NCBI GenBank assembly: GCA_012960975.1 | Contig: DUAE01000059.1 | Span: 69,760 to 133,759, forward strand | From: Candidatus Poseidoniales archaeon | GTDB lineage: Archaea; Thermoplasmatota; Poseidoniia; Poseidoniales; Thalassarchaeaceae | Length of the DNA stretch: 64,000 bases | Reading direction: 5' to 3' | Shown here: piece after piece, positions 1 through 64,000 of the stretch | Position numbering within the stretch: position 1 is the stretch's first letter | Layout of the letters: each line of letters begins with the position of its first letter | Made by a program: the position numbers and the translations under genes | Notes under the pieces: generated by a model | Told to the model about the DNA's origin: nothing | The model's database searches: none | The model's input: the letters and a program-made list of their open reading frames with translations, nothing else

Positions 1-150
1 GAGGGTGATGTAGGGCAAGTTCAGGTAGAAGCAGGTGGGGCATTGAAAATTTACAATGCGAAATCTGAAGATGGTAATGGAATAGGGACTGGCGATTTCA
101 TTGAAGTGGTCGATGTCATCAGTTCAACCTTAATTGTAAAACGAGTTTGA
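1..150 (+). CDS. NfeD-family protein, C-terminal OB-fold fragment (5' end cut by window edge)
   Basis: Frame 1 is open from the window edge to TGA at 148-150. The translation EGDVGQVQVEAGGALKIYNAKSEDGNGIGTGDFIEVVDVISSTLIVKRV resembles the soluble C-terminal domain of NfeD proteins. It lies directly upstream of an SPFH/flotillin gene, which is the classic NfeD-SPFH pairing. Confidence 0.45.
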   Translation, partial: EGDVGQVQVEAGGALKIYNAKSEDGNGIGTGDFIEVVDVISSTLIVKRV

Positions 151-232
151 ATCTGTATTCCGAACCAATTTTCAGCCTATGCCGGCACAGCATTGATTAG
201 GCCCACTATACTGTTGCGGGTCGGAGTGATTG

Positions 233-1636
233 ATGATGGCTGAAAGTGGTGCTATTTTAACAACGATGATTTTTGCGACAATACTGGTATTGTTCGCTGC
301 TGTGATATTCTTTGCACAGAGATACAAAAGGTGTCCGCCGGACAAGGTAATGGTTGTCTATGGTCGCACCGACAAGGGTAAGGCTAGCCGTACGATTCAC
401 GGTGGCGCCGCCCTTGTATGGCCCCTGATTCAAGACTATGCCTTCCTTTCGTTGACACCAATCACGATTAACATCGATTTGAAAAATGCTCTTTCAATGC
501 AAAACATTCGAATTAACGTACCTTCTACTTTTACCATTGGTGTCTCAACCGAGAGTCACATTATGACCAATGCTGCAGAGCGTTTACTAGGGCTGCAACA
601 GGATCAAATTGAGGAAATGGCGAAAGAGATTATTTTCGGTCAACTACGTTTGACCGTCGCTTCGCTTACTATCGAGCAAATCAATCAAGATCGAGATTCA
701 TTCCTTGATTTGACTCGAAAAAATGTTGACACAGAATTGCAGAAGATTGGATTGTATCTGATCAACGTTAACCTGGTCGACATTACTGATGAGTCCGACT
801 ATATCGAGTCCATCGGTAAGAAAGCAGCTGCAACCGCGGTCGAGAACGCCCGCGTCGACGTTGCTAATGCTGAGAGAGATGGTGCAGTTGGTTCTGCTAA
901 GGCGAACCGAACAAAAGATATCGAGGTTGCAGAGAACCACGCAGCCGCTGAAAAGGGCCGTAAGGCAGCTGAAGCTGACGAGCGTGTTTATGTTGGTCAG
1001 CAAGAGGCACTGGCGATTTCTGGTGAGAACGAAGCGAAAGCTGAAGTTGCTCGGGCAGATGCGGATTTGGCAGAGGCTGAAGCAACTGCAAAACAGCGAG
1101 CAGATGTTGCTACAGCTACTGCTGAAGCGGCAATTCAGCGTGTAAAATATATTGAAGAAGAAGAAAAGTTACGCGCTAGTGACATTGTTCGCGAAAACAT
1201 TCAGAAGCAACAAATTGAAATTGCGTCAGAGGCAGAGGCTGAACGTCAACGCCGAATTGCCCGTGGTGAAGCAGACGCAATTCTATCCATTTACGAAGCC
1301 GAGGCCGCTGGTATTCAGAAGGTTCTCGAGGCGAAGGCAGTAGGTTATGCTGGTCTTGTAGCAAGTTCTGGTGGTGATGCGAAAGCAGCAGCAACATTGC
1401 TAATGGTTGAGAAGATTGAGAGCATGGTCGCAGCTCAAGTCGAAGCAATTCGCAACATGAAGATCGACAAGGTCACTGTGTGGGATGGTGGCAATAATGC
1501 CGATGGTTCTTCTGCAACTAGTAATTTCGTCAGTTCACTCGTTCAAAGCCTGCCTCCAATCCATGATGTGGCAAAGATGGCAGGAGTTGAACTACCAGAC
1601 TATCTCGGTTCAATGAATGATGGCGATACTGAGTAA
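233..1636 (+). CDS. Flotillin-like SPFH/band-7 membrane scaffold protein
   Basis: It has an N-terminal TM helix and an SPFH-like core (VMVVYGR..., ALVWPLIQDY). A long Ala/Glu-rich coiled-coil repeat region typical of flotillin/YqiK follows. The track start at 230 is TTG; the ATG at 233 follows a GGAGTG SD-like motif. Confidence 0.85.
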   Translation: MMAESGAILTTMIFATILVLFAAVIFFAQRYKRCPPDKVMVVYGRTDKGKASRTIHGGAALVWPLIQDYAFLSLTPITINIDLKNALSMQNIRINVPSTFTIGVSTESHIMTNAAERLLGLQQDQIEEMAKEIIFGQLRLTVASLTIEQINQDRDSFLDLTRKNVDTELQKIGLYLINVNLVDITDESDYIESIGKKAAATAVENARVDVANAERDGAVGSAKANRTKDIEVAENHAAAEKGRKAAEADERVYVGQQEALAISGENEAKAEVARADADLAEAEATAKQRADVATATAEAAIQRVKYIEEEEKLRASDIVRENIQKQQIEIASEAEAERQRRIARGEADAILSIYEAEAAGIQKVLEAKAVGYAGLVASSGGDAKAAATLLMVEKIESMVAAQVEAIRNMKIDKVTVWDGGNNADGSSATSNFVSSLVQSLPPIHDVAKMAGVELPDYLGSMNDGDTE

Positions 1637-1691
1637 TTTGGTTTTTGTCTAGAATAGTTACCCTCATGAACGGTCGTCTAATCGGTCGGTT

Positions 1692-2927
1692 ATGAGTGGC
1701 GAAGACGTAGTAATTATTGGTGGAGCAAGGACGCCATTTTGTGAATGGCTCGGTGGGAAGCGCGGTGATGGAGAAACCGGTGGAAGATTAGCATCAGTTA
1801 GCGCTGAACAACTAGGTACTATCGCCATAACTGGCGCATTGGAAAAAACGGGAACTTCTCCGGAATCTGTCGATCATGTCGTAATGGGTCATGCGCTTCA
1901 GACTAGTAATCAAGCGATTTTCGGTGCTCGTCATGCGGGTTTGAATGCTGGAATTCCTCAAAAAGTTCCAATGTTGACGCTTAATCGCCTATGTGGAAGT
2001 GGCGTTCAGTCAATCATATCAGGTGCTCAAATGATTATGCTCGGTGAAGCCGAAGTCGTAGTTTCGGGTGGTATGGAAAATCTCAGTCAAGCACCTCATG
2101 TTTTACGTGGAATGCGAGATACGTACAAACTCGGTCGCCCTCCACGAGAAGGTGATGTATTATCAAAAAATATGGAAGATTACCTATTCACAAACCTGCT
2201 AGATGAAACCTGCAACTCCTTTATGGCTCAAACCAGCGACAAACTTTGTGCTCAGGTCGGAGTGTCCAGAGAAGAGACCGACGCTTTCGCTGTTTTGTCC
2301 CACTCTCGAACTGAGAAGAGCGTTGACAATGGTGTATGGGCAGAAGAAATTGTCAACGTCGAAACAGTAGATGGTCTTGTCACTGCAACTGAAGAAGATC
2401 ACTTCGTTCGTGGAACAACAGAAGAATCATTGAGTGGATTAAGAACACATTTTGGTCCGGATTCACTCGTTACAGCCGGAAATGCATCCGGGGTTGTGGA
2501 TGGGGCAGCAGCAGTCGTCATCAAATCGGCTAGCAGAGCAGAAGCGGACGGTGATGAACCATTAGCTCGAATCGTATCTTGGGGTATAGTCGGACTCGAC
2601 CCCTCAATTATGGCATATGGGCCAGTTCCAAGTAGTCTGAAGGCTCTTGAAAATGCAGAAATGTCAGTTGAAGATATCGATCGTTGGGAAATCAATGAAG
2701 CATTTGCTGGACAAGCAGTCGCGTGCATGAAAGAATTAGGAATTTCTTCAGACATTGTCAATGTAAATGGGGGAGCGGTTGGTCTTGGGCATCCATTATC
2801 TGCTACTGGTAGCCGCCTTGTCCTTACCCTCGCACTCGAGCTAAAACGCAGCGGTGGCAAGTATGGTATCGCTACTGCCTGCATTGGCGGTGGGCAAGGA
2901 ATCGCGCTCATTATCGAGTCAATTTGA
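1692..2927 (+). CDS. Acetyl-CoA C-acetyltransferase (thiolase)
   Basis: The thiolase active-site context NRLCGSGVQS is present. The C-terminal motifs NVNGGAVGLGHPLSATG and ACIGGGQGIA are also present. Length is 411 aa. Confidence 0.9.
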   Translation: MSGEDVVIIGGARTPFCEWLGGKRGDGETGGRLASVSAEQLGTIAITGALEKTGTSPESVDHVVMGHALQTSNQAIFGARHAGLNAGIPQKVPMLTLNRLCGSGVQSIISGAQMIMLGEAEVVVSGGMENLSQAPHVLRGMRDTYKLGRPPREGDVLSKNMEDYLFTNLLDETCNSFMAQTSDKLCAQVGVSREETDAFAVLSHSRTEKSVDNGVWAEEIVNVETVDGLVTATEEDHFVRGTTEESLSGLRTHFGPDSLVTAGNASGVVDGAAAVVIKSASRAEADGDEPLARIVSWGIVGLDPSIMAYGPVPSSLKALENAEMSVEDIDRWEINEAFAGQAVACMKELGISSDIVNVNGGAVGLGHPLSATGSRLVLTLALELKRSGGKYGIATACIGGGQGIALIIESI

Positions 2928-2954
2928 CCGTTATTTTTAATTTCATAGCAGGGG

Positions 2955-2964
2955 TTTAAAAATA
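2955..2964 (+). promoter_or_regulatory. Archaeal TATA-box-like element (TTTAAAAATA) upstream of the first DUF2061 gene
   Basis: TTTAAAAATA lies about 24-33 nt upstream of the ATG at 2988. That spacing implies a leaderless or near-leaderless transcript. Confidence 0.4.
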
Positions 2965-2987
2965 GGGTTCTCGGTACAAATTTTGAT

Positions 2988-3281
2988 ATGATGACTGAAC
3001 ACACAATTACTGAGCACATTGAAGGAGCAGGACACGCAGGCTGGAAACGCAGCCTAGTGAAAACAATAACTTGGAGGACTATCGGAACTATGGACACGAT
3101 TATCATAACGAGACTCGTCACTGGAAGTTGGTTAGCCGGAGCAGCTGTTGGAGGGACCGAATTATTCACCAAGATGTTTCTGTACTACTTCCACGAGCGA
3201 GGTTGGGCAGCGTTAGATTGGGGCCTAGAAGACGTTGATGTAAATGTAGACGTTTTAGTAAAGCCAGGATCTGTTCTTTGA
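2988..3281 (+). CDS. DUF2061-family small membrane protein
   Basis: The sequences KTITWRTIGTMDTIIITRLVTGSW and FLYYFHERGWAALDWG match the DUF2061 pattern. It is a paralog of the next gene. Confidence 0.7.
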   Translation: MMTEHTITEHIEGAGHAGWKRSLVKTITWRTIGTMDTIIITRLVTGSWLAGAAVGGTELFTKMFLYYFHERGWAALDWGLEDVDVNVDVLVKPGSVL

Positions 3282-3528
3282 AATTCTCTCTGATGACACT
3301 TTTGATGGGGTCGCTGTGTAAGAATTGGTAGACATTCCCGATGCAGTTTGAACATGTGTAAACAGACACATGATTGTTTGAGTTAGTGAGCCAAAGTGCA
3401 CACCATTTAGGTGCCCATTACAGTGAATGTCTGAAAATGAATCGCAATCATAATACAACCCTTACAAACCCCGTTTTACAAAAAAAACTGACGCAAAGTG
3501 CATAGGTGAAGTGCCGACCGTCGCGCTC

Positions 3529-3750
3529 ATGCACATGTACACACAACGTAGATTATTTGCTAAAACATTTGTTTGGAGAATCATTGCAACTTTAACCGGT
3601 GCGATAGTAACTTGGTTTCTGACAGGTGAAGTAGAAACAGCAGGTAAATTCATTATGATAGAATTCCCACTTAAGATGTGGTTCTACTATTTACATGAAA
3701 ATGGTTGGCATAACATCGAATGGGGAAAAGAATCAATTCAATCAGAATAA
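3529..3750 (+). CDS. DUF2061-family small membrane protein (second paralog)
   Basis: The sequences KTFVWRIIATLTGAIVTWFLTGE and MWFYYLHENGWHNIEWG parallel the upstream paralog. The track start at 3511 is GTG. The first ATGs are at 3529 and 3535. Confidence 0.65.
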   Translation: MHMYTQRRLFAKTFVWRIIATLTGAIVTWFLTGEVETAGKFIMIEFPLKMWFYYLHENGWHNIEWGKESIQSE

Positions 3751-3770
3751 ACTATTTGAATTGATCAAAT

Positions 3771-4607
3771 TCAACCTAGTAAAATCATTTCTTTGATATC
3801 TATTAGATATCTTACTAGACTCACAAATACTGCGATAATAAACGGATATGTCAGAACTCGCTGAGGAAGCATCTTGATTGCAACCTTTGCACCAACCCAA
3901 GCAGTACCCGCTACTAAAATACAGATTAATATGAGATAGATTCCAAGCGTTTCTATTAATGCAGTTCCTGAACCATCTATTACAAGGTGAGTCAGGATAC
4001 CCATTGGAACCATCCAACTCTCAATAATGTAAGATGTTCCTGCTGCTTGATGTTGCTTATACTTTAGAGTTGAACGGTGTAGAGTAACGAAAATTGCACC
4101 GCCTCCAATACCTAGTAATCCTGATGCTGCCCCACCACCAAAACAGCCAGCGCGGTAGATTTTCAAGACTTTCCCTTCAACTTCTGGTGGTTGATAATCA
4201 CCATTTCCATTGCCATTCAGTTCAGAAGTCAATTTCTTTATTGTTGAGTATAATACCCAAATTAGAAGAAATGTCGCAGCGATTTTAATTGACATATCCC
4301 CAAGTTGATTGATGAAGATGGCTGCTAGAATTGCACCAAAAACTGCACCCATTAAAGCAGCATTTGTGCCCCTTTTCCCAACACTAGCAACAACATATCC
4401 ACCTTTTTCATGGGCAGCCCTGCTACCTAATGACACCATCCAAACGAGGATTAATGAAGTAACCAATGAGAGGTGAATATCCCATTCAAGAATGAATAGG
4501 AAAATTGGTACATAGAGAACCCCGCCACCTAGTCCAAGCGGGGCAAACATGAATGCAGTCATCAAAATTATTATTATTGCAATAATTATCTCAAGTTCCA
4601 TATTCAT
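3771..4607 (-). CDS. TauE/SafE-family (DUF81) anion exporter, sulfite-exporter type
   Basis: It is a polytopic membrane protein with the N-terminal PLGLGGGVLYVPIFLF motif and an internal repeat LLGIGGGAIFV, both typical of TauE/SafE. Its ATG overlaps the stop of the upstream molybdoenzyme gene (ATGA at 4604-4607). Confidence 0.8.
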   Translation of the reverse strand: MNMELEIIIAIIIILMTAFMFAPLGLGGGVLYVPIFLFILEWDIHLSLVTSLILVWMVSLGSRAAHEKGGYVVASVGKRGTNAALMGAVFGAILAAIFINQLGDMSIKIAATFLLIWVLYSTIKKLTSELNGNGNGDYQPPEVEGKVLKIYRAGCFGGGAASGLLGIGGGAIFVTLHRSTLKYKQHQAAGTSYIIESWMVPMGILTHLVIDGSGTALIETLGIYLILICILVAGTAWVGAKVAIKMLPQRVLTYPFIIAVFVSLVRYLIDIKEMILLG

Positions 4608-7336
4608 TCCTCTTTAGTAATGAACCAATGTTCTGGTCGCGGCCCCAATGGACGTTTCATCCATAATGGCCTACGTTCTCCACGTGGATGGGTCTCCCTT
4701 TCTTTAGCCCAATCATTCCACCGTTTATAATACTCAAACGACTTTTGTTGGTCAACCTCAATGTCTCCATACTCTTCGCCTTCTCCCGGGCGGGATAATT
4801 TGACTTTCTGGAGCCAACAATGGGCTCCTGAGATTGGATCTGGTTGTACGGCGTGAGTTATGTTCTGGTGAACCCCTCCGTCCCTCCACCAAATTCGATT
4901 GGTATCTGGGTCATCGGATTTCCACGGCTCGATACCACTGACAGTCCTCATTCGTATTTTGCCGTCACCGTTATCTTCGATGCTGACTGTATTTGTTAGG
5001 AAGCGATTACCAGCATCTTGATTTCGCCGCCACCGGCCAATGTGGTGACTGCAACCAACTACACCCGGTTTGATACCTTCAGTGACCCACACCTTATCGA
5101 CGAACCAGCCGATTTCAGTTTCGATTTTCAGTAAATCACCCTCGGCAACCCCCAGTTTCCTTGCGTCCTTAGGATGAATCCATATTGGATTTTTATGAGC
5201 GATTTCAACCAACCATTTTGCATTGGCTGAACGGGAGTGGATATGCTGTGGAAGGCGGAAATTAGGCAGTAAACAATATTCGTTTTCGCCAACAAGATTT
5301 TCGGGGTGAACATGTGATTTTTGCCTATAATGAGGTATTGAGTGTTCTGGATAGCCGAATTCAATCATGGTTTCAGAATAGAATTCTTGCTTTCCTGAAG
5401 GGGTTGGCCAACCCTCTTCCTCATACTTTTTGTATGTTGATTCTTCGATGAGGAATGCCCCATATTTCCTCATGTATCCTAGGGCGTCAGTACCTTCTTT
5501 TTCTGCGGCTTCAGGAAGGCCCGGAACACGTTCAAAAAGATACTGATAATATTCATCGATAGTAATTTTTTCACCTTCGCGATATGGGCTCATAAAATGC
5601 TTTCGAATCCCCATCGTGCCATCATCTATCCTCCACGATAACTCGTTCCAGAATTCATCTTCTTCCCAAACTTCCCCTGGATTGACTTCGTGAGTAAACT
5701 CGACTTCTCGTCCTTCTCTGCGTGCAAATTCACGCAGAACTGGTTGGCGGAACGCTACCCATTTGCCCGAGGAAGTCGCATAAGAATTGACGTCGTGTCG
5801 CTCAGCTGAATGACCCATTGGTAGAACATAATCAGCAAAGAATGCAGTTTCATTCCATGTTGGAGTCATTGCGATATGGCAGCCAACCGCTTCTTTATCC
5901 TGCAACATTTCCATCCATGAGAATCCATCTGGATAAGTCCAAACCGGATTGAATACACGAGTGAAGTAAACATCCATGCTACCTCGTCCATCTTTGATTA
6001 GGTGAGGTAGGATATGACTCATTTCGAAGTGAGACAGCGTGTATTCTGGTGGGAAATGTAGTTCGTTCCAGCCATCTGGATCTGGTGGATTATCGAAGAG
6101 CTCTGGTTTGAATTTAGACCATGAATTAGGAGATGTACCCCCTTCTGTTCCGACCGATCCTGTCAGGACATTGAGGAAATGAAGTGTACGACTTACTTGC
6201 CAGCCCCCAAGGTTACCGATAGAAGCACTGCGCCAAACATGGGTACACAATCGTGTCCCTGCACTTGCGACAACCTCTCCAACTTCGATTACCTGTTCGA
6301 CTGGGATTCTGCATTCTTCTGCAGCGAATTCAGGTGTATATTCAGCATATTCTTCGACCAGTAATTCGATAAATCTATCGAAATCACAAGGTTCATCTGG
6401 ATGGACAGCTTTCATCCAGGCATCCCAATTGACCTGAGTTTCCATGAATTCACGGTCATATAGGCCGCGCTCAATTATCATTTTCGCCCATGCGAGGAAG
6501 AGTGCCGACTCACTTCCCGGCCAGGTTGGCAGCCAATGATCTGCCATAGCTGCCGTATTAGACAGTCTAGGGTCGATGACGATGAGTTTCGCTCCATCCA
6601 TCATACCTTCTAGGATTCGTTGAGCGTGAGGATTGAAATAATGACCGGTTTCAAGGTGAGAAGAAGTTAGAAGGATGACCTTTGCATTTGTATGATCGGG
6701 ACTTGGTCTGTCGTGTTTATGCCAAAGCGCATATCCTGTTCGCGCTCCTGCCGAACAGATATTCGTGTGTGAATTATGACCGTCTACACCCCAGGCTTTG
6801 AGGACGCGATTCATGAATCCTTCATGACCAGGTCTACCAACGTGATAAACGACTTTATCGACTGCCCCGGTCTTCAAAGAGGTGCGAATTTTAGTTGAAA
6901 TTTCATCCAAGGCCTCATCCCAAGAAATGCGTTCCCAACCGCCTTGACCACGCTCCCCTACTCTTCGCATCGGGTATAATATACGTTCAGTATCCTGAAT
7001 TTGATTAATTGTAGCCGGTCCCTTCGCACAGTTTCTACCCCGGCTTCCAGGATGGTCTGGATTTCCTTCAAATTTGGATACTTGACCTGTTTCTTTGTCG
7101 ACATATGCGAGTAATCCACAAGCGGATTCGCAATTGAAACAAGTTGTTGGTACTAAGGAATATTTTTTCTCAATACGCACTGGCCAAGAATTCGCATCCA
7201 ATTCGATATGATCGTGCCATTCATCAGATGATGGGAATTTTCGGAGAGGTTCTAAATTTCCTTTGGTGACATCACGGTCAAGGTCTGGTATGATTCGCAG
7301 TTTTTGTGCGATACTTTCGATAATTGTCTTTGCCAT
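4604..7336 (-). CDS. Molybdopterin (bis-MGD, DMSO-reductase family) oxidoreductase catalytic subunit, no Tat signal
   Basis: The N-terminal 4Fe-4S motif is CFNCESAC...(27 aa)...C within EGNPDHPGSRGRNCAKG. The protein is about 910 aa. The track ORF extends to 7405 and would overlap the upstream gene. The ATG at 7336 (MAKTIIE) lies 10 nt after the upstream stop and has a GGTGA SD-like motif. Neither N-terminus contains a twin-arginine S/T-R-R-x-F-L-K motif. Confidence 0.85.
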   Translation of the reverse strand: MAKTIIESIAQKLRIIPDLDRDVTKGNLEPLRKFPSSDEWHDHIELDANSWPVRIEKKYSLVPTTCFNCESACGLLAYVDKETGQVSKFEGNPDHPGSRGRNCAKGPATINQIQDTERILYPMRRVGERGQGGWERISWDEALDEISTKIRTSLKTGAVDKVVYHVGRPGHEGFMNRVLKAWGVDGHNSHTNICSAGARTGYALWHKHDRPSPDHTNAKVILLTSSHLETGHYFNPHAQRILEGMMDGAKLIVIDPRLSNTAAMADHWLPTWPGSESALFLAWAKMIIERGLYDREFMETQVNWDAWMKAVHPDEPCDFDRFIELLVEEYAEYTPEFAAEECRIPVEQVIEVGEVVASAGTRLCTHVWRSASIGNLGGWQVSRTLHFLNVLTGSVGTEGGTSPNSWSKFKPELFDNPPDPDGWNELHFPPEYTLSHFEMSHILPHLIKDGRGSMDVYFTRVFNPVWTYPDGFSWMEMLQDKEAVGCHIAMTPTWNETAFFADYVLPMGHSAERHDVNSYATSSGKWVAFRQPVLREFARREGREVEFTHEVNPGEVWEEDEFWNELSWRIDDGTMGIRKHFMSPYREGEKITIDEYYQYLFERVPGLPEAAEKEGTDALGYMRKYGAFLIEESTYKKYEEEGWPTPSGKQEFYSETMIEFGYPEHSIPHYRQKSHVHPENLVGENEYCLLPNFRLPQHIHSRSANAKWLVEIAHKNPIWIHPKDARKLGVAEGDLLKIETEIGWFVDKVWVTEGIKPGVVGCSHHIGRWRRNQDAGNRFLTNTVSIEDNGDGKIRMRTVSGIEPWKSDDPDTNRIWWRDGGVHQNITHAVQPDPISGAHCWLQKVKLSRPGEGEEYGDIEVDQQKSFEYYKRWNDWAKERETHPRGERRPLWMKRPLGPRPEHWFITKEE

Positions 7337-7346
7337 ACCATTCACC

Positions 7347-8774
7347 TCAATGTAGCGTCTCCATCTGAGCACTGCGTAGGTCGTGTAGGATGTGCTTGTA
7401 TCCAAAAGTGAAAATTAGTGCTGCTCCGGCTAGAGCGGCATATTGCAAATATCCTGAGAAGATAAGTAGTAGAGCGGCTGCTCCACCGAAAACCAACATC
7501 TCAATTGAGCCTGTGATGATGATATCTTGATTGGTACGGTTCGCCCATTTCTCGCGCCCCTTTGCTTGCTTGAATAGCCAACCAGTGTAATTCCCGGTCA
7601 ACCAAGCTAGAGGGATCCCAAGAATTGCTAACCACATATGCCAAATTTCGGGCATATCGAGGAAAAATATTCCTAAATGTGCGACCATGATGTTAGCGAA
7701 TGCACCGAGTGTGTATCCTCCTTTCACGAGCCAGGAAGAAAAATTAGGTCGTAAGAGGACATAGATGAACCGCATTGGTTTGTCTAAATCATTGATGAGG
7801 AGTAATCCGGTTAATCCAAGTAATCCTATGCTCGCTACCAACGCGATGAGAATTTCATTGCCGAAATTGATTTCCCCAGTTATCATCGCGAGCATCATCA
7901 GAATGTACAAACCAGCTGCTGTGGATTTGGTCACGAGATACCCTGCAACATCCCAGTCCCAAAGGATGCCTTTTGCCGGTTGGTCATAGGAACGTTTCGG
8001 CTTCCCTGCTTGTTCATCCAAGCGCTCCATGACATCTCGAATAATTGCACGATCTCGTCCTGCTGCTGCTCGTGCCTTTTTCTCGAGAGCTAATTGTACT
8101 ATCATTGAATTTGTATCTGCTGCACCGAGACGTCGGTCAGCATATTTTGCATAATGACCAACTCCTGCTGCTTGATCGGTCCACAGGTATTCGCCGGTTC
8201 GTTCGGTTGCTTTTGGATCTAACATTTCTTCGCTTGTCTCAACATAGAATACATTGGGAATTGCACCCGATTCTGGTTTACGAACTGTTGTTACATGATC
8301 GCGTAAATATCCTGAGATTGAAGAATTTTCATCGTCAAGATCTCCAGAGACAATCGCTTCGGTCGGACAGACGATGACACATGCTGGCTCGTATGAATGT
8401 TCGATTCGATGAGCACAATAATTACATTTAGCAGCAGTGCCTTTGTTAGGGTCGATATATAGGGCATCGTAAGGACAGGCTTGCATGCAAGATTTACATC
8501 CAATACAACGATCATCATCGAAGTCGACGATTCCATCATCTCTTGTGAATAGCGCACTAGTTGGACAAATTGTTGTGCACGGTGAATCTTCGCAATGATT
8601 ACAGCGATGGACACTGAATTCACGAGTAACATCGGGATAAGTTCCAGTTTCGATATACTTTACGTGAGTGCGGTTCACTCCGATAGGGACATCGTGTTCC
8701 GACTTACATGCGACAGTACAAGCATGGCATCCAATACACTTGCGATTGTCGATGACGAAACCGTAATTTACCAT
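7347..8774 (-). CDS. 4Fe-4S ferredoxin subunit (DmsB/PsrB-like) fused to an NrfD/PsrC-like membrane quinone-interacting domain
   Basis: The N-terminal roughly 190 aa carry multiple CxxCxxCxxxCP clusters (CIGCHACTVACK, CNHCEDSPC, CIGCKSCMQACP, CNYCAHR...CPT). The C-terminal half has at least 6 TM helices with NrfD hallmarks (WDWDVAGYLVTKSTAAG and DLDKPMRFIYVLLRPNFSSWLVKG). Confidence 0.8.
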   Translation of the reverse strand: MVNYGFVIDNRKCIGCHACTVACKSEHDVPIGVNRTHVKYIETGTYPDVTREFSVHRCNHCEDSPCTTICPTSALFTRDDGIVDFDDDRCIGCKSCMQACPYDALYIDPNKGTAAKCNYCAHRIEHSYEPACVIVCPTEAIVSGDLDDENSSISGYLRDHVTTVRKPESGAIPNVFYVETSEEMLDPKATERTGEYLWTDQAAGVGHYAKYADRRLGAADTNSMIVQLALEKKARAAAGRDRAIIRDVMERLDEQAGKPKRSYDQPAKGILWDWDVAGYLVTKSTAAGLYILMMLAMITGEINFGNEILIALVASIGLLGLTGLLLINDLDKPMRFIYVLLRPNFSSWLVKGGYTLGAFANIMVAHLGIFFLDMPEIWHMWLAILGIPLAWLTGNYTGWLFKQAKGREKWANRTNQDIIITGSIEMLVFGGAAALLLIFSGYLQYAALAGAALIFTFGYKHILHDLRSAQMETLH

Positions 8775-8829
8775 TTATCAAATTCTCCTTAATTTTGATT
8801 TAACTATCTTTTCCCATTAGTCAAATAGA

Positions 8830-9981
8830 TCAGATTGTCTTACTTGAAGCGGCACATTCATTCTTGCCTAAATCCATTATATTCTGCTCATCATTACTAG
8901 GCGTCAAATGTCCTGAGTTGACTTTGCGAATTTGGTCATATATATCCGGTTGCTCCCTCATATTTGACTTGATGTAAGAAACAAACTCATCTACATCATC
9001 AATACCATAAATTTGCTCATTGTATTTTTTAACTGCTCCAAAATTGTTCATAATACGCATTTCTGAATCAGCCTCAATTGACCAATCAGTATAGTGCCCA
9101 GGGAGTACAATTAGTGAGTCAGGTAGAATTGATATTCGCTCTTTGAGAGTTGAATAGAGTGTTTTCGCCCATTCAACTACCTGCTTCCCCAAGTCAGGGC
9201 GACCAACGCTAACAATGAAAACAGTATCTCCCGAAATCAGAAATTTTTCATCAATTACGTACGAGGTTGAACCCGGTGTGTGCCCCGGTGAATGAGTGCA
9301 GAGGGTTGAAGGCCCACCTTCATTTGAAAACTCAAATGATTCACCATCCACTATAGAACGATATTCATGAATCCCAGAACCATAATCCCCCTCATGGGCG
9401 ACAAAAGTTGCACCTGTTGCCTCAGCAATTAGTGGGCTTCCTGAGATATAATCTGCCTGGAGATGAGTCTCAAAGGTATGTGTTATTTCCGCACCACGGG
9501 ATTCAGCAAACTTCTGGTAAAACGCTAGATTTCGAGAAGGGTCAAAGAGAAACATTTCCTCCCCATATACTAAGCCATACGAACATGATGCTTTCCCAGG
9601 CCTGTTGAATTGCCACATCTCATAGGAATCGTTGTCAGAGTTAACTCTCTTTGAAACTAGAACATTACCCCACGATATGATTCCGCCATCTAAGTGGGAA
9701 ACATTCTCCCTGCCAAATTCAGTCAACACAGAGGCGACATACTCAGAAGATCCTTGCTTTGCACAAACTATCATCAGTGTTTTATCCGATGGGACTTTTG
9801 CAACACTGGATTCGGGATCGATGATAAAATCAAAATAGGGGATGTTCAACATCTCAATGTCATTTGGTCCCTCTACAATAAAGTTGGAGAAATCCTCTTC
9901 ATTCCTTACATCAAGTAAAACGAAATCTTCACCGGACTCAATTGCTTCAAAAAGTTCGGTTGCGGTAAAAGAGGAGGCCAA
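8830..9981 (-). CDS. Rhodanese-domain / metallo-beta-lactamase-fold fusion protein (persulfide dioxygenase-like)
   Basis: The N-terminal rhodanese domain has a candidate active-site loop, VCAKQGSSE. The MBL fold shows ETHLQADYISG, HSPGHTPGS, GRPDL and LPGH. The start is TTG at 9981, preceded by a GAGGTGA SD 4-10 nt upstream, and lies 9 nt after the DsrE stop. Confidence 0.75.
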   Translation of the reverse strand: MASSFTATELFEAIESGEDFVLLDVRNEEDFSNFIVEGPNDIEMLNIPYFDFIIDPESSVAKVPSDKTLMIVCAKQGSSEYVASVLTEFGRENVSHLDGGIISWGNVLVSKRVNSDNDSYEMWQFNRPGKASCSYGLVYGEEMFLFDPSRNLAFYQKFAESRGAEITHTFETHLQADYISGSPLIAEATGATFVAHEGDYGSGIHEYRSIVDGESFEFSNEGGPSTLCTHSPGHTPGSTSYVIDEKFLISGDTVFIVSVGRPDLGKQVVEWAKTLYSTLKERISILPDSLIVLPGHYTDWSIEADSEMRIMNNFGAVKKYNEQIYGIDDVDEFVSYIKSNMREQPDIYDQIRKVNSGHLTPSNDEQNIMDLGKNECAASSKTI

Positions 9982-9990
9982 ATACTCACC

Positions 9991-10500
9991 TCAAATGAAA
10001 AGTTGTATATCCGCGTCAGCTGCAAATTCTAGGAACGTAGCCGCTCCGCCAATGTTTACACCATCAATGAATTCATCTCTTTCAAATCCAAAGACATCCA
10101 TCGTCATTTGACAGCCAATCATCTCAACACCGAGTTGCTCGCACATATCCCGAAGTTCAGTCACAGTTGCTACGCCTTTGTTCTTGAAGGTCTTCTTCAT
10201 GAGGCTGGTTGCAACAGTCTCAAAACCTGGGACGTTATTTGATACGACATTTGGAATAGGCCAATTAAGTCCTTGGAAAGCTTTTGGACCAAATGGCATT
10301 TTCATCGGCATTGCAGGATTTCCTGCTGGGCTAACCTTTGCCTTGATTGTCTTCTTCAATAGAGGTAACCCATAGAAAGTGAAGAACATTTTGACATTCA
10401 TGTCCATTGCTGCTGCCGTAGATGCAAGAATGAATGGAGGGTATGCCCAATCGAGCGTACCCTTACTAGCAATGATTGCCATTGATTTCCTTTCACCCAT
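9991..10500 (-). CDS. DsrE/DsrF-family sulfur-relay protein (COG2210-like)
   Basis: MAIIASKGTLDWAYPPFILASTAAAMDMNVKMFFTFYGL and CQMTMDVFG are typical of DsrE-family proteins found beside TusA. The ATG at 10500 is 1 nt from the TusA stop. The track start at 10509 is GTG. Confidence 0.75.
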   Translation of the reverse strand: MGERKSMAIIASKGTLDWAYPPFILASTAAAMDMNVKMFFTFYGLPLLKKTIKAKVSPAGNPAMPMKMPFGPKAFQGLNWPIPNVVSNNVPGFETVATSLMKKTFKNKGVATVTELRDMCEQLGVEMIGCQMTMDVFGFERDEFIDGVNIGGAATFLEFAADADIQLFI

Positions 10501-10501
10501 T

Positions 10502-10735
10502 TTATTCACCCTTCCTTATGTAGAAAACAAATTTGTCTCCTTCTTCGCAATTCTCGACTAATTCATGCCCAACACGAGATGTCCACGCAGGCATATCGCT
10601 ACATGCACCGGGATCAGTTGCGATGACTCGCAAAACTTCACCATCTTTCATCGTATCAATTTTCATTTTCGTTTTGAGGATTGGCATCGGGCAATTCATC
10701 CCACTACAATCTAATTCTTCGTTATAATCTGTCAT
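10502..10735 (-). CDS. tusA: TusA-family sulfurtransferase
   Basis: It is 77 aa and carries the diagnostic CPMP motif in LDCSGMNCPMPILKTK. Its ATG overlaps the ArsR stop (ATGA). Confidence 0.85.
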   Translation of the reverse strand: MTDYNEELDCSGMNCPMPILKTKMKIDTMKDGEVLRVIATDPGACSDMPAWTSRVGHELVENCEEGDKFVFYIRKGE

Positions 10736-11076
10736 TTGTTCATCTCCTTAGTTGTCATTCTTTCCTCTTGTAATTCTTCGAAGCATGCGAGCATCTTTCC
10801 AATCAATGGATTAGCGATAGAATAGAACACCCGATTTCCATCTCGTCGAGAAGTTACGATTCCTTCACGGTACATTCGTCGAAGATGTTGAGACGTGGTA
10901 GATTGGCCGATTCCAAGAGATTCTTGGACCTCGGTGACGGTACTTTCTTCAATATTTAATTTCTCTACAATTCTGATTCGTTCAGGGTGTCCGAGCGTCT
11001 TAATAATGCTAGATACTTTTAGTAAAAAATCGGAATCAAGAATATGATTACTTGAGTCAGATTGGTTCAATGCCAT
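10732..11076 (-). CDS. ArsR/SmtB-family winged-helix transcriptional regulator
   Basis: LGHPERIRIVEKL...VTEVQESLGIGQSTTSQHLRRMYREGIVTSRRDGNRVFYSI is a canonical ArsR HTH plus wing. It is the first gene of the sulfur operon. Confidence 0.85.
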   Translation of the reverse strand: MALNQSDSSNHILDSDFLLKVSSIIKTLGHPERIRIVEKLNIEESTVTEVQESLGIGQSTTSQHLRRMYREGIVTSRRDGNRVFYSIANPLIGKMLACFEELQEERMTTKEMNK

Positions 11077-11169
11077 AGGTTTCGGGTTAAGTGTCAGGAT
11101 ATAGTCTTTAATGAATATTTGAATATAGTGATATTGAAGATTGCCTGTTTGATTATTGTATTAAGCACG

Positions 11170-11200
11170 GCTCCGGTGTTTCTTGTGGAAACACTCCGGA
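11170..11200. promoter_or_regulatory. GC-containing imperfect inverted repeat (hairpin) between the TraB gene end and the ArsR promoter
   Basis: CTCCGGTGTTTC-ttgtg-GAAACA(CT)CCGGAG forms a 12-bp stem with a 2-nt bulge. It lies 125 nt downstream of the TraB stop and 95 nt upstream of the ArsR start. An AT-rich AATATTTGAATATAGTGATATT block at 11114-11135 sits between it and the ArsR ATG. Confidence 0.4.
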
Positions 11201-11325
11201 GACATCAATTCTAATAAGTGGATAAAATGATTGCAGAAGGGTGAACTGCTGCTTGGATTCGTAACAGTGGTCGCTTTGAGAAGTACTGAATCTGTTCTTC
11301 TCCATGTTCGGTATTATTTTATTCT

Positions 11326-12495
11326 TTAGAGGAGAATCGAAATGATTGCTCCGCCCGCTAACCACGCTCCGATGGCCGATCCTAAATTTCCAAATGCGGT
11401 TACGAGGAGCACACGTCCGACTCGATTGTTCCAGAAAACTCCGTAATCATGTAAGGCGAGAAATTCTGTAGCGTCCCCACCTGTCGGTGCAGCGACCTTT
11501 AGTTGAGTATAGCCTGCGAACCAACCCGCCGCTAGAGTAGGATTGAGGCTGGTAATTGGTGAGGCTGCTGCTCCAACGATTATCGAAAGTGGATGTCCGC
11601 GGGCGAGAGCTACTCCCAGCCCAGCGAGTGCAGCATTAGCAGCTAGCCAATACCATAGAGTCTCTTTTAGAGCGTCAATTTCACCATTGTAAATCAACCA
11701 TCCAACCACTGTTAGCAAAAAAAGTGGAACCGCCCACATGATGAGTTTTGGCCAAATGGGTTTGGGTGGTTCAGTTCTGAGTTCTGCTAAGCGTGAGGTG
11801 GTATCCATCGCTGGCAGTTTCAGTTGTTCGATGATTCCGTTGATATGACCTGCTCCAACGACAGCGAGAACCTTACCCTCACCTCGAATCTGTTGAATGC
11901 GCCCAGAAAGGTAAGCGTCGCGTTCATCGATTAGAACCTCGCCAGCACGAGGTGCAGCTTGTTTAGCTTCTAGCATCAATTCACTGAGTAGGTCAGAATC
12001 CTTGAGTAGGTCATCGATGTCGATCACCTCCTCGTCATCTTCATCTCTGAGTAATACACTCAGGACTCGCCATTTTTCGCGCAATCCCATTTTTCTCCAT
12101 GCACGTCTCAAAGTGATAATCACGTCGCGGTCGATTAATTCATAGGCAATATCTGCATCCTCCGCTGCCTCGATTGCTGCGAGTAATTCCGCGCCAGGAT
12201 TTTCTCCAGTGTTCATGCCCATTCTGCGTTGCTGAGCTGCCAGTGCAGATTGGAGGAGAATCATCGATGAGCGTCCTTCATTGACGATATTGAGCAGGTC
12301 TTCGTTATCCATCTCATCGGGTTGTTTCAAAGATTTCAATCTAGATTCACATAATTCAACAGCGACGATGTCGGGTTTGTAATCTGATATTTGCTCACGG
12401 ACGAGAGCAACAGAGGCGCTGCTGACATGAGCTGTCCCAATCAATCGAAGGTTTTCATCGATGTCGATTATATTTCGGTTTTCATCATTTTTCAT
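11326..12495 (-). CDS. TraB/PrgY-family protein with C-terminal membrane domain
   Basis: LIGTAHVSSASVALVREQISDYKPDIVAVELCESRL and VVGAGHINGI are TraB-family motifs. The C-terminal region has 4 TM helices. The ATG at 12495 (MKNDEN) avoids overlap with folP, whose stop is at 12500-12502. Confidence 0.75.
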   Translation of the reverse strand: MKNDENRNIIDIDENLRLIGTAHVSSASVALVREQISDYKPDIVAVELCESRLKSLKQPDEMDNEDLLNIVNEGRSSMILLQSALAAQQRRMGMNTGENPGAELLAAIEAAEDADIAYELIDRDVIITLRRAWRKMGLREKWRVLSVLLRDEDDEEVIDIDDLLKDSDLLSELMLEAKQAAPRAGEVLIDERDAYLSGRIQQIRGEGKVLAVVGAGHINGIIEQLKLPAMDTTSRLAELRTEPPKPIWPKLIMWAVPLFLLTVVGWLIYNGEIDALKETLWYWLAANAALAGLGVALARGHPLSIIVGAAASPITSLNPTLAAGWFAGYTQLKVAAPTGGDATEFLALHDYGVFWNNRVGRVLLVTAFGNLGSAIGAWLAGGAIISILL

Positions 12496-12499
12496 CAAA

Positions 12500-13333
12500 T
12501 CATTCCATTGCTGCCATGGTTGCGAAAAGGTCGGCATGTTCTCGTACATCATGCACTCTGATGATATCTACGCCCAGAGATTTCGCCATCGCTGCGACAC
12601 CTAATGTGCCTGCCAACCTATTTTCACTTTCACTCCTTCCTAGTAAGTCTTCGAACATTCGTTTTCGACTGACTCCCCACAGAAGAGACATTTCTTGATT
12701 GGGTACAATTTGTCTTCCTGCAGTTAAGAGCGATAAATTATGCTCGAGTAATTTGCCAAATCCAATTCCTGGATCTACAATAATCAAATTTGGCGAAATT
12801 CCTTCCTCAGTCAACTTCTTTGCCACAGTAGTCAGGATAGTCCTCACCTCGTCCACAACATCGCCATAAATTGGATTGATTTGCATTTTCTCAGGTGACC
12901 CTTGCATATGCATAATGCAAATTGGGCAACCGAATTCAACGACAACCTCTAACATCTGTGGATCTGACAAAGCTGAAACGTCGTTGATCATATCTGCGCC
13001 TGCCAACAAGGCTTGTCGAGCAACACTTGCTCGACGCGTATCTATGGATATCCCTACCTTGGTAAATCGCTCCCGAATAGCAGTAATGATTGGTAGGACA
13101 CGAGCCATTTCCTCGCCTTCATCAACAGCCGTCGCGCTAGGTCGCGTCGATTCTCCACCGATATCTAACCAATCCGCGCCATTTTCGATCATCAAGCCCG
13201 CCCGATTGAGTGCATCGTCCAGCCCATCTACTCTAGAATCTGGATGAAATGAGTCTGGAGTTATGTTCAGGACACCCATAATTAGGGGGAAACCATCAAC
13301 TCGGCGAATGGAAAGAGGTCTCCTGTCCGCCAT
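12500..13333 (-). CDS. folP: Dihydropteroate synthase
   Basis: The motifs MGVLNITPDSF, DIGGESTRP, INDVSAL and DPGIGFGK are present. Length is 277 aa. Confidence 0.9.
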   Translation of the reverse strand: MADRRPLSIRRVDGFPLIMGVLNITPDSFHPDSRVDGLDDALNRAGLMIENGADWLDIGGESTRPSATAVDEGEEMARVLPIITAIRERFTKVGISIDTRRASVARQALLAGADMINDVSALSDPQMLEVVVEFGCPICIMHMQGSPEKMQINPIYGDVVDEVRTILTTVAKKLTEEGISPNLIIVDPGIGFGKLLEHNLSLLTAGRQIVPNQEMSLLWGVSRKRMFEDLLGRSESENRLAGTLGVAAMAKSLGVDIIRVHDVREHADLFATMAAME

Positions 13334-13388
13334 ATTGGTCTACCGATTCGACCAATGCTTTATGATGTGATGGAGCGTCAATCCGACA

Positions 13389-14057
13389 ATGGTTTTGGGG
13401 GAGGATATCCGAAATGAGGATCATTCTAGTTTATCTTCGTCCTCAGTTGCCGTTCCAATGGATGATTCTACTAACCAAGTTTCTTTGGAAATGATGGAAT
13501 CTGTTATACAAAGATTACAACCAAATGACCGTCATGAATTACGAGAAATGATAACCCAACGGGGAGTTATTTCAGGTGCAATGATTTCTTGCGCGGTATT
13601 ATTTTGGTTAGTCGCCGTTCAGAAGGGTGGTGCCGCTTTGGGAGATAGTGACTTGCCCAAATCGATGATTGGTGATTTTGGGTTTAGTGAATTGAGCTTA
13701 ATCGTTCCAGCTATCGCCCTGCTTTCAACTCTGATTATGTCTATTGGCCGCGAACGTGGCCATGGCGTCCTATCAAATATCGCGGGAATCTTGGTAATTT
13801 TAGGCCTATTTTTCATTATTGAGCCATTTGGACATCTTATTTTGACTGGTTCTGTTGATATTCAAACAGCAATGTTTGCTAGTGGACGACTTATCATGTT
13901 AACCGTATTAATTCATTTCGCTTCCCGTTTCTTCTTCGATGCAATGCTTCTCCAATGGGTTAGGGAATTGATTTTGTCGAACAATATTGACCTTTTCCCT
14001 GTTCAAACCGAACACGATTACGAGGGTCAGGCTGATGAACAGCCGCCTCTCGCATGA
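13389..14057 (+). CDS. Hypothetical membrane protein (about 4 TM helices)
   Basis: The ORF has a good ATG, hydrophobic segments and an acidic C-terminus. Its stop overlaps the next ATG (ATGA at 14054-14057). I recognise no family. Confidence 0.5.
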   Translation: MVLGEDIRNEDHSSLSSSSVAVPMDDSTNQVSLEMMESVIQRLQPNDRHELREMITQRGVISGAMISCAVLFWLVAVQKGGAALGDSDLPKSMIGDFGFSELSLIVPAIALLSTLIMSIGRERGHGVLSNIAGILVILGLFFIIEPFGHLILTGSVDIQTAMFASGRLIMLTVLIHFASRFFFDAMLLQWVRELILSNNIDLFPVQTEHDYEGQADEQPPLA

Positions 14058-14629
14058 GCCTCGTGGACCCTATCCATCTACCTCATTTGAGCGTTCTTCG
14101 TCTTGGTCATCGCCGCGAGCGGGACAAGCGAATTACGAGCCATCTTGGCCTAACTGCTCGAGCCTTTGGGGCGGATGAGGTTCTATTAGCGGGTGAAGTT
14201 GATCATTCTGCCCTTGAAACTTGGAATTCGGTGTCAGCAAGGTTTGGAGGAGAATTCGCTTGCCGTCACGAAGAAAAGCCCCTCTCTTGGCTACGCCGGT
14301 TTGCTAAAGATGCAGGTGATGGTGAACCTGGAGTTATTGTTCATCTGACAATGTATGGTGAGCCATGGAGAGAGGCGATACCGAAAATTCCCACCGATAG
14401 ACCAACTGTCGTCGTCGTCGGTGGAACAAAAGTGCCGGGAGAGGTGTACAGATTGGCAAATCACAATATTTCCGTCGGTAATCAACCACATTCAGAAGTT
14501 GCAGCCTTAGCTATATTTCTCGAATCTTGGGTTGGGCCAATCGATGACGAAAATAGGTTTTCAGGTGGCGAAATTAGAGTCATTCCGAATGCTGAAGGGA
14601 AACGTGTAGTCAACCTTGAAGAGGAATGA
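14054..14629 (+). CDS. tRNA (cytidine56-2'-O)-methyltransferase aTrm56 (SPOUT)
   Basis: LSVLRLGHRRERDKRITSHLGLTARAFGADEVLL matches the conserved N-terminus of archaeal Trm56. The C-terminal GNQPHSEVAALAIFLE also fits. Length is about 190 aa. Confidence 0.75.
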   Translation: MSLVDPIHLPHLSVLRLGHRRERDKRITSHLGLTARAFGADEVLLAGEVDHSALETWNSVSARFGGEFACRHEEKPLSWLRRFAKDAGDGEPGVIVHLTMYGEPWREAIPKIPTDRPTVVVVGGTKVPGEVYRLANHNISVGNQPHSEVAALAIFLESWVGPIDDENRFSGGEIRVIPNAEGKRVVNLEEE

Positions 14630-16002
14630 TTTCTTTCTCAACGATTAAGAGGCGTTCTCAGGCAGGATTGCTGATGTCGGATACGGCACCGGCTCGGGGA
14701 TTTATTCCCGGCGCTGTCGTTTCGGGTGTTGAAAACCCTCCTTCATTCGCCGATGCAGCAGATATTCTGTCTGATTCGAATGCAAATCAACCTGCTAGTT
14801 TTGCTCCCGGATTGCTTCTTTTAGCCGATGGGACAAGATTTTCGGGTAAATTATTCGGTGCTGAAACAATTGCACAGGGCGAGTTGGTATTCACTACAGG
14901 AATGTGTGGATATCAAGAAAGTTTGACCGACCCTTCCTTCGCAGGTCAAATCCTAACCTTTACTTGGCCTCTTCTAGGAAACTACGGCATTCACGCGGGC
15001 ACTTCAGAATCAGCAGGCGTTTGGCCACGCGGTGTGGTCTGTCGTCAACTAATGCGTATTCCTGACCACCGGGATTCCATTGGAAGCGTTCATGATCTTC
15101 TAGCAGCCCATGGAGTCCCTGGAATCGAAAGTGTCGATACCCGTGCCTTAACTCTAAGAGTTCGTGAACACGGCACGGTTCTTTCGGTCTTTGGACCGGC
15201 AGATAAAGAATTGGAGATGCTAGAAATCCTATCAAATATGACTCCACCTGATGCAGATGATTTAGTTGCAGAAGTGACTTGTAAAGAAGCGATTCTAATC
15301 AATGAAGGAGCGAAAGATGAGGACGGTAAGCCTCTGCCCCGTTTAGCCACCATTGATTGCGGCATTAAATACAATATTTTACGGGAATTATGCCGCAGAT
15401 TTGAGGTTGTTTGGTGCCCGGCAACCATTACTTTCGACGAGATACTTGAATGGAATCCTGATGCATTTTTCGCTTCGAATGGACCAGGTGATCCCGCTCA
15501 TGGTGGTGCAGCGACAAATGCAAGGAATAATCTCTCTGCTGCTGTTCGGGCTGATTTACCTGTAATGGGAATTTGTTTAGGTCATCAATTGATGGGACTC
15601 GCAGCAGGTTTGAGAACCTACAAATTGCGCTATGGTCATCGAGGAGCGAACCAACCAGTTGTTGATTTAGCGGATGGCAGAGTTCACATCACCAGCCAAA
15701 ACCATGGTTTTGCTGTTGAAGATCCGAATCAAGGTATGCTATCTCCTCACCCTTCTGGGGCTTGTTCAGAACAGGTTGAAAACGTTCTAGGATCCGATTT
15801 CACCGTCCGCTATATCAATGCTAACGACAAAACAGTAGAGGGACTGGATTTAGTTGGAAAATCAGCCTTTACAGTTCAATTTCACCCGGAGGCTTGCCCC
15901 GGACCACACGATGCAGCCCCGCTCTTTGATAGGTTTTCTACAATGGTTAGTGCACATATTTTAGGTCTAAGTATCGAGGCATATATGAGAGGTGAGAATT
16001 AA
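14626..16002 (+). CDS. carA: Carbamoyl-phosphate synthase small (glutaminase) subunit
   Basis: The class I GATase catalytic motif GICLGHQL and the FHPE motif are present. It is coupled to carB by a TAATG overlap at 16000-16004. An N-terminal extension of about 50 aa precedes the usual CarA start; MSDTAP at 14674 is an alternative start. Confidence 0.9.
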   Translation: MISFSTIKRRSQAGLLMSDTAPARGFIPGAVVSGVENPPSFADAADILSDSNANQPASFAPGLLLLADGTRFSGKLFGAETIAQGELVFTTGMCGYQESLTDPSFAGQILTFTWPLLGNYGIHAGTSESAGVWPRGVVCRQLMRIPDHRDSIGSVHDLLAAHGVPGIESVDTRALTLRVREHGTVLSVFGPADKELEMLEILSNMTPPDADDLVAEVTCKEAILINEGAKDEDGKPLPRLATIDCGIKYNILRELCRRFEVVWCPATITFDEILEWNPDAFFASNGPGDPAHGGAATNARNNLSAAVRADLPVMGICLGHQLMGLAAGLRTYKLRYGHRGANQPVVDLADGRVHITSQNHGFAVEDPNQGMLSPHPSGACSEQVENVLGSDFTVRYINANDKTVEGLDLVGKSAFTVQFHPEACPGPHDAAPLFDRFSTMVSAHILGLSIEAYMRGEN

Positions 16003-19000
16003 TGCCTCGCAGAGATGATTTAGAGCGCATCGTCATCCTTGGCAGTGGGCCAATTAGAATCGGCCAAGCTGCTGAATTCGATTTCTCAGGAAGCCAAGCT
16101 TGCCGTGCCCTCAGAGCTGATGGTTACGAGGTAATCCTCATCAATTCTAATCCTGCCACGATTCAAAATGATCCTGAAATGGCAGATAGAATTTACATCG
16201 AACCATTATTGCCAGAGGTTGTCAAACGCATCCTAGAAATCGAGAAACCCGATGCGATTCTCGCTGGAATGGGTGGTCAAACAGCCCTCAATATCGCGAT
16301 GGCTCTAGCTCACGACGGCTCGCTCGATGAGCTCGGTGTCGAGCTTATCGGTTGCGACCTAGCCGCCATTGATGAGGCTGAAGATCGTAATTTGTTCAAA
16401 CTGGTTTGCGAAGAAATCGATCTACCTGTTTGCCAAGCAATTGCCTGTGATTCGATAGAGGAAGTAATTGCTTCTGCAGAATCCTTAGGAGGTTTCCCTT
16501 TGTTGATTCGTCCAGCCTTTACTTTGGGTGGTTTAGGAGGAGGTACCGCGTTCAATATGGGTGAATTGGTCGAGATAGCCAGCCAAGGAATTCTGCATTC
16601 TGCAATAGGTCAAGTCTTGATTGAAGAGAGTATTTTGGGCTGGCAGGAGCATGAATACGAAGTAATGCGTGATAATGCAGATAATGCGATAATTGTTTGC
16701 ACTATGGAAAATTTAGACCCAATGGGTGTTCACACGGGTGAGTCGGTCGTTGTGGCTCCGCAACAAACTCTCTCTGACCGTGACCATCAGGGTTTGCGAA
16801 ATGCAGCGTTGAAGTTAATTCGACGACTGAATATCAAAGGTGGATGTAATGTACAATTCGCCGTCGACCAAAATACCGGTGATTTCAGAGTTATAGAAGT
16901 TAATCCTCGTGTATCTCGGTCTTCTGCGTTGGCGAGTAAAGCGACTGGATATCCAATCGCGAGAATGGCAGCACTCATTGCGGTCGGATACACTCTCGAT
17001 GAATTGCCGAATCCAATTACAGGAGAAGGAACTACTGCCGCTTTTGAGCCAACACTAGATTATTGTGTTGTAAAAATTCCGCGCTGGCCATTCGATAAGT
17101 TCCGTACAGCTGATCGCACTATCGGAACTTCGATGAAATCAACCGGTGAAGTGATGGCGATTGGCCGATGCTTCGAGGAAGCATTCCTGAAAGCATGGGC
17201 TTCTCTCGAATATGGGGCGCCACATCCTCGTCCGCTAACTATGGCCGATGCCTCTGGTGGTGAGACAATGGACGCGCGAGCATCTGAAGCATTACCTGAA
17301 GCCCTGCTTGAAGATTGGTTGAGAATTCCAACCGATAGAAGAATGGGTGCGCTTTTCGAAGCCTTCCGCCGCGGTTATTCAATAGACGATGTTCGAGATT
17401 TAACAGGGGGAGTCACGCGATGGTTCCTTCATCGATTTGAGAAAATGGCTGCAATTGAAACCGAAATTCGTGCAGCTGGTGAAGTAGGTCTAGTCGCCTC
17501 GAATATCCCCGAGGTGGAAATGCGAAAATGGAAAGGGTTAGGATTCAGTGACCTTCATATCGCCGATGCACTTCTAGGGTTTCCTTCGGGTGGTATCAGC
17601 ACATTACAAGAGGGGGATAATCAAATTGCAGTCACTCGAAGGCGTCACGAATTAAGCATTCACCCACGATTCCGAATGGTAGATTCTTGCGCTGCAGAAT
17701 TCGCTGCGATTACCCCGTATTATTATGCGACTTACGAAGGGGGTTCCACCTCTGTTGGAATCGATTATGTACCAGAATTAGCAACAAAATCCAAGCAACG
17801 AATCGTCGTAATAGGAAGTGGACCGATTCGTATCGGCCAAGGGATTGAGTTCGATTATGGCTGTGTTCATGCAGTGGGTGCTATACAAGATCTCGGGCAT
17901 GAAGCGATTATCATCAATAATAATCCTGAAACGGTTTCAACCGATTTCGATACTAGTGACCGACTCTATTTCGATCCGCTCACATTAGAATCGGTCAGTG
18001 AAATTTTATTGAGAGAAGATGCGCATGGAATACTGCTTCAATTTGGTGGCCAAACAGCGATAAATTTGGCATTGCCATTATCTGCAAATCTCCCTCATCT
18101 CTCAACTTTAGGTCTTGATTTAGTGATGGAAGGAACATCTCCAGAGGCCGTCGACGAAGCTAGTGACAGGGAAAGATTTGAGGCATTCGCAAAACGAAAT
18201 GGATTGCGCATGCCGAATGGAACCACAGCAACTACCCCCGATGGTGTCAGAGCTGCAGTGCGTGAAATCGGATATCCTGTCTTAATTCGTCCTTCATATG
18301 TTTTAGGTGGCAGGGGGATGGAAATCCTATCCTCAAATCGTCAATTAGATGCGTATATGCAAGATGCATTTTTATCGCCTGAAAGGCCACTTCTCGTCGA
18401 TGAATATCTAGGGAATGCTATCGAATTAGATGTCGATGCTGTTTGTGATGGCAATGAAGTTTTGATTGGTGCGATTATGGAGCATCTTGAGGAAGCGGGT
18501 ATTCATTCTGGAGATTCCACCTGCTTCATTCCACCTCAGACAATTTCTCAATCTATAATATCAGAAGTTGAAAAATGGACGAGAATTATTGGACTTGAAT
18601 TAGGTATAGTAGGTTGTTTCAACATTCAATTCGCAATCAGAGATGAGACGTTATACGTCCTTGAAGTAAACCCGAGGGGTTCACGCACCTTCCCATTCGT
18701 AGCTAAATCCACTGGAGTTCCACTTGCAAGGATTGCGGCACGGCTCGCACTTGGCGAAAAATTGGTTGATATGTCAGTGCCCGAGCCGCAAAACGAAGCT
18801 GTATGCGTCAAAGCCCCGGTATTTCCTTTCATAAAATTGAGAGGCCTTGATCCAGCTCCTGGGCCCGAAATGAAATCAACCGGAGAAGTCATGGGAAGTC
18901 ATGAGCGAGCCTCGGCAGCTTATCTGAAAGCGAGGCTTGCGACCGAATCACCAGTTCCTACAGAAGGCGGTGTTTACATCACAGTAAAAGATGCAGATAA

Positions 19001-19367
19001 GCATGCAATTATAGAGCAAGCTCGTGAATTAGCTGAATTAGGATTTCAACTCTACGCAACTCGAGGGACAGCTCAGATTTTGCGTGATGAAGGGGGGTTA
19101 GATGTTCTGACCTGTTATAGAATTACAGAAAGAAAAACTCCTGATGCGCTTGATTTGATGAGACAAGGTAAAATCCATTTGATCATTAATACGCCAAGAA
19201 ATACTGGTGGTGCAGTTCTCGATGGTAATATGATGCGTCGCCTTGCAGTAGAATTGAATATTCCATTCGTAACAACGATGGCAGGAGCCCGCATGGAAGT
19301 TCTTGCAATAGGTGAAATGAGGCTTGGAATACCAGAGCCTAGATTGTTAACATTCGGATCAATTTGA
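16002..19367 (+). CDS. carB: Carbamoyl-phosphate synthase large subunit
   Basis: It shows duplicated ATP-grasp halves (ILGSGPIRIGQAAEFDFSG and VIGSGPIRIGQGIEFDYG), EVNPRVSRSSAL, and a C-terminal MGS-like domain. Length is 1121 aa. Confidence 0.95.
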   Translation: MPRRDDLERIVILGSGPIRIGQAAEFDFSGSQACRALRADGYEVILINSNPATIQNDPEMADRIYIEPLLPEVVKRILEIEKPDAILAGMGGQTALNIAMALAHDGSLDELGVELIGCDLAAIDEAEDRNLFKLVCEEIDLPVCQAIACDSIEEVIASAESLGGFPLLIRPAFTLGGLGGGTAFNMGELVEIASQGILHSAIGQVLIEESILGWQEHEYEVMRDNADNAIIVCTMENLDPMGVHTGESVVVAPQQTLSDRDHQGLRNAALKLIRRLNIKGGCNVQFAVDQNTGDFRVIEVNPRVSRSSALASKATGYPIARMAALIAVGYTLDELPNPITGEGTTAAFEPTLDYCVVKIPRWPFDKFRTADRTIGTSMKSTGEVMAIGRCFEEAFLKAWASLEYGAPHPRPLTMADASGGETMDARASEALPEALLEDWLRIPTDRRMGALFEAFRRGYSIDDVRDLTGGVTRWFLHRFEKMAAIETEIRAAGEVGLVASNIPEVEMRKWKGLGFSDLHIADALLGFPSGGISTLQEGDNQIAVTRRRHELSIHPRFRMVDSCAAEFAAITPYYYATYEGGSTSVGIDYVPELATKSKQRIVVIGSGPIRIGQGIEFDYGCVHAVGAIQDLGHEAIIINNNPETVSTDFDTSDRLYFDPLTLESVSEILLREDAHGILLQFGGQTAINLALPLSANLPHLSTLGLDLVMEGTSPEAVDEASDRERFEAFAKRNGLRMPNGTTATTPDGVRAAVREIGYPVLIRPSYVLGGRGMEILSSNRQLDAYMQDAFLSPERPLLVDEYLGNAIELDVDAVCDGNEVLIGAIMEHLEEAGIHSGDSTCFIPPQTISQSIISEVEKWTRIIGLELGIVGCFNIQFAIRDETLYVLEVNPRGSRTFPFVAKSTGVPLARIAARLALGEKLVDMSVPEPQNEAVCVKAPVFPFIKLRGLDPAPGPEMKSTGEVMGSHERASAAYLKARLATESPVPTEGGVYITVKDADKHAIIEQARELAELGFQLYATRGTAQILRDEGGLDVLTCYRITERKTPDALDLMRQGKIHLIINTPRNTGGAVLDGNMMRRLAVELNIPFVTTMAGARMEVLAIGEMRLGIPEPRLLTFGSI

Positions 19368-20936
19368 GAAAATCGCCATTACTTCATCTTTGTCGATTTC
19401 GGACATTAATGCAGCGATTCTTGGACCAAAGTATTTCCCTAGAATCGTCCAATAAAGTGCCATATATGCTTGGCGCATACCAATTTCTACCGCTGCTGCT
19501 GATTCTCTAATACACTCATTTATCGATGATTCATTCCATTCATAATCGATAATTCGCTTCTGAAATTCACTTAAGAAGGAGTTTTGTTCAGTGCTGAGAT
19601 TATCTCGGGCTTCTTCGGTTATTGCCGATTGAATGATGATTTGAGCATCAGTTGGAAAATGGGGTCCTTCAATCCAATTTCTCATGCGGGCGAGCCGATT
19701 GATGAGATTTTGATTAGGCATACCATCTATGTGCGAGCTTTGCCTGAGGGAATTCCAAATTCCTTCATCATCAGATTTTATTTGAGCTAACATTGAAAGA
19801 TGTCGAAACGAAACGCCTGCAACTGAATCTGCTGGGTCGGTGCCATGAATGATTTGACTCATCCTCAAAGCGCCAAGTTTAGTATCACGGGCAATTAATT
19901 GGCGTTTCGATAATTTTTCAGCATCTCCTGATGGTGGATTTGCGACAAGACGTTCATATTCATCCGCCATCGTAAATAGGGCACCTCCTGTATCGAAATC
20001 GATATGCTTGTTAACTTTCGAACCGGCGATGAGATATCGAATAATTTCTGGTGGAACGAGGCCTAAAGCCTCGATGGGACCTATGGTATTTCCAGATGAG
20101 GATGACATCGGGCCCATACCCTTCAGTTGAATCCATTCGTAAACCATTTTTCCAGGTGGTTCGGATCCGAGCAATCGGCATATTGGGATTCCTGTGTCGA
20201 AAGAACCACCTGCTGAGCCGTGATCTTTGCCCGCAGGCTCGCAGGTGATTCCATGAAAACCCCAACGAGCAGCCCAATCAATTCTCCAAGGTAATTTTCC
20301 TTCACTCTTGCGAATATCTGAACGGCCAGAAATATCATGTCGGTCAGTCCATGAAACATATGGATACTCATAACCTGTGACTATGACCCCATCCATACTA
20401 CCGTCAGATCCAATCGGATTGTATGGAAACCAATTATCTGATAATTCGCGACCTGAAATGGTTTCAATAATTTCACGAATTTCTGTCATATGTTTGATTG
20501 CCCCATCAATTTTTTTAGCAAATTCCCCGTTTTCGTAGGATTGATGATTCATGATTATTTCTGGTTGAACCCCGATTTGTTGAAGGGCATCGAGGAAGGG
20601 AGAAAGGAAATAATCAGAATAACTGCCTAATGATGAATCGGGCTGTCCATCTTTATCTGGAGCTGGAATATAGGCGAGAGGGCAGCCGATATATTTCTGA
20701 TATTCGTCAGAAAGAAATGGATAGATTCGACGAAGTGGGTCCATGGAATCAACGATAAAAATATATCTGGAATTTAGTTCGAGATCTAGGCAGGCTCTAT
20801 GAATCATTTCTGCAGTGAGAATTTCACGTAAATTACCAAGATGTATCTCGCCTGATGGAGTAATTCCTGAGCATAAAATTTGATTATTTCCACGTTCCTT
20901 TTGTAGGCGCTGTGCGGTAAAATCCGCCCAATGCAT
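19359..20936 (-). CDS. lysK: Lysyl-tRNA synthetase, class I (archaeal type)
   Basis: The class I HIGH-like motif (GEIHLGNLREI) and KMSKS-like motif (GPMSSSSGN) are present, with the architecture of class I LysRS. Length is 525 aa. Its 3' end overlaps carB convergently by 9 nt. Confidence 0.85.
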   Translation of the reverse strand: MHWADFTAQRLQKERGNNQILCSGITPSGEIHLGNLREILTAEMIHRACLDLELNSRYIFIVDSMDPLRRIYPFLSDEYQKYIGCPLAYIPAPDKDGQPDSSLGSYSDYFLSPFLDALQQIGVQPEIIMNHQSYENGEFAKKIDGAIKHMTEIREIIETISGRELSDNWFPYNPIGSDGSMDGVIVTGYEYPYVSWTDRHDISGRSDIRKSEGKLPWRIDWAARWGFHGITCEPAGKDHGSAGGSFDTGIPICRLLGSEPPGKMVYEWIQLKGMGPMSSSSGNTIGPIEALGLVPPEIIRYLIAGSKVNKHIDFDTGGALFTMADEYERLVANPPSGDAEKLSKRQLIARDTKLGALRMSQIIHGTDPADSVAGVSFRHLSMLAQIKSDDEGIWNSLRQSSHIDGMPNQNLINRLARMRNWIEGPHFPTDAQIIIQSAITEEARDNLSTEQNSFLSEFQKRIIDYEWNESSINECIRESAAAVEIGMRQAYMALYWTILGKYFGPRIAALMSEIDKDEVMAIFSN

Positions 20937-20945
20937 ATGTTTCCC

Positions 20946-21527
20946 TCAAACAGTCACGACTCGAACCAAGCCGCGTAGTGGCACACCTTCGAGTGCATTT
21001 GCCTCAGATTTATTTGCTAAAACCAGGCATAGTTGGACATCAGCGCCGGCTTTTCGAAGGTTTTGAATGGTTTTTTTCAGAGTGGTCCCGGATGAGACGA
21101 CGTCATCGACGACGACGACGCGTTTTCCTGAAACATTTGCGAAGATTTCGGAAACATGTGCACCTTCCTCCTCATTGATACTTCGGCTTATCGATAAATC
21201 GAGGTCCATCTGACCTGCGATCGCTTGGGCGAATGGAATTCCATTAATGCTAATGCCGACTATAGCGTCGACTTCTGCATTGAGTTCTTCATAGATAATG
21301 TCGACGAAAATGTATGAAATTGCTTCAATTCGACTGGCTCGAACTGCAATCGATCTCCACCCGACTTGAACGTCGGTTGGGTGGTCATCAGTAGAGATGC
21401 TGCTCGAGGATAACCATTGAATTGTGGTTTGTGAAAGGGAGAGTTCATCGGCGATTTGTTGAGTGTTCAAGCCATTACTTCTGTAAGCCTCAACTTTGGC
21501 TCGGAGTTCATCAACGCTCAGTGGCAT
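20946..21527 (-). CDS. PRT-domain protein with N-terminal HTH (orotate phosphoribosyltransferase-like regulator, GfcR/COG0856 type)
   Basis: The N-terminal HTH is NTQQIADELSLSQTTIQWL. The PRPP-binding loop is VVVVDDVVSSGTTL. Confidence 0.7.
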   Translation of the reverse strand: MPLSVDELRAKVEAYRSNGLNTQQIADELSLSQTTIQWLSSSSISTDDHPTDVQVGWRSIAVRASRIEAISYIFVDIIYEELNAEVDAIVGISINGIPFAQAIAGQMDLDLSISRSINEEEGAHVSEIFANVSGKRVVVVDDVVSSGTTLKKTIQNLRKAGADVQLCLVLANKSEANALEGVPLRGLVRVVTV

Positions 21528-21616
21528 TGTTTAACTCCCATTATTCAACATCTATCAAGCCATCGGGAATCAATTATCGTATAGAGCCATTCTTTGAATG
21601 ATTTTATTGAGGCAGT

Positions 21617-22090
21617 TCAAAATCGGCCTGTTGAGCCGAAACCGCCTTCACCTCGCTCAGTTTCCCCTAAATCATCAAATTTAACTTCAATAAATTCCGA
21701 GCGAGGAATTGGTGTAATCAATATTTGTGCAATTCTTTCGCCAGCTGAAATTACATATGAATCACCCTTTCCAATCCACGTCATCATGACAAATAATTCT
21801 CCGCGGTAATCGGCATCTATAGTGCCGATTCCATGCGGTGGAATTAATCCTTTTTTACCGAGTGAGGAACGTGCTCGCACTTGACCTTCGTAACCGATAG
21901 GAATTGCGACATGTAAGCCGGTACGAACCAATGTGGCAGTACGATAGAGCACTTCGGTGTCTTCCAGTGCGTAAATATCCCAACCAGCTGCGAATTCACT
22001 ACCTTTCGTTGGAAGTCGGGCGTCTTTATGAGTTCGGGCAATTTTCACCTCCACAGCTTCATCCATATCGAGTGCTGGTCGAATAAGCAT
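21617..22090 (-). CDS. dut: dUTP diphosphatase (trimeric dUTPase)
   Basis: The five dUTPase motifs are recognisable: AAGWDIYA, RSSLGKKG, GTIDADYRGEL, RIAQILI and RGEGGFGSTG. Confidence 0.9.
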   Translation of the reverse strand: MLIRPALDMDEAVEVKIARTHKDARLPTKGSEFAAGWDIYALEDTEVLYRTATLVRTGLHVAIPIGYEGQVRARSSLGKKGLIPPHGIGTIDADYRGELFVMMTWIGKGDSYVISAGERIAQILITPIPRSEFIEVKFDDLGETERGEGGFGSTGRF

Positions 22091-22156
22091 TTGACGATTG
22101 GTATTGAGCGCTTTAGTTCCGGTGAGGTGAAAAAGGGAACTCGGCTCGGATGGTTG

Positions 22157-22567
22157 ATGGTAGACTTCGAATACGAGTCGTTGTTGGAGCGCGCTCGCGA
22201 GCGAATTCCTAAGAATATTAGCGAACGTTCACGCTGGACGATGCCTGAACCAGAGATTTTGATTGAAGGAAATCAAACGATTCTGAGAAATTTTTCAACT
22301 ATCGTAGATGCGATGGATCGTGATGCAAACCATGTTTATCAATTTCTGATTAATGAACTGGGAACCTCGGGTAATCGCGAGCAAGTTCGTGTATTATTAA
22401 AAGGGCGTGTGCCACCTAAGAGAATCAAAGAAAAGATCGTTTTATACGTGAAAACTTACATTCTTTGTAACCAATGTAGGGCTCCTGATACAAGATTTAT
22501 CAAAGATGATAGAACTACTTTACTGAAATGCCAAGCTTGCGGCGCAACTCGCCCGGTACGATTGTGA
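22157..22567 (+). CDS. eif2b: Translation initiation factor aIF2 beta subunit
   Basis: The C-terminal zinc ribbon is CNQCRAPDTRFIKDDRTTLLKCQACGA. The track ORF starts at 22028 and overlaps dut. The ATG at 22157 (MVDFEYESLLERARERIP) gives the normal length of about 136 aa. Confidence 0.85.
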   Translation: MVDFEYESLLERARERIPKNISERSRWTMPEPEILIEGNQTILRNFSTIVDAMDRDANHVYQFLINELGTSGNREQVRVLLKGRVPPKRIKEKIVLYVKTYILCNQCRAPDTRFIKDDRTTLLKCQACGATRPVRL

Positions 22568-22666
22568 TGGAAACCAACTGAAGTAAATTTATTCATTAAG
22601 TGAATCTCATTTACCAGTAGATTTTCTCTTAGGAATAGTTATATTCAATTGTGTCGATAGTAATTC

Positions 22667-22909
22667 ATGCCAATAGCAAGATACTGGGTTGTAAATACTA
22701 GAGGGAATGAAGTAACTGAAGAAATGGCAAAAACTTGGAAAGATAACTTCCTTGAATTTGCATTACAGAATGGATGTTTGAGAGGGGCGTTAGCCGCAGA
22801 TGGTGAAAGGGTCATCGCAGTTAGTGTATGGCCGGATTTAGAAACTATGAATGCAGTAATCGAAAGCGATCATTACAATGTAATCGGAGATGCGGTCAGC
22901 GCTTCTTAG
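22667..22909 (+). CDS. Small hypothetical protein, possibly ABM (antibiotic biosynthesis monooxygenase)-like fold
   Basis: This 80-aa ORF has a clean ATG. The weak pattern (VIAVSVWPDLETMNAV) is reminiscent of ABM/dimeric alpha-beta barrel proteins. I found no strong motif. Confidence 0.35.
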   Translation: MPIARYWVVNTRGNEVTEEMAKTWKDNFLEFALQNGCLRGALAADGERVIAVSVWPDLETMNAVIESDHYNVIGDAVSAS

Positions 22910-22997
22910 GGAGCAGGAGGAATCCACCTCCCGGATGACATCGAATTCGCCTGCAACGCCGATATTCTCGCAATGTTGGTTCCTGAGGGTCTGTGAA

Positions 22998-24014
22998 TCA
23001 CGAGAAATCGAGGAGTACCTTTCCTCGATTCTTGCGATCATGCATGTGCTGTTGAGCATCTGCAACTTGTTCGAATCTCCAGACACTATCTATGATTGGC
23101 TCTATTTTCCCTTGCTGAAGCATCTTCGCTAATTCCATCATATGGGTTTCAAAGACAGCAGAATCATCCATTTTACCCATATGTACTCCAAATATTGCTT
23201 TGTTCGATTTCATCATAATTAAAGGATTAAATTTAGGGGTGCTGCGCCACATATTAAATGCTGAAAAGTAATTTCTTTTAGGGCCTGAAACTGCTGCCGA
23301 AGCTCCAAAAGAGTAGAGTTTCCCTCCGTTTCTCAGAGCCTTGTATGACCTCATCAGATGTTTCCCTCCAACCGGATCTAAAGCATGGTGAACTCCTTTA
23401 CCATCAGTCGCATCTTTGCATACTCTTACGAAGTCCTCAGAATCTCTATCCACGAAGCGCATTCCAAGGCTCTCTACAAATTCTTTCTTTGATGAACTAG
23501 CGGTCCCAATAATATTTGTCACTCCATATGCTTGGCAAATTTGGACTGCAGCAGTTCCCACTCCTCCTGCGGCATGATGGATGAGGACTGATTCTCCCTC
23601 ACTCATGTTACCGAGGTGGGCGAGCATGTGATACGCTGTTCCGTAAGTGACGCCAAGTGTGGCTGCAGCATCGTAACTTATTGAATTAGGAATAGGTATC
23701 ACTCTATTTGTAGATGCCACCACTTGTTCTGAATATCCACCAAAACCTGTCATTACTATGACCCTCTGTCCTACTTCTAATCTTTCTACTCCTTCTCCAA
23801 GTTCTATGATTTCGCCACTAACCTCGTATCCTGGGGTAAATGGAAAATCAGGGTTGGAACCGTAGAGTCCTTGTCTCATCATTAAATCAGCAAAATTAAT
23901 CCCTGCTCGATGAACTTTCACCATTACTTCATTGGGTTTTAATCCTACAGGTTCAAAATCATGAATTTCTATAGAATACGGTCCACCAATTTTTGTATAT
24001 ACCACTTTTTTCAT
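22998..24014 (-). CDS. Zinc-independent MDR-family quinone oxidoreductase (zeta-crystallin/VAT-1-like)
   Basis: The GroES-like N-terminus (VKVHRAGINFADLMMRQGLY) and the Rossmann motif HAAGGVGTAAVQI are present, with a C-terminal GKVLLDF. Its ATG overlaps the upstream ferredoxin stop. Confidence 0.8.
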   Translation of the reverse strand: MKKVVYTKIGGPYSIEIHDFEPVGLKPNEVMVKVHRAGINFADLMMRQGLYGSNPDFPFTPGYEVSGEIIELGEGVERLEVGQRVIVMTGFGGYSEQVVASTNRVIPIPNSISYDAAATLGVTYGTAYHMLAHLGNMSEGESVLIHHAAGGVGTAAVQICQAYGVTNIIGTASSSKKEFVESLGMRFVDRDSEDFVRVCKDATDGKGVHHALDPVGGKHLMRSYKALRNGGKLYSFGASAAVSGPKRNYFSAFNMWRSTPKFNPLIMMKSNKAIFGVHMGKMDDSAVFETHMMELAKMLQQGKIEPIIDSVWRFEQVADAQQHMHDRKNRGKVLLDFS

Positions 24015-24328
24015 TCATTCACCATCAAATATTTTTCAGCAACCCTTCCATCTGCTAAGTGTTCTACAATATCAGAAATTGCATCTTCATCATCGGGTAT
24101 GGTGTACCAAATCCCTTGTGGATAAACTACACACGACACGCCATTTTCACACTGATCCAAACAACCCGATTTGTTCACTCGCACGTCATTTATTCCAGAT
24201 GCACGAACCGCTCTTTTGAGACGAGTCATGATTTCCAGTGAATTTTTTTCTGCACAGCATTCCCTTGCTTTCAACGGATCACGCTGATTTGTGCAAACAA
24301 AAATGTGTTTCTTAATTTGTGTCATCAA
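24011..24328 (-). CDS. Thioredoxin-like [2Fe-2S] ferredoxin
   Basis: The Cys pattern in HIFVCTNQR...CC...GCLDQCENG is typical of this family. Length is 105 aa. Confidence 0.7.
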   Translation of the reverse strand: MMTQIKKHIFVCTNQRDPLKARECCAEKNSLEIMTRLKRAVRASGINDVRVNKSGCLDQCENGVSCVVYPQGIWYTIPDDEDAISDIVEHLADGRVAEKYLMVNE

Positions 24329-24334
24329 AAAACC

Positions 24335-24679
24335 TCAAATCTTATCAAATTTAGAAGCAAGGATGAAATCTGATTCTACTAGGCCATTGATTTTGTGAGT
24401 GTAAATTTTTGCTAAAGCTCTACCCCATCCTAGTTCAAAATCAGCATGATGATTTTGTTCCTCACAAATTTCTCCAGCACTGTTGGTGAAATCTAATGCT
24501 TGCTTGAAATTTTCAAATTTCCAAATCCTTTCCAGATGATGACTGTCGATAATTTTCCAATTTTCATCTAAACTCACTATTAGTTTACTCATTTCATTAT
24601 CTGTCAGTGGAGGTACACCGCCTCTACAAGGAATACAGACTTTAGACGATAAATCGCAAGTGTCGAGGTCTTCAGTCAT
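24335..24679 (-). CDS. Pterin-4-alpha-carbinolamine dehydratase
   Basis: The PCD signature is visible in W...HHLERIWKFENFKQALDFTNSAGEICEEQNHHADFELGWGRALAKIYTH. The start is set at MTEDLD (24679), which removes the 32-nt overlap produced by the track start. Confidence 0.75.
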   Translation of the reverse strand: MTEDLDTCDLSSKVCIPCRGGVPPLTDNEMSKLIVSLDENWKIIDSHHLERIWKFENFKQALDFTNSAGEICEEQNHHADFELGWGRALAKIYTHKINGLVESDFILASKFDKI

Positions 24680-24680
24680 T

Positions 24681-25133
24681 TCAATCCCATACGTGGCTAT
24701 CGTCATTCCCATCAGCTTGCCGCTCAGCTTCTTCGTGAAGATTTGAGCGGCGGCGCATGTCCTCTTTTTCGAAAGTAAGCAATTCCCTGTCTTCGATATA
24801 AGGCGCCCTCAGGTGAGTGATCAATCTTAATTCTACGATGACATCTCGTGCAATGGAGCGAAATTGGCCGCTTTCATCAAGAATTTCGACAACATTTCGA
24901 GAAGTTCCGATTAACATTCCCCGAGCCCAAGGATCGCTATCTTCTGGAAGGGCTCGTACATCCAGCAAAATCTCAATCAAATCATCCTTCCTTAATCCTG
25001 ATTTTCGACCGATTAGTGGACCGTGATAAATGTCTTTTAGTTTTGATAATTCAGGGGATCCATATGTCTCGTGAATACCCCTAGCCCAATCGGGCAAGTC
25101 TCCAACTCTCTTTCCACGACGCTCGCCAACCAT
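24681..25133 (-). CDS. Hypothetical protein
   Basis: This 150-aa ORF has an ATG start and a basic N-terminus and is co-directional with the downstream PCD gene. I recognise no family. Confidence 0.45.
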   Translation of the reverse strand: MVGERRGKRVGDLPDWARGIHETYGSPELSKLKDIYHGPLIGRKSGLRKDDLIEILLDVRALPEDSDPWARGMLIGTSRNVVEILDESGQFRSIARDVIVELRLITHLRAPYIEDRELLTFEKEDMRRRSNLHEEAERQADGNDDSHVWD

Positions 25134-25251
25134 GGGGGTCGGTTAACGAAGTCATAGAAAAGGAAACGGGTCGAAGTATATCAATTCATAATATTCTCTC
25201 ATACTGTTGAATTGAAGTGGGATGGTCGTGGCGACAGGGTGAGGGAATACG

Positions 25252-26337
25252 ATGGGAGTTGTTGAGTGGAGGCGAATTCCAACAGTTCTTTACCCTCAAG
25301 AAATTATTGACAAAGCTTTTCGTAAGGCTTCAAAACAAGCCGACCTCGTAGAAGATCCTGACAAATATCATCGGGTTAGAAAGCAGATGACTCGTATGGT
25401 CCAAGCCTCTGCTGATGTCATCGATACAACACTATTGAATTGGGTAGATAAGTGGCCAAGCCTCAATTCTCTTTCTGAATTCGATCAAGCTTTGATTGAT
25501 GCTGCGGTCGGCAACGACGAGTATCGTAAAAGCCTCGGGACCATACATTGGGCTGCTGAGCGGGTTCGAAAAATATCTGGAGAATCTCAGCAGAATATTC
25601 TTCGCTTGCGTGATATCGATGGATTCCATCAGGCTCGCAGACATGCCTATGGAAGAATGGTATCGATTTTAGATCAGGTTTCTAGCCAAATCATTTGGCT
25701 AGGCGAAGCGAGAGATATTCTTCGTAAATTACCAGCAGTCGATTCAGCAGAACCAATTATTGTAGTTGCAGGCTCGCCCAATGTTGGAAAGTCAGCATTA
25801 ATTTCTGCATTATCGACTGGTGATCCTGAAATTGCAGCGTATCCATTTACGACTAAACAATTGCATTTAGGTCATTTTGAACACCGTCGACGAGCTTACC
25901 AAATCGTCGACACACCAGGGCTGCTCGACCGGCCGATGGGCGAGCGTAATGCTATCGAAATGCAAGCAATTGCAGCTTTGGAACACATAGGAGATGTGCT
26001 AATTTTCCTTATCGATGCATCCGGATCGGGGGGGACTCAAATCGAAGAGCAAATTTCCCTACTCAACGAAGTGAGAGAATTAGTCACAGAACGCCCGATT
26101 GTTATTGTACATTCAAAGGCGGATCTTTTAGATGAAACACCAGATGATGCTGAGAGGTTGGTAAGCATCATCAACGGACAGGGAGTCGAAGAACTCCGCG
26201 CTGAATTAATTGAAATTATTGGAGCCGATAATATCGAAGACCCACTTAAATTACCTGAGAATTGGCATGTTCAAGAAACCGAACTAGAGCCATTAGGAAC
26301 TCCTGGTGAAATTCGCAAACGTAGTGATTTTGATTGA
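25252..26337 (+). CDS. NOG1-family GTPase (archaeal ribosome-biogenesis GTP-binding protein)
   Basis: The G1 motif is GSPNVGKS and the G3 motif is DTPGLLDRP. An N-terminal NOG1-like helical domain is present. Length is 361 aa. Confidence 0.75.
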   Translation: MGVVEWRRIPTVLYPQEIIDKAFRKASKQADLVEDPDKYHRVRKQMTRMVQASADVIDTTLLNWVDKWPSLNSLSEFDQALIDAAVGNDEYRKSLGTIHWAAERVRKISGESQQNILRLRDIDGFHQARRHAYGRMVSILDQVSSQIIWLGEARDILRKLPAVDSAEPIIVVAGSPNVGKSALISALSTGDPEIAAYPFTTKQLHLGHFEHRRRAYQIVDTPGLLDRPMGERNAIEMQAIAALEHIGDVLIFLIDASGSGGTQIEEQISLLNEVRELVTERPIVIVHSKADLLDETPDDAERLVSIINGQGVEELRAELIEIIGADNIEDPLKLPENWHVQETELEPLGTPGEIRKRSDFD

Positions 26338-26338
26338 A

Positions 26339-26455
26339 TTAATCAACGTGGAATGTGTGGCCACATATTGTACAGTATACATCGTATCCACCATATGATT
26401 TTGTCAATCCACCAATATCGACAGGTGAACCACAATTTGTACATGCGTTGCTCAT
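26339..26455 (-). CDS. Candidate 38-aa zinc-ribbon miniprotein (below the ORF-track length cutoff)
   Basis: My own translation is MSNACTNCGSPVDIGGLTKSYGGYDVYCTICGHTFHVD, running from ATG to TAA. Two CxxC pairs are spaced 20 residues apart. It fills an otherwise unexplained 167-nt gap and is co-directional with the upstream genes. Confidence 0.45.
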   Translation of the reverse strand: MSNACTNCGSPVDIGGLTKSYGGYDVYCTICGHTFHVD

Positions 26456-26504
26456 GAATTGGCGAGTACTCTCTTGTTTTTCAATCAAGCGATAGAAACT
26501 TCAC

Positions 26505-27086
26505 TCAAGCGTCTCTAAACTTATTCCAGAGTTTCTTCAAAGGAAACGCCATTTCTCCGGCTCCAACTAAGAGCAAAAATGAAACTAAGCCGAGCATAAT
26601 TTCGATAATAGGATTAAAACTCACCTCGGTTGAAATATAGGTCAATTGATCGTCAAGATCTGTTCCTTCTCGCCCCCCACTAACAAATCTATAATCTTCG
26701 GTGCCCATGTCCCATGTGAATTTTCCATCCGTAATACTATCTCCACCAGCGACGAAAGTGAAATCCTCGGCTGTACAATCGGTTAATCCATTATCATGAG
26801 GCGGGCAATTTACTGCAGAGGACGAGGGTACTACTCCAATCCATGATTCCTCATATTTCTCCCATTCAAAAGTCAATTGAATATCTAGTAATATGAAAAT
26901 CATCGGTGGTTGAATTTCAGGTGTCATACCGACTAAGCAACCGTCTAGATCATCATCCAGACAAGGGACCATAGGGACAGTCGATCGCTCTTCACCCAAT
27001 CCAACTCCAACTAAACTACCGAGTAGGAGAATAACACAAATAATTCCAACAATTCCTGGTAGAACCGAAAGTAGTCTGACCATCAT
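26505..27086 (-). CDS. Hypothetical bitopic membrane protein (N- and C-terminal TM helices, Cys-containing ectodomain)
   Basis: The N-terminal MMVRLLSVLPGIVGIICVILLLGSLVGV is signal-anchor-like. A C-terminal TM helix is also present. The track start at 27095 is GTG, so the ATG at 27086 is used. Confidence 0.5.
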   Translation of the reverse strand: MMVRLLSVLPGIVGIICVILLLGSLVGVGLGEERSTVPMVPCLDDDLDGCLVGMTPEIQPPMIFILLDIQLTFEWEKYEESWIGVVPSSSAVNCPPHDNGLTDCTAEDFTFVAGGDSITDGKFTWDMGTEDYRFVSGGREGTDLDDQLTYISTEVSFNPIIEIMLGLVSFLLLVGAGEMAFPLKKLWNKFRDA

Positions 27087-27114
27087 CCAAATCACATCCA
27101 GAGGTTGTTACGGT

Positions 27115-27432
27115 TCAACCTGACGCTCCTGCTAGTTGAATCATGAATAGAAGAATAGCGATTCCAGGGAATAAATACATCATTATTGTCAGGCGTTTTC
27201 TTGATGATTCTTTTTTCGTTTGACTCTCTACACAATCGTTATTCGCACAAACTGCGGGTTCACTTTTGATTGGAATAGGTGCCCAACAGATTACACAATG
27301 TCTGTGGGATTCTATATTCATGCCTTGAATTATTCGTTGATATTTTTGACGATCTTTAGCATTCGCAGCGGCTTCTCTCGCTTGATTGGCAGTTCTGGTT
27401 GCCATCTTTGAGTACCTGTCAGCCTTACTCAT
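27115..27432 (-). CDS. Hypothetical tail-anchored zinc-ribbon protein
   Basis: The putative zinc ribbon is HRHCVICW...CANNDC. The C-terminal TM helix is MMYLFPGIAILLFMIQLAG. Its ATG at 27432 shares a base with the pyrH stop (TGATG). Confidence 0.5.
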   Translation of the reverse strand: MSKADRYSKMATRTANQAREAAANAKDRQKYQRIIQGMNIESHRHCVICWAPIPIKSEPAVCANNDCVESQTKKESSRKRLTIMMYLFPGIAILLFMIQLAGASG

Positions 27433-28142
27433 CACACTCTCTCCGTAAAAATTATCGTGCCTTGAAAATCATTTCCCTCAAGTGCTGCCTTGATTAAATT
27501 GGTTTCACGGCCATCGAGAATATTTAGGGCCATGTTTGCTCGATTAGCCTCTCCAACACCTACCGGACCCACTACTGATGACCTCCCTGCTATGGTATGC
27601 TTGTCCGGGCCAACGATATCTTGCAATTCATCGTGCGTTAATTTATCAAATGCATTTGCATTTGGGTTGTTTCTTGGATCCTCTGAGTAAACTTTTGCGA
27701 CATTCGTCGCGATAATGCATCGATTCGCACTAGCAGCGATGGCAAATCTAATCGCGACTGCATCGGTAGTGTGGCCGGGAGTGGTCCCCCCCATCACGAC
27801 AACTGGACGAGATTCGAGAAGTTGAACGGCTTCATCGACTCTTCGGGGGATTGTTCCTGATACGGAAACTCCGGCATCGGAGAGTACTTCGCGGACAATT
27901 GTTGCATTCAATCGAGTCGCTGCAATTCCAATTTTGTCGAGGTGATGTACATCATCAATCAATGGTCGGGCTAGGTCAATTCCTTCTCTAGCAGGAGCAC
28001 CGCCGCCGATAACCAAGCCAATCCTATCACCAGCAGAAACCCTATCGCGAATAATGATGATTAGTTCCTCTAACCAAGTGTGGCGATTATCGACTTCTGG
28101 GCGAAGTAAACTGCCACCAAGGGCGATGACTATGCAGACCAT
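27432..28142 (-). CDS. pyrH: UMP kinase, archaeal type
   Basis: It belongs to the amino-acid-kinase family, with VIALGGSLL, VIGGGAPAR, the MGGTTPGHTTDAVA motif and ATNVAKVYSEDP. The start is set at MVCIVIALGGS (28142). Confidence 0.85.
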   Translation of the reverse strand: MVCIVIALGGSLLRPEVDNRHTWLEELIIIIRDRVSAGDRIGLVIGGGAPAREGIDLARPLIDDVHHLDKIGIAATRLNATIVREVLSDAGVSVSGTIPRRVDEAVQLLESRPVVVMGGTTPGHTTDAVAIRFAIAASANRCIIATNVAKVYSEDPRNNPNANAFDKLTHDELQDIVGPDKHTIAGRSSVVGPVGVGEANRANMALNILDGRETNLIKAALEGNDFQGTIIFTERV

Positions 28143-28241
28143 CGAACACTGGGCGTGCCTACTACCTATCAATGCCTACGCTATGTCTGGGATGAAGGGT
28201 TGAAATGCCGTATTCAATGGCAATTAGCAGGAGGGTACAGT

Positions 28242-29489
28242 ATGTCTGATGACTTGGAGGTTCAGCAGCGTAAATTACGTATGAGGAAGATACTCGAAGA
28301 GGTTCGGAATATGCGTGGTATGGGTACCGAATTAGTAACTGTAATTATTCCTCCTGAGAGAATGATACATGATGTGCGCCAGCAATTATCTCAAGAGGCT
28401 GGTCAGGCCGCTAATATCAAATCGAAATCTACTAAAAAACATGTGACTGATGCAATTGAATCAGCGATTTCAACACTAAATCGATACAAAACTCCGGGTG
28501 ATCGAGGCATTGCACTTTTCGTAGGTCATGTGATTGTTGGAAATAACAAAACCCGCTTGGTTAGTATCGTTGTCGATGATCCACCTGAGCCGTTCACATC
28601 ATTCCGATACCGATGTGATTCTACCTTTGAAGCCAGCCAGCTTGAAGATATGCTAATCGATAGAACAGCATATGGTCTATTCGTAATAGACCGTTCCGAG
28701 TCAACATACGGGCTGGCTTCTGGCAAACGTCTGCATTGTCAAGAACACATTACGTCCCAAGTTCCTTCAAAGCACGGCAGAGGTGGTCAGTCAGCTCAAA
28801 GATTTGAGCGGCTAATTGAAGAAGCAGCTCATAATTTCTTCAAAAAATCTGCAGAGCGTGCCTGTGCATATTGGTTGCCGATGATTGAGGATCTGAAAGG
28901 AATCATCATCGGTGGTCCCGGTGCGACAAAGGATTTCGTAGTGAAAAATGATTATTTTCACCATGAAATTCGTAAACTAATTCGTGAGCCACATTTCGAT
29001 GTAGGTTATTCAAATGATTCTGGGTTGCGAGAATTAGTTCAACGAGCGGGTGGATTAATGGACCAGATTGAACTCGATGCCGAGCGCAATTTAGTTGATG
29101 GTTTCCTTAGAGAAGTAATGCAAGCACATCCCAAAGCAACTTATGGCGAAATGATGGTACGAGCTGCGCTTGATCAAGGAGCGGTTGCAACGCTTCTTCT
29201 TTCTGAAGGACTCAATAAGCGGCGTGTGACATGGGGTTGTCGACGTTGTTCCCATAGTTGGGAAACCACACAGAACAAGCGTACGGAAATTCCAAGTTGT
29301 CCCGAATGTGGAACTGATGATATTCGTGAAAACCCCGAGAAAACCCTGGATTTAATTGATGAATTGAGTACTTTAGCTGGCCATACTTCTGCGAAAGTAA
29401 TACTAATTTCTCTCGATACTGAAGAAGGTGATACGCTTTATGGCTCCTTCGGCGGAATCGCTGCTATGTTGAGATATGCATGGACTTGA
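28242..29489 (+). CDS. prf1: Peptide chain release factor aRF1
   Basis: The NIKS motif (AANIKSKS), the GGQ motif (HGRGGQSAQRF) and an inserted C-terminal zinc ribbon (CRRCSH...CPECG) are present. The ATG at 28242 follows a GGAGGG SD. The track ORF starts earlier and would overlap pyrH. Confidence 0.9.
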   Translation: MSDDLEVQQRKLRMRKILEEVRNMRGMGTELVTVIIPPERMIHDVRQQLSQEAGQAANIKSKSTKKHVTDAIESAISTLNRYKTPGDRGIALFVGHVIVGNNKTRLVSIVVDDPPEPFTSFRYRCDSTFEASQLEDMLIDRTAYGLFVIDRSESTYGLASGKRLHCQEHITSQVPSKHGRGGQSAQRFERLIEEAAHNFFKKSAERACAYWLPMIEDLKGIIIGGPGATKDFVVKNDYFHHEIRKLIREPHFDVGYSNDSGLRELVQRAGGLMDQIELDAERNLVDGFLREVMQAHPKATYGEMMVRAALDQGAVATLLLSEGLNKRRVTWGCRRCSHSWETTQNKRTEIPSCPECGTDDIRENPEKTLDLIDELSTLAGHTSAKVILISLDTEEGDTLYGSFGGIAAMLRYAWT

Positions 29490-29498
29490 GGTAGTGGT

Positions 29499-31226
29499 AT
29501 GAGAGACATTGTCACATCAATCCGTCAAAATTTGGCTGAAGTTATGGATGATTTGGGCATCGACAAATCGGATTGGTCCCCTCTTCTCACCCTAGCTACG
29601 GACACCACTCACGGTGATGTGGCCATGCCATGCCATTCACTTGCAAGAGTTCTGAAAAAATCCCCGGTCGCCATCGCCGAAGAAATTTCAGTTTCCTGCC
29701 GTGACAAGATTTCATCGATTGCTGAAGTTGATTCGATAAACGGATTTCTCAATTTTACCGCCACTCAAAATTGGCTAGAAAATGCAGTTGCCAATGTCGC
29801 ATCAGATGACAAATTCGGAGTCAACATCGAAAAACAACGAATCATCGTCATAGATTATTCTTCACCTAACGTTGCTAAAACAATGCATGTAGGACATCTC
29901 CGATCAACTGTCATCGGTGATGCTCTAAATCGAATGTTAACTTACAAAGGCCATCATGTAGTTCCCGAAAACCACATCGGAGATTGGGGGACGCCGTTCG
30001 GAATGCTTATCGAGCATTATCTCGAATTGGAATCGGTTGCTGTCGAAGATATTGATCTCGAGTCATTTTACAAGCAAGCCCGCTTAAAATTTGACGAGGA
30101 TCAAGATTTTGCTAAAAAATCAAGAAATCGTGTTGTTAAATTACAATCCGGTGATGAATATACGCTAGAATTATGGCAACAACTCGTAGATATTTCACTA
30201 GTCCATTTCAACGATGTATACCAAAAATTAGGCGTTTTGCTAACCGATCAAGATTTGGCAGGTGAATCGAAGTACGAAATACTTCTTCCTGAAGTTGTTG
30301 CTCGTCTCGAGCAAGCAAATTTACTAGAGTTTAGTCAAGGTGCGGAAGTTGTTTTCCCAGAGGGTTGGGTGAATCGTGAAGGTGAGCCTTTACCTCTGAT
30401 TATTCGTAAAGGAGATGGCGGCTTTAATTATGCTACAACTGATTTGGCCTGTATAATTGACCGTGTCGAAAATATTGGTAGTTCAGAGTTCCTTTATGTC
30501 GTTGGTCAGGAGCAGAAGCAGCATTTTGCTATGGTTTTCGAAGTGGCTAGAAACGCTGGATTCATGGACGAATCAGTTCGGGCAGTACACATTCCATTTG
30601 GTATGGTACTTGGCACCGATGGGAAAAAATTAGCTAGCCGAGGCGGTCTTGCTATCAGTTTGAAAGATTTACTCGATGAGGCTGTTTTGCGTGCTGATGC
30701 TGTAATTGCTGAGAAAAATCAAGAATTAACTGAATCAGAGCGTGCCAAGATTGCTAGAATGATTGGAATCGGCGCGGTTAAATATTCAGATTTATCTTCA
30801 GATAGAACCAAAGATTACACCTTTGATTGGGATGAAATGCTATCTTTTGAAGGAAATACTTCTCCATATTTGCAATATGCTCACGCGAGAATTTGTTCAA
30901 TTTTCAAGAAATCAGGAATTAAAAGAGAATCAACTCGAGAATCTGTAATCAATCTAGTTGAGCCGAGCGAACTTGCACTCGGTCGAAGCATCATTGGGTT
31001 TGCAGAAGCACTCGATGATTCATGTGAGAAATACCTTCCACATAGATTGGCGACTTACCTTCATTCACTCGCTCAATCTTTCGCAGCATTTTACGAAAAT
31101 TGCCATGTGTTAATTGCTGAAGAAGAATCAGTAAAACTCAGTCGATTGGCTCTCTGCGATTTAACAGCTAGAATTCTCAATACTGGTCTCGAACTATTGG
31201 GAATAGAATCGCCAGAGCAAATGTAA
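29499..31226 (+). CDS. argS: Arginyl-tRNA synthetase
   Basis: The HIGH-type motif is SSPNVAKTMHVGHLRS. The anticodon-binding DALR domain is at the C-terminus. Length is 575 aa. Confidence 0.9.
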   Translation: MRDIVTSIRQNLAEVMDDLGIDKSDWSPLLTLATDTTHGDVAMPCHSLARVLKKSPVAIAEEISVSCRDKISSIAEVDSINGFLNFTATQNWLENAVANVASDDKFGVNIEKQRIIVIDYSSPNVAKTMHVGHLRSTVIGDALNRMLTYKGHHVVPENHIGDWGTPFGMLIEHYLELESVAVEDIDLESFYKQARLKFDEDQDFAKKSRNRVVKLQSGDEYTLELWQQLVDISLVHFNDVYQKLGVLLTDQDLAGESKYEILLPEVVARLEQANLLEFSQGAEVVFPEGWVNREGEPLPLIIRKGDGGFNYATTDLACIIDRVENIGSSEFLYVVGQEQKQHFAMVFEVARNAGFMDESVRAVHIPFGMVLGTDGKKLASRGGLAISLKDLLDEAVLRADAVIAEKNQELTESERAKIARMIGIGAVKYSDLSSDRTKDYTFDWDEMLSFEGNTSPYLQYAHARICSIFKKSGIKRESTRESVINLVEPSELALGRSIIGFAEALDDSCEKYLPHRLATYLHSLAQSFAAFYENCHVLIAEEESVKLSRLALCDLTARILNTGLELLGIESPEQM

Positions 31227-31238
31227 ATTTAGTCAAAA

Positions 31239-32837
31239 TTATTTCTCGCCCCAAGCGAGATATCTGACAAGACTGCCATAAATAATTCCGGAAACTGCTA
31301 GGCTTTCTTCATTGAATCTATCCATGCCATCGAGATATGTGTGGTACTCAGCGGAACCTGATCCATAACATACAACAGCTCTTCCGTAGTCCTTTCCATC
31401 GGCTTCCTGTGGGTCGATTTCATAAACGAAAGGCGCATGATCAGAATTGTATGGCATATCATCGCTGGACAATTTATTAATCCTTATTTCATAAGAATTT
31501 GCCAGTTCTTGATTTTCTCGTTTGAAAACTTTAGTTATCCCTGATATTAACTCAACATCTGCCTTCGAATTTCCAAATAAAGTAACTCCATCATTTCTTT
31601 CTGAATCGACATGATTCATATCTAAATTAACATATAATCGTAAATTTTCATGTAACCTGCTCTGATGTTTTGAAACCCATTCTGATGAGCCAAATAGCCC
31701 TTCTTCTTCGCCACCCCAAGTACAGAAGTAAATTGTATGCGTGGGTTTACCAAGTTCTCTTTCCATTAGCCCGAATTGTCTTGCAATTTCCATTACGGTA
31801 GATGTCCCTGATGTATCGTCAACCGCTCCCGGTCCATTGTAAACCGTATCATGATGTGCACCAATGATGATTAGCGATTCTGACTTTCCTTCGATAATTC
31901 CACATGGAACATATATCGTCGCTTCACCAGTATTGACAACATCGGTGAAAAATGATATCCTCGCTTCACCATTAACCAATTCATTGACAAGAGTTTGACC
32001 TACCGATTTCGAGACCATGATGAATCCGAGATTTTCTGGAATTTGAGATAGTGATGAAATCGAAACTGATTTGAAATATGGTACACAATCATCAGAGACA
32101 AGTTCATCACAGTTTTGACGTTCATTGATAAGTATTAATCCCTCTAGTCCGGCCATCCCTGCTCGTTCAAATAACACTGTATTTGATTCAGTCTCCGATA
32201 CCATATGAACTAGGGCGACAGCGCCGTTAACTGATTCCCAATCTGCTTCTTCACTACCATTACCTAAATCATAAACATCCATATTTTCTTGGTATCGGAT
32301 ATTCGTTGAGCCGGAATAACCTTGCAAAACGAAATCTTCACGGTGTGTAAATTCAGTTTCGTCACGATTGAAATCTGCACTCGAGCAAGGTGCCCCACCT
32401 GGAATGAAGCCAATTGTGCCAGGTGTACAAATCGATAATCGTGGAGTATCACCGATTACGAACATCGGGACATCAAATTCTTCCAGGGTCGTATCTAACC
32501 CCATTTTCGAGAAATTTTCTCGGATGAATTCCGCAGTTGCAGTTTCTTGAGCGGTTCCAGACATTCGACCAGTCCACTCTGGGTGCCCGAGATCTACTAA
32601 GGATTGGGCATACCCTCTCGCTTCTCCCGAATCGAACTCAATTAATTTGTAATCTGGTTCTCCTTTTATCCATCTTGAGATTTCATCCGCATAAAGTACA
32701 GTTCCTGCCGTACTCGCGAGGAGTAATAATACAGTTACTGCGAGTACGGGAACAGGCAATGAAAAAATCTGAGAAATAATCGTTTGAAATTTTAAATTTT
32801 CAGTAGTTTCCTCAGCTCGATTTTCATTATCGGTCAT
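31239..32837 (-). CDS. Membrane-anchored M28-family aminopeptidase with PA domain
   Basis: It has an N-terminal TM anchor and the M28 metal and catalytic motifs GAHHDTV, DDTSGTS and WGGEEEGLFGS. Length is 532 aa. Confidence 0.8.
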   Translation of the reverse strand: MTDNENRAEETTENLKFQTIISQIFSLPVPVLAVTVLLLLASTAGTVLYADEISRWIKGEPDYKLIEFDSGEARGYAQSLVDLGHPEWTGRMSGTAQETATAEFIRENFSKMGLDTTLEEFDVPMFVIGDTPRLSICTPGTIGFIPGGAPCSSADFNRDETEFTHREDFVLQGYSGSTNIRYQENMDVYDLGNGSEEADWESVNGAVALVHMVSETESNTVLFERAGMAGLEGLILINERQNCDELVSDDCVPYFKSVSISSLSQIPENLGFIMVSKSVGQTLVNELVNGEARISFFTDVVNTGEATIYVPCGIIEGKSESLIIIGAHHDTVYNGPGAVDDTSGTSTVMEIARQFGLMERELGKPTHTIYFCTWGGEEEGLFGSSEWVSKHQSRLHENLRLYVNLDMNHVDSERNDGVTLFGNSKADVELISGITKVFKRENQELANSYEIRINKLSSDDMPYNSDHAPFVYEIDPQEADGKDYGRAVVCYGSGSAEYHTYLDGMDRFNEESLAVSGIIYGSLVRYLAWGEK

Positions 32838-33406
32838 CAGATCTCATCCCCTGACCACCTTTTTCCAACAGTGTGTTCAACTCCCATTTGGTCGAGAATT
32901 CTCGCTACGACGAAATCGACAATCTCTTCAATCGTCGTTGGATTATGATAAAATCCTGGGCTTGCAGGTAGAATTACGACTCCCCACGCTGACATTTTTG
33001 CCATCGCTTCAAGATGCGGAGTGGCATAGGGTGTTTCGCGTGGAACTAGGATTAATTTTCTTCTTTCTTTCAACGCAACCAATGCACTCCGGGTAGCGAG
33101 GTTGTCCGAAATTCCAGCTGCAATTTTCCCTATTGTAGTGCCAGATGCAGGACAGACAACACAAGCATCGATTTTTGCTGAACCTGAAGCGGAGCGTGCC
33201 GCCAGATTATCATTTTCTTCTAGTGTAACACCTTCAATTTCACCTAAATCATCAGGTGTTAATTGGCATTCTAAGTCTAAATTTATTGCACCAGCTCCGG
33301 TAACAATAAGTCGTATTTGCCAACCAGCTTCAATTAATGTCTCGACTAGGCGGACACCATATCTGGCTCCGGATGCGCCGGTAATGGCAACGACAACTTC
33401 TGGCAT
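32837..33406 (-). CDS. ubiX: Flavin prenyltransferase UbiX/Pad1
   Basis: VVAITGASGARYGVRLVE is the UbiX N-terminal flavin-binding motif. The length is about 190 aa. The ATG is at 33406; the track start at 33421 is TTG. Confidence 0.85.
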   Translation of the reverse strand: MPEVVVAITGASGARYGVRLVETLIEAGWQIRLIVTGAGAINLDLECQLTPDDLGEIEGVTLEENDNLAARSASGSAKIDACVVCPASGTTIGKIAAGISDNLATRSALVALKERRKLILVPRETPYATPHLEAMAKMSAWGVVILPASPGFYHNPTTIEEIVDFVVARILDQMGVEHTVGKRWSGDEI

Positions 33407-33448
33407 GATGGTTCCTCTCAACAGGTGGACTTCAATGATTGTTATTGT

Positions 33449-34642
33449 TCAAAGGCTCTCTTTGAGTGCCTTAGCAAGATACTGATATTCCTCTTCTCCG
33501 TTATATAATGCGGCAGATAATCGGATGTAGCGAGTGTTATGATGAGGCCAATGCCAAACTGGAATTTGTATTCCGTAATCTTCAAACAATGATGTATGTA
33601 GAGGGTCGAATTGGAGATTTTCATCTTTCGTTTTCATCTTTGAACTAATTTCAGCTGCCGCCAAAGAAGTCACCATCGATTCTGGGATTGATGGCTCACT
33701 TCCAAGTGCCTCACACATCAATTTTCTACCATAGATTGCGAGTTTTTGATTTCTTTCAAGAATCTCTGGCCAACCTCCAGCGACTTTAGAGCCGAGTGAT
33801 TCGATGGCTTTTGGAATGCACAACCAAGGCGTAGGGTCTTGGGTTCCAGTCCAATCAAATTCGAACCTGAATTTTTCTTGAGCATTTAGGTCAGCCGAAT
33901 AACCGTGACTAATGTTTAGTGGTTTAATCAGTAATTTCCGGTCTTCTCTGATGTGTAAGAATGCTGAACCTTTCGGTGTACAGAGCCATTTGTGGCAATT
34001 TCCTGTCATGTATGCTACATCGAGTTTCTCGAGATTTAAGGGGACTATTCCTGGGCCGTGGGCTGCATCGAGGAGCACATCGACACCTCGGCCTTGAATT
34101 TCAGTTACTAGCCGCTCAAATGGCATTCTCATTCCAGTTGGGCTTGTGACAGTATCAATTAATGCTAATTTCGTTCGTTCGGTGATTGCTGTCAAAATCA
34201 ATTCAATTATTTGGTCATCTTCTTCGACAATGAATGGAATGTCGACGACGATAACTTTTGCACCCCATCGTTTCGCGGTGAATTCTATAGCATTCCAACA
34301 GGCTTGGTAGGCGTGATTTGGAACGATTATTTCGTCTCCTCGTTCGAATTTCAAACTTCGAAGGACTGAATTTACACCCGCAGTTGCATTGTTTTGAAAT
34401 GTCATCCCTTCTGGATTTGCGTTTATGAATCCTGATAGAGACTCGATGGCATCGTGCCATAATGGCAGACATTCATATTCAAAAAACCGAACTGGATCCT
34501 TTTCTATTTGCAATCGTAATTTTGATTGGTATTCTAAAACTTCAGTAGGACAGGCACCAAATGAACCGTGGTTTAGAAATGTGATATTAGGGTCAAGTCC
34601 CCAATATTTTGCATATTCACTTCTTCGTGGTCGGGTGCTCAA
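33449..34642 (-). CDS. Class V PLP-dependent aminotransferase (isopenicillin-N-epimerase / cysteine-desulfurase-like)
   Basis: The PLP-lysine context is GNCHKWLCTPKGSAFL. The N-terminus is LNHGSFG. The apparent start is TTG at 34642, 4 nt after the lipB stop. Confidence 0.7.
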   Translation of the reverse strand: MSTRPRRSEYAKYWGLDPNITFLNHGSFGACPTEVLEYQSKLRLQIEKDPVRFFEYECLPLWHDAIESLSGFINANPEGMTFQNNATAGVNSVLRSLKFERGDEIIVPNHAYQACWNAIEFTAKRWGAKVIVVDIPFIVEEDDQIIELILTAITERTKLALIDTVTSPTGMRMPFERLVTEIQGRGVDVLLDAAHGPGIVPLNLEKLDVAYMTGNCHKWLCTPKGSAFLHIREDRKLLIKPLNISHGYSADLNAQEKFRFEFDWTGTQDPTPWLCIPKAIESLGSKVAGGWPEILERNQKLAIYGRKLMCEALGSEPSIPESMVTSLAAAEISSKMKTKDENLQFDPLHTSLFEDYGIQIPVWHWPHHNTRYIRLSAALYNGEEEYQYLAKALKESL

Positions 34643-34646
34643 TTAG

Positions 34647-35330
34647 TCACATCCCTTGTATATTCAACTCAGCATTCCAATCTATCGGAATCATTGGGGA
34701 GCGATTGAGGTATTGCTCGCAGGTAACTAGTAAGGCCTCTTCGAGTCGAATGCGATCAATAATTCGACCTTCAAGGTCATGTGAATGGCCAAGCCGAGAA
34801 AGAGATGTTGTCATCCCTGTATTCAATCCGCAACATGGTAATGATTCGATTCGATTTGCAGGGATGTTGTAATTGATGGCAAAGCCGTGTCTGCTAACCC
34901 AGTGTTTGAACGCGAGTCCAATCGAGGCGACTTTGTATCCACCCAGCCAAACTCCCATCATCCTCTCATCGCGATAACCATCTATCCCACAATCTTCGAA
35001 TGCAGCCATCATCCAATTTTCGATTTTATTGATAATGCCTCGAACTGATTGCTCATCATTTTCCCATTTGATAATTGGGTAACCAACCAATTGTCCTTTG
35101 CCATGATAGGTCATTCCTCCCCCTCGGTCAACAACTGATGTGGGGTATCCATCTACATTCACACCATCTCTAATCGCTTTTGGGCCGATGGTGACTATCT
35201 CTGGGTGTTCGACGAGAATTAGTGTATCTGGAATCTCGTTGTCGATGCGTTGTTGTTGCATTCTTCGCATCGTTTCAGAAATGATTTCATGTTCCTCAAC
35301 ACCCGCTCTAAGTATTCTGAGTGGTCTCAT
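34647..35330 (-). CDS. lipB: Octanoyl/lipoyl transferase
   Basis: RGGGMTYHGKGQLVGYP is the LipB signature. ATG at 35330 is used; the track start at 35345 is TTG. Confidence 0.85.
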   Translation of the reverse strand: MRPLRILRAGVEEHEIISETMRRMQQQRIDNEIPDTLILVEHPEIVTIGPKAIRDGVNVDGYPTSVVDRGGGMTYHGKGQLVGYPIIKWENDEQSVRGIINKIENWMMAAFEDCGIDGYRDERMMGVWLGGYKVASIGLAFKHWVSRHGFAINYNIPANRIESLPCCGLNTGMTTSLSRLGHSHDLEGRIIDRIRLEEALLVTCEQYLNRSPMIPIDWNAELNIQGM

Positions 35331-35341
35331 AATAATCAGTC

Positions 35342-36778
35342 TCAAGATATGTGAATCGCATGTCCGAGCGTCCTCAGAACCCCTTCGTGGAAGGATTCAG
35401 TCATTGTTGGATGAGCGTGAACTGTGTCTGCAATATCTTCGAGCAGTGCACCCATTTCAAGAGCGAGAATGAATTCTCCATGGAGCTCAGCAATGTGGCT
35501 GCCAACGGCTTGTATGCCGAGGATTACATGATCAGATTTTCGCGCTGTGACACGAATGAACCCCATCGTTTTCTCGGCTTCAAGTGTTAATGCTCGGCCG
35601 TTTGCAGCGAGTGGAAACTTCCCAGTAATAATTTCTTCACCGGCCTCTTTGGCTTCATTTGGAGAAAGGCCAACCGAGACGATTTCTGGTTCTGTGAAAA
35701 TGATTGCAGGAATCGCTACTTTATCGAAGGACCGTTTTTCACCAGAAATAACTTCGGCGACCAATTCACCCTGGGCGCTCGCCTTGTGAGCGAGCATTGG
35801 GTCGCCAGCTACATCTCCAATTGCATAGATTCCAGGGACTGAGGTTTGACATTTATCATCGATTCTTATGAATCGGCCAGAGGAATCCATTCTGACACCC
35901 ATGTTTTCTAAACCCCAACCTTTGGTATTCGGGCGCCGACCCACGGTAACGAGTACCTTGTCGACAACTATCGTTTGTTCCTCATCGTTTTTCTCAAAGG
36001 TCATGTGTACTTTTCGAGATACGCCTTTGCCTTTCACAACGGCACCTTTCGCCATCGCTTGTGTGTGAACTACTACCTTGTGTTTCTTTAGCCAAATTTC
36101 CACAGGTCGACGAATTTCTTTGTCCATTATTGCTAGAATTGAATCCATGCCTTCGATTACAGTGACTTCAGATCCTAATCTTGATAGAGCACAACCTAAT
36201 TCTAAGCCGATATATCCACCGCCAATTACGGCAACTTTCTTAGGCAATTTCTGTAGGTCGAGAGCACCGGTTGATGAGATTATAAATTCCTCGTCGCAAG
36301 GCATGAATGGTAAGTCTATATGACTCGATCCAGTTGCGATAATGACGTTATCTGCATCGATTGTGATAGAGCCATCAGAGGTTTCAACGATGCATTGTTT
36401 TGCACTGGAAAATGTCGCCCAGCCTTTGATTAATTCAGCACCAGATGCTTTCAGAAGTGACTCAACACCTTTGTTCAAACGGTTGACTATAGAATCTTTC
36501 CAATCGACTAAAGCCGCCATGTCGATATCTGTATCTCCAGTTATTGAAATCCCCATGTGTCCAACTTCAGATGAATGCTTCCCAAGATTCTCAAAACGCT
36601 CTGCTGCATGTATAATGGCTTTACTCGGGATACACCCTCGGATAAGGCATGTTCCGCCGGTTTTATCAGATTCAACTATGATTGTATCCATACCTAATTG
36701 TGCTGCCCTAATTGCAGCAACATAGCCACCTGGGCCTGCCCCCACAACCAATACGCGACATTTTCTATTTGCTGACAT
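35342..36778 (-). CDS. lpd: Dihydrolipoamide dehydrogenase (E3)
   Basis: VVGAGPGGYVAA, the redox disulfide GGTCLIRGCIPSK and the C-terminal HAHPT motif are present. Confidence 0.95.
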   Translation of the reverse strand: MSANRKCRVLVVGAGPGGYVAAIRAAQLGMDTIIVESDKTGGTCLIRGCIPSKAIIHAAERFENLGKHSSEVGHMGISITGDTDIDMAALVDWKDSIVNRLNKGVESLLKASGAELIKGWATFSSAKQCIVETSDGSITIDADNVIIATGSSHIDLPFMPCDEEFIISSTGALDLQKLPKKVAVIGGGYIGLELGCALSRLGSEVTVIEGMDSILAIMDKEIRRPVEIWLKKHKVVVHTQAMAKGAVVKGKGVSRKVHMTFEKNDEEQTIVVDKVLVTVGRRPNTKGWGLENMGVRMDSSGRFIRIDDKCQTSVPGIYAIGDVAGDPMLAHKASAQGELVAEVISGEKRSFDKVAIPAIIFTEPEIVSVGLSPNEAKEAGEEIITGKFPLAANGRALTLEAEKTMGFIRVTARKSDHVILGIQAVGSHIAELHGEFILALEMGALLEDIADTVHAHPTMTESFHEGVLRTLGHAIHIS

Positions 36779-36787
36779 ATTATCACC

Positions 36788-38080
36788 TCACATGAAAATT
36801 AGAGCTGGGTGCTCGAGTAATTTTTTCATCGATTGAATCAATGCAGCACCGTTCGCACCATCGACGATTCGATGATCAAAAGAGCTGGAAATATTCATGA
36901 TTCGGCGAATTTCAATTTTGTCATTTCGAACAACTGGCATTTCGCGAGCTTTATGGACGCCGAGTATTGAAACTTCAGGATGGTTGATGATCGGTGTCGC
37001 GCCTAATCCACCATCCCTGCCAAGGCTCGTAATAGTGAAGGTTGAACCGCTGAGATCATCGAGATTAGCGGTTCCATTTCTTGCAGCACTAGAAACCCGC
37101 TGCATCTCAGCTGCAGCACCCCAAACATCCATCGCTTCAACGTGTTTTACGACGGGAACAAACAAGCCTCTATTGGTTTGAGTAGCAATGCCCAAATGAA
37201 CCGCTTCGAATTGAGTGACAGTATTTGCGGCCTCATCATAAGTTGCATTGCACTCCTGATGATTTGGCATAATTTTGGCTAATGCCAACATCATGAAAGG
37301 CAAATATGTCAATTTTGGTTGGCCTTCTGAGCGAGTAGAATTGAGGAATTGGCGTAATTCTTCCAATTCTGTAATGTCGATTTCTTCAAAGTAGGAATAA
37401 TGAGGGATCGAGAATTTTGAGACAACCATTTGTTCGGCAATTTTACGGCGCAAGCCGACAATTTTGATTTCGGTAATTCCAGTTCTTCTGGATGAGTAAT
37501 TTGTAGGTGCAGCTCCAGACATCAAGCCCCCTGTTGCAAGGAAAGCATCTAGATCTGCATGGCGGATTCTGCCCGCTGGACCACTTCCAGATACTAATGA
37601 TAAATCGACATCGGATTCTTGAGCACGTCGACGAATCGCAGGGCTGGTAAGCACTCGGCTAGATGTATTTGTGCTAACTGGAACCGGAGATTGGCTCGGT
37701 GTGAGTGTTGGCTTTACAATTGGAGTTGGTTTTGGTGTAGGGGATGGTACTGTTGGAACAGACGCTTGTGGAGTTGGACTAGAATCTGGATCAGGGCTCG
37801 GATCGGGTACTGATGGAGCGGGCTCAGTTGCAGTGGCACCGTCTGTAGAGAATTCAATTAGAGCGCCACCGACTGGAACCATATCCCCGATATCACCATG
37901 GAGTAAAGTTACCACACCATTGGTTGGAGATGGAATAGTCACCGTTGCTTTATCTGTCATGACATCAACGATAGAAGCATCTTCTTTTACCGAATCTCCA
38001 ACTGAAACATGCCACGAAACAACTTCGCCTTCGACAACTCCTTCTCCTATGTCTGGTAATTTAAAAACATAATTTGGCAT
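36788..38080 (-). CDS. Dihydrolipoamide acyltransferase (E2) of a 2-oxoacid dehydrogenase complex
   Basis: It has a lipoyl domain (PDIGEGVVEGEV...VMTDKATV) and a Pro/Ser/Thr-rich linker. The E3-binding domain is SPAIRRRAQE...GSGPAGRI, and the catalytic motif is SFDHRIVDG. The ATG at 38080 (MPNYVFKL) lies 2 nt after the E1-beta stop. Confidence 0.9.
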   Translation of the reverse strand: MPNYVFKLPDIGEGVVEGEVVSWHVSVGDSVKEDASIVDVMTDKATVTIPSPTNGVVTLLHGDIGDMVPVGGALIEFSTDGATATEPAPSVPDPSPDPDSSPTPQASVPTVPSPTPKPTPIVKPTLTPSQSPVPVSTNTSSRVLTSPAIRRRAQESDVDLSLVSGSGPAGRIRHADLDAFLATGGLMSGAAPTNYSSRRTGITEIKIVGLRRKIAEQMVVSKFSIPHYSYFEEIDITELEELRQFLNSTRSEGQPKLTYLPFMMLALAKIMPNHQECNATYDEAANTVTQFEAVHLGIATQTNRGLFVPVVKHVEAMDVWGAAAEMQRVSSAARNGTANLDDLSGSTFTITSLGRDGGLGATPIINHPEVSILGVHKAREMPVVRNDKIEIRRIMNISSSFDHRIVDGANGAALIQSMKKLLEHPALIFM

Positions 38081-38082
38081 TC

Positions 38083-39093
38083 TTAAGACCCCTGAGTTTT
38101 GTGTATTGCCTCGGCTATCCGAGCAGGACTTGGCATGTAATCCCATTCCATTGTATGAGGGAAAGGAGTATCCCAACCGGTCACACGCTCGATTGGGCAT
38201 TCTAGGTGGTAAAAGCATCTTTCTTGAATCGACGCAACCATTTCTGCTCCAAACCCACTGGTTTTGGGAGCTTCATGAACGATTACACAACGACCTGTTT
38301 TCTTTATTGATTCAGTTACTGTTTCTCGATCCCATGGGACAAGGGTTTGCAAGTCGATTAATTCACAATTTACGCCTGAATCTCGAATCGCTTGTTCTGC
38401 AACGTGAACCATCGCTCCCCAAGCAATAACAGTACAAGCATCGCCTCTCATTGCTATTCTCGCTTGCTCTAATGGAATTTTGTAATATGATTCTGGAACT
38501 TCTGCTTCCGGGTGATCCTTCCACGTCGGGACATTGTGTGGGTCACCGTAGAAAGGACCTCTGTAGCAGCGTTTTGGTTCGAAGAAAACAACGGGGTCGT
38601 TTGATTCGATCGCGCTAATTAACAATCCTTTCGCATTGTATGGAGTTGAGCAATAAACTACTTTTAATCCTGGAGTATGAGTAAATTGGGCCTCCGGGGA
38701 TTGGGAATGGTGGTGACCCCCTTTGATTCCACCACCGGCGGGCGTGCGAATGGTGACAGGGCAAGTAAATTCACCACCCGATCGGTGGCGAATCTTCGCT
38801 ATTTCATTGACAATTTGATCATATGCTGGGAAAATATAGTCAGCGAATTGAATTTCAAAAACGGGGCGAAGTCCGTTGATGCCCATCCCGAAAGCCATTG
38901 CTGCGATGCCGCCTTCGGCGAGCGGCGCATCGAAGACTCGATGTTTACCGTGTTTTTCTTGTAAGCCATCACAAGTACGGAAAACACCGCCGAAATAACC
39001 GATGTCTTGGCCGAAAACAATCATGTCATTATCTCGCTCGAGCATGATGTCCAAAGCAGAATTGATTGACAGAACCATGTTCATGTTAACCAT
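38083..39093 (-). CDS. 2-oxoacid dehydrogenase E1 component, beta subunit
   Basis: The transketolase-like Pyr and C-terminal domains are present (VFGQDIGYFGGVFRTCDGL, FDAPLAEGGI). Its ATG overlaps the E1-alpha stop (ATGA at 39093). Confidence 0.9.
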   Translation of the reverse strand: MVNMNMVLSINSALDIMLERDNDMIVFGQDIGYFGGVFRTCDGLQEKHGKHRVFDAPLAEGGIAAMAFGMGINGLRPVFEIQFADYIFPAYDQIVNEIAKIRHRSGGEFTCPVTIRTPAGGGIKGGHHHSQSPEAQFTHTPGLKVVYCSTPYNAKGLLISAIESNDPVVFFEPKRCYRGPFYGDPHNVPTWKDHPEAEVPESYYKIPLEQARIAMRGDACTVIAWGAMVHVAEQAIRDSGVNCELIDLQTLVPWDRETVTESIKKTGRCVIVHEAPKTSGFGAEMVASIQERCFYHLECPIERVTGWDTPFPHTMEWDYMPSPARIAEAIHKTQGS

Positions 39094-40337
39094 CAAGCAT
39101 CCCTCCAACGTTTCATTTCCTTACGTTGTTCCTCAAGGTGCCAAGGAACGGTTTCGTAAACCTCAGTAAAAATGTGGTCTGAAGATGGATATGGTCCATT
39201 AGCCAAATCACCAAACTTGATCGCCTCCTTGTATGCGCTCATGACTTCAGAATCAATTTTTTCTTCAAGTGAATTCTGTTGTTCATTGCTCCATTCACCG
39301 ATCTCGATAAGATGTGATTTCAACCTCTCAATCGGGTCGCCACCAGGCCAACATTGCGCTTCATTTTGCGGTCGATATCTTGATGGGTCATCGCTGGAGC
39401 TATGAGCCCCAGCGCGATATGTCAGCACCTCAATATGGGTTGCACCCAATCCTGCTGCTGCCCGTTCTCTAGCCCATTTTGTAACCGAATATAAAGCAAG
39501 GAAATCATTTCCATCAACCCGAAAACTAGGGAGGTCGTAGGGGATACCGCGAATTGCAAAGTTTTTGCCAGCCGTAGCAACGTTGACGTGCGAAGAAATT
39601 GCCCATTGATTATTTACTGTGTTTAATATTACTGGAGCTTTGAAAACTCCAGCGAAATTCAGAGCATAATGATAATCTCCTTGAGAACTCGAACCCTCAC
39701 CAATCCATGAAATTGTCACTTCATCTAATCCTTTGTACTGCGAGGCTAATCCTACTCCGACAGATTGGCTAAATTGTGTTCCAACAGGGCTAGAAATTGA
39801 TATGAATCTGCCATCTTTCCATGTATAATGAACCGGCATTTGTCTGCCCTTGACATTATCTTCTTCATTGCCGATGCAGTGACATATCATACTCACCATA
39901 TCCCTTCCACGGACGAATTGTGCACCTGGTTGTCGGTAAGATGGAAAAATCCAATCTTGATTTTCGAGTGCCATCGTTTGGGCGATGGCGACCGCCTCTT
40001 CGCCGAGGGAACGCATGTAGAAGGAGAGTTTCCCTGTTCGTTGCATTTTCATCATCCGGTCATCAAAAATTCGTAGTCTGACCATATGTTCGAGGCCGAG
40101 GCGCAAATTTTCTGCAGAAAGGTTCCGATTCCAATCACCACTGGCAATATTGTCATCGGATAAAACTCGTATCAGTCCAGCCGCGTGTTCTGCAGTCTCT
40201 TCGGCTGAACAATCTATTGCTGGCATCGAAAGGTCAGTCGGCTTTGCAGTCCATTGCTCAAATGTCGAGATATCTCCAGGTCTAAATGGAGTGGATGGGA
40301 TGTGAATTGGTGAATCCGCCGCATCCTTTCCTGCCAT
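39093..40337 (-). CDS. 2-oxoacid dehydrogenase E1 component, alpha subunit (BCKDH/PDH type)
   Basis: The TPP-binding region is IGEGSSSQGDYHYALNFA....NNQWAIS. The phospho-loop-like sequence is YRAGAHSSSDDPSRYR. Confidence 0.9.
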   Translation of the reverse strand: MAGKDAADSPIHIPSTPFRPGDISTFEQWTAKPTDLSMPAIDCSAEETAEHAAGLIRVLSDDNIASGDWNRNLSAENLRLGLEHMVRLRIFDDRMMKMQRTGKLSFYMRSLGEEAVAIAQTMALENQDWIFPSYRQPGAQFVRGRDMVSMICHCIGNEEDNVKGRQMPVHYTWKDGRFISISSPVGTQFSQSVGVGLASQYKGLDEVTISWIGEGSSSQGDYHYALNFAGVFKAPVILNTVNNQWAISSHVNVATAGKNFAIRGIPYDLPSFRVDGNDFLALYSVTKWARERAAAGLGATHIEVLTYRAGAHSSSDDPSRYRPQNEAQCWPGGDPIERLKSHLIEIGEWSNEQQNSLEEKIDSEVMSAYKEAIKFGDLANGPYPSSDHIFTEVYETVPWHLEEQRKEMKRWRDA

Positions 40338-40359
40338 ATTCCTAACACCTGCTTCTCAC

Positions 40360-41427
40360 TCATATTATTTGGCATGTTGAGACCACGCTTTCGACCTGAC
40401 CTCTCAAGTGGCTAACTGCAGAACCAGTGGAATCTTTTGTTACCACCGGTTCTCCTCCTTCCGCTTCTTCCCAGAGTAATCCTGCTCTGTAAGATGAGCG
40501 GACTAATGGTCCGCTAGCAACTGCTTTGAATCCCATTTTCCGAGCCGCAGCATCCCATTCTGCGAATTGTCTCGGCTCGGGAAAGCGATCGATTGGTAGA
40601 TGTCTATCGCTAGGTTGTAAATATTGTCCGAGGGTAATCATGTCAACACCAGTATCGCGTAGAAGTTGCATGGCGTCAATGATTTCGTGGTCGTTTTCTC
40701 CGAGGCCAACCATCAAACTTGATTTGATGCGTAAATCCGGTCGAAGACGATGTGCCTCGGCGAGAATTTTCAGAGATTGAGAAAAAGATGCCCGCTTATC
40801 ACGAACAACACTATCCAAACGTGGAACGCATTCGACGTTGTGAGCGAAAACTCGGATTGGTAAATCTTCGAGCAGGATAGCTAGGGCATCGTGGTTACCA
40901 TCGAGATCAGAGCAAAGAAGTTCGAGACCCACATTCGGTGTGCGTGAGCTGACTTCTAGTAAACAATCACGGTAATGGCTGGCCCCACCATCTTGCAAAT
41001 CATCTCGATTGACTACGGTGATTACTGCGTGAGAAATCCCCATCAATTCGATTGCTTCTGCCAACTCTTGCGGCTCATTTTGATTTAGTGGTGCTGGCAA
41101 TTTTTTTGTATTGACTGCACAGAATTTACAACCTCTGGTGCAATCTTCACCAGCGATCATGAACGTAGCAGTGCCTCGACCCCAGCAATCGTGAATGTTC
41201 GGGCATCGCGCTTCCTCACAAACCGTTGTTAATCCGTAATCCTGAACATTTGATTTCGTTTTGTTAAAATTCAACTGAGAAGTTCCGGTTGGTAGGGCGG
41301 TTTTGAACCAAGGGGGAAGGCGTTTTCTCAATGCTTTTCGACGCTCAGAGGCACTTGGTTTAGGAAACTTATCAGAATGATTGACGGCTGAATTTTGGTC
41401 GCTGCTCAGAGGGAGGGGTCCCGTCAT
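40360..41427 (-). CDS. lipA: Lipoyl synthase
   Basis: The auxiliary cluster is CEEARCPNIHDC. The radical-SAM motif is CTRGCKFCAV. Length is 355 aa. Confidence 0.9.
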   Translation of the reverse strand: MTGPLPLSSDQNSAVNHSDKFPKPSASERRKALRKRLPPWFKTALPTGTSQLNFNKTKSNVQDYGLTTVCEEARCPNIHDCWGRGTATFMIAGEDCTRGCKFCAVNTKKLPAPLNQNEPQELAEAIELMGISHAVITVVNRDDLQDGGASHYRDCLLEVSSRTPNVGLELLCSDLDGNHDALAILLEDLPIRVFAHNVECVPRLDSVVRDKRASFSQSLKILAEAHRLRPDLRIKSSLMVGLGENDHEIIDAMQLLRDTGVDMITLGQYLQPSDRHLPIDRFPEPRQFAEWDAAARKMGFKAVASGPLVRSSYRAGLLWEEAEGGEPVVTKDSTGSAVSHLRGQVESVVSTCQII

Positions 41428-41526
41428 CGATTCAAAGGGACAGCCATTGGATGAAAACTATTCTCCTTGAGAATGTAGGTAGATTTGAATCCAAGAGGTG
41501 AAAGCACAAGGATAACTCGGCGAGTT

Positions 41527-42285
41527 ATGTCGCGAGGTGCAATTTTGGTCACCGGTGGGGCGAAGCGTATCGGACGGGCAATTTCCCTCTCACTGGCTCG
41601 ATCGGGATATGATGTTGTTATCCATCATCGTAACTCGCCCGACGAAGCAGAGAATACAGCTGCAAAAGTTCATGCAATTGGTTCGTCTGCAATGTGTATT
41701 CAAGCAGATCTTTCCGATTCCTCTTCTGTCCAAAATCTAATCGCTGTATCAATCAAAAAATTCGGTTCACTGCAAGGTATTGTAAACAATGCGTCAATGT
41801 TTGTTCACGATGATATTGATTCAATCGATTCCGACAATTGGGATTCTCATATGGATGTAAATGCGAAGGCTCCTATGTTGCTTATTCAGGCATTAAAATC
41901 AAGCCTTCCGGAGCGAGGTAATGCAAGTGTTGTCAATGTGCTAGATCAGAAAATTTTCGAACCGAATCCCGATTATCTGTCCTATACTGCCTCGCGCTAT
42001 GCTCTACTCGGTCTTACCGATGCTCTTGCACGTGGTTTGGCCCCCCAAATTCGTGTCAATGCTGTTGCTCCGGGCCACACATTGGCGAGTTCTGATCAAA
42101 GTGAAGCGGGCTTTGCCCGAGCAAGTGCCGAAACCCCTCTAGGTTTCGGCCCTACACCTGATGATATTGCTGATGCTGTAAACTATCTTTTGAATGCCCG
42201 TGCGGTTACAGGGCAAGTCCTATTTGTTGACTCAGGGGAGAGGTTCTTAGCAAGGGCCCGGGATGTTCTTTTTGAGACGGAGTGA
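41527..42285 (+). CDS. Short-chain dehydrogenase/reductase, pteridine-reductase/FolM-like
   Basis: The motif is AILVTGGAKRIGRAISLSLARSGYDVVIHHR, with the catalytic Y in SYTASRYAL. It is adjacent to a FolB-like gene. The ATG at 41527 is used; the track start at 41485 is TTG. Confidence 0.7.
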   Translation: MSRGAILVTGGAKRIGRAISLSLARSGYDVVIHHRNSPDEAENTAAKVHAIGSSAMCIQADLSDSSSVQNLIAVSIKKFGSLQGIVNNASMFVHDDIDSIDSDNWDSHMDVNAKAPMLLIQALKSSLPERGNASVVNVLDQKIFEPNPDYLSYTASRYALLGLTDALARGLAPQIRVNAVAPGHTLASSDQSEAGFARASAETPLGFGPTPDDIADAVNYLLNARAVTGQVLFVDSGERFLARARDVLFETE

Positions 42286-42291
42286 AACCAT

Positions 42292-42693
42292 ATGACTAGC
42301 CATAACGAAGCAATCATGCAATTATTGTTAGCAAACCAAGGTGCAACCTCGCTGTTTTTGGAAGATATTATCCGCGAGGTTGACATTGGTATCCACGATT
42401 ATGAAATCGGGGCACTGCAGCGTGTTCGCTTCGACATTTATGCGATGATTGGTGGCGCGATACCGACTAAATCAGATGAGATTGACGACGTACTCAATTA
42501 TGAGTATTTAATTGATATTCTAGATCAGGTTTTAGCAGCGAATCGCGTTGCACTTTTGGAGACTCTAGCAGATAGAATATTGGATTTAATAATGAAGCCG
42601 ACAGCAGTCGATGCAGCGAGCGTTGTAATCACCAAATTGGATGTGCTCGATGGTGATGGTCGATTAGGTTGTTCGATGACTCGGATGAAGTGA
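42292..42693 (+). CDS. folB: Dihydroneopterin aldolase-like (FolB family)
   Basis: The 133-aa length fits the family. The pattern IGIHDYEIGALQRVRFDIYA...DDVLNYEYLIDIL...LLETLADRILDLIM...VVITK matches the FolB tunnelling-fold consensus by eye. Confidence 0.6.
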   Translation: MTSHNEAIMQLLLANQGATSLFLEDIIREVDIGIHDYEIGALQRVRFDIYAMIGGAIPTKSDEIDDVLNYEYLIDILDQVLAANRVALLETLADRILDLIMKPTAVDAASVVITKLDVLDGDGRLGCSMTRMK

Positions 42694-42741
42694 TTTTTTC
42701 CTAGACTCGAATCCTACTCTTTACGCAATTATTTTTGTCTT

Positions 42742-42826
42742 TGGTGCAGGGGGTGGGATTCGAACCCACGAAGGCCTTGCCACCGGAGCTTAAGTCCGGC
42801 CCCTTTGACCACTCGGGTACCCCTGC
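42742..42826 (-). tRNA. tRNA-Leu (anticodon UAA), class II with long variable arm, CCA encoded
   Basis: The reverse complement folds as a cloverleaf. The acceptor stem is GCAGGGG/CCCCTGC and the D arm is CCC-GAGTGGTCAAA-GGG. The anticodon stem CCGGA/TCCGG carries the loop CTTAAGC. The variable arm is TGGCAAGGCCTTC and the T arm is GTGGG-TTCGAAT-CCCAC. The 3' end is ACCA. Confidence 0.9.
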
Positions 42827-42944
42827 ACGCTCTCGCCGTCGGCTTGTATTCTTGAATCGCGCGGCTCGAATGAGTAGGATAATCGATGCAAGGCATGGAC
42901 TTTTTACGCGAACGCTTTAACACCCCGAGAACGGCGGATTGAGC

Positions 42945-45884
42945 ATGAAAGTGCGCAGCATGCAAGATTCGAGTGGTAATTCTGCTCAAATTGCCGTGCT
43001 TTTGGCTTTCTTGATGCTATTGCCAATATTTCTGAGTACAGTGGAAACATCAGAGTTGAATGATGAGATTTCTTACCATGCTGGTGAAAGTCCAAGTTTG
43101 AAACTCTACACACTTTATTTCGCTGCGGGTGATTCAACATCTGATGGTGAAGGCGTTCTTACGACGAAAGTTCCTGAATCAGGTGGGCAAGAGACTGCCA
43201 GTGCATTGGATGAGGATGTTGAATTCAGAACGAAAGATCTTCTTTCCACTTTGGATATTTATGGTCGACCACAGCACGGTTCAAGTTCTGGAGATTACTT
43301 CCTCCCGCTCAATCTATTTTTGAAGGCCGTAGGGCCCAGCAATTCAGAAGTTGAGTGGACGATAAACATCGAAGCAGCTGGAAGCCAAATAGGTTCGACA
43401 TCTTGGAGTACAGCAGCTTGTAATGCCGGTATCATGAATTCCTGCAATTTTGACCACGAATCATTTGATGTCGATTTGGGCGCCATCGAATTTTTTACAA
43501 TACCTGAAGAGGCGATATTCGAGATATCGATTTCAGCCGAAATGACCGGCTGCGATGGCGGTTCGTTCCCCGGAGGCTCTAGTTGCTCAGCAGAAGTTGC
43601 ATGGAATGAAATCGATGATGAAACCAATCGTTATTCACAGATAGAAGTAGAGGCAAATGCTCTCTCAAATAGCTTGGTATTATTGCAACGTGAAGGAGCA
43701 GAATTAGCAGAAGGCGGTGAATTGGAATGGTTTCCGAATGATATACTGGAACAACGCTCGATGCAATTCACTTTCGATGTGAAGAGCTCTTTCGGCCGAT
43801 ATGATATCGATACTATCAGATTAATTTTGAGAGACCCGCAAGGTATTTATCGAATCGATCACATAATCACTAATGATGATCCAGATATTGAAGATACTAC
43901 TGAAGGAATTTTCGGCAATTATCTTTGGACATACCCAAGTGGTTTACCGGCTGGAGAATATACTGTTGAGTTAGAGATAACTGATATTCAAGGTAACCAC
44001 GTACTTATCGACCATGACCCTGTCGAAATGCATCAGTTTGGCGTTTCTATCAACCACCGATTAAATCGCCAAACCGAATATATCGCTCCTAACGAAATCA
44101 CGCCAATTCCACTACAATTAGTTCACCGCGGCGATTCTACGAAATCAATGACCGTCGAACTCGAAGTGATGACAAATTTGGGTGGCTCGTGGTTAGTTGA
44201 ATTCGATTCCGAGTCAAATAAGTACGAACTCGATGCAGGAGGAGATATTCTTAATCCGATTCTGACCCTTCAAGCACCAGACGATCTCACAGGGACTCCT
44301 GAGAGTATCGAAATCAGGGCCGTTGCTGAAGCCGAGGTCAATGGCATCATCACCGTCGTTCATCAGGATACTTTGTTGATTGATATTGAGAAAATTGATG
44401 TATTTCAACCTCCTGATATTTCTGTTTGGTCAGAGGATCATGACATACCAATTGCCAACTCTAGTCATCCCGATTCAGTAGATTACACGATTCCTCGGTA
44501 TGTTGAGTACAATCAATTTAACCCATTTTTACTTGAAATTTTTAATACTGGTTTTGATTCAGATACATTCAGAATAGATATTTTACAGCGCTCGAAGGCA
44601 ATTATTCAGGTTTATGATAACGATACGGGTGAGCGGATACTCGAAAATGAAGGCGATGGAACATTCCACTCTGCTATGCTCGACCGGCACTCTACACAAA
44701 TTTTGATGCTGAATATTAAACCATCTTCCGACAGAGAAGATCCTGATACTGGATTGATTGAAATTGAGATAGTATCTACTGGTAATGCATCTCTACGGAC
44801 AACAGTGATATTTACAATTCAGCGTACCTTTGGTATTCGAGCAGAGGTGGCACACGATTGTGATGGTTCTCCGCTCGGACATATTTCAGTATCACTTTGT
44901 TCGCCGGGCCCTGGCAATGCCGAGGTTAGCATGAGAGTGAGAATCATCAACAGCATGACTACTGGCGATTCCTCAATTTACTGGCGACTTCCAAATCCGG
45001 CTACTCTCGATGAGAACACTGACCGTGATTCAGCTTATGGGCAATGGCAGTTTGACATTGCAGATGAAAATGGCGAAAGTGTGCCAAGGGTTTCGCTAGG
45101 CCCAGGAGATTTCATTGAAGTCTTTGTTACCGTTACTCTTACTAGTCAAGTTGAGCAAGGGAATCATACTGTATATCTCCGAATTATTGAAGATACAGAG
45201 AGCGAGGATGCACGATACTTCGATCTTCCAATGGAATTTGAAATCGATGCCGATGAACCTAATATCCAAATCGTTCAGGTTTCACCTGATAGAAAATTAA
45301 AACCAGGTGAAGATTATTCAATTCAAATGAAGGTTAAAAACCTCGGTAATTCACAGATGACATTACTTCTCGATGCAGATGTTGAAGCTAGTGGCTGGGA
45401 GGTCGAAGTCGATGGTCCGTCTGGTTCAAACTTAATTGTCCTCGATGCTTTTGATGAATTGACATTCAATCTCAAGGTAAGGGTGCCTGCAGGTGCAAAT
45501 AATGGCGACGTAGTCCAAGTTTATGTCACTGCAACTCCACTTGACACTACTCAGAGTTGGTCTGATGATTATACTGCAAAAATAACGGTTGACATGACGG
45601 TTGGACTAAGTTCTATTATTTCGATTATTATCAACGAAGTGACTCACCCTAGGCCATTGACTCTAGTCAGTTCTATCGTGGGTATATTGCTTATTTTTGC
45701 TGGGATCCAGAGTGGATTAAACCGCCGAAGATGGGCATCTCATATGGCTCTCATCGAGGCTCTAAACAATGATGATGAAGATGATGAAAATACGGCTGAA
45801 GAGGACAATATACCAGTTCCAGTTACATCAGAAATCGATGACGGCGTTGACCGTTACGAGGATGACGAAATCGAACTCGTTTAA
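42945..45884 (+). CDS. Large secreted/anchored surface protein (COG1470/NEW3-CARDB-like beta-sandwich domains), C-terminal TM and acidic tail
   Basis: The N-terminal signal or anchor is AQIAVLLAFLMLLPIFLS. Several segments look like beta-sandwich domains (for example VKNLGNSQMTLLLDADVEASGWEVEVDG). The C-terminal TM helix LTLVSSIVGILLIFAGIQSGL is followed by NRRRW and a D/E-rich tail. ATG at 42945 is used; the track start at 42939 is TTG. Confidence 0.7.
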   Translation: MKVRSMQDSSGNSAQIAVLLAFLMLLPIFLSTVETSELNDEISYHAGESPSLKLYTLYFAAGDSTSDGEGVLTTKVPESGGQETASALDEDVEFRTKDLLSTLDIYGRPQHGSSSGDYFLPLNLFLKAVGPSNSEVEWTINIEAAGSQIGSTSWSTAACNAGIMNSCNFDHESFDVDLGAIEFFTIPEEAIFEISISAEMTGCDGGSFPGGSSCSAEVAWNEIDDETNRYSQIEVEANALSNSLVLLQREGAELAEGGELEWFPNDILEQRSMQFTFDVKSSFGRYDIDTIRLILRDPQGIYRIDHIITNDDPDIEDTTEGIFGNYLWTYPSGLPAGEYTVELEITDIQGNHVLIDHDPVEMHQFGVSINHRLNRQTEYIAPNEITPIPLQLVHRGDSTKSMTVELEVMTNLGGSWLVEFDSESNKYELDAGGDILNPILTLQAPDDLTGTPESIEIRAVAEAEVNGIITVVHQDTLLIDIEKIDVFQPPDISVWSEDHDIPIANSSHPDSVDYTIPRYVEYNQFNPFLLEIFNTGFDSDTFRIDILQRSKAIIQVYDNDTGERILENEGDGTFHSAMLDRHSTQILMLNIKPSSDREDPDTGLIEIEIVSTGNASLRTTVIFTIQRTFGIRAEVAHDCDGSPLGHISVSLCSPGPGNAEVSMRVRIINSMTTGDSSIYWRLPNPATLDENTDRDSAYGQWQFDIADENGESVPRVSLGPGDFIEVFVTVTLTSQVEQGNHTVYLRIIEDTESEDARYFDLPMEFEIDADEPNIQIVQVSPDRKLKPGEDYSIQMKVKNLGNSQMTLLLDADVEASGWEVEVDGPSGSNLIVLDAFDELTFNLKVRVPAGANNGDVVQVYVTATPLDTTQSWSDDYTAKITVDMTVGLSSIISIIINEVTHPRPLTLVSSIVGILLIFAGIQSGLNRRRWASHMALIEALNNDDEDDENTAEEDNIPVPVTSEIDDGVDRYEDDEIELV

Positions 45885-46003
45885 TTTCAGAAGAATTGCT
45901 GTCCGAACGACGCTCCATTTCTCTTAAGACCCTAATGAATCGCCAAAGGTAACATAGGGTGAGTACTTTGCAGTTCAATACCATCAGCATTATCGATAAT
46001 TCG

Positions 46004-49000
46004 ATGATACGAAAGCGTCGTTCAGCAGTCGTCTTTACGATGATAATGCTGATTTCATCCTACTCTGCAATCGAATTCGGGAGTTGGGAAGCATTGGCTT
46101 CAACTGATGATGATGGTGACGGATTGACATATGGTCTGGAATTCTATATCAACACTCAACCTCAAGATTGGGATAGCGATAATGACGGGCTTCCTGATGG
46201 TTGGGAATGGCAATATGGATTAAATCCTCTCTCGTCGAGTGGAGACAACGGATCCGTTGGTGATCCTGATGGGGATGCCTTCACAAATCTGAATGAATAT
46301 CTGTATGCGATACCGGCGGGTTGGGATAATCCTCTAACGCCGAACGTACTTGATAATGGAGTTTGGTGGAATGGTACGGTTCCTGTCCGAGAATGGGATG
46401 AAGAGAGCGCTATGCAATTATTGCAAGGTTCAGGAACTGATGGTTATGATGAAGATCCCGTTGGGAATATTTGTTTTAACGGATTTGATGATGATAAAGA
46501 CGGGCTCGTCGATAATTTCGATCCTGATGGGGATGGAGACGCTGATTGTTCCAGTGATGATGATGATGGTGACGGTCTCATAGATGAGGATCCTGATGGC
46601 TGGGATACCGATGGCGACGGAATGCCGGATGGTTGGGAGGTTGCAAACAATCTCGACCCAACCTCCGCTTCAAATTTAGACGGCGGTAACGGAGATCCTG
46701 ATGGCGACGGATTAGTTAATTTGAAAGAATACGTAAATCCTGCTTGGGGAACAAGAAATGGAACAACTACACCACCTACTCAATATTTCCGCCCTGGTCC
46801 ATATGCAATGACTGCTACAGAATCTCCTTGTAACCCAGTTCTATTGCTAGGTCCTGGTGGATGCTTAATTTTCACCGCTGAAGTCGATGGAATTACTCAA
46901 ACCGATCCACATAACAACGATACTGATGGAGACGGTTTGAACGATTCATATGAAGCTCTTATACTTCTCACCGACCCTACTGCTGTCGACACTGACGGTG
47001 ACGGAATTCACGACGGTGTCGAAGTAAACGGTTCATACGGCGACCCCCCTCAAGCTACTGACCCAAGAAACAACAATACCGATGGTGATCAATTCGATGA
47101 CGGAGAAGAGGATGTTAATGGAAATGGGGTGGTCGATGGAAATGAAACCGACCCTACGAGAATTGAAGATATCGGTGACATTGATGATGATGGGATTGAA
47201 AATTGGGAAGAAAACATGACTTGTACCAAGTGGAACGTTACCGATACCGATGGTGGTGGAGTCAGTGATGGTGACGAACTTTCCCTTTCACATCAAACAA
47301 ATCCGTGCTTATCCGAAATTGAGATAGTCAAAACGATAATGTCTTGGGATTCAGCTCAGCAAATGCTTGAGTTGAATGATTCCTTTGACCTCGATCCTAC
47401 TCCTATGGATTGGCGGCAACAAGGGTCGATGATGGCATATTATGTCTTGGCGAATGCATCGAGGGTAGGATTTAGGTATGAATCTGTTATTAATCAATTT
47501 TTGAGAAATGTCGATACTGATATGCCAATTGGTGCAGTCTCAGTAGTCTTTACGAATAATTCTTGGTGCTGGAACGCCACTGCTGGTGCGATTAACTCAC
47601 CTCATTGCGATGATGATTATCTTGATACAGATGGCGATGGCTTAGCAGATTGGGAAGAGTTCCTCGGTACATGGGGTTCTTTCTCCTTGGCTAATCTATC
47701 TGATTCCGATGGTGATGGCGTTGATGATTTAACCGAAATTCAAAATCAAACCGATCCTATGGAGCCTTGTCATAATCTGCTCGATAGCGATGGTGATGGC
47801 TTGAATAATTACTTTGAGAATACGACCGGATGTGACTTAGCTTTCGGTGTCGGTGGCGGAAATGGGACTGTTGACACATATTTCACGCTCTGGAATGAAA
47901 CCGATACCGACAATGGTGGTGTTGCCGATGGTCAAGAATATTTTGATGGTACAAATCCTCAAAATAATTCAGAGGATGACTTAAATCCTCTAGATACTGA
48001 TGGAGATGGAATACCTGATACAATTGAGCAAGCAATCGGTACTGATTGGTTGAATCCAGATACTGACGGCGGCGGAGTTCCAGATGGAATTGAATGCCCA
48101 GAAGAATTTTGGGATGTAAATTGCTTGAATTCGCCAACCAATCCCTGGGATGCGGTTGATGACTTTGATGACAACATGCTCTATTTCCTCGCTACGAATA
48201 CAACCTCCGGCATCGATACAAATATCAAGCAATATTGGAGATGGCACACTTATGATACCTATACTGGAGTCTCCTTTGGAGTCAATTCAAGCCTAGTTGG
48301 CAATACGATTGTTGTTCCATCTTTCTCTTCAACACAGGGGGTGGCTGCTGCCACTTATTGGGATGATTCTGAACTCAAGGCTTGGACAATAGAGTATCAA
48401 ATCGGTGCTGAAATCCAACCCGGCGATGAATTAATTCTACCATATAACGCTGTAAATTGGACTAGTTGGATTGATCAAAATGCAGGACTAAATTTTTCTA
48501 ATTACACTCGTGATGTAATCGTAGACCAATCCTCTATTGACACAATCTTCATCACCGCGCCTCAGGTTTCCTTTATGGCTGAAATTCAAGAAAACACTAC
48601 GGAATTTTTAGGCAGTAATTATGCAATGGATTTACCAGCTCCTTATTTAAATCGACAGAGCGAAGTGCCAGCTTCGATAACTCAGACTGTGCTGAATGAT
48701 TCGGGTGCATTTTCGGCGTGGGAAAAGGTGGTTGCGATTCAAAACTTCCTGATTAATGGGAATACTACTACTACGTTCATTCGAAATTACGATGGTATCC
48801 AACCAAATTTAGGCCATGATTATGAGGGTGACCTAACTTATTTTATTCTTAATAATACACAAGAAGGATCATGTGACCAATTTGCAACTGTATTCGCAGT
48901 AATGTTAAGGCACGCCGGATTATCTTCACGAAAAGTAACTGGTTTTTCGGGAGGGACATGGAATGGCAAATCTTTCGAAGTATATGGTAATGATTTCACA

Positions 49001-52000
49001 ACTTGGGTTGAAGTTCACATGCAGACCAATGCCAATCAAGGTAATGAGACGATAGGATGGGTTCCATTTGAGGCCTGTCCCCCACAAGCACTCGTTGAGG
49101 TCGTAAATGAAGAATGGGGCCCTACAAATTTCGATCGCGATTTGAATGGAAGCGAAATTTGGTTGAATGGCACTCTTCAATTTGTAGAGAATGGGACTTT
49201 TGCTGAGAATGTTACAATCGATCTTTACCTTGTCAAGGGTAATGAAACTGCTCTTGTCCCTGGTCCTGCTGCAACTTCAAATCACTTAATTGCGAGCGGC
49301 ATGACTGACCTGAATGGTTCATTCAATCTTAATGGCACTCCACTTGAGCCTGTAAATCCTGGATATGGGGCACTCGTTTTACATGTTTATCAGAAAGCAT
49401 ACGTTGGCGTACAAGGAATTTCATTCGTTTGGCGAATGAATGTTACTGACGATTCAGTTTTGTCAATTAGTTCACCACCACCTATTACAGAACCGATGTT
49501 GGGTGTTGGTGTCAATACCACCTTTACAGGAGAGATGAATTGGGAAAATTCACCATTTTCAGACCCTTCTGTCGTTGATAATATGCAGGTTCTCTTGAAT
49601 TATACAACCTCTGTAGATGGTCCACAAAATTTGATTGCTGATATAGGACCTTCTGGTTATTATGAATTTTCAGTTCCTATCGATGATGCTGAACCTCTTG
49701 GTTTGATCAACGCATCATTGGCTTTCCTTGGCTGGCATGAAGATGATTTGAACAATGCTTCAACACCTGAATACCATGTTCGACCATCTACTTTCTCCTT
49801 CATGTTCAATATTACTCCCTCGCCGAATCTATCGGTTGTTCTCGAAGCTCAAGGGATAAACAATACATTCCTCGATATCAACTCACCAGTCTACATCAAC
49901 GGCTCAGCTATGAGTCGGGGTATCTCTCCTGAATCACTTAATGGAACTCTATATTTCCAAATGCGTCGCGCGAATACTAATGGTCCATATGTGACACTTG
50001 CGACATGGTATCTGAACGATTCTAACTGGACAACAACTCCTGGTGATTTTGAATTGTCATGGGCTTTCTTGGGTAGTGATGTGCCAATTCCTGCTGGGTT
50101 TGTAGAAGTAAAATTCCAATTCGATGCAGAGGGATTGTTCGCTAATGATGAGGTAACATACCTTACTGAACATGGTATTCGTAGTAATGTGAATTTCAAT
50201 TATACTCTCGGTTTACAATCGCGTGGCAATATGGCTAATGTGGAAGTAATTCTAACCGATCACACGGATACCTCTGTGGCTAATTTCCTTGGGACATATC
50301 TCTTGGATTTCGATGGTGAGAATGTTTGGAATGAAACTGACCCTTCCGTCCCCCGAATATCTACAGAATGGATGATTCCAACCGATATTGAAGCTGGTGA
50401 CTATTCTTGGATTCTGAATTATTCGGGTTCGACTTGGTTCAACTCGGCAAGTATTGTTGATCTTGTAAGAATTCAAGGCAGAGCCAATGCAACCGTAAAT
50501 CTTGGTTCGGATTGGACTCCCCGTGGTACAACAAATTGGGTCTCTGGGCATGCTAATGATCTGGCTCTGAATACGGTAATTACGGGTAATAACTCCTCAG
50601 TTACAGTTCAATTAGAAGTCCCTTCAGATTTACCTCCATTGCCTGACGGTAGTCCTGCTCCACCCGTAATTCATAGGCTTGGCGCAACTTGGATTAACAA
50701 TGCCACAGGTGAATACAATCTGACATTCTCGATGCCTGAAGGCGTCGGTTCAAGTGTTTACGTTCTACGAGTTGTCCTAGATTTTACTGTAAATGCACCT
50801 GTCGGTGGTCATTATTACTCGGTTTCCGATGCAGATAGAGTCAATGCTGGAATACAAACAGAATATATCGTTGAATCTGCACCGACTTCATTGATTGTAG
50901 TAGCTGGGCAAGTAATGATAATCAATGCAACAATTACCGATGTTGAATCTGAATCTCCGATACCCGATGCATCTGCTAATCTATATTTTGACTTCGGCGG
51001 TCCATTACAACAATTGTTAGAATCAGATCTTTCTGGTGTTGATGGTGTCGTTCGATTTAATCCAACAATCCCTGCTGATACTCCTCCAGGATACTACACG
51101 GTTCGCGTACACGCACCAGACGATATTACTGACAATCTAACAGTTCCAAATGCCGGTAGATGGTTAGGGAATGAAAGTTCGTCAAATTTGACCGTTCAAG
51201 TTGCGAGCTATATCGACCTCGATCCACTCGCACCTGAGGTGTCCGCCGGTTCAACATTCATCGTTAGCGGTCAAGTGATGGATGCAATTGATGCAAATCG
51301 AACCGTCGACGGCCCGATGGCCGTCGAAGTTTTCTTCTTAGACGACCCCAGTGAGACATTAATTTCCATTCATACGACTTCGAATAATGGTTCGTTCAAT
51401 ATTACTGTTCCTACGGATCCATTTGGTGATGGGGTTACGAGCGGTATCAAAACCGTCGTTGTGAGTGTCCTCAACGGTAGTACACCATTCTACCTAACCG
51501 GTACAGGTAACGATACTATTCTCGTACGAGGTGTGACTGCGTTCCGCGACAAAACACCATTCCTCAACATGGTTGTAGATAGAGGCGATACAATTGTTTT
51601 CAGTGCTAAATTGGTTGAATCGAGTGATAGCGATCGAAACTTAGCGGGCATGAATATTTCGGCAATTTTCCACGATACATGGATGAGTGAATCGGTTACG
51701 AACGGCGAAGGAGATGTCAATTTTTCATTCAATATACTTCACGATCATCCATTGGGATTAGTAAGTGTAATTCTTTACTATAATGGCTCGAATACACTTC
51801 ATAATACACTAACTCTGATTTCAACGATAACAATTAGATCTCAGACATTCATTACAGTTAATCCGATTCTAGATAATCCGGCAGCGGGCGATTCGTTCAA
51901 TGTAAGCGGTACTCTGACCTCTAGTAATGGCAGCGCCATTATTGATAGGGCAGGAAATACTCTAGCCCCAAGTTTGACATTTATGATTAACGGGGAAAGT

Positions 52001-54916
52001 AATACATTCCAAGTTATTTCAAGTTCAATTGATTTGAATGGTTCTTGGCTAGCGAATATTCGCCTAGATCTCACCTTCCCTCGTGGTTCTCACAATATTG
52101 AAGCGACCTTCACTCCTACTGTCAATTACTATGGTTTGAGTGCCGGTAATGGAACATTCGATAGCCGCGGTTATTCACTCATTACAATCATCAATCCACT
52201 TGATTTAGATCCTGATGAGCGTACTGTCCGCGGTGATAATCTCAGCATGAACTTCTCACTGATAGACAATGCAGGCGGTGTTGTACCCGCCGCACAAATC
52301 GATATTTATGTTGATGAATTATTCACGACGAGTGTATTCTCTGATTCACTCGGACTAGCCAATACAACTATTCTCATCGATGAAAATCGTGAGGCTGGCT
52401 CAATGGAAATTCGTGCTGTTTTCGCTGGTTTCAATGGCACGACCGGATTGGTCGGTGATGAAGCTATTACAAGAGTTGTTATTCTGGCACCTTCGGTTCT
52501 AGAAATAACAGCATTTAGTGGTTCTGCAATCGCTGGAGAATCCATCACTTTCCATGGAACATTACTCGACGAACATGGAAATGCTTTGTTGGAAAATGGT
52601 CAAATACATGGCGGAATCATTCACCTTTCTATTGACGGAGTGGATGTTGGACCGATTTATTCGACTCAGAGCAACTCTACAACTGGAGAATGGTCGATTA
52701 CTTACAGTTTGCCACTAGATTCGGATTATGGAGTTCACCAGGTCAGAGTTGACTTCCTAGGTGGTTTCACTTGGGTTGACCCTATGGGTCAAGGAGATTC
52801 ATTAAATCCAGAATTCTATCTTCCTTCTACGTTTAATATGGAATTCAACGTAACACAAACCTCACAAGTCGTTCTGACGACACCACCGGGTGAAGTTGAC
52901 CGAAACCAATTATTGCTCATAGAGGGAATGTTAACTGATGGTTCAGGTCGAGTATTGCCAAATCGTTATGTCAATGTCTACATGAATGATCAATTACTGA
53001 CCGGCCTTAACATTGATGTAAATGGCTCTTTCAGTCTATACATTCCAGTCCCACCAGATATGGAATTGGGTCCAAGGATTGTCAAGATTGAGTTTGAAGG
53101 TGAGGAATTTATTCTCGCTTCAAACTCATCATCGATTTTCATTGTTTTCTCCCCAGCCGTCGTCTCCATATTTTCACCAGAACCATCGGCGGTCGGTGAT
53201 AATCTGAGGTTGAGTGGAACCATACGTGATAATATGCCGAATGGTCTGCTTGCCAATCATTCCCTCGAGATTTTTATCGATGGAACTTTGATCGGAATTA
53301 CCACCAGCGATGAAAATGGCTATTGGGTTCTAAATTGGGTCGTATCAGAATTTATTGATGTAGGTGTTCACACGGTGACGATTAAAGCCCCACAACAAGG
53401 ATATTATCGCGAAGGCCTAACAGAAACCAATCTAACGATTGCTTATCATTCTGGAATTACTCTCCAAGTCGATTCATCGGTAGTTACCCGTGGCGGTGTT
53501 TGGAATTTTTCGGGGCGACTCTTCGATGATGATTCATCCGGTCGCCCAGGTCTTGAAAGTCGGGAGTTTTCCGTTATTTTGGATGGAGAAAAAATTGAAA
53601 CGATTACAACTAGCATCGATGGCACATTCTCATTCAATCATGAATTAGGATATTCGATTGCACGAGGAGGACACGACATTTCAGTCGTTTTCAACGGTGA
53701 GACCTTCTATCTCCCTATTTCTTACAATATGACAGTATTTGTCAAAGCCGATATTACATTGGAGGTTTTATGGGTTGCAGATACGATAATTCGCAGTGAT
53801 GTCGAGCATCCAATTAAGATCGAAGGAAGGATTCTCGAAGTTGGTGGTGATGGCAATATCCTTGAGGATTTGGTTGTCACTCTACACTGGTCCTCGACTA
53901 GTGCTGAACCTGCAACAATTACTTGGGATAAAGCGACTGGACATTTCCGAATCATTTCACCTGCACGTTCTCCAATGACTCCTGGTGAAATTGACATGTG
54001 GGTTGAGGTAGAAGCAGATTCTTCTAGATATCTGAACTTCGGGGAAATCGATTTCTCAGTTGGAATCATGGTTCCGGTCAATTTCCTATTCACTCCCGAT
54101 TCACAATATGTAGGTAAGGACACTAGAATCATTCGTGGAACGGTCAACATAACTGCTACAGACACATTAATGCCGGTCGCGAATATCTCAATTTCAGCAT
54201 TATTAATCAATTCAACATCTGGATTGAGTCTTTTGCCTAAGGTTACATTGTTGACTGATGAGGATGGAATAGTTGCCTATGAATTCAAGGCTGTCGAACC
54301 ACTACCACCTCTCTGGGATCAAACATTCTGGGGTCCATTGAAGATTATGTTTAGCACTGATTCGATGTTCGTAGATCCATCGAATCGGACATGGCTCTCT
54401 ACCCAACATGGAGGGTTAGAAATTGAATATGAGCCGGCTGAACAAGCATCTTTGATTAAACCAATATTATTCGGGCTACTCGTCGTATTCATCCTAGTTG
54501 GATTAATTGGCGGTGGGATGATGTATCGCCGTCGTCAACAAGCAACCCTCGATGATTTGGCCAGTGTATTCAGCTATACTGCTGAGTTACTCGCCGCTGG
54601 TGATGCTTTCCGCGAAGCTATTTTCAATTGCTATGAAAGCCTTTGTCAAATTTTGATGCGCCGCGGATTCCTTCGACGTGATTTTGAGACCGTTCGTGAA
54701 TTCGAGATGGCGATTCGTGCCGCATTACCGATTAGCGAACAATCGCTAATCGCACTCGACAGAATATTCGAAGAAGCGCGGTATTCAAGCCATATCTTGG
54801 GTGAAGGTCATCGTCAGAATGCCCAAATTTCACTCAATGCGGTTCTGCAAGAAATCGATCAATTGCAAGAAATTCCAGTACGAGATGACATCATTCAAAT
54901 TGATCCTGAACAGTGA
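46004..54916 (+). CDS. Giant (about 2970 aa) surface protein: signal anchor, TSP3-like Ca-binding repeats, transglutaminase-like core, Ig-like repeat array, C-terminal TM and cytoplasmic DUF4129-like tail
   Basis: It is a single uninterrupted ORF of about 8.9 kb. The ATG at 46004 gives MIRKRRSAVVFTMIMLISSYSAIEF (a positive N-region followed by a hydrophobic segment). The track start at 45959 is GTG. Domain evidence is listed in the sub-features below. Confidence 0.85.
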   Translation: MIRKRRSAVVFTMIMLISSYSAIEFGSWEALASTDDDGDGLTYGLEFYINTQPQDWDSDNDGLPDGWEWQYGLNPLSSSGDNGSVGDPDGDAFTNLNEYLYAIPAGWDNPLTPNVLDNGVWWNGTVPVREWDEESAMQLLQGSGTDGYDEDPVGNICFNGFDDDKDGLVDNFDPDGDGDADCSSDDDDGDGLIDEDPDGWDTDGDGMPDGWEVANNLDPTSASNLDGGNGDPDGDGLVNLKEYVNPAWGTRNGTTTPPTQYFRPGPYAMTATESPCNPVLLLGPGGCLIFTAEVDGITQTDPHNNDTDGDGLNDSYEALILLTDPTAVDTDGDGIHDGVEVNGSYGDPPQATDPRNNNTDGDQFDDGEEDVNGNGVVDGNETDPTRIEDIGDIDDDGIENWEENMTCTKWNVTDTDGGGVSDGDELSLSHQTNPCLSEIEIVKTIMSWDSAQQMLELNDSFDLDPTPMDWRQQGSMMAYYVLANASRVGFRYESVINQFLRNVDTDMPIGAVSVVFTNNSWCWNATAGAINSPHCDDDYLDTDGDGLADWEEFLGTWGSFSLANLSDSDGDGVDDLTEIQNQTDPMEPCHNLLDSDGDGLNNYFENTTGCDLAFGVGGGNGTVDTYFTLWNETDTDNGGVADGQEYFDGTNPQNNSEDDLNPLDTDGDGIPDTIEQAIGTDWLNPDTDGGGVPDGIECPEEFWDVNCLNSPTNPWDAVDDFDDNMLYFLATNTTSGIDTNIKQYWRWHTYDTYTGVSFGVNSSLVGNTIVVPSFSSTQGVAAATYWDDSELKAWTIEYQIGAEIQPGDELILPYNAVNWTSWIDQNAGLNFSNYTRDVIVDQSSIDTIFITAPQVSFMAEIQENTTEFLGSNYAMDLPAPYLNRQSEVPASITQTVLNDSGAFSAWEKVVAIQNFLINGNTTTTFIRNYDGIQPNLGHDYEGDLTYFILNNTQEGSCDQFATVFAVMLRHAGLSSRKVTGFSGGTWNGKSFEVYGNDFTTWVEVHMQTNANQGNETIGWVPFEACPPQALVEVVNEEWGPTNFDRDLNGSEIWLNGTLQFVENGTFAENVTIDLYLVKGNETALVPGPAATSNHLIASGMTDLNGSFNLNGTPLEPVNPGYGALVLHVYQKAYVGVQGISFVWRMNVTDDSVLSISSPPPITEPMLGVGVNTTFTGEMNWENSPFSDPSVVDNMQVLLNYTTSVDGPQNLIADIGPSGYYEFSVPIDDAEPLGLINASLAFLGWHEDDLNNASTPEYHVRPSTFSFMFNITPSPNLSVVLEAQGINNTFLDINSPVYINGSAMSRGISPESLNGTLYFQMRRANTNGPYVTLATWYLNDSNWTTTPGDFELSWAFLGSDVPIPAGFVEVKFQFDAEGLFANDEVTYLTEHGIRSNVNFNYTLGLQSRGNMANVEVILTDHTDTSVANFLGTYLLDFDGENVWNETDPSVPRISTEWMIPTDIEAGDYSWILNYSGSTWFNSASIVDLVRIQGRANATVNLGSDWTPRGTTNWVSGHANDLALNTVITGNNSSVTVQLEVPSDLPPLPDGSPAPPVIHRLGATWINNATGEYNLTFSMPEGVGSSVYVLRVVLDFTVNAPVGGHYYSVSDADRVNAGIQTEYIVESAPTSLIVVAGQVMIINATITDVESESPIPDASANLYFDFGGPLQQLLESDLSGVDGVVRFNPTIPADTPPGYYTVRVHAPDDITDNLTVPNAGRWLGNESSSNLTVQVASYIDLDPLAPEVSAGSTFIVSGQVMDAIDANRTVDGPMAVEVFFLDDPSETLISIHTTSNNGSFNITVPTDPFGDGVTSGIKTVVVSVLNGSTPFYLTGTGNDTILVRGVTAFRDKTPFLNMVVDRGDTIVFSAKLVESSDSDRNLAGMNISAIFHDTWMSESVTNGEGDVNFSFNILHDHPLGLVSVILYYNGSNTLHNTLTLISTITIRSQTFITVNPILDNPAAGDSFNVSGTLTSSNGSAIIDRAGNTLAPSLTFMINGESNTFQVISSSIDLNGSWLANIRLDLTFPRGSHNIEATFTPTVNYYGLSAGNGTFDSRGYSLITIINPLDLDPDERTVRGDNLSMNFSLIDNAGGVVPAAQIDIYVDELFTTSVFSDSLGLANTTILIDENREAGSMEIRAVFAGFNGTTGLVGDEAITRVVILAPSVLEITAFSGSAIAGESITFHGTLLDEHGNALLENGQIHGGIIHLSIDGVDVGPIYSTQSNSTTGEWSITYSLPLDSDYGVHQVRVDFLGGFTWVDPMGQGDSLNPEFYLPSTFNMEFNVTQTSQVVLTTPPGEVDRNQLLLIEGMLTDGSGRVLPNRYVNVYMNDQLLTGLNIDVNGSFSLYIPVPPDMELGPRIVKIEFEGEEFILASNSSSIFIVFSPAVVSIFSPEPSAVGDNLRLSGTIRDNMPNGLLANHSLEIFIDGTLIGITTSDENGYWVLNWVVSEFIDVGVHTVTIKAPQQGYYREGLTETNLTIAYHSGITLQVDSSVVTRGGVWNFSGRLFDDDSSGRPGLESREFSVILDGEKIETITTSIDGTFSFNHELGYSIARGGHDISVVFNGETFYLPISYNMTVFVKADITLEVLWVADTIIRSDVEHPIKIEGRILEVGGDGNILEDLVVTLHWSSTSAEPATITWDKATGHFRIISPARSPMTPGEIDMWVEVEADSSRYLNFGEIDFSVGIMVPVNFLFTPDSQYVGKDTRIIRGTVNITATDTLMPVANISISALLINSTSGLSLLPKVTLLTDEDGIVAYEFKAVEPLPPLWDQTFWGPLKIMFSTDSMFVDPSNRTWLSTQHGGLEIEYEPAEQASLIKPILFGLLVVFILVGLIGGGMMYRRRQQATLDDLASVFSYTAELLAAGDAFREAIFNCYESLCQILMRRGFLRRDFETVREFEMAIRAALPISEQSLIALDRIFEEARYSSHILGEGHRQNAQISLNAVLQEIDQLQEIPVRDDIIQIDPEQ
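46100..48110 (+). repeat. Array of about 20 thrombospondin-type-3-like / dockerin-like Ca-binding loops (D-x-D-x-D-G-x-x-D-x-x-E), protein-level repeat
   Basis: By eye I see DSDNDGLPDGWE, DTDGDGMPDGWE, DPDGDGLVNLKE, DTDGDGLNDSYE, DTDGDGIHDGVE, DTDGGGVSDGDE, DTDGDGLADWEE, DSDGDGVDDLTE, DSDGDGLNNYFE, DTDGDGIPDTIE and DTDGGGVPDGIE, among others. Confidence 0.75.
48830..49090 (+). other. Transglutaminase-like (papain-fold) core domain within the giant protein
   Basis: The segment reads QEGSCDQFATVFAVMLRHAGLSSRKVTGF...NDFTTWVEVHM...GWVPFEACP. This matches the G-x-C-x-x-F-A...R-x-V-x-G-[FY]...H-x-W-x-E-V...W-x-x-x-D-P-T layout, except at the His and Asp positions. Confidence 0.65.
49190..54330 (+). 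repeat. At least 10 tandem Ig-like / carboxypeptidase-regulatory-like beta-sandwich modules (about 90-110 aa each, divergent), sequon-rich
   Basis: The recurring pattern is [VI]x[VI]xxDGxxxxxxxTxxxGx[FW]xxxxx[VI]Pxxxxx-Gx[HY]x[VI]xxx[FY]xG. Examples are VNVYMNDQLLTGLNIDVNGSFSLYIPVPPDMELGPRIVKIEFEG, LEIFIDGTLIGITTSDENGYWVLNWVV...GVHTVTIKAP and FSVILDGEKIETITTSIDGTFSFNHEL...GGHDISVVFNG. Confidence 0.6.
54459..54913 (+). other. C-terminal TM helix followed by a cytoplasmic DUF4129-like domain of the giant protein
   Basis: The TM helix is PILFGLLVVFILVGLIGGGMMY, followed by RRRQQ. The tail FREAIFNCYESLCQILMRRGFLRRDFETVREFEMAIRAAL...LDRIFEEARYSSH is the pattern of DUF4129, the domain that accompanies bacterial transglutaminase-like membrane proteins. 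Confidence 0.6.
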
Positions 54917-54966
54917 TGTATAGAATCGATAGAATGCTCAATTCACTCACTTGCGATTAACCACGT

Positions 54967-55431
54967 TCAATCCATCAAGAATGAGAGTATTCCGTCTTCC
55001 CATGAAATCGTTGAGATTTCTTTGTCAATTGGCATTCTAAATGACCGCAATAATCCACCAAATCGTTCTGGAACCAAAACGCGTACAATTTGTTGATTTT
55101 CATCAATCATGGTTTTGACGACAATTTCGGATGGGTTAGCCGATGGTAGTTCCAACCTAATTCCGATTTCGTCTTGGTTGCCATTGAACTCACGAAGCAT
55201 TTCATCTAGTGGCATAATTTCACGAATCTGTAATTTTGCAGATTCGATTGGAGTCAACACATCTGAAATCACATTTTGATGATTTACAATTATCTCCGAA
55301 TGCGGTAGGTTTGTAAGAAATTGGTCGTGAATTTCGGCTGCGGAAACATCGAAACCGAGACTTGATTTTACTAAAGAGGGGATGTTCAATTCCTGCGAAG
55401 GAAGTGCGATATCTTGTGTTATCCAATCCAT
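54967..55431 (-). CDS. Hypothetical protein, possibly a divergent Hsp20/alpha-crystallin-domain (ACD) protein
   Basis: The C-terminal half reads IGIRLELPSANPSEIVVKTMIDENQQIVRVLVPERFGGLLRSFRMPIDKEISTISWEDGILSFL. It follows the ACD strand pattern (...LPG...I.V......L.I...R....G.F.R.F.LP..VD...I.A...NGVL.I.) only loosely. Confidence 0.4.
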   Translation of the reverse strand: MDWITQDIALPSQELNIPSLVKSSLGFDVSAAEIHDQFLTNLPHSEIIVNHQNVISDVLTPIESAKLQIREIMPLDEMLREFNGNQDEIGIRLELPSANPSEIVVKTMIDENQQIVRVLVPERFGGLLRSFRMPIDKEISTISWEDGILSFLMD

Positions 55432-55473
55432 CTTACAACCCTTCGAAATATCTAACCCGCATGAACCCGTCGT

Positions 55474-57516
55474 TCATTCTTTCTCTATGGCGGGCTTAGG
55501 TAAACGCTTGAAGAAGCTACGAGTATGGCGTTTTGTCCGGTTTTTATCTGGTGATTCCATCAAAACCATATCATTCGGTAGGCAATTTCTATATTGCCGT
55601 TGAAACAACCTTTTCTCAAGTAAAACCACAATGGCCCTATCCTCGGCTTTGCGTATTGGTCGACCCAATGCCTGCATCAGGCTATTTACTGCCGGTTGGA
55701 AACTTGTGTAGCGCCAAGCGCGGTTACTATCGTAGCGCTTAGTGTAGTAATCCTTCAGTGCGTCTTGGCGAGCGCTTGGCGGTGGAAGCGGTAAGCCAAT
55801 GCAGATTACCGCATCGAGAATATTATTCGGATAATCAACTCCTTCAGCGAGTTTGCCACTGAGTACACCGGCGAGGAGGATTCGAGATCCCGCTCGTCGA
55901 CGGATTTCCAATTTATCGATAACACCATTCACTCGTCGTTTCGACATTCGTTGTGTTTCTTCGATGACCTGAATGCCGAATCCGGGTAACCAACTCCAAT
56001 CTTCCCCGGCGATTTCGCGAAGCATAGCATAACTTGGAGCGAATAGAGCTACGTGACCTGGAGTTTCAGTAACCACGGCTTCGATATGGTCTCTGATTCG
56101 ATTTGTATTTACCAATCCGCGCTCAGTATATTTTGTGGTAACATCCTTTGCAACTAAGATTGGCCGTCGGTCTCCAAGAAATGGTGAACTATACTCTTTT
56201 GCTATGCTAGGACGATTGTTTGGAATTTGTAAAAGGTCAGCGTACATTGCAGGAGGGAAAAGAGTTCCTGACATCAAAATAGAACCTTTTGTTTCTTCAA
56301 AAATATCTGAGCTAATAACACCCGGATCAAGTAAGAAACTGCGGACCCGTCCATCTTCACCAAGAATGTCGAAGACTAGAACCAGTGCCGGGTCGTCGAG
56401 AAATTGAAGGCAAACGTTTAGCATTGAGGCTAGGCGATTTGAAGCATTTTCCTTTTCTGTTTCAGCAATCGCTTCATCATGTTCTACACGAACTCTGAAT
56501 AATTGTTGAATTAATGATTTCAGCATCTTGAAATTATTTGAGCGGTCAGCATCTATCGTTTCCATTAAAATATGATTGATTTCGTCGATAAAATCTCTCG
56601 TTGAAATTCGCAAATCATCTTTTTTTGTCAATTCTAACTCGCGTTGTTTTGCAGAATACCATTTTCGCATCTCTCGCATCAATCGCTCCATTTGGCGCTT
56701 AGCAGTTCGAATCCCATCAATATTCAAAGAGCCCTGATCCATGTCTAAATCCAATTGTTTAGCTTCTTTTTCTTTCTCGCCGAGAAATTCTTCTAGTTCC
56801 AGTTTTGAATCTCGAAAAATACTCATAGTCGCCCGTCGCTCCAGACCATTGCGAATTCGGTCGGGTAAATTATGTGCCTCGTCAATAATTAAAATTACAT
56901 TTTCTAAATTGATCCCCATTGGTGCAAGAGAGTTAGTTCTAACATTTTCAATAAAGACGTGATTGTAATCACAAACAATCAAATCACAGGATTTCACAGC
57001 TGAACGTGCCGAAGCCCAAGCGCACATTTTACGATGTCGACTCTGACTGATGAGATCATCAACATGAGTTGGATAGGTCAGTATCATCTCGCGCAATTCT
57101 TCACGTCTCTCAACGCGGGAACCTTCGATGATATCCTCTTCACAATTGCATTTACCAGTCATTCGATCAACATATTCGCACATCGATTCTCTGCCGATAA
57201 TATCGACTACTTTGACGTGAGAAATACCTTCTGATAATTGTGAATTAATTAAGCGAATCGTATCAACAACGATTTGATGCTGAGATTGCCGACCGGTCAA
57301 AAACATAATTTGGGTTTGCTCAGGTGAATTTCTTGAAATCTCAAGCACTGAAGCGAGTGCTGCCGCTGTTTTCCCAATTCCTGTTGGAGCAGCCGCAAGT
57401 AAAAATCCGCCTTCAGACAGTACTTGGATGCCATCAAGAATCATCTCTTTTTGCGTATCACGGAGGTGTTCGTGAGCAACGAATCCTCCTGTGTGCTCAC
57501 TGACTCGCCCTTTCAT
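55474..57516 (-). CDS. xpd: XPD/Rad3-family (DinG-like) Fe-S DNA helicase
   Basis: Walker A is AAPTGIGKTAAALA and the DEAH box is IIDEAHNL. Cys residues for the FeS-domain insertion are present (MCEY...CNC...MCAW...C..VCDYNH). The C-terminal motifs are SGTLFP and GRPIR. Length is 680 aa. Confidence 0.85.
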   Translation of the reverse strand: MKGRVSEHTGGFVAHEHLRDTQKEMILDGIQVLSEGGFLLAAAPTGIGKTAAALASVLEISRNSPEQTQIMFLTGRQSQHQIVVDTIRLINSQLSEGISHVKVVDIIGRESMCEYVDRMTGKCNCEEDIIEGSRVERREELREMILTYPTHVDDLISQSRHRKMCAWASARSAVKSCDLIVCDYNHVFIENVRTNSLAPMGINLENVILIIDEAHNLPDRIRNGLERRATMSIFRDSKLELEEFLGEKEKEAKQLDLDMDQGSLNIDGIRTAKRQMERLMREMRKWYSAKQRELELTKKDDLRISTRDFIDEINHILMETIDADRSNNFKMLKSLIQQLFRVRVEHDEAIAETEKENASNRLASMLNVCLQFLDDPALVLVFDILGEDGRVRSFLLDPGVISSDIFEETKGSILMSGTLFPPAMYADLLQIPNNRPSIAKEYSSPFLGDRRPILVAKDVTTKYTERGLVNTNRIRDHIEAVVTETPGHVALFAPSYAMLREIAGEDWSWLPGFGIQVIEETQRMSKRRVNGVIDKLEIRRRAGSRILLAGVLSGKLAEGVDYPNNILDAVICIGLPLPPPSARQDALKDYYTKRYDSNRAWRYTSFQPAVNSLMQALGRPIRKAEDRAIVVLLEKRLFQRQYRNCLPNDMVLMESPDKNRTKRHTRSFFKRLPKPAIEKE

Positions 57517-57555
57517 AGATGTATACCTCGAATAGAACGACCAAGAAGATTGGCC

Positions 57556-60468
57556 TCAACGAAGCACGATAGCTTCCGAATCTCGACTGTCTAAAATAAC
57601 CTTCAATGGCTTTTCGATTTGTATATGTCGAAGTGGTCCGAATTTAGTTTCAGGTTCGAAAGAATCTAGCCAATCCCAATCAACTAAATCATCATGCCCA
57701 ATCGTTAGATAACCAATATTGAAACTGACAATATTTTGGAAAAAATGAGTTCCTTGACTCGGCTCGACATGAATATCCGACATCGGCACCTCAACAATTG
57801 CTTTAGCTCCCATTATCTGATTCCACTCAACTGGGATTCCTAATGATGGATCTGATGAACCCCATCGGCCAGGTCCGATAAGCAGATAGGGACGTTTCTG
57901 TTTACGTAAAATTGCATCGATAGCTTCAATTTCATCAACTAAATTCGTTGTTCTCATCCTATCGAGTTTACTTGGATTGACGTATACAACATCGCGAATA
58001 TCATCGATTACCCCATTACCCAATGATTTGCTGCTGATTACTACTGCTGAATTTCGGTCGACTTCAGAAAGGTCGATATCGATGTCGACAGAATCATCCA
58101 TCATCGTTCTCACCTGTAAAAGAGCGAATTTTCGTTTATTGGATTTTTCATCAATATTTACAGCAAATTCGATTTCAACCGGCGAGCCTAAATAACTCTC
58201 ACAGGTTGAAAGAACATGGTGAAGAATCTCTGAGAGGGGGAATCTACCATGTTTGAGAATAGGTGCAAAAGTTACGAGGCGAGGGCCCCCAGTTACCATT
58301 ATCGAGTCGACAATTCTGTCATCCGAGACCACGTAAGTTGATCCGACTAAGGATAGAACACCGTCGAGTTCTGCTATTTCAAGGCCATATTGTTCAAGGT
58401 TTTTCTCTTCATTCGAATAAACTTCACCATCTTCTTCGATCATTGGTATCGCGTAGAAATTCCTTTGTGAACTCTCCAAAATAGCTTCAGTGCTATGAAA
58501 TTGATGAATACGCTTCGGCTGACCGGGGCTATATCGCAGACATTTACCCCCCATCGCGACTTGCCTGCCGAGGCCGATACAAATCGCAGCCATTCCATCT
58601 TCGGATTCTAGTGGTGCTACTGGGTAGTGATTGTGGCTGCGAGCGGCACCCGAAATATGTGGATAAAATCTACCATTGACTTCATTTCCAACCAATTCTT
58701 GAACGACCACTGCCATCTGTTCGTCTTCTATTGAATTTGGTGTGGCGCTGACATAGGCTTTTGCACCGCGGTGATAGGTCGAAGCGTAAACTAATTTTAT
58801 CGCTTCAAGCAATCGCCGTAATCTTACTGAAAGATCTGGGTGGTCATTAGCCAACATATGGGTCGCATATACTCCGGCGAATGGTTGGTGACTCGCATCT
58901 TCGAGAAGGGAAGATGATCTGACAGCAAGCGGCCAGGATGTGTACTCCAGCATAACTGACAAATCTTCGATTAAATCCTCAGAAAATGAACTCGCTTTGA
59001 ATGCAGCATCAACATCATCATCGCTTTCATTTTCATGAATGAATTTGTCCAAATTATTTTTCATAATGAATTCATTGAATACTTCAGTTCCAATCACTAC
59101 CGATTTTGGAACGATGAAATCGACATCAGGAAAAGCAGAATCTAAACCTATATCTGGCATTTTTGTGAAGAAAAATGCTAAACCTCGTCCTTTTCCTCCT
59201 AAACTACCCTTGCCGATTCGGAGGAAATCAGAGTTGTTCCCGGTTTTTTCGTGATCCTGAATCGTCCGTGTGTGAACCAAATTCAAGTGTAATTCGACTA
59301 GATCGGCAATATGTTGTCGAGCCTCTTCTAGTGTGTCAAAATCATCTAGTGTCAAGGGTCGCATTTGAGCGGCTAAGGTAAATTCTGTTCTCGTCCTTAA
59401 CCAGTGAGAAAAATGGTTTCGGTTAGCATGATATGTGACTGATTCGATTGGTGCTTCACGTAGACATTCGATAAATTCGGCCAACGTCGAAGCGCGAGCA
59501 ACTTCTTCGCCTTCGATTGAGCGAAATATAAAATCGCCAAATCCCATTTTTTCGACCATAAATTCTGCAATTCTTTTGTACAGTGCTGTATCTTCTTTGT
59601 GGAGAAACCGAACGCCGAGCGATTCAGCATCTTCTTTTAATTCAAGATTTTTTGATTGAAATAAAATTGGAGTATTGCTGTGCCTAGATTGAATGAATTT
59701 GACTAATTCTAGGCCAGCAGAGTCTCGGTTACCACCTAGATTTGGGAATTTCCCATCAGTGAAAACACCAATGATATTGTTGTGATAACGATCTATAATT
59801 GAGCGAGCGGATTGCATATCCGTTGCGAGTAGAATTTTCGCACGAGCCCGAAGCCGCAGGAGTTTTTCGTCAAGGTTCCCTCCTTCGCCCATTAGGCGAG
59901 TGGTTTGTTTTACGAGTTGAGTGTAGAGTAGTGGCAAATATGCCGAATAGAAACGCCGACTATCTTCCACCAACAATATCACTTGCACATCAGCATCGCT
60001 CACATCATATGCAACATTTTTTTCATCTTCTATCAGTTTGCAAATAGACAATAGTATTCTGCTATCTCCAGTCCAAACAAAGATCCGGTCGATTCCGTCA
60101 CCAGCATGAAGTGTGGCCAATTCACGGGTGTTATGACTTAGTAATATTACCGGCAGGTCGGTGATAATTGACTTTACTTCACGGCCAAAGGCATTGACAT
60201 CCATCGAACCAACTCGGGCCATGGTAATGACGAGGTCGAATTGCCTTTCGCGAATAAGTTGGAGTGCATCTCTGGCTTCCCGGCTGTGTATGATTCGCGG
60301 AGATTGTGAAAGGTTCAATTCGGCATATTCTTGCCTCATAATCTCCGCGAGGTAGCCCGATTCTTCGAGTAGATAATAATCGAAAGGACTGGCGACGAGA
60401 AGCACATCTCGAATTCGAAAAGGTGTCAGTCTTTCGAAGCGAGACCAATCGGACATGTCTTTCACCAT
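57556..60468 (-). CDS. Receiver-like domain(s) + PEP/pyruvate-binding (PPDK N-terminal ATP-grasp) domain protein, function unknown
   Basis: The N-terminal CheY-like segment is IRDVLLVASPFDYYLLEESGYLAEIM...FDLVITMARVGSMDV, and a second is VILLVEDSRRFYSAYLP. The central ATP-grasp motif is GKGSLGGKGRGLAFF...AVRSSSLLEDAS...FAGVY. The conserved C-terminus is PYLLIGPGRWGSSDPSLGIPV. I see no phosphohistidine swivel (TGGxTSH) and no PEP-utilising TIM barrel. Confidence 0.7.
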   Translation of the reverse strand: MVKDMSDWSRFERLTPFRIRDVLLVASPFDYYLLEESGYLAEIMRQEYAELNLSQSPRIIHSREARDALQLIRERQFDLVITMARVGSMDVNAFGREVKSIITDLPVILLSHNTRELATLHAGDGIDRIFVWTGDSRILLSICKLIEDEKNVAYDVSDADVQVILLVEDSRRFYSAYLPLLYTQLVKQTTRLMGEGGNLDEKLLRLRARAKILLATDMQSARSIIDRYHNNIIGVFTDGKFPNLGGNRDSAGLELVKFIQSRHSNTPILFQSKNLELKEDAESLGVRFLHKEDTALYKRIAEFMVEKMGFGDFIFRSIEGEEVARASTLAEFIECLREAPIESVTYHANRNHFSHWLRTRTEFTLAAQMRPLTLDDFDTLEEARQHIADLVELHLNLVHTRTIQDHEKTGNNSDFLRIGKGSLGGKGRGLAFFFTKMPDIGLDSAFPDVDFIVPKSVVIGTEVFNEFIMKNNLDKFIHENESDDDVDAAFKASSFSEDLIEDLSVMLEYTSWPLAVRSSSLLEDASHQPFAGVYATHMLANDHPDLSVRLRRLLEAIKLVYASTYHRGAKAYVSATPNSIEDEQMAVVVQELVGNEVNGRFYPHISGAARSHNHYPVAPLESEDGMAAICIGLGRQVAMGGKCLRYSPGQPKRIHQFHSTEAILESSQRNFYAIPMIEEDGEVYSNEEKNLEQYGLEIAELDGVLSLVGSTYVVSDDRIVDSIMVTGGPRLVTFAPILKHGRFPLSEILHHVLSTCESYLGSPVEIEFAVNIDEKSNKRKFALLQVRTMMDDSVDIDIDLSEVDRNSAVVISSKSLGNGVIDDIRDVVYVNPSKLDRMRTTNLVDEIEAIDAILRKQKRPYLLIGPGRWGSSDPSLGIPVEWNQIMGAKAIVEVPMSDIHVEPSQGTHFFQNIVSFNIGYLTIGHDDLVDWDWLDSFEPETKFGPLRHIQIEKPLKVILDSRDSEAIVLR

Positions 60469-60521
60469 GGTGTCCGATTCGGGTCATTAGCCATGAAAGT
60501 TCAGACAGCGGCATTAGGGGG

Positions 60522-60546
60522 TGTCCCGCGCGAAACACGCGGGACA
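60522..60546. promoter_or_regulatory. Perfect 9-bp GC-rich hairpin (TGTCCCGCG-cgaaaca-CGCGGGACA) upstream of the 970-aa gene
   Basis: The structure is read directly from the sequence. It is followed on the plus strand by (GT)5 at 60547-60556 and the palindrome TTTGAAaTTCAAA at 60556-60568. It lies 55-80 nt upstream of the ATG at 60468 on the minus strand. Confidence 0.5.
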
Positions 60547-60721
60547 GTGTGTGTGTTTGAAATTCAAAGTAATTTTTCTCGGCCAGTTTCACGCGTTTTT
60601 CCACGGTTTCCTTGAGGTGTGTCTTTCGCATCATAACCAATTGCATTGGTCAGTTTTGCCCGGCCACGAAGTCCGGAAAAACCAATCAAAATTCTGGCAC
60701 GGCTAGAGTGATTGTGGGTGA

Positions 60722-60752
60722 GGGGGCGTTGTTGACGCCCCCCCACGTTTTT
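60722..60752 (+). terminator. GC hairpin (GGGGGCG-ttgttga-CGCCCCC) followed by T5 on the plus strand; terminator-like
   Basis: The 7-bp all-G/C stem can be extended by GTGG/CCAC. It is followed by CG and then TTTTT at 60748-60752. The T-run is present only in the plus-strand reading, yet no plus-strand CDS precedes it. Confidence 0.4.
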
Positions 60753-60777
60753 GTGCATCCCATCCTCGCTCAATCTC

Positions 60778-61152
60778 TCACCTCTGAGCGTTCGAATTAT
60801 CATTGTCAAATCGCGCCTGGAGTTCATCCATGCGTTTTCGGAGCAAACGGTTGACAGTTTCACCATCAATCGCTTCACGTTGAATATAATCTCGAGCAGC
60901 ATAGCGTAATACAACATCAGGTGTTTCTGCTCGAATCTTACAAAAATCATGCATCAAAACGGTCAAATCAGGGCCTAAATTTACCTCGACCCGATCTCCC
61001 ATTGAAGGCAATGGTTCGTTGAGGAATTGACGTACTGCGGAGCGAATCACATCGGATCGATTCCGCATGCCGTCTAATCCGACGCGCTGATCTAATGCCA
61101 AGAGGTGGTCTTCTGGAATTCGTAGCGAGACCATTGGACTTGGACCACTCAT
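60778..61152 (-). CDS. Ribbon-helix-helix (CopG/MetJ-Arc family) DNA-binding protein, apparently tandem RHH
   Basis: The N-terminal MVSLRIPEDHLLALDQRV....RNRSDVIRSAVRQFL is a canonical RHH. A second RHH-like segment is VLMHDFCKIRAETPDVVLRYAARDYI. Confidence 0.7.
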   Translation of the reverse strand: MSGPSPMVSLRIPEDHLLALDQRVGLDGMRNRSDVIRSAVRQFLNEPLPSMGDRVEVNLGPDLTVLMHDFCKIRAETPDVVLRYAARDYIQREAIDGETVNRLLRKRMDELQARFDNDNSNAQR

Positions 61153-61198
61153 GATGCTTCCTCAGGCTCAGCAGATAGCGGTCAGCATATGAATGTAT

Positions 61199-61231
61199 TG
61201 CAAATGAAATGCAATTGAAATACAAATTACC
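61199..61231. repeat. Three tandem 11-nt units (TGCAAATGAAA / TGCAATTGAAA / TACAAATTACC) in the RHH-HD divergent promoter; candidate RHH operator
   Basis: The repeats are read directly from the sequence. The first two units match at 10 of 11 positions. An inverted partial copy (TTTGCATTT, 61267-61275) lies 36 nt away. The array sits 47-79 nt upstream of the RHH start codon. Confidence 0.55.
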
Positions 61232-61301
61232 TTATTTGAGTTGCTAAATTCGACAAAATACCTATGTTTGCATTTATCTGTATTTTTTTAAATTTCAACA
61301 T

Positions 61302-61355
61302 GAGTCCGACTTTTTTTCGATAGAGCGATTCAAGACGGTTGAGCAAGTCGGACTC
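61302..61355. promoter_or_regulatory. Perfect 11-bp inverted repeat GAGTCCGACTT...(32 nt)...AAGTCGGACTC just upstream of the HD gene start
   Basis: The repeat is read directly from the sequence. The left arm begins about 7 nt after a T7AAATTT TATA-like block (61283-61295). The right arm ends 15 nt before the ATG at 61370. Confidence 0.5.
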
Positions 61356-61369
61356 GCACGGGTATTGGG

Positions 61370-62686
61370 ATGAAGGTCATCAACGACGCAATTCATGGCC
61401 AGTTTAGACTGAACGGTGTCCGCGAAGAATTGCTTAATACACCTGAAATGAACAAACTCAGCCACATCAAACAACTCGGCTTGGCGCACCTAGTTTTCCC
61501 AGGTGCGCATCACACTCGCTTTGAACATTCATTGGGCGTTTCTCATCTCGGTGGATTGATGTCTGATTCTATCGGTTTGAGTGATTACGAGAAAACTACC
61601 GTTCAAGTTGCTGGAATGCTACATGATGTCGGCCATGGGCCGTATTCTCACACGCTCGAGCATATTCTGCACGAGCGTGGTGGAATGGATCACATGTCGA
61701 TTACAGAGGGTATTATTCTTGGCGATTATGATGTTTTGCGCGATGGCGAAGAAAGTTCAATCATCAACCGACGTAGAATACCTGATATTTTGGAGTCCCA
61801 TGGGCTGGATCCGGAAGAAGTAGCGGGATTGATTCGTGGTCCGGGTGCTGGTGGAACTGAGCGCTCACTCTTACAATGGACTGAAGGAAAGCAAGATTTC
61901 GTTGACCAAGATTACACACTCGCTCATTTAGTACATGGACCGGTCGATTGTGATCAACTTGATTACTTACTACGTGATTCGCATTTTACTGGTGTAAAGC
62001 ATGGTGTTGTCGATCATTTACGCCTTATTGAATGTCTTGAACGCCACAGCGGTGATGTGGCGGTCGAAGAACGGGGACTTCCAGCTCTTGAAGGAATGTT
62101 GGTTGCCCGGGGACTGATGTATTCTGCAGTTTATTTCCATCGAGTAACTCGTGTGACCGAAGTGATGCTTTCTCGTGCTGTCGAGCGCAGTGAGGATAAT
62201 CTTCCCGATGCAGTCGATCTTCAGCGTCGAGTCGACGCTGAGATATGGGGTGCATTATACAATGCTGGTGATTATGCAAAGGATATGATGCGCCGATTAA
62301 AATATCGTCAAATGTTCAAAGTCGCTGCCAGTAGACGGCGCTCGGATTTATCTGAAAATGTAATCAAGCGACTTGTCGAACTCGCTACTAATGCTGCCAA
62401 ACGCCGTGAATTTGAAGACGAAATTGCAATTCGAGCAGGTTTGCCAGAAGGATATGTTGCTGTCGATGTTCCATCTGAGAAATTATTGTTATCCGAGCCG
62501 AGGATGTCTGCTGTTGATATTCGAATAATCGGCAATGATGGCAAGACGCGTTGGTTCAGAGAACACACACCATTAGCTGAAGCATTGCGTACACGTCAAG
62601 TTTCTCAAGATGTTGCTTATGTTATGACTTTGCCGAGCCATACTGATGTCGTTGCACGGCTCGCTGAAGAACATCTATTCAATTGA
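61370..62686 (+). CDS. HD-domain phosphohydrolase (SAMHD1 / dGTPase-like dNTP triphosphohydrolase family)
   Basis: VINDAIHG...LNTPEMNKLSHIKQLG....HTRFEHSLGVSHL...MLHDVGHGPYSH...DCDQLDYLLRDSHFTGV is the hallmark motif series of SAMHD1-type HD proteins. Length is 438 aa. Confidence 0.8.
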   Translation: MKVINDAIHGQFRLNGVREELLNTPEMNKLSHIKQLGLAHLVFPGAHHTRFEHSLGVSHLGGLMSDSIGLSDYEKTTVQVAGMLHDVGHGPYSHTLEHILHERGGMDHMSITEGIILGDYDVLRDGEESSIINRRRIPDILESHGLDPEEVAGLIRGPGAGGTERSLLQWTEGKQDFVDQDYTLAHLVHGPVDCDQLDYLLRDSHFTGVKHGVVDHLRLIECLERHSGDVAVEERGLPALEGMLVARGLMYSAVYFHRVTRVTEVMLSRAVERSEDNLPDAVDLQRRVDAEIWGALYNAGDYAKDMMRRLKYRQMFKVAASRRRSDLSENVIKRLVELATNAAKRREFEDEIAIRAGLPEGYVAVDVPSEKLLLSEPRMSAVDIRIIGNDGKTRWFREHTPLAEALRTRQVSQDVAYVMTLPSHTDVVARLAEEHLFN

Positions 62687-62691
62687 TTTTT

Positions 62692-62709
62692 CAGCCCCCC
62701 TAGGGGCTG
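62692..62709 (+). terminator. Hairpin CAGCCCC-ccta-GGGGCTG immediately after the HD gene stop, preceded by T5
   Basis: The stop codon TGA (62684-62686) is followed by TTTTT (62687-62691) and then a perfect 7-bp GC-rich stem. Confidence 0.4.
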
Positions 62710-62723
62710 CTAACAATGAATAA

Positions 62724-64000
<1,277 letters not shown>

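Follow-up and report, generated by a model that had tools for sequence, protein, structure and literature searches.

We propose that seven genes in a 64,000-nucleotide stretch of Poseidoniales DNA, hereafter the window, represent an ancestral two-gene core operon extended by accessory genes. We see about an even chance that the core enzyme, a sulfur relay, an MBL protein and a TauE-family transporter act together in an oxidative sulfur pathway. Judged from its gene context in six phyla, the molybdoenzyme of the core is most likely a sulfite:quinone oxidoreductase that would convert sulfite to sulfate, and we treat this assignment as putative. An earlier note had described the genes as one persulfide and sulfite oxidation module; its account of the domains, gene geometry, host, topology and sulfur context stands, but the single conserved module, a BigR-like ArsR, a firm persulfide-dioxygenase (PDO) role and a canonical SoeABC enzyme find less support or none.

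Gene order and the variable upstream genes

Reading the sequence gives seven co-directional minus-strand genes in the order ArsR, TusA, DsrE2, rhodanese-MBL (Rhd-MBL), FeS::NrfD, Mo subunit and TauE. All seven ORFs claimed in the earlier note were found with their expected Pfam domains (HTH_5, TusA, DrsE_2, Rhodanese with Lactamase_B, Fer4_11 with NrfD, the Molybdopterin set and TauE), and the proposed archaeal host agrees with the matches, which carry the names Poseidoniales or Thermoplasmatota. The described coupling geometry was likewise reproduced. ATGA overlaps are read directly at 10735-10732, where the TusA start overlaps the ArsR stop, and at 4607-4604. The TusA stop (TAA, 10504-10502) lies 1 nt from the DsrE2 ATG at 10500, 9 nt separate the DsrE2 TGA from the TTG start of Rhd-MBL at 9981, and 10 nt separate the FeS::NrfD TGA from ATG 7336, which yields the 910-aa form of the Mo subunit. 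The program-made ORF list has DsrE2 begin at GTG 10509; public gene calls give the ATG 169-aa form. Copies of the SD-like motif GAGGTGA span 9992-9986 and 7348-7342, where they overlap stop codons; the motif occurs 16 times in the window vs. 7.4 ± 2.6 expected, a count reached in 0 of 100 shuffles. The same seven-gene arrangement is present, identical, in the public MAGs GCA_015660245.1 and GCA_029935975.1.

Table 1. Features of the seven-gene block (positions in the window).
Feature	Position	Strand	Basis
TauE/SafE-family predicted anion exporter, 278 aa	3771..4607	-	Pfam TauE 84 bits; ATGA overlap with Mo subunit
Tat-less Mo/W-bisPGD catalytic subunit, 910 aa	4604..7336	-	Pfam Molybdop_Fe4S4 + Molybdopterin + Molydop_binding
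PsrB-like 4x[4Fe-4S] subunit (residues ~1-200) + NrfD/PsrC-like anchor (~274-470)	7347..8774	-	Pfam Fer4_11 + NrfD
55-nt spacer with AAGGAG, between Rhd-MBL and FeS::NrfD	8775..8829	-	Sequence
N-terminal rhodanese + persulfide-dioxygenase-like MBL, 383 aa	8830..9981	-	Pfam Rhodanese + Lactamase_B; PDB; conservation
DsrE2-type sulfur carrier, 169 aa, soluble	9991..10500	-	Pfam DrsE_2 175 bits
TusA sulfur carrier, 77 aa, CPMP active-site motif	10502..10735	-	Pfam TusA 89 bits
ArsR/SmtB-family winged-helix regulator, 114 aa, single Cys (C98)	10732..11076	-	Pfam HTH_5 E 2e-11
Strain-variable cassette: ArsR-TusA-DsrE2 + upstream spacer	9997..11284		blastn vs. L091, L095

The sole long gap within the block, absent from the earlier note, is the spacer upstream of FeS::NrfD. 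In sister genomes the core operon starts at this site, directly after TraB, and the spacer may serve as an internal start point for this ancestral operon. Further upstream, ArsR-TusA-DsrE2 is a strain-level cassette and not part of the conserved unit: in the sibling strains L091 and L095 it is replaced by 268 bp with a dodecin gene, and in blastn comparisons of the window with both strains the flanks share 95-97% identity, and the similarity ends precisely at 11285 and 9996. Public records hold 10 contigs with this exact DsrE2 sequence. With this swap at ~96% identity, and with nine of the 12 Poseidoniales loci readable in a genome scan carrying the FeS::NrfD-Mo core alone at that chromosomal site, the seven genes can no longer be regarded as one conserved module. 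Synteny nevertheless reaches well beyond the host, since the Marinimicrobia locus L016 holds six of the seven in matching order (ArsR-TusA-DsrE2-RhdMBL-BC-A).

The molybdoenzyme core

The conserved core is the pair of FeS::NrfD and Mo subunit genes (BC-A), adjacent in 76 of 86 sources; these cover archaea and no fewer than six bacterial phyla, with identities of 52-91%. It is carried by Poseidoniales, Marinimicrobia, Bacteroidota, Planctomycetota, Acidobacteriota, Thermomicrobium, Rhodococcus and haloarchaea; among the carriers, we take Poseidoniales, Flavobacteriaceae, Saprospiraceae, Rhodococcus jostii RHA1, Thermomicrobium roseum and Natrinema to be aerobes. The earlier note knew of no characterisation of this arrangement in archaea, but its core genes were already reported as 'psrBCA' in Marine Group A (MGA) and II (MGII) fosmids, with the annotation 'polysulfide reductase' (Wright 2014, PMC3906813).

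The FeS protein begins right at the first of its cluster motifs; it contains 16 Cys in four such motifs and matches PsrB (2vpw_B, E 7e-47). Its membrane part shows six TM helices in the AF2 model (pLDDT ~90) and resembles PsrC (2vpw_C, Foldseek E 6e-5, TM 0.54), and it is predicted to be the quinone-side membrane anchor. The K/R-rich loops of the anchor face the FeS part, consistent with the complex being oriented toward the cytoplasm.

The Mo subunit has an FS0 cluster motif (C66-x2-C69-x3-C73...C103), the metal ligand Cys194 (TNICSAG) and a conserved ~75-aa Trp/Arg-rich C-terminal extension. A twin-arginine signal was not found in it, and its first 60 residues are conserved across phyla (I6, E7 and P17 invariant); the earlier description of the enzyme as Tat-less and cytoplasm-facing thus remains in force. 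The best PDB match is PsrA (2vpw_A, E 8e-38); the two align at the ligand Cys. The closest curated family is NCBIfam PhsA, and all Psr/Phs models score far under their cut-offs (197 bits vs. 694); the DmsA/YnfE subfamily gives 191 bits vs. 778, and identity to DmsA is ~24%. Among named database entries, the closest relatives (34-36% identity) are called 'thiosulfate/polysulfide reductase chain A' in IMG. Closest structure, closest curated family and nearest named relatives are thus all reductases, which we count against an oxidative reading. In a neighbor-joining tree the family forms a clade with 97% bootstrap outside PhsA, TtrA and DmsA, and TtrA is the nearest labelled branch, weakly supported. 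The nesting within a reductase lineage that had been weighed against sulfite oxidation is not seen for PhsA, TtrA or DmsA in this tree, which was built without a true SoeA.

The likeness to SoeABC drawn in the earlier note holds for the Tat-less, cytoplasm-facing combination of bis-PGD, FeS and NrfD components. The complex is not a canonical SoeABC, however: it has a fused B and C, an anchor of six TM helices and genes in the order BC-A. Also counted against sulfite oxidation are a search of IMG, which found no soeA-type name on the Mo-subunit family, and a survey in which SoeC was confined to Proteobacteria, Clostridia and Aquificae (PMC8076601). In favour of it, the proteins of MGII and MGA group with the cytoplasmic PSR complex of green sulfur bacteria (PMC3906813), for which sulfite oxidation has been proposed (PMC3906813; PMC9324843).

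Sulfur-handling neighbours and a possible pathway

The closest PDB entries to Rhd-MBL are 3tp9, CstB (3r2u) and ETHE1 (4chl). Over 117 full-length homologues the family signature comprises C73 (CAKxGS), FETHLQADYISG, HxPGHTPGST, GRPDLG and a C-terminal DLGKNxCAAS (C376). Domains and nearest structures agree with the claimed PDO, but a dioxygenase role is uncertain because an invariant THLQADY (HxQxDY) replaces the HxHxDH of PDOs and the family also occurs in anaerobic Desulfobacterales, paired with TusA and without the Mo enzyme. The case for BigR-type persulfide sensing by ArsR is weak: with a single Cys, the protein does not have the cysteine pair of BigR, and it reaches 51 bits with the BigR equivalog (cut-off 155) vs. 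78 bits with the metalloregulator subfamily (cut-off 55) of NCBIfam. Aligned with regulators adjoining homologous operons, it keeps only the C-terminal Cys position (5/6 sequences), and no metal-binding CVC motif was found in it. TusA reads LDCSGMNCPMP directly from the sequence. DsrE2 scores 216 bits with the NCBIfam DsrE2 equivalog, above its cut-off of 210, and a search for a hydrophobic segment in it found none. TauE follows the Mo gene in the window and in L001, L006, L010, L091, L093, L096 and L097, and does not in L002, L003, L005, L007, L012 and L061.

Across genomes, MBL/PDO-like genes lie within 10 kb of the core in 27 of 80 loci and take three non-orthologous forms: Rhd-MBL with THLQADY, Rhd-MBL with THIHADH (Natrinema) and a CstB-like form with THFHADF (Bacteroidota and Rhodococcus). 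Twenty-seven loci have a SulP sulfate permease near the core. Also recurrent are split YeeE/Sulf_transp genes, Pyr_redox_2 with DUF1641, TauE and an SQR-like flavoprotein gene. Near the T. roseum core lies a CsoR-type regulator, annotated 'metal-sensitive transcriptional regulator' and probably CstR-like, and the R. jostii core has ArsR, DsrE and TusA in its neighbourhood. Such neighbours in six phyla (MBL fusions, SulP, TauE, YeeE halves, SQR-like proteins and CstR/ArsR) point to oxidative sulfur metabolism, and they lend independent support in many phyla to the suggested link of the enzyme with persulfide, sulfite and sulfate handling. SQR, SulP and YeeE homologues were not found elsewhere in the 64-kb window. 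Most Poseidoniales have no sulfur-relay genes adjoining the core, and this counts against a sulfur pathway.

In the mechanism that we favor, the core encodes a cytoplasm-facing, quinone-linked molybdoenzyme of the 'psrBCA'/PSR-like type (FeS::NrfD and the Tat-less, Cys-liganded Mo-bisPGD subunit) and is extended by TauE downstream and by Rhd-MBL and the swappable cassette upstream. Sulfane sulfur or thiosulfate from cysteine or organosulfur breakdown may be passed along as protein persulfides of rhodanese (Cys73), TusA and DsrE2. The MBL domain would convert the carried sulfur to sulfite and the Mo subunit would oxidize sulfite to sulfate in the cytoplasm, with electrons passing from FS0 through the four [4Fe-4S] clusters to quinone at the six-helix anchor and on to the aerobic chain. 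TauE could export the anion, and ArsR may control the cassette as a repressor.

Competing interpretations

Two other readings are, in our judgement, unlikely and of similar weight. The enzyme could be a cytoplasmic Psr/Phs-like reductase of sulfane sulfur (polysulfide, persulfide or thiosulfate), releasing sulfide at the expense of quinol or splitting relay-delivered thiosulfate. Its PsrA, PsrB and PhsA top matches, the IMG names of its relatives, the published annotation, the relay immediately upstream of the core and the Rhd-MBL relatives in anaerobes would all suit this role. Quinol-driven reduction by Psr/Phs is, however, endergonic and normally periplasmic, whereas this enzyme faces the cytoplasm, many carriers are presumably obligate aerobes, the family lies outside the PhsA branch and far below the Psr/Phs cut-offs, and the recurrent neighbours (CstB-like PDO, SQR-like flavoprotein, sulfate/sulfite exporters) are oxidative. 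Alternatively, the block may join two unrelated units and no single pathway: BC-A(-TauE) with its own role, and a cst-like persulfide-stress island (ArsR-TusA-DsrE2, Rhd-MBL) in a hypervariable spot. The clean cassette/dodecin exchange, the solitary core of most Poseidoniales loci, the separate SD in the 55-nt gap and the Desulfobacterales Rhd-MBL/TusA pairs argue for such a division; against it, the window genes are all co-directional and tightly coupled, and Marinimicrobia, Bacteroidota, Rhodococcus and Natrinema show the same association again, independently and with MBL types that are not orthologous.

The remaining substrates seem more remote. Arsenite, selenite or tetrathionate/thiosulfate interconversion, with the ArsR-family protein as metalloid sensor, is improbable: ArsR/SmtB regulators do recur beside the operon, TtrA is the nearest labelled if weakly supported branch, and the title of one paper (PMC6620896), which mentions SoeA 16 times, puts forward an alternative arsenite-oxidation candidate in Thioalkalivibrio, but no ars, aio or arx genes lie nearby, ArsR lacks the CVC motif, and TusA, DsrE2, rhodanese, SulP, TauE and YeeE are sulfur-specific. 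Least probable, and already disfavoured, is a DMSO/TMAO-type reductase for anaerobic respiration. It would accord with the DmsA/YnfE match and with the reading of an MGII 'molybdopterin oxidoreductase + 4Fe-4S ferredoxin + TraB' cluster as DMSO respiration (PMC6741140). TraB is merely a syntenic neighbour, though, and the low DmsA identity and score, the missing Tat signal and the Cys metal ligand (Ser in DmsA) speak against it, as do neighbours that traffic sulfur and not S- or N-oxides.

The seven-gene block and its variation among strains

Seven co-directional minus-strand ORFs fill positions 11076-3771, and all domains that the earlier note had named were recovered with Pfam and NCBIfam models (see table). 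The junctions were also read as described. ATGA overlaps occur at 10735-10732 and 4607-4604, a single nucleotide separates the TusA stop from the DsrE2 ATG, and gaps of 9 nt and 10 nt precede the TTG of the rhodanese-MBL fusion (Rhd-MBL, 383 aa) and the ATG of the molybdenum (Mo) subunit, respectively, with TGA-GGTGA overlapping the stop codon in both. The heptamer GAGGTGA matches the standard anti-SD sequence of archaeal 16S rRNA, and the window contains more copies of it (16) than the 7.4 ± 2.6 expected. The junction between Rhd-MBL and the FeS::NrfD fusion gene, missing from the note, is a 55-nt gap containing AAGGAG.

The window has a GC content of ~44%, and its closest database proteins are named Candidatus Poseidoniaceae, Poseidoniales or Thermoplasmatota archaeon. 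Housekeeping genes flank the block: TraB, dihydropteroate synthase, aTrm56 and carbamoyl-phosphate synthase on one side, and two DUF2061 genes, thiolase and flotillin on the other. Upstream of ArsR no operator-like inverted repeat was found, and a scan for sigma-70 promoters and intrinsic terminators, a model unsuited to archaea, gave counts at shuffle level. A phmmer search with the neighbour families of other loci found no SQR-like, SulP, YeeE, Mrp, MobA or MoaE protein elsewhere in the 64-kb window. Most Poseidoniales loci (L001-L003, L005, L007, L012, L061, L091, L093 and L096) have a pair or a single copy of DUF2061 beside the Mo gene, and a functional link of these genes to the operon is possible. 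The 257-aa ORF on the strand opposite the thiolase gene was rejected as very likely a shadow ORF, because its matches in other loci follow thiolase.

Features of the block and its immediate flank (window coordinates; bit scores are given against the model cut-off where available)
Feature	Position	Strand	Evidence
ArsR		minus	Pfam HTH_5
TusA		minus	Pfam TusA, 89 bits vs. 28.6
DsrE2	ATG 10500	minus	NCBIfam DsrE2 equivalog, 216 bits vs. 210
Rhd-MBL	TTG 9981	minus	Pfam Rhodanese + Lactamase_B
FeS::NrfD		minus	475 aa; four-cluster ferredoxin fused to NrfD-like membrane domain
Mo subunit	ATG 7336	minus	910 aa; Molybdop_Fe4S4 + Molybdopterin + Molydop_binding
TauE		minus	Pfam TauE (PF01925), 84 bits vs. 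32.6, residues 11-266 covered
DUF2061 genes (two)	2988-3281, 3511-3750	plus	small membrane proteins, convergent with TauE
257-aa ORF	2399-3172	minus	no Pfam match; overlaps thiolase gene on opposite strand

Homologues of the Mo subunit number in the thousands, and a genome scan restricted to one genome per species yielded 80 loci. Identity to the window protein is 73-89% in Poseidoniales, 68-69% in Marinimicrobia and 57-63% in Saprospiraceae, Flavobacteriaceae, Cyclobacteriaceae, Planctomycetota, Acidobacteriota and others, and it is 52-55% for the plasmid and chromid records of Natrinema, Halomarina, Rhodococcus jostii RHA1 (pRHL3) and Thermomicrobium roseum (megaplasmid). Of 86 sources, 76 have the FeS::NrfD gene directly 5′ of the Mo gene, and the conserved entity is this two-gene unit, which we call the core. 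In Poseidoniales the core occupies a fixed chromosomal site between TraB and the DUF2061/thiolase/flotillin genes.

The earlier note had made synteny of the seven genes in related genomes a condition of its hypothesis. Their exact order is found in two NCBI MAG assemblies, one of which, GCA_029935975.1 (L097), is 100% identical to the window in DNA over 11 kb. Most readable Poseidoniales loci of the genome scan (9 of 12) lack the accessory genes upstream of the core, with TraB directly adjoining the fusion gene and nothing between. L004, L009 and L011 have Rhd-MBL ahead of the core, and L004 also has TusA-DsrE2 there. In L091 and L095, whose flanks are 95-97% identical, the ArsR-TusA-DsrE2 stretch (window 11284-9997, 1,288 bp) is replaced by 268 bp (6512-6779 in L091) with a gene for the flavin-storage protein dodecin (67-110 aa), and Rhd-MBL, core and TauE are retained. 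The interval that separates TraB from the operon is hypervariable. Because the core is conserved, the cassette is swapped between strains and TauE stands 3′ of the Mo gene in some lineages only, the block is a mosaic of an old core, semi-stable Rhd-MBL and TauE genes, and a strain-level regulatory and relay cassette.

The Marinimicrobia locus L016 has the order ArsR-TusA-DsrE2-RhdMBL-BC-A, as in the window, at 48-76% identity, and the Mo proteins of the window and of Marinimicrobia pair with 100% bootstrap in a neighbour-joining (NJ) tree, in agreement with the published tree. Both observations fit inter-domain transfer, as earlier proposed (PMC3906813). A metagenome scaffold from a near-identical strain (L093:1096-3720) lacks the counterparts of window 9078-8777 (Rhd-MBL 3′ end and the spacer before the fusion) and 7270-6983 (FS0 region near the N-terminus of the Mo subunit). 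Its predicted Mo protein has 788 aa and no Fe4S4 domain, for which gene decay or a scaffolding artefact may be responsible.

Architecture and placement of the core enzyme

The FeS::NrfD protein carries 16 cysteines in four ferredoxin-type motifs, and its soluble half matches PsrB (2vpw_B, E 7e-47). Since the FeS half of the AlphaFold2 model had a pLDDT below 50, the membrane half alone was used, in which six TM helices are modelled with a pLDDT of ~90. Its best Foldseek match was PsrC (2vpw_C, E 6e-5, TM-score 0.54), with ActC next. NrfD proteins usually have 8-10 helices (PMC8076601), and with six the protein is therefore a shortened NrfD-type anchor. The lysine/arginine-rich loops 327-355 and 388-417 share a side with the FeS domain, the arrangement expected if that domain is cytoplasmic.

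In the Mo subunit we find an FS0 motif (C66-x2-C69-x3-C73...C103) and Cys-194, in the motif TNICSAG, aligned with the molybdenum-ligand cysteine of PsrA. The absence of a Tat signal, on which the earlier reading depended, was borne out: neither the ATG 7336 start nor the upstream TTG 7405 extension combines a twin-arginine motif with a hydrophobic stretch. Sequence conservation between archaea and bacteria covers the first 60 residues, which argues that the N-terminus is not a signal peptide. [quoted passage not shown] Trp-873, Pro-884, Arg-888, Arg-889, Trp-892, Arg-895 and Pro-899 are invariant from archaea to Bacteroidota. The extension is a family signature and possibly contacts the fused anchor or the membrane.

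In the NJ tree (Kimura distances and 100 bootstraps rather than ML, with SoeA, Wolinella and Thermus PsrA, ArrA and SreA outside its sampling), the core family forms a 97% bootstrap clade inside a 100% clade that holds a few deeper unnamed relatives. The family stands apart from the E. coli-plasmid PhsA, TtrA and DmsA, and the proposed position outside the reductase clades holds with respect to those three reductases. We rejected DmsABC DMSO reductase, given a Cys rather than a Ser in the ligand column (TNICSAG vs. GDYSSAQ), ~24% identity, 191 vs. 778 bits and the lack of a Tat signal. The best NCBIfam match is PhsA, with 197 bits against an equivalog cut-off of 694, and the nearest solved structures by sequence are PsrA, PsrB and PsrC, followed by ArrA and ArrB. 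PsrABC (Thermus thermophilus, 2VPZ) and PhsABC provide the best sequence and structure matches for all three modules and share the Cys ligand and FS0. However, identity reaches ~25-30% over parts only, the anchor is fused and shortened, and there are ~150 extra residues including the conserved C-terminal extension. Membership was therefore rejected on the missing Tat motif, the cytoplasmic topology (the opposite membrane face), the score below cut-off and the clade separate from PhsA.

The SoeABC enzymes of Allochromatium vinosum, Aquifex aeolicus and Ruegeria pomeroyi resemble the core in being cytoplasm-facing Mo-bisPGD enzymes with a four-cluster FeS subunit and an NrfD-type anchor, and in their association with sulfite-producing pathways and TauE-type exporters. 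The Mo-bisPGD subunit is also of similar size in both, at ~910-970 aa. The SoeABC-like enzyme of the earlier note is borne out in FS0, in the Cys ligand (also the metal ligand of SoeA; PMC10100899) and in the Tat-less cytoplasmic topology, but not in separate A, B and C subunits, an eight-helix SoeC and the order soeA-soeB-soeC: here B and C form one polypeptide, six TM helices instead of eight make up the anchor, and the order is BC-A. The core family is SoeABC-like in topology and probably in role; because the subunit architecture differs and the NJ tree holds no SoeA, it is not filed here as a member of SoeABC. No SoeA occurs among the NCBIfam or PDB matches of the Mo subunit. Likewise, no SoeA came up in a tblastn search of plasmids: beyond members of the family and two B-C-A-TorD relatives (Sulfurovum 37%, Azoarcus 30%), matches dropped to the DmsA level, and a Ralstonia match considered as a SoeA candidate turned out to be an unrelated enzyme of 758 aa. 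Clusters of relatives bear generic or Psr/Phs names only; IMG gives the family a COG name only, and neither IMG nor NCBI annotates it as soeA. A survey of NrfD-type subunits placed SoeC in Proteobacteria, Clostridia and Aquificae only (PMC8076601).

Searching the literature for the accessions of cultured homologues, and for one of their locus tags, gave no match. Cytoplasmic PSR-like complexes of green sulfur bacteria were reportedly described by Frigaard & Bryant in 2008 and by Gregersen in 2011. The core itself is already known from the literature as the 'psrBCA' operon type, with a psrBC fusion and no Tat signal, on Marine Group A (MGA, Marinimicrobia) fosmids, with its closest relatives on Marine Group II (MGII, Poseidoniales) fosmids (Wright et al. 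2014, PMC3906813). There, the MGA and MGII proteins grouped with the cytoplasmic PSR complex that green sulfur bacteria are proposed to use for oxidising Dsr-made sulfite; the context comprised the core plus Moco genes or rhodanese, and the function was seen as polysulfide reduction versus sulfide/sulfite oxidation (PMC3906813). Later work equated PSRLC3 with an inferred sulfite oxidase (PMC9324843), and the MGII core genes have been taken as a sign of anaerobic DMSO respiration (PMC6741140). Our core shares the BC-then-A order, the fusion and the lack of a Tat signal with psrBCA, and differs in being joined to ArsR-TusA-DsrE2, Rhd-MBL and TauE. New here are the archaeal pairing of the core with relay, MBL and exporter genes, the exchange of the cassette between strains, and a context survey that spans many more phyla.

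Sulfur-relay, putative persulfide-processing and regulatory proteins

The relay proteins are as the earlier note had proposed, with the CPxP active-site Cys of TusA present (NCPMP) and DsrE2 passing its equivalog model; against the E. coli TusA equivalog, TusA stays below the cut-off (63 vs. 78 bits). Clusters of rhd-tusA-dsrE2 in rDsr/sHdr oxidisers were reportedly described by Stockdreher in 2014. TusA-DsrE2-rhodanese synteny is a known trait of sulfur oxidisers (Tanabe et al. 2024, PMC11094781), and the block shares both this synteny and a DsrE2 equivalog with such clusters. In contrast to them, it has no Dsr or sHdr genes nearby, its rhodanese is fused to an MBL domain, and it comes from a heterotrophic archaeon of the plankton.

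With 117 full-length homologues, the Rhd-MBL family is clearly delimited: the rhodanese Cys-73 and a C-terminal DLGKNxCAAS with Cys-376 are invariant, and its signature also includes FETHLQADYISG, HxPGHTPGST and GRPDLG. His-173, His-234 and Asp-252 align with ETHE1/CstB positions and are conserved in at least 99% of these homologues; the 2-His-1-Asp iron triad of persulfide dioxygenases (PDOs) is His-79, His-135 and Asp-154 in ETHE1. The motif THLQADY is invariant, with the canonical second His always replaced by Gln. The best PDB match is 3tp9 (E 1e-18), the PDB matches include the CstB structure, and the Blh equivalog scores 26 bits against a cut-off of 625. Of the PDO that had been proposed, the equivalents of the iron-ligand triad are thus kept, but the canonical THxHxD(H/F) motif and a family-level score are not. 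A dioxygenase role is possible but uncertain, and the two cysteines may instead serve an O2-independent sulfur transfer or hydrolysis. Caution is also called for because Desulfobacterales, among them the Olavius Delta-1 symbiont, have homologues with 52-56% identity (L086-L089). In these sulfate-reducer-type genomes Rhd-MBL (THLQADY, C-terminal Cys) and TusA form a conserved pair amid acyl-CoA metabolism genes, with no molybdoenzyme nearby.

The cst-type persulfide-detoxification operons include tauE-cstR-cstA-cstB-sqr of S. aureus, yrkDEFHIJ of B. subtilis and BigR-Blh of Xylella and Agrobacterium. The block resembles them in its repressor, TusA, DsrE-like protein, rhodanese, PDO-like MBL enzyme and TauE exporter, but has the domain order Rhd-MBL instead of MBL-Rhd(-Rhd), HxQxDY, the extra invariant C-terminal Cys, a single-Cys regulator, no sqr gene and a coupling to a respiratory molybdoenzyme. 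A BigR-type persulfide sensor was not supported: ArsR has a single cysteine, Cys-98, scores 51 vs. 155 bits and lacks the alpha-3 Cys of the bacterial regulators beside homologous operons, with which it has the C-terminal Cys position alone in common.

Genomic context in other lineages and the likely function

The genes beside the core differ between lineages but match in function. Among the 80 loci, 27 are MBL-positive, mostly with Bacteroidota CstB-like MBL-rhodanese proteins carrying THFHADF. Bacteroidota neighbours further include SulP/STAS sulfate permeases (27 loci), split YeeE/Sulf_transp proteins, a Pyr_redox_2 flavoprotein with DUF1641, Crp regulators, thioredoxins and MoaD/MoaE/MobA. 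The R. jostii RHA1 locus combines ArsR, two MBL proteins, DsrE, TusA, the core and an Mrp/NBP35 protein, the T. roseum locus has a CsoR-type regulator, and the Natrinema locus holds a rhodanese-MBL with canonical THIHADH, TauE, the core, Mrp and MobA. Three non-orthologous PDO-like proteins thus recur beside the core enzyme, and its carriers include many aerobes. Taken together, these two points make the best case for a step downstream of persulfide oxidation. The simplest substrate would be sulfite, and the sulfate or sulfite would then be exported by SulP or TauE; in the window strain, the variable persulfide relay would feed the core, and TauE would drain the product.

The persulfide/sulfite oxidation and export module of the earlier note therefore stands as an observation of genes, junctions and domains and is supported in part as an interpretation. 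We regard cytoplasmic sulfite:quinone oxidation as the most likely function of the core, at an even chance. The sulfite/sulfate couple lies far below any quinone, which fits this direction. A cytoplasmic sulfane-sulfur or thiosulfate reductase, built from modules whose best matches are Psr/Phs proteins, is unlikely in our judgement, given that quinol-driven polysulfide or thiosulfate reduction is uphill and normally periplasmic. That the accessory cassette, exchanged between strains, and the core, accompanied elsewhere by PDO-like proteins of separate origin, are functionally independent neighbours appears equally improbable. Going beyond sulfite oxidation by the core, we tentatively propose that the fused 'PsrBC + A' family may be a widespread cytoplasmic sulfite (or thiosulfate):quinone oxidoreductase that has gone unrecognised and supplies some of the most abundant marine heterotrophs, and Rhd-MBL a new persulfide-processing enzyme, perhaps without a need for O2.

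Could standard sulfur-cycle markers be overlooking such an enzyme? If the proposal is correct, soeABC, sorAB, SUOX and aprAB miss the family, and MGII archaea, SAR406/Marinimicrobia, Flavobacteriia and Saprospiraceae would gain respiratory electrons from organosulfur-derived sulfite. MGII archaea rank with the most abundant archaea of the plankton and, to our knowledge, have not been cultured; their conserved molybdoenzyme was previously taken as anaerobic DMSO respiration or polysulfide reduction. As a sulfite oxidiser fed by a persulfide relay, it would bring MGII, Marinimicrobia and Bacteroidota into oxidative sulfur cycling in oxic seawater, with the carriers drawing energy from organosulfur breakdown. 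Such a reading would also help to explain surveys in which SQR and PDO genes are abundant and direct sulfite oxidases scarce (PMC12345210). The function is directly testable in cultured, genetically tractable carriers, namely Rhodococcus jostii RHA1, Thermomicrobium roseum, Flavilitoribacter, Lutibacter and Natrinema.

Two plasmid contexts deserve mention. On R. jostii RHA1 pRHL3 (L082) and on a Natrinema caseinilyticum plasmid (L083), the Mo gene is directly followed by an Mrp/NBP35 Fe-S carrier gene that probably encodes a dedicated maturation factor; the Poseidoniales operon lacks this gene. On a Sulfurovum mangrovi plasmid (L085:6001-9130), the 37%-identical relative is split into two ORFs of 337 and 737 aa and has no CDS in the PLSDB gene table, a table that leaves out pseudogenes and is not exhaustive. 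A pseudogene or a recoded in-frame stop may account for the split. The operon of this relative, like that of Azoarcus KH32C (L084), has separate B, C and A genes together with TorD and an extra 4Fe-4S protein.

Follow-up and report, generated by a model that had tools for sequence, protein, structure and literature searches.

A giant TgpA-related glycoprotein as a probable structural element of the marine group II archaeal envelope

A giant core gene of the Poseidoniales (marine group II, MGII) shows that a TgpA-type membrane transglutaminase can grow four-fold and lose its catalytic histidine while retaining the coupling of a transmembrane (TM) helix to a DUF4129 domain. The gene (46004–54916, + strand; 2970 codons plus a stop codon, delimited from its translation and from ortholog lengths) lies in the 64-kb stretch of DNA analyzed here, which we call the window. 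That its product is an oversized derivative of the TgpA family is well supported, and on balance we read it as a type-I glycoprotein that carries a pseudoenzyme head and probably serves as a structural element of the envelope. To our knowledge, the cell envelope of marine group II has not been described so far. No member of the group has been brought into culture (Rinke et al., PMC6461757). Because no larger protein is encoded in the window and the giant protein is order-wide, near-invariant in length, surface-exposed and glycosylated, it is a prime candidate for an envelope scaffold and possibly a virus receptor, and it could be of use as an antigen for cell sorting or as a metaproteome marker. 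We found no literature combining MGII and transglutaminase, no paper mentioning the giant protein (including an MGII metatranscriptome paper), and nothing relevant in the literature that mentions DUF4129.

The giant gene is real and not an assembly artefact. The ORF ends at 54916 and has two possible starts, a GTG at 45959 and an ATG at 46004 (MIRKRR), of which we favor the ATG because the closest ortholog is also 2970 aa long; from there the frame runs uninterrupted, as the initial annotation had described it (about 2970 codons). That annotation had also raised the prospect of a chimeric or collapsed repeat region, a worry that stems solely from the many similar modules and in favor of which we found nothing. 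We saw no tandem repeats in the gene and no direct DNA repeats longer than 38 nt, those present being 61–74% identical. The search for full-length orthologs that had been proposed as a check returned 119, co-linear with the query and 2982 ± 12 aa long, and assemblies from ENA, JGI, NCBI, Logan and Tara yielded them independently. Single-cell genomes (AG-/AH- isolates) and contigs of up to 340 kb also carry full-length copies, and we regard the probability of a chimera or a repeat collapse as practically negligible.

The domain order can be followed from one end of the protein to the other. The domains read by eye in the initial annotation survive Pfam profile searches, in which TSP3, Transglut_core, Ig-like and DUF4129 matches all lie above gathering cut-offs. 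At the N-terminus, a putative signal peptide read from the translation (aa 1–33; 46004–46102, +) consists of MIRKRR, a hydrophobic stretch and WEALA/ST, the slash marking the putative cleavage site. Conservation of WEAxAST in the family consensus at this site suggests a cleavable Sec signal rather than the signal anchor proposed earlier. The following Ca-binding TSP3-repeat region (aa 34–700; 46103–48103, +) contains six stretches matching TSP3_bac (Pfam, E 2.8e-10). Motif counts there make the earlier figure of about 20 Ca-binding loops a fair one: the protein has 15 strict D-x-D-x-D-G and 23 relaxed [DN]x[DN]x[DN]G motifs, and 21 of the latter fall in aa 35–690. The region also holds six conserved Cys pairs, its Cys residues being kept in 112–119 of the 119 orthologs, and a variable insert at aa 441–535; a PDB sequence search with it returned no match. 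Next comes the TgpA-like ectodomain (aa 701–1050; 48104–49153, +), a beta-sandwich subdomain plus a transglutaminase-fold core delimited with Pfam, AF2 and Foldseek.

Between this head and the membrane lie about 16 divergent Ig-like modules of Big_3_5, CarboxypepD_reg or MG-like type (aa 1051–2799; 49154–54400, +; Pfam and hhalign), which makes the earlier count of at least 10 an underestimate. Pfam matches Big_3_5 at aa 1959–2047 of the query, and the arrays of orthologs match CarboxypepD_reg and Big_1 and, faintly, MG2, bMG3 and MG4. When aa 1050–2799 were cut into 16 pieces of about 110 aa and compared all against all with hhalign, 14 of the 16 linked to another piece at a probability of at least 80%, and nine were linked mutually at 85–99%; this comparison supersedes a single-seed HMM search that had found only three further modules at i-E < 1e-2. 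An alpha-2-macroglobulin or thioester reading of the array was considered and rejected because aa 1051–2799 contain no Cys at all; the thioester CGEQ motif was not found.

The C-terminal part agrees with the earlier call of one TM helix and a cytoplasmic DUF4129 domain. The helix (aa 2812–2843; 54437–54532, +) is the only strong hydrophobic segment of the protein (Kyte-Doolittle maximum 2.77), is modeled by AF2 as one long helix, and is followed by RRRQQ. Behind it, a helical-bundle tail (aa 2844–2950; 54533–54853, +) matches DUF4129 (PF13559) at aa 2876–2940 (E 5.6e-6, 26.8 bits against a cut-off of 24.8), and its AF2 model (pLDDT 80.7) comprises the TM helix plus four helices. The proposed extracellular, Ca-loop-rich surface protein with a cytoplasmic DUF4129 domain is thus supported, in the form of a type-I protein. 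A PDB sequence search with the tail found nothing, and Foldseek found no significant match to its model in PDB, the best being the HEPN protein 2hsb (E 0.025) and the others generic four-helix bundles. When the tail alone served as the query of a word-index search, every match was a C-terminal fragment from this MGII family.

The head has the fold of a transglutaminase and lacks an intact catalytic triad; the earlier call of a transglutaminase-like core holds, with the correction that the catalytic His is missing. Transglut_core (PF01841) matches aa 940–1024 (E 2.4e-10, 41.1 bits against a cut-off of 23), and the AF2 model of residues 700–1055 (pLDDT 88.9, pTM 0.86) has as its top Foldseek match 6g49, the periplasmic domain of TgpA (E 2.1e-12, 311 columns, TM-scores 0.50/0.60), which is also its best PDB sequence match. 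The catalytic His of TgpA aligns to T999, in a column that reads T, S, A, D, N, G, Q or E in orthologs and His in none of the 119; nor do the orthologs share an invariant His anywhere in aa 700–1055. The column of the catalytic Asp is similarly mixed (E62/D35/Q11/N7/K2/H1/Y1; E1023 in the query). In the same columns, most of about 220 listed outgroup transglutaminase domains read C..H..[D/E]..T. Because the His is missing throughout the orthologs, a canonical Cys-His-Asp mechanism is ruled out. With the catalytic His gone and the Asp position free to vary, the head would be a pseudoenzyme, and its task would therefore be binding and not catalysis.

Two Cys residues, C957 and C1025, are each kept in 119/119 orthologs and are the only ones in the head. 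C1025 stands two residues past the Asp position, where Thr is usual and is found in most outgroup domains in which the column is aligned. All other ectodomain Cys are in conserved pairs (seven pairs are conserved in the ectodomain), which leaves C1025 as the sole possible in-domain mate of C957; by this pairing logic the two probably form a disulfide. The invariance of C957 could equally mean that some chemistry has been retained, and D943, R976, W1001, E1003 and W1019 around it are invariant or nearly so. TgpA itself has an intact Cys-His-Asp triad, and its periplasmic domain shows Ca-independent transglutaminase activity in vitro (PMC3507681). An active surface transglutaminase, protease or deamidase built on a non-canonical site around Cys957 is nevertheless highly unlikely, given the missing His, an acid position that tolerates Q, N and K, and the pairing of the Cys residues.

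Composition strongly supports the assignment of an extracellular, heavily N-glycosylated, Ca-binding type-I glycoprotein, as far as sequence features can indicate it. N-x-S/T sequons number 89 in the query, where shuffled sequence gives 33 ± 5; none of the 89 lies past aa 2800, and 53 of them keep their place in half or more of the orthologs, which have 72–105 sequons each. The density in the query (about 29–30 per 1000 aa) compares with 2.6 in the other proteins of the window. Lys is depleted about five-fold (0.4–1.4% vs. 4.1% in other window proteins), and acidic residues (D+E, 426) far outnumber basic ones (K+R, 113). A secreted, acidic, sequon-rich beta-sandwich ectodomain with a C-terminal membrane anchor is the combination that marks archaeal envelope glycoproteins.

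Conservation of the giant gene across the order supports well its status as a vertically inherited core gene of the Poseidoniales. The 119 full-length orthologs span 2936–3017 aa and 94% to 41% identity in an almost gap-free alignment. In GTDB, 165 species genomes encode a relative, and the best 80 of these 165 carry Poseidoniales, Thalassarchaeaceae or generic archaeal MAG labels, except for one contig labeled Chloroflexota; these labels agree with the initial assignment to marine group II. Between MGIIb and MGIIa, identity is 41% for the giant protein, 39% for the XPD helicase, 31% for an SDR protein and 32% for the upstream partner described below, and judged by these values the giant protein diverges at the same rate as XPD. 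Two TSP3 blocks reach a mean identity of 0.75 and 0.71 to the query, against 0.39 in the insert at aa 441–535, and the tail reaches 0.71 against 0.47–0.48 in the head and the Ig array. The TSP3 region is thus the best-conserved extracellular part although it is membrane-distal. The DUF4129 tail has 23 invariant columns among 49 sequences, and its motifs, compared by eye, are nearly unchanged in an ortholog only 30% identical overall. We know of no function for DUF4129, and the MGII family, with this domain among its best-conserved parts, offers a clean case for its study.

Gene order around the giant gene is conserved as well. Directly upstream is a gene for a 979-aa type-I membrane protein (42945–45884, +) with an N-terminal hydrophobic signal, beta-sandwich domains of NPCBM_assoc or choice-of-anchor-like type, a C-terminal TM helix (hydrophobic segments at aa 10–36 and 902–926) and an acidic tail. 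Its matches in sequence searches of Pfam, NCBIfam and PDB are confined to weak ones with beta-sandwich domains (NPCBM_assoc alone in Pfam, a weak choice_anch_T match in NCBIfam). Its ortholog lies directly 5′ of the giant gene in MGIIa (32% identity), MGIIb (57%) and the deeper lineage of locus L086 (27%), and this conserved adjacency suggests that the two proteins probably work together. Among 120 listed of 656 relatives of the partner, all are 956–1057 aa long and unnamed or hypothetical, and the named ones carry MGII labels. Downstream, a convergent gene (54967–55431, −) for a 154-aa soluble protein without a Pfam or NCBIfam match has a counterpart at the same position in all orthologous loci (140–166 aa in L001, L003, L004 and L086). 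These small proteins show 30% identity in a pairwise comparison yet no match by scripted BLASTP, so their homology is weak, and the link of the 154-aa protein to the giant protein is positional only. The order partner, giant gene, small ORF, XPD helicase is held in MGIIa, MGIIb and L086; upstream of this block come genes for lipoyl synthase, SDR and 2-oxoacid dehydrogenase, and some loci contain inserted genes there. As noted earlier for the window, MoxR (AAA_3) and DUF58 are missing from it, here among the 41 ORFs scanned, the giant ORF included, of the 51 listed ORFs of at least 120 aa (the remaining ten are ORFs that overlap larger ones and the ORF at 36788–38218), and neither occurs within 8–10 kb on either side of the orthologs in L001–L004 and L086.

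An envelope scaffold is the most likely role, rather than an enzyme, because the catalytic histidine is lost. After cleavage of the signal peptide, the protein would extend from outside to inside through TSP3 loops stapled by Cys pairs, the TgpA-like head, about 16 Ig modules, the TM helix and the DUF4129 bundle. Ca2+ would rigidify the acidic, Lys-poor, N-glycosylated ectodomain into an envelope element of fixed length (a coat, canopy or strut) that would probably act with the type-I protein of about 980 aa encoded directly upstream, and the conserved cytoplasmic bundle would tie this surface element to a conserved intracellular partner. A bolder version, which we put forward only tentatively, is that the two proteins form the main S-layer-like scaffold of the Poseidoniales, arisen by conversion of a TgpA/MoxR-type envelope enzyme into a structural protein of fixed length that no longer catalyzes, with the nucleophile Cys locked in a clade-specific disulfide and DUF4129 coupling the coat to its intracellular partner.

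The initial annotation had favored a Ca-dependent adhesin, and attachment of MGII cells to particles, phytoplankton or other cells would fit the long Ig-like stalk, which is typical of adhesins, as well as a partial match of the TSP3 repeats to the Myxococcus adhesion proteins CglD and MtsD. That match is confined to the repeat region and falls far below the NCBIfam equivalog cut-offs (101.9 bits vs. 400 for CglD, 64.5 vs. 800 for MtsD). Rinke et al. likewise take the wide occurrence of thrombospondin genes in the Poseidoniales as evidence of cell adhesion, a generic reading of such genes in the MGII literature (PMC6461757). Yet module number is fixed and indels are almost absent across the order, the gene is free of DNA repeats and keeps its place within a housekeeping region, its divergence is no faster than that of XPD, and among the extracellular parts the membrane-distal TSP3 region varies least, not most. 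Because length, gene order and the distal TSP3 region are all conserved, we favor a structural envelope component over a variable adhesin, which is an unlikely reading, although one protein could serve both in adhesion and as a structural element. By analogy with the TgpA, PFNA and giant HEAT-TGase cassettes, the protein might instead be the sensor or substrate arm of a MoxR–DUF58 chaperone system encoded elsewhere, which would engage the DUF4129 tail for envelope remodeling or quality control. MoxR genes of the MRP type often precede DUF58 and transglutaminase genes (PMC6803598), tgpA is co-transcribed with PA2875–PA2874 (PMC3507681), four giant genes outside MGII sit in MoxR–DUF58 cassettes, and the tail is the most conserved intracellular element of the MGII protein. 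Against such an arm stand the missing AAA_3 and DUF58 genes in the window and the ortholog flanks and the different architecture of the giants in those cassettes, and we consider it improbable.

The structural glycoprotein that we favor follows a known plan in its wiring. The initial annotation could match the combination of an external transglutaminase domain and a cytoplasmic DUF4129 module to no characterized protein; because the head folds like the periplasmic domain of Pseudomonas aeruginosa TgpA, we recognize the TgpA plan, enlarged into a type-I protein. TgpA has 688 aa and six predicted TM helices, and its N-terminal anchor is Pfam DUF3488. In both proteins an external transglutaminase fold is followed by a TM helix and, at the C-terminus, by a cytoplasmic domain of DUF4129 type, and TgpA (PA2873; PDB 6g49/6g4h) is the best match for aa 700–1055, that is, for its whole two-subdomain ectodomain. 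The MGII protein differs in its 2970 aa and type-I topology, in the addition of a TSP3-loop region of about 670 aa and an array of about 16 Ig modules, in the loss of the catalytic His and with it the Cys-His-Asp triad, and in having no MoxR–DUF58 operon in the window or the ortholog flanks. In place of a polytopic DUF3488-type anchor, to which Pfam gave no match, it has a single signal-like hydrophobic stretch at the N-terminus. The lost His, the variable Asp position, the extra Cys, the dense sequons, the Lys depletion, the peaks of conservation in the TSP3 region and the tail, the conserved upstream partner and the lack of a nearby MoxR or DUF58 gene are new and specific to the clade.

At the level of Pfam architectures, giant proteins that combine a transglutaminase core with an Ig array and end in DUF4129 also occur outside MGII, so that the domain combination is less singular than the initial annotation suggested. 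Four HEAT-TGase-Ig-DUF4129 proteins of 2500–3250 aa (P0248, P0251, P0258 and P0271, in loci L085 and L087–L089) share with the MGII protein Transglut_core, a CarboxypepD_reg/Big_1/Big_3_5/MG-like array (22% identity over 668 aa) and the DUF4129 terminus. They differ in having HEAT repeats and 3–4 transglutaminase cores each, most with an intact C-H-D/E, no TM helix directly before DUF4129, only 4–5 sequons per 1000 aa and few Cys; P0248, P0251 and P0271 have 3–4 N-terminal hydrophobic segments and P0258 none. In all four loci the giant gene is followed by a gene for a 730–835-aa protein, then MoxR (AAA_3), then DUF58, and the 835-aa protein has no similarity to the MGII partner. Nearby OmpR-type regulators, a Cas5d gene and IS elements lead us to guess that these cassettes are of bacterial origin. 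Giant TGase-Ig-DUF4129 proteins thus appear to form a wider uncharacterized class, tied elsewhere to MoxR–DUF58 cassettes.

Looser parallels exist to other surface systems. The PFNA cluster of Bifidobacterium (pkb2-fn3-aaa_atp-duf58-tgm) likewise brings together a membrane transglutaminase-like protein and a surface protein of Ig-like (FN3) type as one functional unit; it encodes them separately, in an operon that also contains MoxR, DUF58 and Ser/Thr kinase genes, and its Tgm is polytopic (PMC6803598). The MGII protein instead fuses Ig array and transglutaminase fold in one polypeptide and has no ATPase, DUF58 or kinase nearby. CglD and MtsD share with it the D-rich Ca-binding repeat type and no other architecture. 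Archaeal S-layer glycoproteins such as that of Haloferax volcanii combine a signal peptide, an acidic, N-glycosylated Ig-like ectodomain, divalent-cation dependence and a C-terminal anchor, and those characterized are usually much smaller than 2970 aa. With them the MGII protein shares a putative signal peptide, the acidic, sequon-rich Ig-like ectodomain, a probable dependence on divalent cations and the C-terminal membrane anchor, and it differs from them in its size, 3–4 times larger, in the TgpA-like head and in a cytoplasmic domain that is folded.

The giant protein had been annotated initially as one uninterrupted open reading frame of about 2970 codons, and this frame was recovered on the forward strand from either a GTG at 45959 or an ATG at 46004 (MIRKRR) to position 54916, with 2970 codons counted from the ATG. 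The ATG is supported by the closest database ortholog (94% identity), which is likewise 2970 aa long. The proposed domains survived a Pfam profile scan, all four above gathering cut-offs: Transglut_core (aa 940–1024, E = 2.4e-10), TSP3_bac (six stretches), Big_3_5 (aa 1959–2047), and DUF4129 (aa 2876–2940). NCBIfam models matched the repeat region alone (CglD and MtsD), with scores far under their cut-offs. As to the suggested 20 or so Ca-binding loops, D-x-D-x-D-G occurs 15 times in its strict form and 23 times in a relaxed form, 21 of the latter within the first 700 aa, and in place of "at least 10" Ig-like modules, aa 1050–2799 can be divided into 16 of ~110 aa each, 14 of them linked at ≥80% probability and nine mutually at 85–99% in profile–profile comparison. 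The single C-terminal TM helix also stands, since aa 2812–2843 form the sole strong hydrophobic segment, followed by RRRQQ. Tandem repeats are absent from the gene, and its direct DNA repeats do not go beyond 38-nt TSP3 motifs of 61–74% identity, making repeat collapse unlikely, and we regard an assembly artefact as extremely improbable.

The transglutaminase-like head is related to TgpA and has lost the catalytic histidine. An AlphaFold2 model of aa 700–1055 is confident (pLDDT 88.9, pTM 0.86), and its top PDB structural match by far is 6g49, the periplasmic domain of Pseudomonas aeruginosa TgpA (E = 2.1e-12, 311 aligned columns, TM-scores 0.50/0.60), followed by a putative cysteine protease (3isr) and then animal transglutaminases; in a PDB sequence search 6g49 is the sole significant match. 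In the sequence alignment to 6g49, T999 stands opposite the catalytic His of TgpA. Across 119 orthologs this column holds T65/S18/A17/D8/N5/G4/Q1/E1 and His in 0/119, while the Asp column reads E62/D35/Q11/N7/K2/H1/Y1; C957 and C1025 each occur in all 119. Used as the query of an exhaustive HMMER search, the head domain gave 10082 matches at E < 1e-3. Among the best 150 of these, realigned to the profile, the pattern C..[not H]..x..C is limited to the marine group II (MGII) clade, including a protein only 30% identical overall (P0252), and most of the ~220 outgroup domains listed carry C..H..[D/E]..T at the triad columns. This clade thus has two shared derived characters, the missing His and a Cys in place of Thr two residues past the acid position. 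Because the head contains no Cys other than C957 and C1025, and all other ectodomain Cys are paired, the simplest reading of the sequence is that they form a disulfide.

The giant gene is a core gene of Poseidoniales and is paired with a conserved type-I membrane protein of about 980 aa. A homolog search found more than 120 full-length relatives, ranging from 94% down to 41% identity; those that have a name are annotated as transglutaminase domain-containing proteins and assigned to Thalassarchaeaceae, Poseidoniaceae or marine group II. Ortholog length is nearly fixed at 2982 ± 12 aa (range 2936–3017, n = 119 full-length), and a 121-sequence alignment is almost without gaps along the query. 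Relatives occur in 165 genomes (GTDB, one genome per species); the best 80 are labeled Poseidoniales, Thalassarchaeaceae or generic archaeal MAG, with one exception, a Chloroflexota contig. This contig (PBAZ01000027.1, "Chloroflexota bacterium isolate SP4360") encodes an MGII-type giant gene with a 59%-identical head domain, and is probably a misbinned MGII contig.

Gene order is kept in MGIIa (one locus), MGIIb (two loci), and a lineage deeper than the MGIIa/MGIIb split (locus L086, positions 4967–19781). The invariant core runs from a membrane protein of 960–981 aa (979 aa here, 42945–45884, +) through the giant gene and a convergent ORF of 140–166 aa to an XPD helicase. Farther upstream, the loci carry genes for 2-oxoacid dehydrogenase, lipoyl synthase and an SDR, interrupted in some cases by FolB or other genes. 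The deeper locus retains the core order at 30% (giant), 27% (partner) and 35% (XPD) identity to the window. Between MGIIb and MGIIa, identity is 41% for the giant protein, 39% for XPD, 31% for SDR and 32% for the upstream partner; by surface-protein standards, the giant protein thus diverges slowly.

Several other features were observed in the window. The convergent ORF (54967–55431, −; 154 aa) has no family match and a beta-rich-looking C-terminal half; a 140–166-aa gene occupies its position in every orthologous locus, with weak sequence similarity. The interval separating FolB from the partner gene holds a tRNA-Leu(TAA) gene in the opposite orientation (42742–42826, −). A 970-aa protein (57556–60468, −) has an unusual architecture of a weak response-regulator receiver, DUF5752 and PPDK_N, the last being the only part (ATP-binding) of PEP synthase/PPDK present; it is missing at the equivalent position in the MGIIa locus, one MGIIb locus (L003), and L086. 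A cluster at 3771–10509 (−) of this MGIIb genome resembles a Psr/Phs-type sulfur-compound reductase system, with genes for a TauE/SafE exporter, a 933-aa molybdopterin oxidoreductase, a 475-aa fused 4Fe-4S/NrfD subunit, a rhodanese plus metallo-beta-lactamase protein, and a DsrE-like protein. A flotillin/SPFH protein (230–1636, +) is of a kind for which a possible role in adhesion or aggregation has been discussed in papers on MGII.

Its sequence marks the giant protein as a TSP3-rich, N-glycosylated envelope protein of type-I topology. N-x-S/T sequons number 89 in the ectodomain (33 ± 5 expected from shuffled sequence) and none follow aa 2800; orthologs have 72–105 each, 53/89 positions are kept in at least half of orthologs, and query density is ~30/1000 aa as compared with 2.6/1000 aa in other window proteins. 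The protein is strongly acidic (D+E 426 vs. K+R 113) and depleted in Lys (0.4–1.4% vs. 4.1% in other window proteins), and its 14 ectodomain Cys form seven sequence-adjacent pairs, conserved in 112–119/119 orthologs. Mean identity of orthologs to the query is 0.75 and 0.71 in the two TSP3 repeat blocks, 0.39 in an insert (aa 441–535), 0.47 in the head, 0.48 in the Ig array, 0.23 in the TM segment and 0.71 in the cytoplasmic tail. The tail (aa 2844–2950) is modeled by AlphaFold2 (pLDDT 80.7) as the TM helix continuing into a bundle with four more helices; in a set of 49 sequences 23 of its columns are invariant, and by eye its motifs are nearly unchanged in the 30%-identical L086 ortholog. Foldseek with the tail model gave nothing specific (best match E = 0.025, others generic four-helix bundles), and a word-index search returned only fragments from the protein's own family.

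Below the MGII-type giants, the exhaustive search found many proteins of 1400–3900 aa with two to four TGase cores each. Domain scans of two of these, P0248 (2801 aa) and P0251 (3142 aa), show HEAT repeats, four Transglut_core domains, a CarboxypepD_reg/Big_1/Big_3_5/MG-like array, and a C-terminal DUF4129. A five-gene cassette recurs at four loci (L085:8001–23146, L087:7001–21012, L088:7001–19906, L089:7001–22012), in the order giant, 730–835-aa protein without Pfam match, MoxR (AAA_3), DUF58, ~200-aa protein, its giants combining HEAT repeats, 3–4 transglutaminase cores, an Ig array and DUF4129; we found no description of this cassette in the literature. It agrees with published linkages, in which MRP-type MoxR genes often precede DUF58 and a transglutaminase gene (PMC6803598) and tgpA is co-transcribed with PA2875–PA2874 (PMC3507681). 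Unlike the MGII type, these outgroup giants have 3–4 N-terminal hydrophobic segments (a multi-TM anchor) in 3/4 cases (P0258 has none), intact triads in most TGase cores, DUF4129 without a directly preceding TM helix, just 4–5 sequons/1000 aa, and few Cys.

Fixed length, near-zero indels, a conserved distal region and slow divergence favor a structural envelope role. We propose that the protein is probably a strut, canopy or coat that might be put together with its upstream partner, in which the head would be a binding module rather than a catalyst and the conserved DUF4129 bundle would anchor the protein to a conserved cytoplasmic partner. A particle or algal adhesin, a reading that overlaps with the structural one, seems rather unlikely given this constancy; MGII "thrombospondin genes" have been counted among adhesion genes (Rinke et al., PMC6461757). 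The outgroup cassettes would suit a role as one arm of a MoxR-DUF58 system whose genes lie elsewhere. However, profile scans of 41 of the window's 51 ORFs of ≥120 aa agree with the initial annotation that no AAA_3/MoxR or DUF58 protein is encoded there, and the architecture of the outgroup giants differs; we judge such an arm unlikely. A non-canonical enzyme would be compatible with the invariant C957, but with His absent from every ortholog it is very unlikely. As a structural envelope element or otherwise, the protein is the best candidate for gaining access to the cell surface of an uncultured group of archaea that is very abundant, and its family offers a clean system for the study of DUF4129.

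A literature search found no paper on the giant protein, nor any on its pseudo-active site, its conservation or the upstream partner; public databases already label it "transglutaminase domain-containing protein". DUF4129 itself was defined from the association of a TGase core with this C-terminal domain. The wiring that could not initially be matched to a characterized protein, from the TGase head through the TM helix into DUF4129, follows the TgpA plan. The giant protein shares with TgpA-type proteins the core domain, a common fold across the entire ectodomain and the TM-DUF4129 unit, but lacks three of their defining features: an intact catalytic triad, a polytopic anchor at the N-terminus, and an operon with MoxR and DUF58.

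Follow-up and report, generated by a model that had tools for sequence, protein, structure and literature searches.

A structured mRNA element accompanying a small basic protein gene in marine group II-b archaea

The locus

What is held in the hairpin-rich interval between the gene of an RHH regulator and that of a 970-aa protein, both on the minus strand of this archaeal DNA, and on which molecule do its hairpins act? In the original prediction, made from the letters of the window (the whole 64,000-nt stretch of DNA that was analysed), the interval at 60469-60777 was described as a 310-nt non-coding spacer in an AT-rich setting that contains only short ORFs of poor quality, and its hairpins were read as belonging to a plus-strand small RNA or to a minus-strand 5' leader ahead of the 970-aa gene. 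All of the motifs it listed are indeed present, these being a 9-bp hairpin (60522-60546), (GT)5 (60547-60556), a 13-nt palindrome (60556-60568), a 6-bp ACCAAT/ATTGGT hairpin (60636-60650), a pair of CCGG motifs (60660-60677) and an all-G/C stem (60722-60742) followed by T5 (60748-60752). The setting is AT-rich only in moderation, as the G+C content of the window is 40-49%. The description as a non-coding spacer does not hold, as 60564-60773 on the minus strand is occupied by a conserved gene and only about 95 nt, from 60469 to 60563, are intergenic proper. The region probably forms the latter half of a minus-strand operon of two genes in marine group II-b archaea (Thalassarchaeaceae).

The RHH gene and the small gene

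The first cistron of the unit, at 60778-61152 on the minus strand, encodes an RHH (CopG-type) regulator of 124 aa, residues 8-45 of which match Pfam RHH_1. Searches against NCBIfam gave weak matches to CdrS and aCcr1 that are under the cut-offs of these families, and the AlphaFold model (pLDDT 50) is too poor to confirm a tandem RHH. Identity of the protein among relatives ranges from 55 to 98% and the order of genes around it is conserved, in that the genes of an HD phosphohydrolase, the RHH regulator and the small protein precede that of a kinase-like protein and/or of the XPD helicase.

The second gene, at 60564-60773 on the minus strand, would encode a protein of 69 aa. It starts with a TTG 4 nt past the RHH stop codon and ends with a TGA at 60564-60566, and its Shine-Dalgarno sequence overlaps the RHH stop codon. 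This Shine-Dalgarno sequence, which is strong and at the right distance, is kept among relatives together with the start codon, which is ATG in most of them. An in-frame ATG further upstream, at 60803, would give a protein of 79 aa, with an extension that has no conservation outside the genus.

Where the prediction had seen only poor ORFs, the minus-strand frame of 69 aa is open in 28/28 relatives and the other five frames are stop-free in 0-3 of the 28; furthermore the indels in the alignment of relatives are in frame. Plus-strand ORFs, including one of 80 aa at 60612-60854, are closed in nearly all relatives. Over the central 28 codons, diversity at codon positions 1, 2 and 3 is 0.285, 0.188 and 0.543 respectively, the pairwise codon differences comprise 3944 that are synonymous and 3232 that are non-synonymous, and the invariant Ser, Leu, Arg, Ala and Gly residues have 4-6 synonymous codons each, including switches between AGY and TCN for Ser. 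Judged by this comparison of sequences, protein-level selection on the central 28 codons is clear, and 60564-60773 is a real conserved protein-coding gene. Third-position diversity falls to 0.164 in the first 21 codons, where it does not exceed that of the first position. A coding signature is absent there; RNA constraint dominates, and it is on their nucleotides that the first 20 codons are constrained.

The protein itself is rich in arginine and lysine and very basic, and it is predicted to be disordered, as AlphaFold gives it a pLDDT of 52 and no secondary structure. Public annotations list it as a hypothetical protein. It has zero matches in Pfam, NCBIfam, PADLOC and PHROGs, a profile search of the PDB gave one insignificant match and the ESM Atlas gave nothing scoring at least 0.8; it constitutes an unannotated small basic protein family. 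A profile of the protein matched 87 of 124 Thalassarchaeaceae genomes compared with none of 124 from Poseidoniaceae. In two genera the ORF is only 37-57 aa long with an unrecognisable C-terminal part, and divergent genera retain an ORF with a related basic motif.

Two of the motifs first listed are by-products of codons. The ACCAAT hairpin had been put forward as part of a structured region, yet it is confined to the window's own clade and is no element of the family, and the 13-nt palindrome, which spans the stop codon, is not kept in the sequences of relatives when these are inspected.

Hairpins and an invariant box at the start of the small gene

The 5' end of the small gene lies in an element on the minus strand, at about 60716-60797, which comprises the Shine-Dalgarno sequence, a hairpin (P1) in most genera, a 12-nt box and a second hairpin (P2). 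The 5' arm of P1 (60767-60790) lies in the last RHH codons at 60785-60790 and its 3' arm, at 60767-60772, overlaps the start codon of the small gene; the loop holds both the RHH stop codon (60778-60780) and the Shine-Dalgarno sequence (60778-60784). P1 is predicted by RNAalifold from 28 sequences and is found in the minimum-free-energy fold of the window's own sequence, and over 59 sequences 86.6% of its cells are paired with double changes in 3/5 pairs. Several genera have a weak P1 or none, and it is missing from the 59-sequence consensus; coupling through P1 therefore cannot be the universal function of the element.

The 12-nt box lies between the two hairpins at 60753-60764 on the minus strand, where it forms codons 4-7 (D-G-M-H), and it is predicted to be single-stranded. 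Its nucleotides are invariant or nearly so, with the Gly codon being GGG and the His codon CAC in 28/28 sequences, and its columns are invariant in the 59-sequence alignment. The box is kept even in genera where the profile of the small protein fails.

P2 (60718-60746, minus strand) is a G/C-rich hairpin of 11 bp with arms at 60736-60746 and 60718-60728, sits within codons 10-19 of the small gene and is the same hairpin that had originally been coupled with the T5 run. No other helix is retained in the RNAalifold consensus of the family. In an alignment of 59 distinct sequences that represent 8 genera, 96.4% of P2 cells are paired and 5/11 pairs show double changes, counts which, as for the other hairpins, come from related and non-independent sequences, so that separate compensatory events are fewer than the numbers of cells suggest. 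G·U pairs are found at one position in 42 sequences and also at other positions, to a total of more than 70 cells; since their plus-strand counterparts would be A·C mismatches, these pairs fit the sense (minus) strand only. The compensatory changes alter amino acids, with Gly/Glu changing along with Pro/Ser and Val/Ala along with Thr/Ala. When the 3' partners are slid by 1-3 columns pairing drops to within 24-60% (a range that covers the controls of both P2 and P3), and none of 500 shuffles reaches the observed paired fraction or covariation score. These alignments show that P2 is maintained as a sense-strand RNA helix through compensatory change.

Two other roles for this part of the gene were considered and rejected. 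Against a -1 frameshift site, the A-rich run that precedes P2 makes a true slippery heptamer in some genera only, other genera carry unrelated codons and the run lies 0-2 nt from the stem where 5-9 nt are required. As for a pseudoknot between the Shine-Dalgarno sequence and the 3' arm of P2, an extension of P2 accounts better for the positions that covary.

The hairpin beyond the stop codon

On the minus strand the stop codon is followed by a C/A-rich single strand with an (AC)5 tract at 60547-60556, which leads to a third hairpin, P3. A tract of (AC)3-6 is found in most of the genera that have P3 and a C-rich variant in three genera. P3 (60522-60546, minus strand) has 9 bp, with arms at 60522-60530 and 60538-60546 and a 7-nt loop; it begins 17 nt after the stop codon and is followed by ACCCCC, without a U-run. 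It is therefore not a canonical intrinsic terminator; nor does P2 qualify as one on the plus strand, where the T5 that follows it is unconserved.

In an alignment of 16 distinct sequences made with MAFFT and not fitted to any model, 100% of P3 cells are paired and 5/9 pairs show double changes; in 46 sequences fitted to R2, the covariance model of P3, the values are 98% and 7/9, the fitting being part of how these last values should be read. Among the 46 sequences there are 17 U·G cells on the sense strand. Sliding the 3' partners by 1-3 columns again lowers pairing to within the 24-60% given above, and 0/500 shuffles match the observed paired fraction or covariation score. The length of the loop varies from 3 to 7 nt among relatives and the sequence of the stem varies freely with pairing kept. 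P3, like P2, is maintained as a sense-strand RNA helix. R2 does not detect P2, hence the two hairpins differ as motifs by sequence.

P3 is present whether the downstream gene is that of the 970-aa protein or XPD, and in both arrangements it directly precedes a conserved promoter-like motif. As it travels with the small gene, P3 is better seen as a 3' element of the transcript of the RHH gene and the small gene than as a leader belonging to the 970-aa gene. Two genera and part of a third lack P3 but retain the 5' element. The remaining spacer before the 970-aa gene (60469-60521, minus strand) holds a 10-nt motif at 60496-60505, the end of which is 27 nt upstream of that gene's ATG. From inspection of the aligned tails the motif is common to other genera with the 970-aa gene, and it is a candidate promoter from which a leaderless mRNA would be made.

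The (AC)n tract with its hairpin is unique in the genome, where other G/C hairpins are rare and have no common flanks, and R2 is single-copy, so that a dispersed repeat of the REP-like or terminator type was rejected. An ORB-like element of a replication origin was likewise rejected, there being a single copy only and a G-string that is not conserved.

Folding, distribution and expression

When the whole 309 nt are folded there is more structure than expected by chance, and more of it on the minus strand (z = -2.96, with 0/100 shuffles folding as well) than on the plus strand (z = -1.42). The two sub-elements on the minus strand give z = -3.2 and -3.4. Perfect GC-rich hairpins of at least 8 bp number only 105 in the 1.59 Mb genome, and it is therefore unusual to find two of them within 230 nt.

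A scan of the whole window against Rfam (release 15) at gathering thresholds gave a tRNA at 42745-42826 as its sole hit, leaving the spacer without a match, and in E-value mode the best hits in 60200-61000 scored 14-20 bits against cut-offs of 35-74. Neither archaeal SRP RNA (RF01857) nor RNase P RNA (RF00373) was found in the spacer, in agreement with the original prediction, and both are present as genuine copies, with scores over the cut-off, on other contigs, with RNase P RNA on C52 (234 bits) and SRP RNA on C55 (117 bits). Inspection of the sequence reveals no C and D boxes, which disposes of a C/D-box sRNA.

R1, a covariance model of the 5' element, gave one hit per genome in 134/150 Thalassarchaeaceae, covering 12/13 genera, and it detects the element in genera that are missed by the profile of the small protein. 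Among genomes that are at least 85% complete it was found in 58/63 Thalassarchaeaceae compared with 1 marginal hit in 86 genomes of the sister family Poseidoniaceae. R2 likewise has a single copy, which is found a short way downstream of R1 in all the genomes for which coordinates were compared; the module is single-copy and family-wide. Covariation and sequence conservation are both found at syntenic loci, and the idea of a structured RNA has stood in so far as P2 and P3 are conserved structures, with the correction that the region is mostly coding and is no stand-alone ncRNA. No description of an RNA element associated with an RHH gene and a small gene was found in the literature, and what is found here is a previously undescribed, family-specific structured mRNA element and not a free-standing small RNA.

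Metatranscriptome contigs from four studies, which carry neither strand nor transcript-end information, cover the RHH gene and the small gene as one unbroken block from 60553/60581 to 61148/61163, with those at the RHH side starting at 61148-61163. Two contigs, which come from two studies, end at 60553-60555, just before P3. This gives a weak hint of a transcript end, and it could equally be a break in assembly at a length-variable AC microsatellite. The stretch at 60406-60552 is uncovered by RNA contigs, none of which either bridges or excludes it.

What the element may do

We consider it reasonably probable that the locus is an operon with structured mRNA at both ends of the small gene, which works in the manner set out here. 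The most likely function would be translational control of the small gene combined with formation or protection of the 3' end of the bicistronic mRNA. Ribosomes that end translation of the RHH gene would open P1 and expose the start codon of the small gene, so that the small protein would be made in step with the RHH protein by translational coupling. P2 and the invariant box may adjust or gate how the small gene is translated, possibly with the help of a bound factor, whilst P3 would define or protect the 3' end of the bicistronic mRNA and insulate it from the promoter of the next gene, be it the 970-aa gene or XPD.

Simple coupling leaves the strict invariance of the unpaired 12-nt box unexplained. 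Termination in archaea normally occurs at oligo-T tracts without a hairpin, and P3, lacking a U-run, matches neither this usual archaeal signal nor a bacterial intrinsic terminator.

The alternative that survives best, although it would seem rather unlikely, is that the hairpins are sites for a trans-acting RNA-binding factor, most plausibly the arginine-rich disordered small protein whose gene lies between them, in an RNP that is autoregulatory or controls read-through, so that the hairpins would not be passive elements of coupling and stability. P2 and P3 have common flanks, each being preceded by a C/A-rich single strand and followed by A-C-C, the family-wide invariance of the unpaired box suggests sequence-specific recognition and the small protein has the basic, disordered character that such a factor would have. 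P3 moreover tends to accompany the longer form of the small protein, which has the conserved basic motif, and is absent where the ORFs are short and divergent. However, this co-occurrence is confounded by shared ancestry, in some genomes the motif-bearing protein is found without P3, and the blindness of R2 to P2 shows two hairpins that differ in sequence as motifs; binding of the protein to the hairpins is a conjecture. The most specific form of the idea, to which we give somewhat less credence again, would have P2, P3 and the 12-nt box as paired recognition sites for the protein that the operon itself encodes, a self-contained RNA-protein switch of marine group II-b archaea that may autoregulate the operon or control read-through into the kinase-like or XPD gene; it would then be the archaeal equivalent of control by lambda N and boxB.

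That the hairpin at 60522-60546 is instead part of a minus-strand 5' leader that regulates the 970-aa gene, as had been suggested, is improbable. It was correct that this hairpin is a real RNA structure of the minus strand, it lies 54 nt before the 970-aa start codon, and most lineages having the 970-aa gene keep the distance from the stop codon of the small gene to that start tightly within 90-99 nt (about 145 nt in one genus); furthermore the RNA contigs neither bridge nor exclude the stretch. Against this, the same hairpin is found at the same position in many genomes where XPD comes next and the 970-aa gene is absent from there, so that its presence tracks the small gene and not the downstream one.

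There is even less to recommend the view that the small ORF is untranslated, with 60522-60797 forming a structured ncRNA or the 3' UTR of the RHH mRNA and the open frame being a by-product. It would account for the nucleotide rather than codon constraint on the best-conserved first 60 nt, for an ORF that shrinks to 37-57 aa and loses a recognisable C-terminal part in two genera, for a covariance model that works in genera where the protein profile fails and for a predicted protein without a fold. It is opposed by the central coding signature (third-position excess, synonymous switching and in-frame indels), by a frame that is open in every relative when the others are closed, by the conservation of the start codon with a strong and well-placed Shine-Dalgarno sequence and by the retention of an ORF with a related basic motif in divergent genera.

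It is also highly improbable that the inverted repeats function at the level of DNA, such as by serving as operators of the RHH protein whose half-sites co-evolve with a dimeric binder. An RHH regulator is certainly encoded next door and symmetric changes in half-sites can mimic RNA covariation, but the symmetry of DNA sites is broken by frequent G·U and U·G intermediates, of which P3 has 17 cells and P2 over 70, all in the sense orientation only, the stems are free to vary in sequence with pairing kept and the loop ranges from 3 to 7 nt. Finally, the originally proposed plus-strand small RNA of 150-240 nt ending at the G/C hairpin and T5 (60722-60752) is close to refuted, since the 7-bp G/C stem and T5 on the window's plus strand and a sub-threshold alignment to SymR (the best plus-strand alignment from Rfam, at 19.6 bits against a cut-off of 61) are set against an A·C mismatch in place of a G·U that is conserved on the minus strand, many more G·U pairs that exist on the minus strand only, a T-run that is not conserved in several genera, a plus-strand fold that is not unusual, conservation that tracks the minus-strand reading frame and RNA cover that is continuous with the RHH gene.

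Likeness to known systems

The preferred reading, an operon with structured mRNA at both ends of its small gene, has partial parallels elsewhere. As in the coupling hairpins of MS2 coat/replicase and of bacterial and archaeal operons, the start codon is predicted to pair with the end of the upstream coding sequence, the Shine-Dalgarno sequence lies over the stop codon and the gap is 4 nt; here, however, P1 is not in all genera, and there is a better-conserved hairpin inside the ORF and an invariant unpaired box, neither of which is needed for simple coupling. P3 resembles stabiliser hairpins (REP-type, malE-malF) and intrinsic terminators in being a stable G/C hairpin that undergoes compensatory change and lies past a stop codon and before the next promoter, but unlike the REP-type stem-loops it is single-copy and locus-specific and not dispersed.

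With lambda N/boxB and HIV Tat/TAR the locus shares a small, basic, disordered protein that is encoded beside short conserved RNA hairpins with conserved flanks. There is no relationship of sequence or family to either system, the host is an archaeon and binding is conjectural, so that this is an analogy only. An RHH gene directly followed by a small gene, the start of which would here be coupled, is also the layout of type II toxin-antitoxin systems in which the gene of an RHH antitoxin precedes an overlapping gene for a small toxin, yet the small protein is in no toxin family (Pfam, NCBIfam, PADLOC) and is predicted to be disordered, and in contrast to mobile toxin-antitoxin loci the pair of genes is single-copy, syntenic and vertically conserved across the family.

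The central G-F-x-G-x-x-x-R-A-K/R-L of the small protein is similar to the IQ calmodulin-binding motif of eukaryotes, and its profile matches proteins that carry 7-16 IQ repeats. However, it lacks the I-Q pair that defines the motif, Pfam IQ gives no match, and as the high scores are the sum of many repeats the likeness is one of a short basic motif and not of homology.

Significance

Marine group II ranks with the most abundant archaea of the plankton, and to our knowledge it has no cultured member, as a result of which gene regulation in it is almost unknown. The locus also carries a caution for genome scans, since in such genomes GC-rich, hairpin-rich "spacers" can be small genes with embedded RNA structure. 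For the Thalassarchaeaceae it provides a concrete and testable mRNA element of about 90 nt, single-copy and family-wide, in which RNA pairing takes precedence over the choice of codons and even drives correlated changes of amino acids, and which is accompanied by a second covarying hairpin and by an unannotated family of small basic proteins.

A small gene between the RHH and 970-aa genes

The gap at 60469-60777, which separates the RHH gene (60778-61152, minus strand) from the 970-aa gene (start at 60468, minus strand), had been described in the original prediction as a non-coding spacer, however most of it is a conserved gene (60564-60773, minus strand) whose frame is open in 28 of 28 relatives, with the other five frames closed in nearly all of them. 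A DNA search covering 40 relatives found 60547-60843 to be conserved at 72-76% identity across the genus; every relative has an ORF of 74-86 aa on the same strand, 3' of the RHH gene, and the differences in length between relatives keep the frame. The conserved start codon, TTG at 60773 in the window and ATG in most relatives, lies 4 nt past the RHH stop codon (60778-60780); a seven-base Shine-Dalgarno match upstream of it overlaps the same stop codon. The product of 69 aa has the same length as the protein on record for the same assembly, and near-identical public entries carry the name "hypothetical protein". This is a genuine protein-coding gene: across its central 28 codons the diversity at codon positions 1, 2 and 3 is 0.285, 0.188 and 0.543, and as many as six synonymous codons encode the invariant Gly, Arg, Ala, Leu, Ser and Pro residues, switches between AGY and TCN serine codons included.

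The small protein is basic and predicted to be disordered, it has no match in Pfam, NCBIfam, PADLOC or PHROG, and a profile search of the PDB found no solved relative. An exhaustive profile search returned only 25 representatives, the short ones belonging to the same family and the long ones being eukaryotic proteins with many IQ repeats. Two such entries with 13-16 IQ repeats (P0017 and P0021) were drawn in by the central basic motif at E-values of 1e-25 to 1e-17; the resemblance is one of short motifs only, and short basic amphipathic segments have probably converged here. One public family member (P0025) ends in a peptide translated from the Nextera adapter, and its database entry has therefore been truncated by adapter contamination.

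Reading 60300-61100 together with its minus strand recovered all of the motifs previously reported, namely a 9-bp hairpin at 60522-60546, (GT)5 at 60547-60556, a 13-nt palindrome at 60556-60568, the 6-bp hairpin ACCAAT/ATTGGT at 60636-60650, a CCGG pair within the gap, and a G/C stem at 60722-60742 with T5 at 60748-60752. The AT-richness noted at the same time is only moderate (G+C 40-49% in the window). Outside the window's clade the ACCAAT/ATTGGT hairpin is incomplete, and it amounts to codons of a conserved peptide, and the palindrome, which lies across the stop codon, is not kept among relatives.

Conserved structure in the mRNA

When the 309 nt are folded as the minus strand the result clearly beats shuffled sequences (z = -2.96, equalled by 0 of 100 shuffles), whereas the plus-strand fold is no better than shuffles (z = -1.42). 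The first 20 codons of the small gene are under constraint at the nucleotide level, with third-position diversity over the first 21 codons of just 0.164, Gly5 and His7 encoded by GGG and CAC in 28 of 28 sequences, and Gly12, Gly13, Pro18 and Leu19 almost fixed in their codons.

This stretch includes P2, an 11-bp minus-strand helix (arms 60736-60746 and 60718-60728) that corresponds to the G/C hairpin of the original prediction. When 59 distinct sequences of eight genera are aligned with MAFFT, paired cells make up 96.4% of the helix and 5 of its 11 pairs have changed on both sides; pairing falls to 48-60% in a control with slid partners. Several of these compensatory changes (Gly/Glu with Pro/Ser, Val/Ala with Thr/Ala) alter the protein, so that RNA pairing is the primary constraint there. 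One pair is G·U in 42 of the 59 sequences and others alternate between G-C and G·U; as these would be A·C mismatches on the plus strand, the structure belongs to the mRNA-sense strand. A frameshift site in the P2 region was rejected, as the slippery run is not kept across genera.

Upstream of P2 a second hairpin, P1 (60767-60790), is predicted both from 28 sequences and in the window's own fold. It would join the last RHH codons (60785-60790) to the start-codon region (60767-60772), with the Shine-Dalgarno sequence and the RHH stop codon in its loop; it is 86.6% paired over the 59 sequences and is lost in some genera and from the family-wide consensus. The stretch that separates the two hairpins includes a 12-nt box (60753-60764), invariant across the 59-sequence alignment.

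Past the stop codon of the small gene there is an (AC)n tract followed by the 9-bp hairpin P3 (60522-60546). With 16 distinct sequences aligned without a fit to any model, every cell of P3 is paired and 5 of 9 pairs have double changes; when 46 sequences are aligned to R2, the covariance model for P3, pairing is 98% with double changes in 7 of 9 pairs, and there are 17 U·G cells, possible on the sense strand only. Three more divergent genera have a variant consisting of a C-rich tract, a G/C stem often with a UUCG loop, and a C-run after it. Upstream of the XPD helicase gene, at six loci in two genera, this variant is followed by another short conserved hairpin, with a GCC stem and a 4-nt purine-rich loop, about 45-65 nt past the small gene's stop.

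The original prediction had proposed looking for covariation and conservation in relatives, and compensatory changes are indeed seen in both P2 and P3, which are sense-strand RNA helices maintained by such change. Its suggestion of a structured RNA was right in that the conserved structure is real and wrong in that this is no stand-alone ncRNA in a non-coding spacer, the region having been mis-framed. A plus-strand sRNA with a terminator is contradicted by the unremarkable plus-strand fold, by a T-run that several genera lack and by G·U pairs that exist only in the sense direction.

Distribution

With a protein profile the gene is detected in 87 of 124 Thalassarchaeaceae genomes and in 0 of 124 of the sister family Poseidoniaceae. 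R1, a covariance model of the 5' element (approximately 60716-60797), matches exactly once in each of 134 out of 150 family genomes, spread over 12 of 13 genera, including genera missed by the protein profile; for genomes at least 85% complete the figures are 58 of 63 for the family and one marginal match in 86 for the sister family. Two genera have an ORF of just 37-57 aa with an unrecognisable C-terminal part and no P3, yet they keep the 5' element, which makes this RNA element the most deeply conserved feature. R2 matches are single-copy and lie close downstream of R1 in every genome with coordinates compared.

The (AC)n-plus-hairpin arrangement occurs once in the window's genome, and with R2 being single-copy a repeat element was rejected. 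G/C hairpins of at least 8 bp number only 105 in 1.59 Mb and have no common flanks, so P2 and P3 are not of a generic terminator type. Elsewhere, at the start of one contig (C9 of genome G000, about positions 25 and 480), the same 8-bp hairpin appears twice with identical flanks about 455 nt apart, and may be a repeated element.

Neighbouring genes and expression

In the window's clade and three other genera P3 is followed by the gene for a 970-aa receiver/PPDK-N protein, and elsewhere by that for an XPD helicase. The start codon of the 970-aa gene is 90-99 nt past the small-gene stop in most lineages that carry it and about 145 nt in one genus. P3 had also been read as part of a leader controlling the 970-aa gene, but the same hairpin is present where XPD follows. 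In the window the 970-aa gene (57556-60468) sits between the small gene and XPD. The other members of the window's own genus, and several further genera, do not have it there, an insertion or loss polymorphism at a junction that is itself fixed.

XPD is preceded by a strongly conserved 23-nt motif, found in the window at 57531-57553 (minus strand), directly after the 970-aa gene. It lies about 15-20 nt before the XPD start codon, comprises a CCAA-N5-TTGG inverted repeat and then a TATA-like TTCTATT, is nearly identical across many family genera, and has the look of a conserved XPD promoter with an operator. A 10-nt motif (60496-60505, minus strand) that ends 27 nt upstream of the 970-aa ATG is common to other genera with this gene; it could be the TATA-like element of a leaderless mRNA. 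Whichever gene follows, then, P3 has the end of the small gene on one side and a promoter-like motif on the other, which is where a 3'-end element would be expected. Just after the 10-nt motif (60481-60491, minus strand) there is a mini-ORF of ATG, two codons and a stop, whose opening bases are those found around the XPD start in relatives and which may be a remnant of the junction.

The RHH protein may be a single chain with two ribbon-helix-helix units and a further helix at its C-terminus, judging from a model that has helices in the order this would require (15-21, 32-45, 60-74, 78-94 and 100-121) but is itself unreliable (pLDDT 50).

Four metatranscriptome assemblies from four studies contain the stretch at 95-99% identity. 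Contigs spanning 60555-61148 (594 nt), 60581-61163 and 60553-60784 cover the RHH gene and the small gene as one block, although such contigs show neither strand nor true ends. The block has its upstream edge near the RHH start codon (61152); the ends at 60553-60555 fall in the AC repeat, which varies in length between strains, and may be assembly breaks. No contig covers 60406-60552, a gap that carries no inference.

Possible roles of the hairpins

The likeliest reading is that P1 ties the start of small-gene translation to the end of RHH translation, that P2 and the invariant box modulate translation of the small gene or bind a factor, and that P3 forms or protects the 3' end of a bicistronic mRNA. 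This simple model leaves several features unaccounted for: an unpaired box that is absolutely invariant, the C/A-rich and A-C-C flanks common to P2 and P3, the missing U-run after P3, and the loss of P1 or P3 in some genera. They leave room for a less likely alternative, in which the basic, disordered small protein, or another factor, binds the hairpins. Of other identities, a toxin-antitoxin pair was rejected as the small protein fails every family test (Pfam, NCBIfam and PADLOC); the gap matches no Rfam family, and SRP RNA and RNase P RNA are both found elsewhere in the genome above Rfam cut-offs.

The gap holds an unannotated family of small proteins together with a new structured mRNA element specific to the Thalassarchaeaceae; how the hairpins act is our inference.
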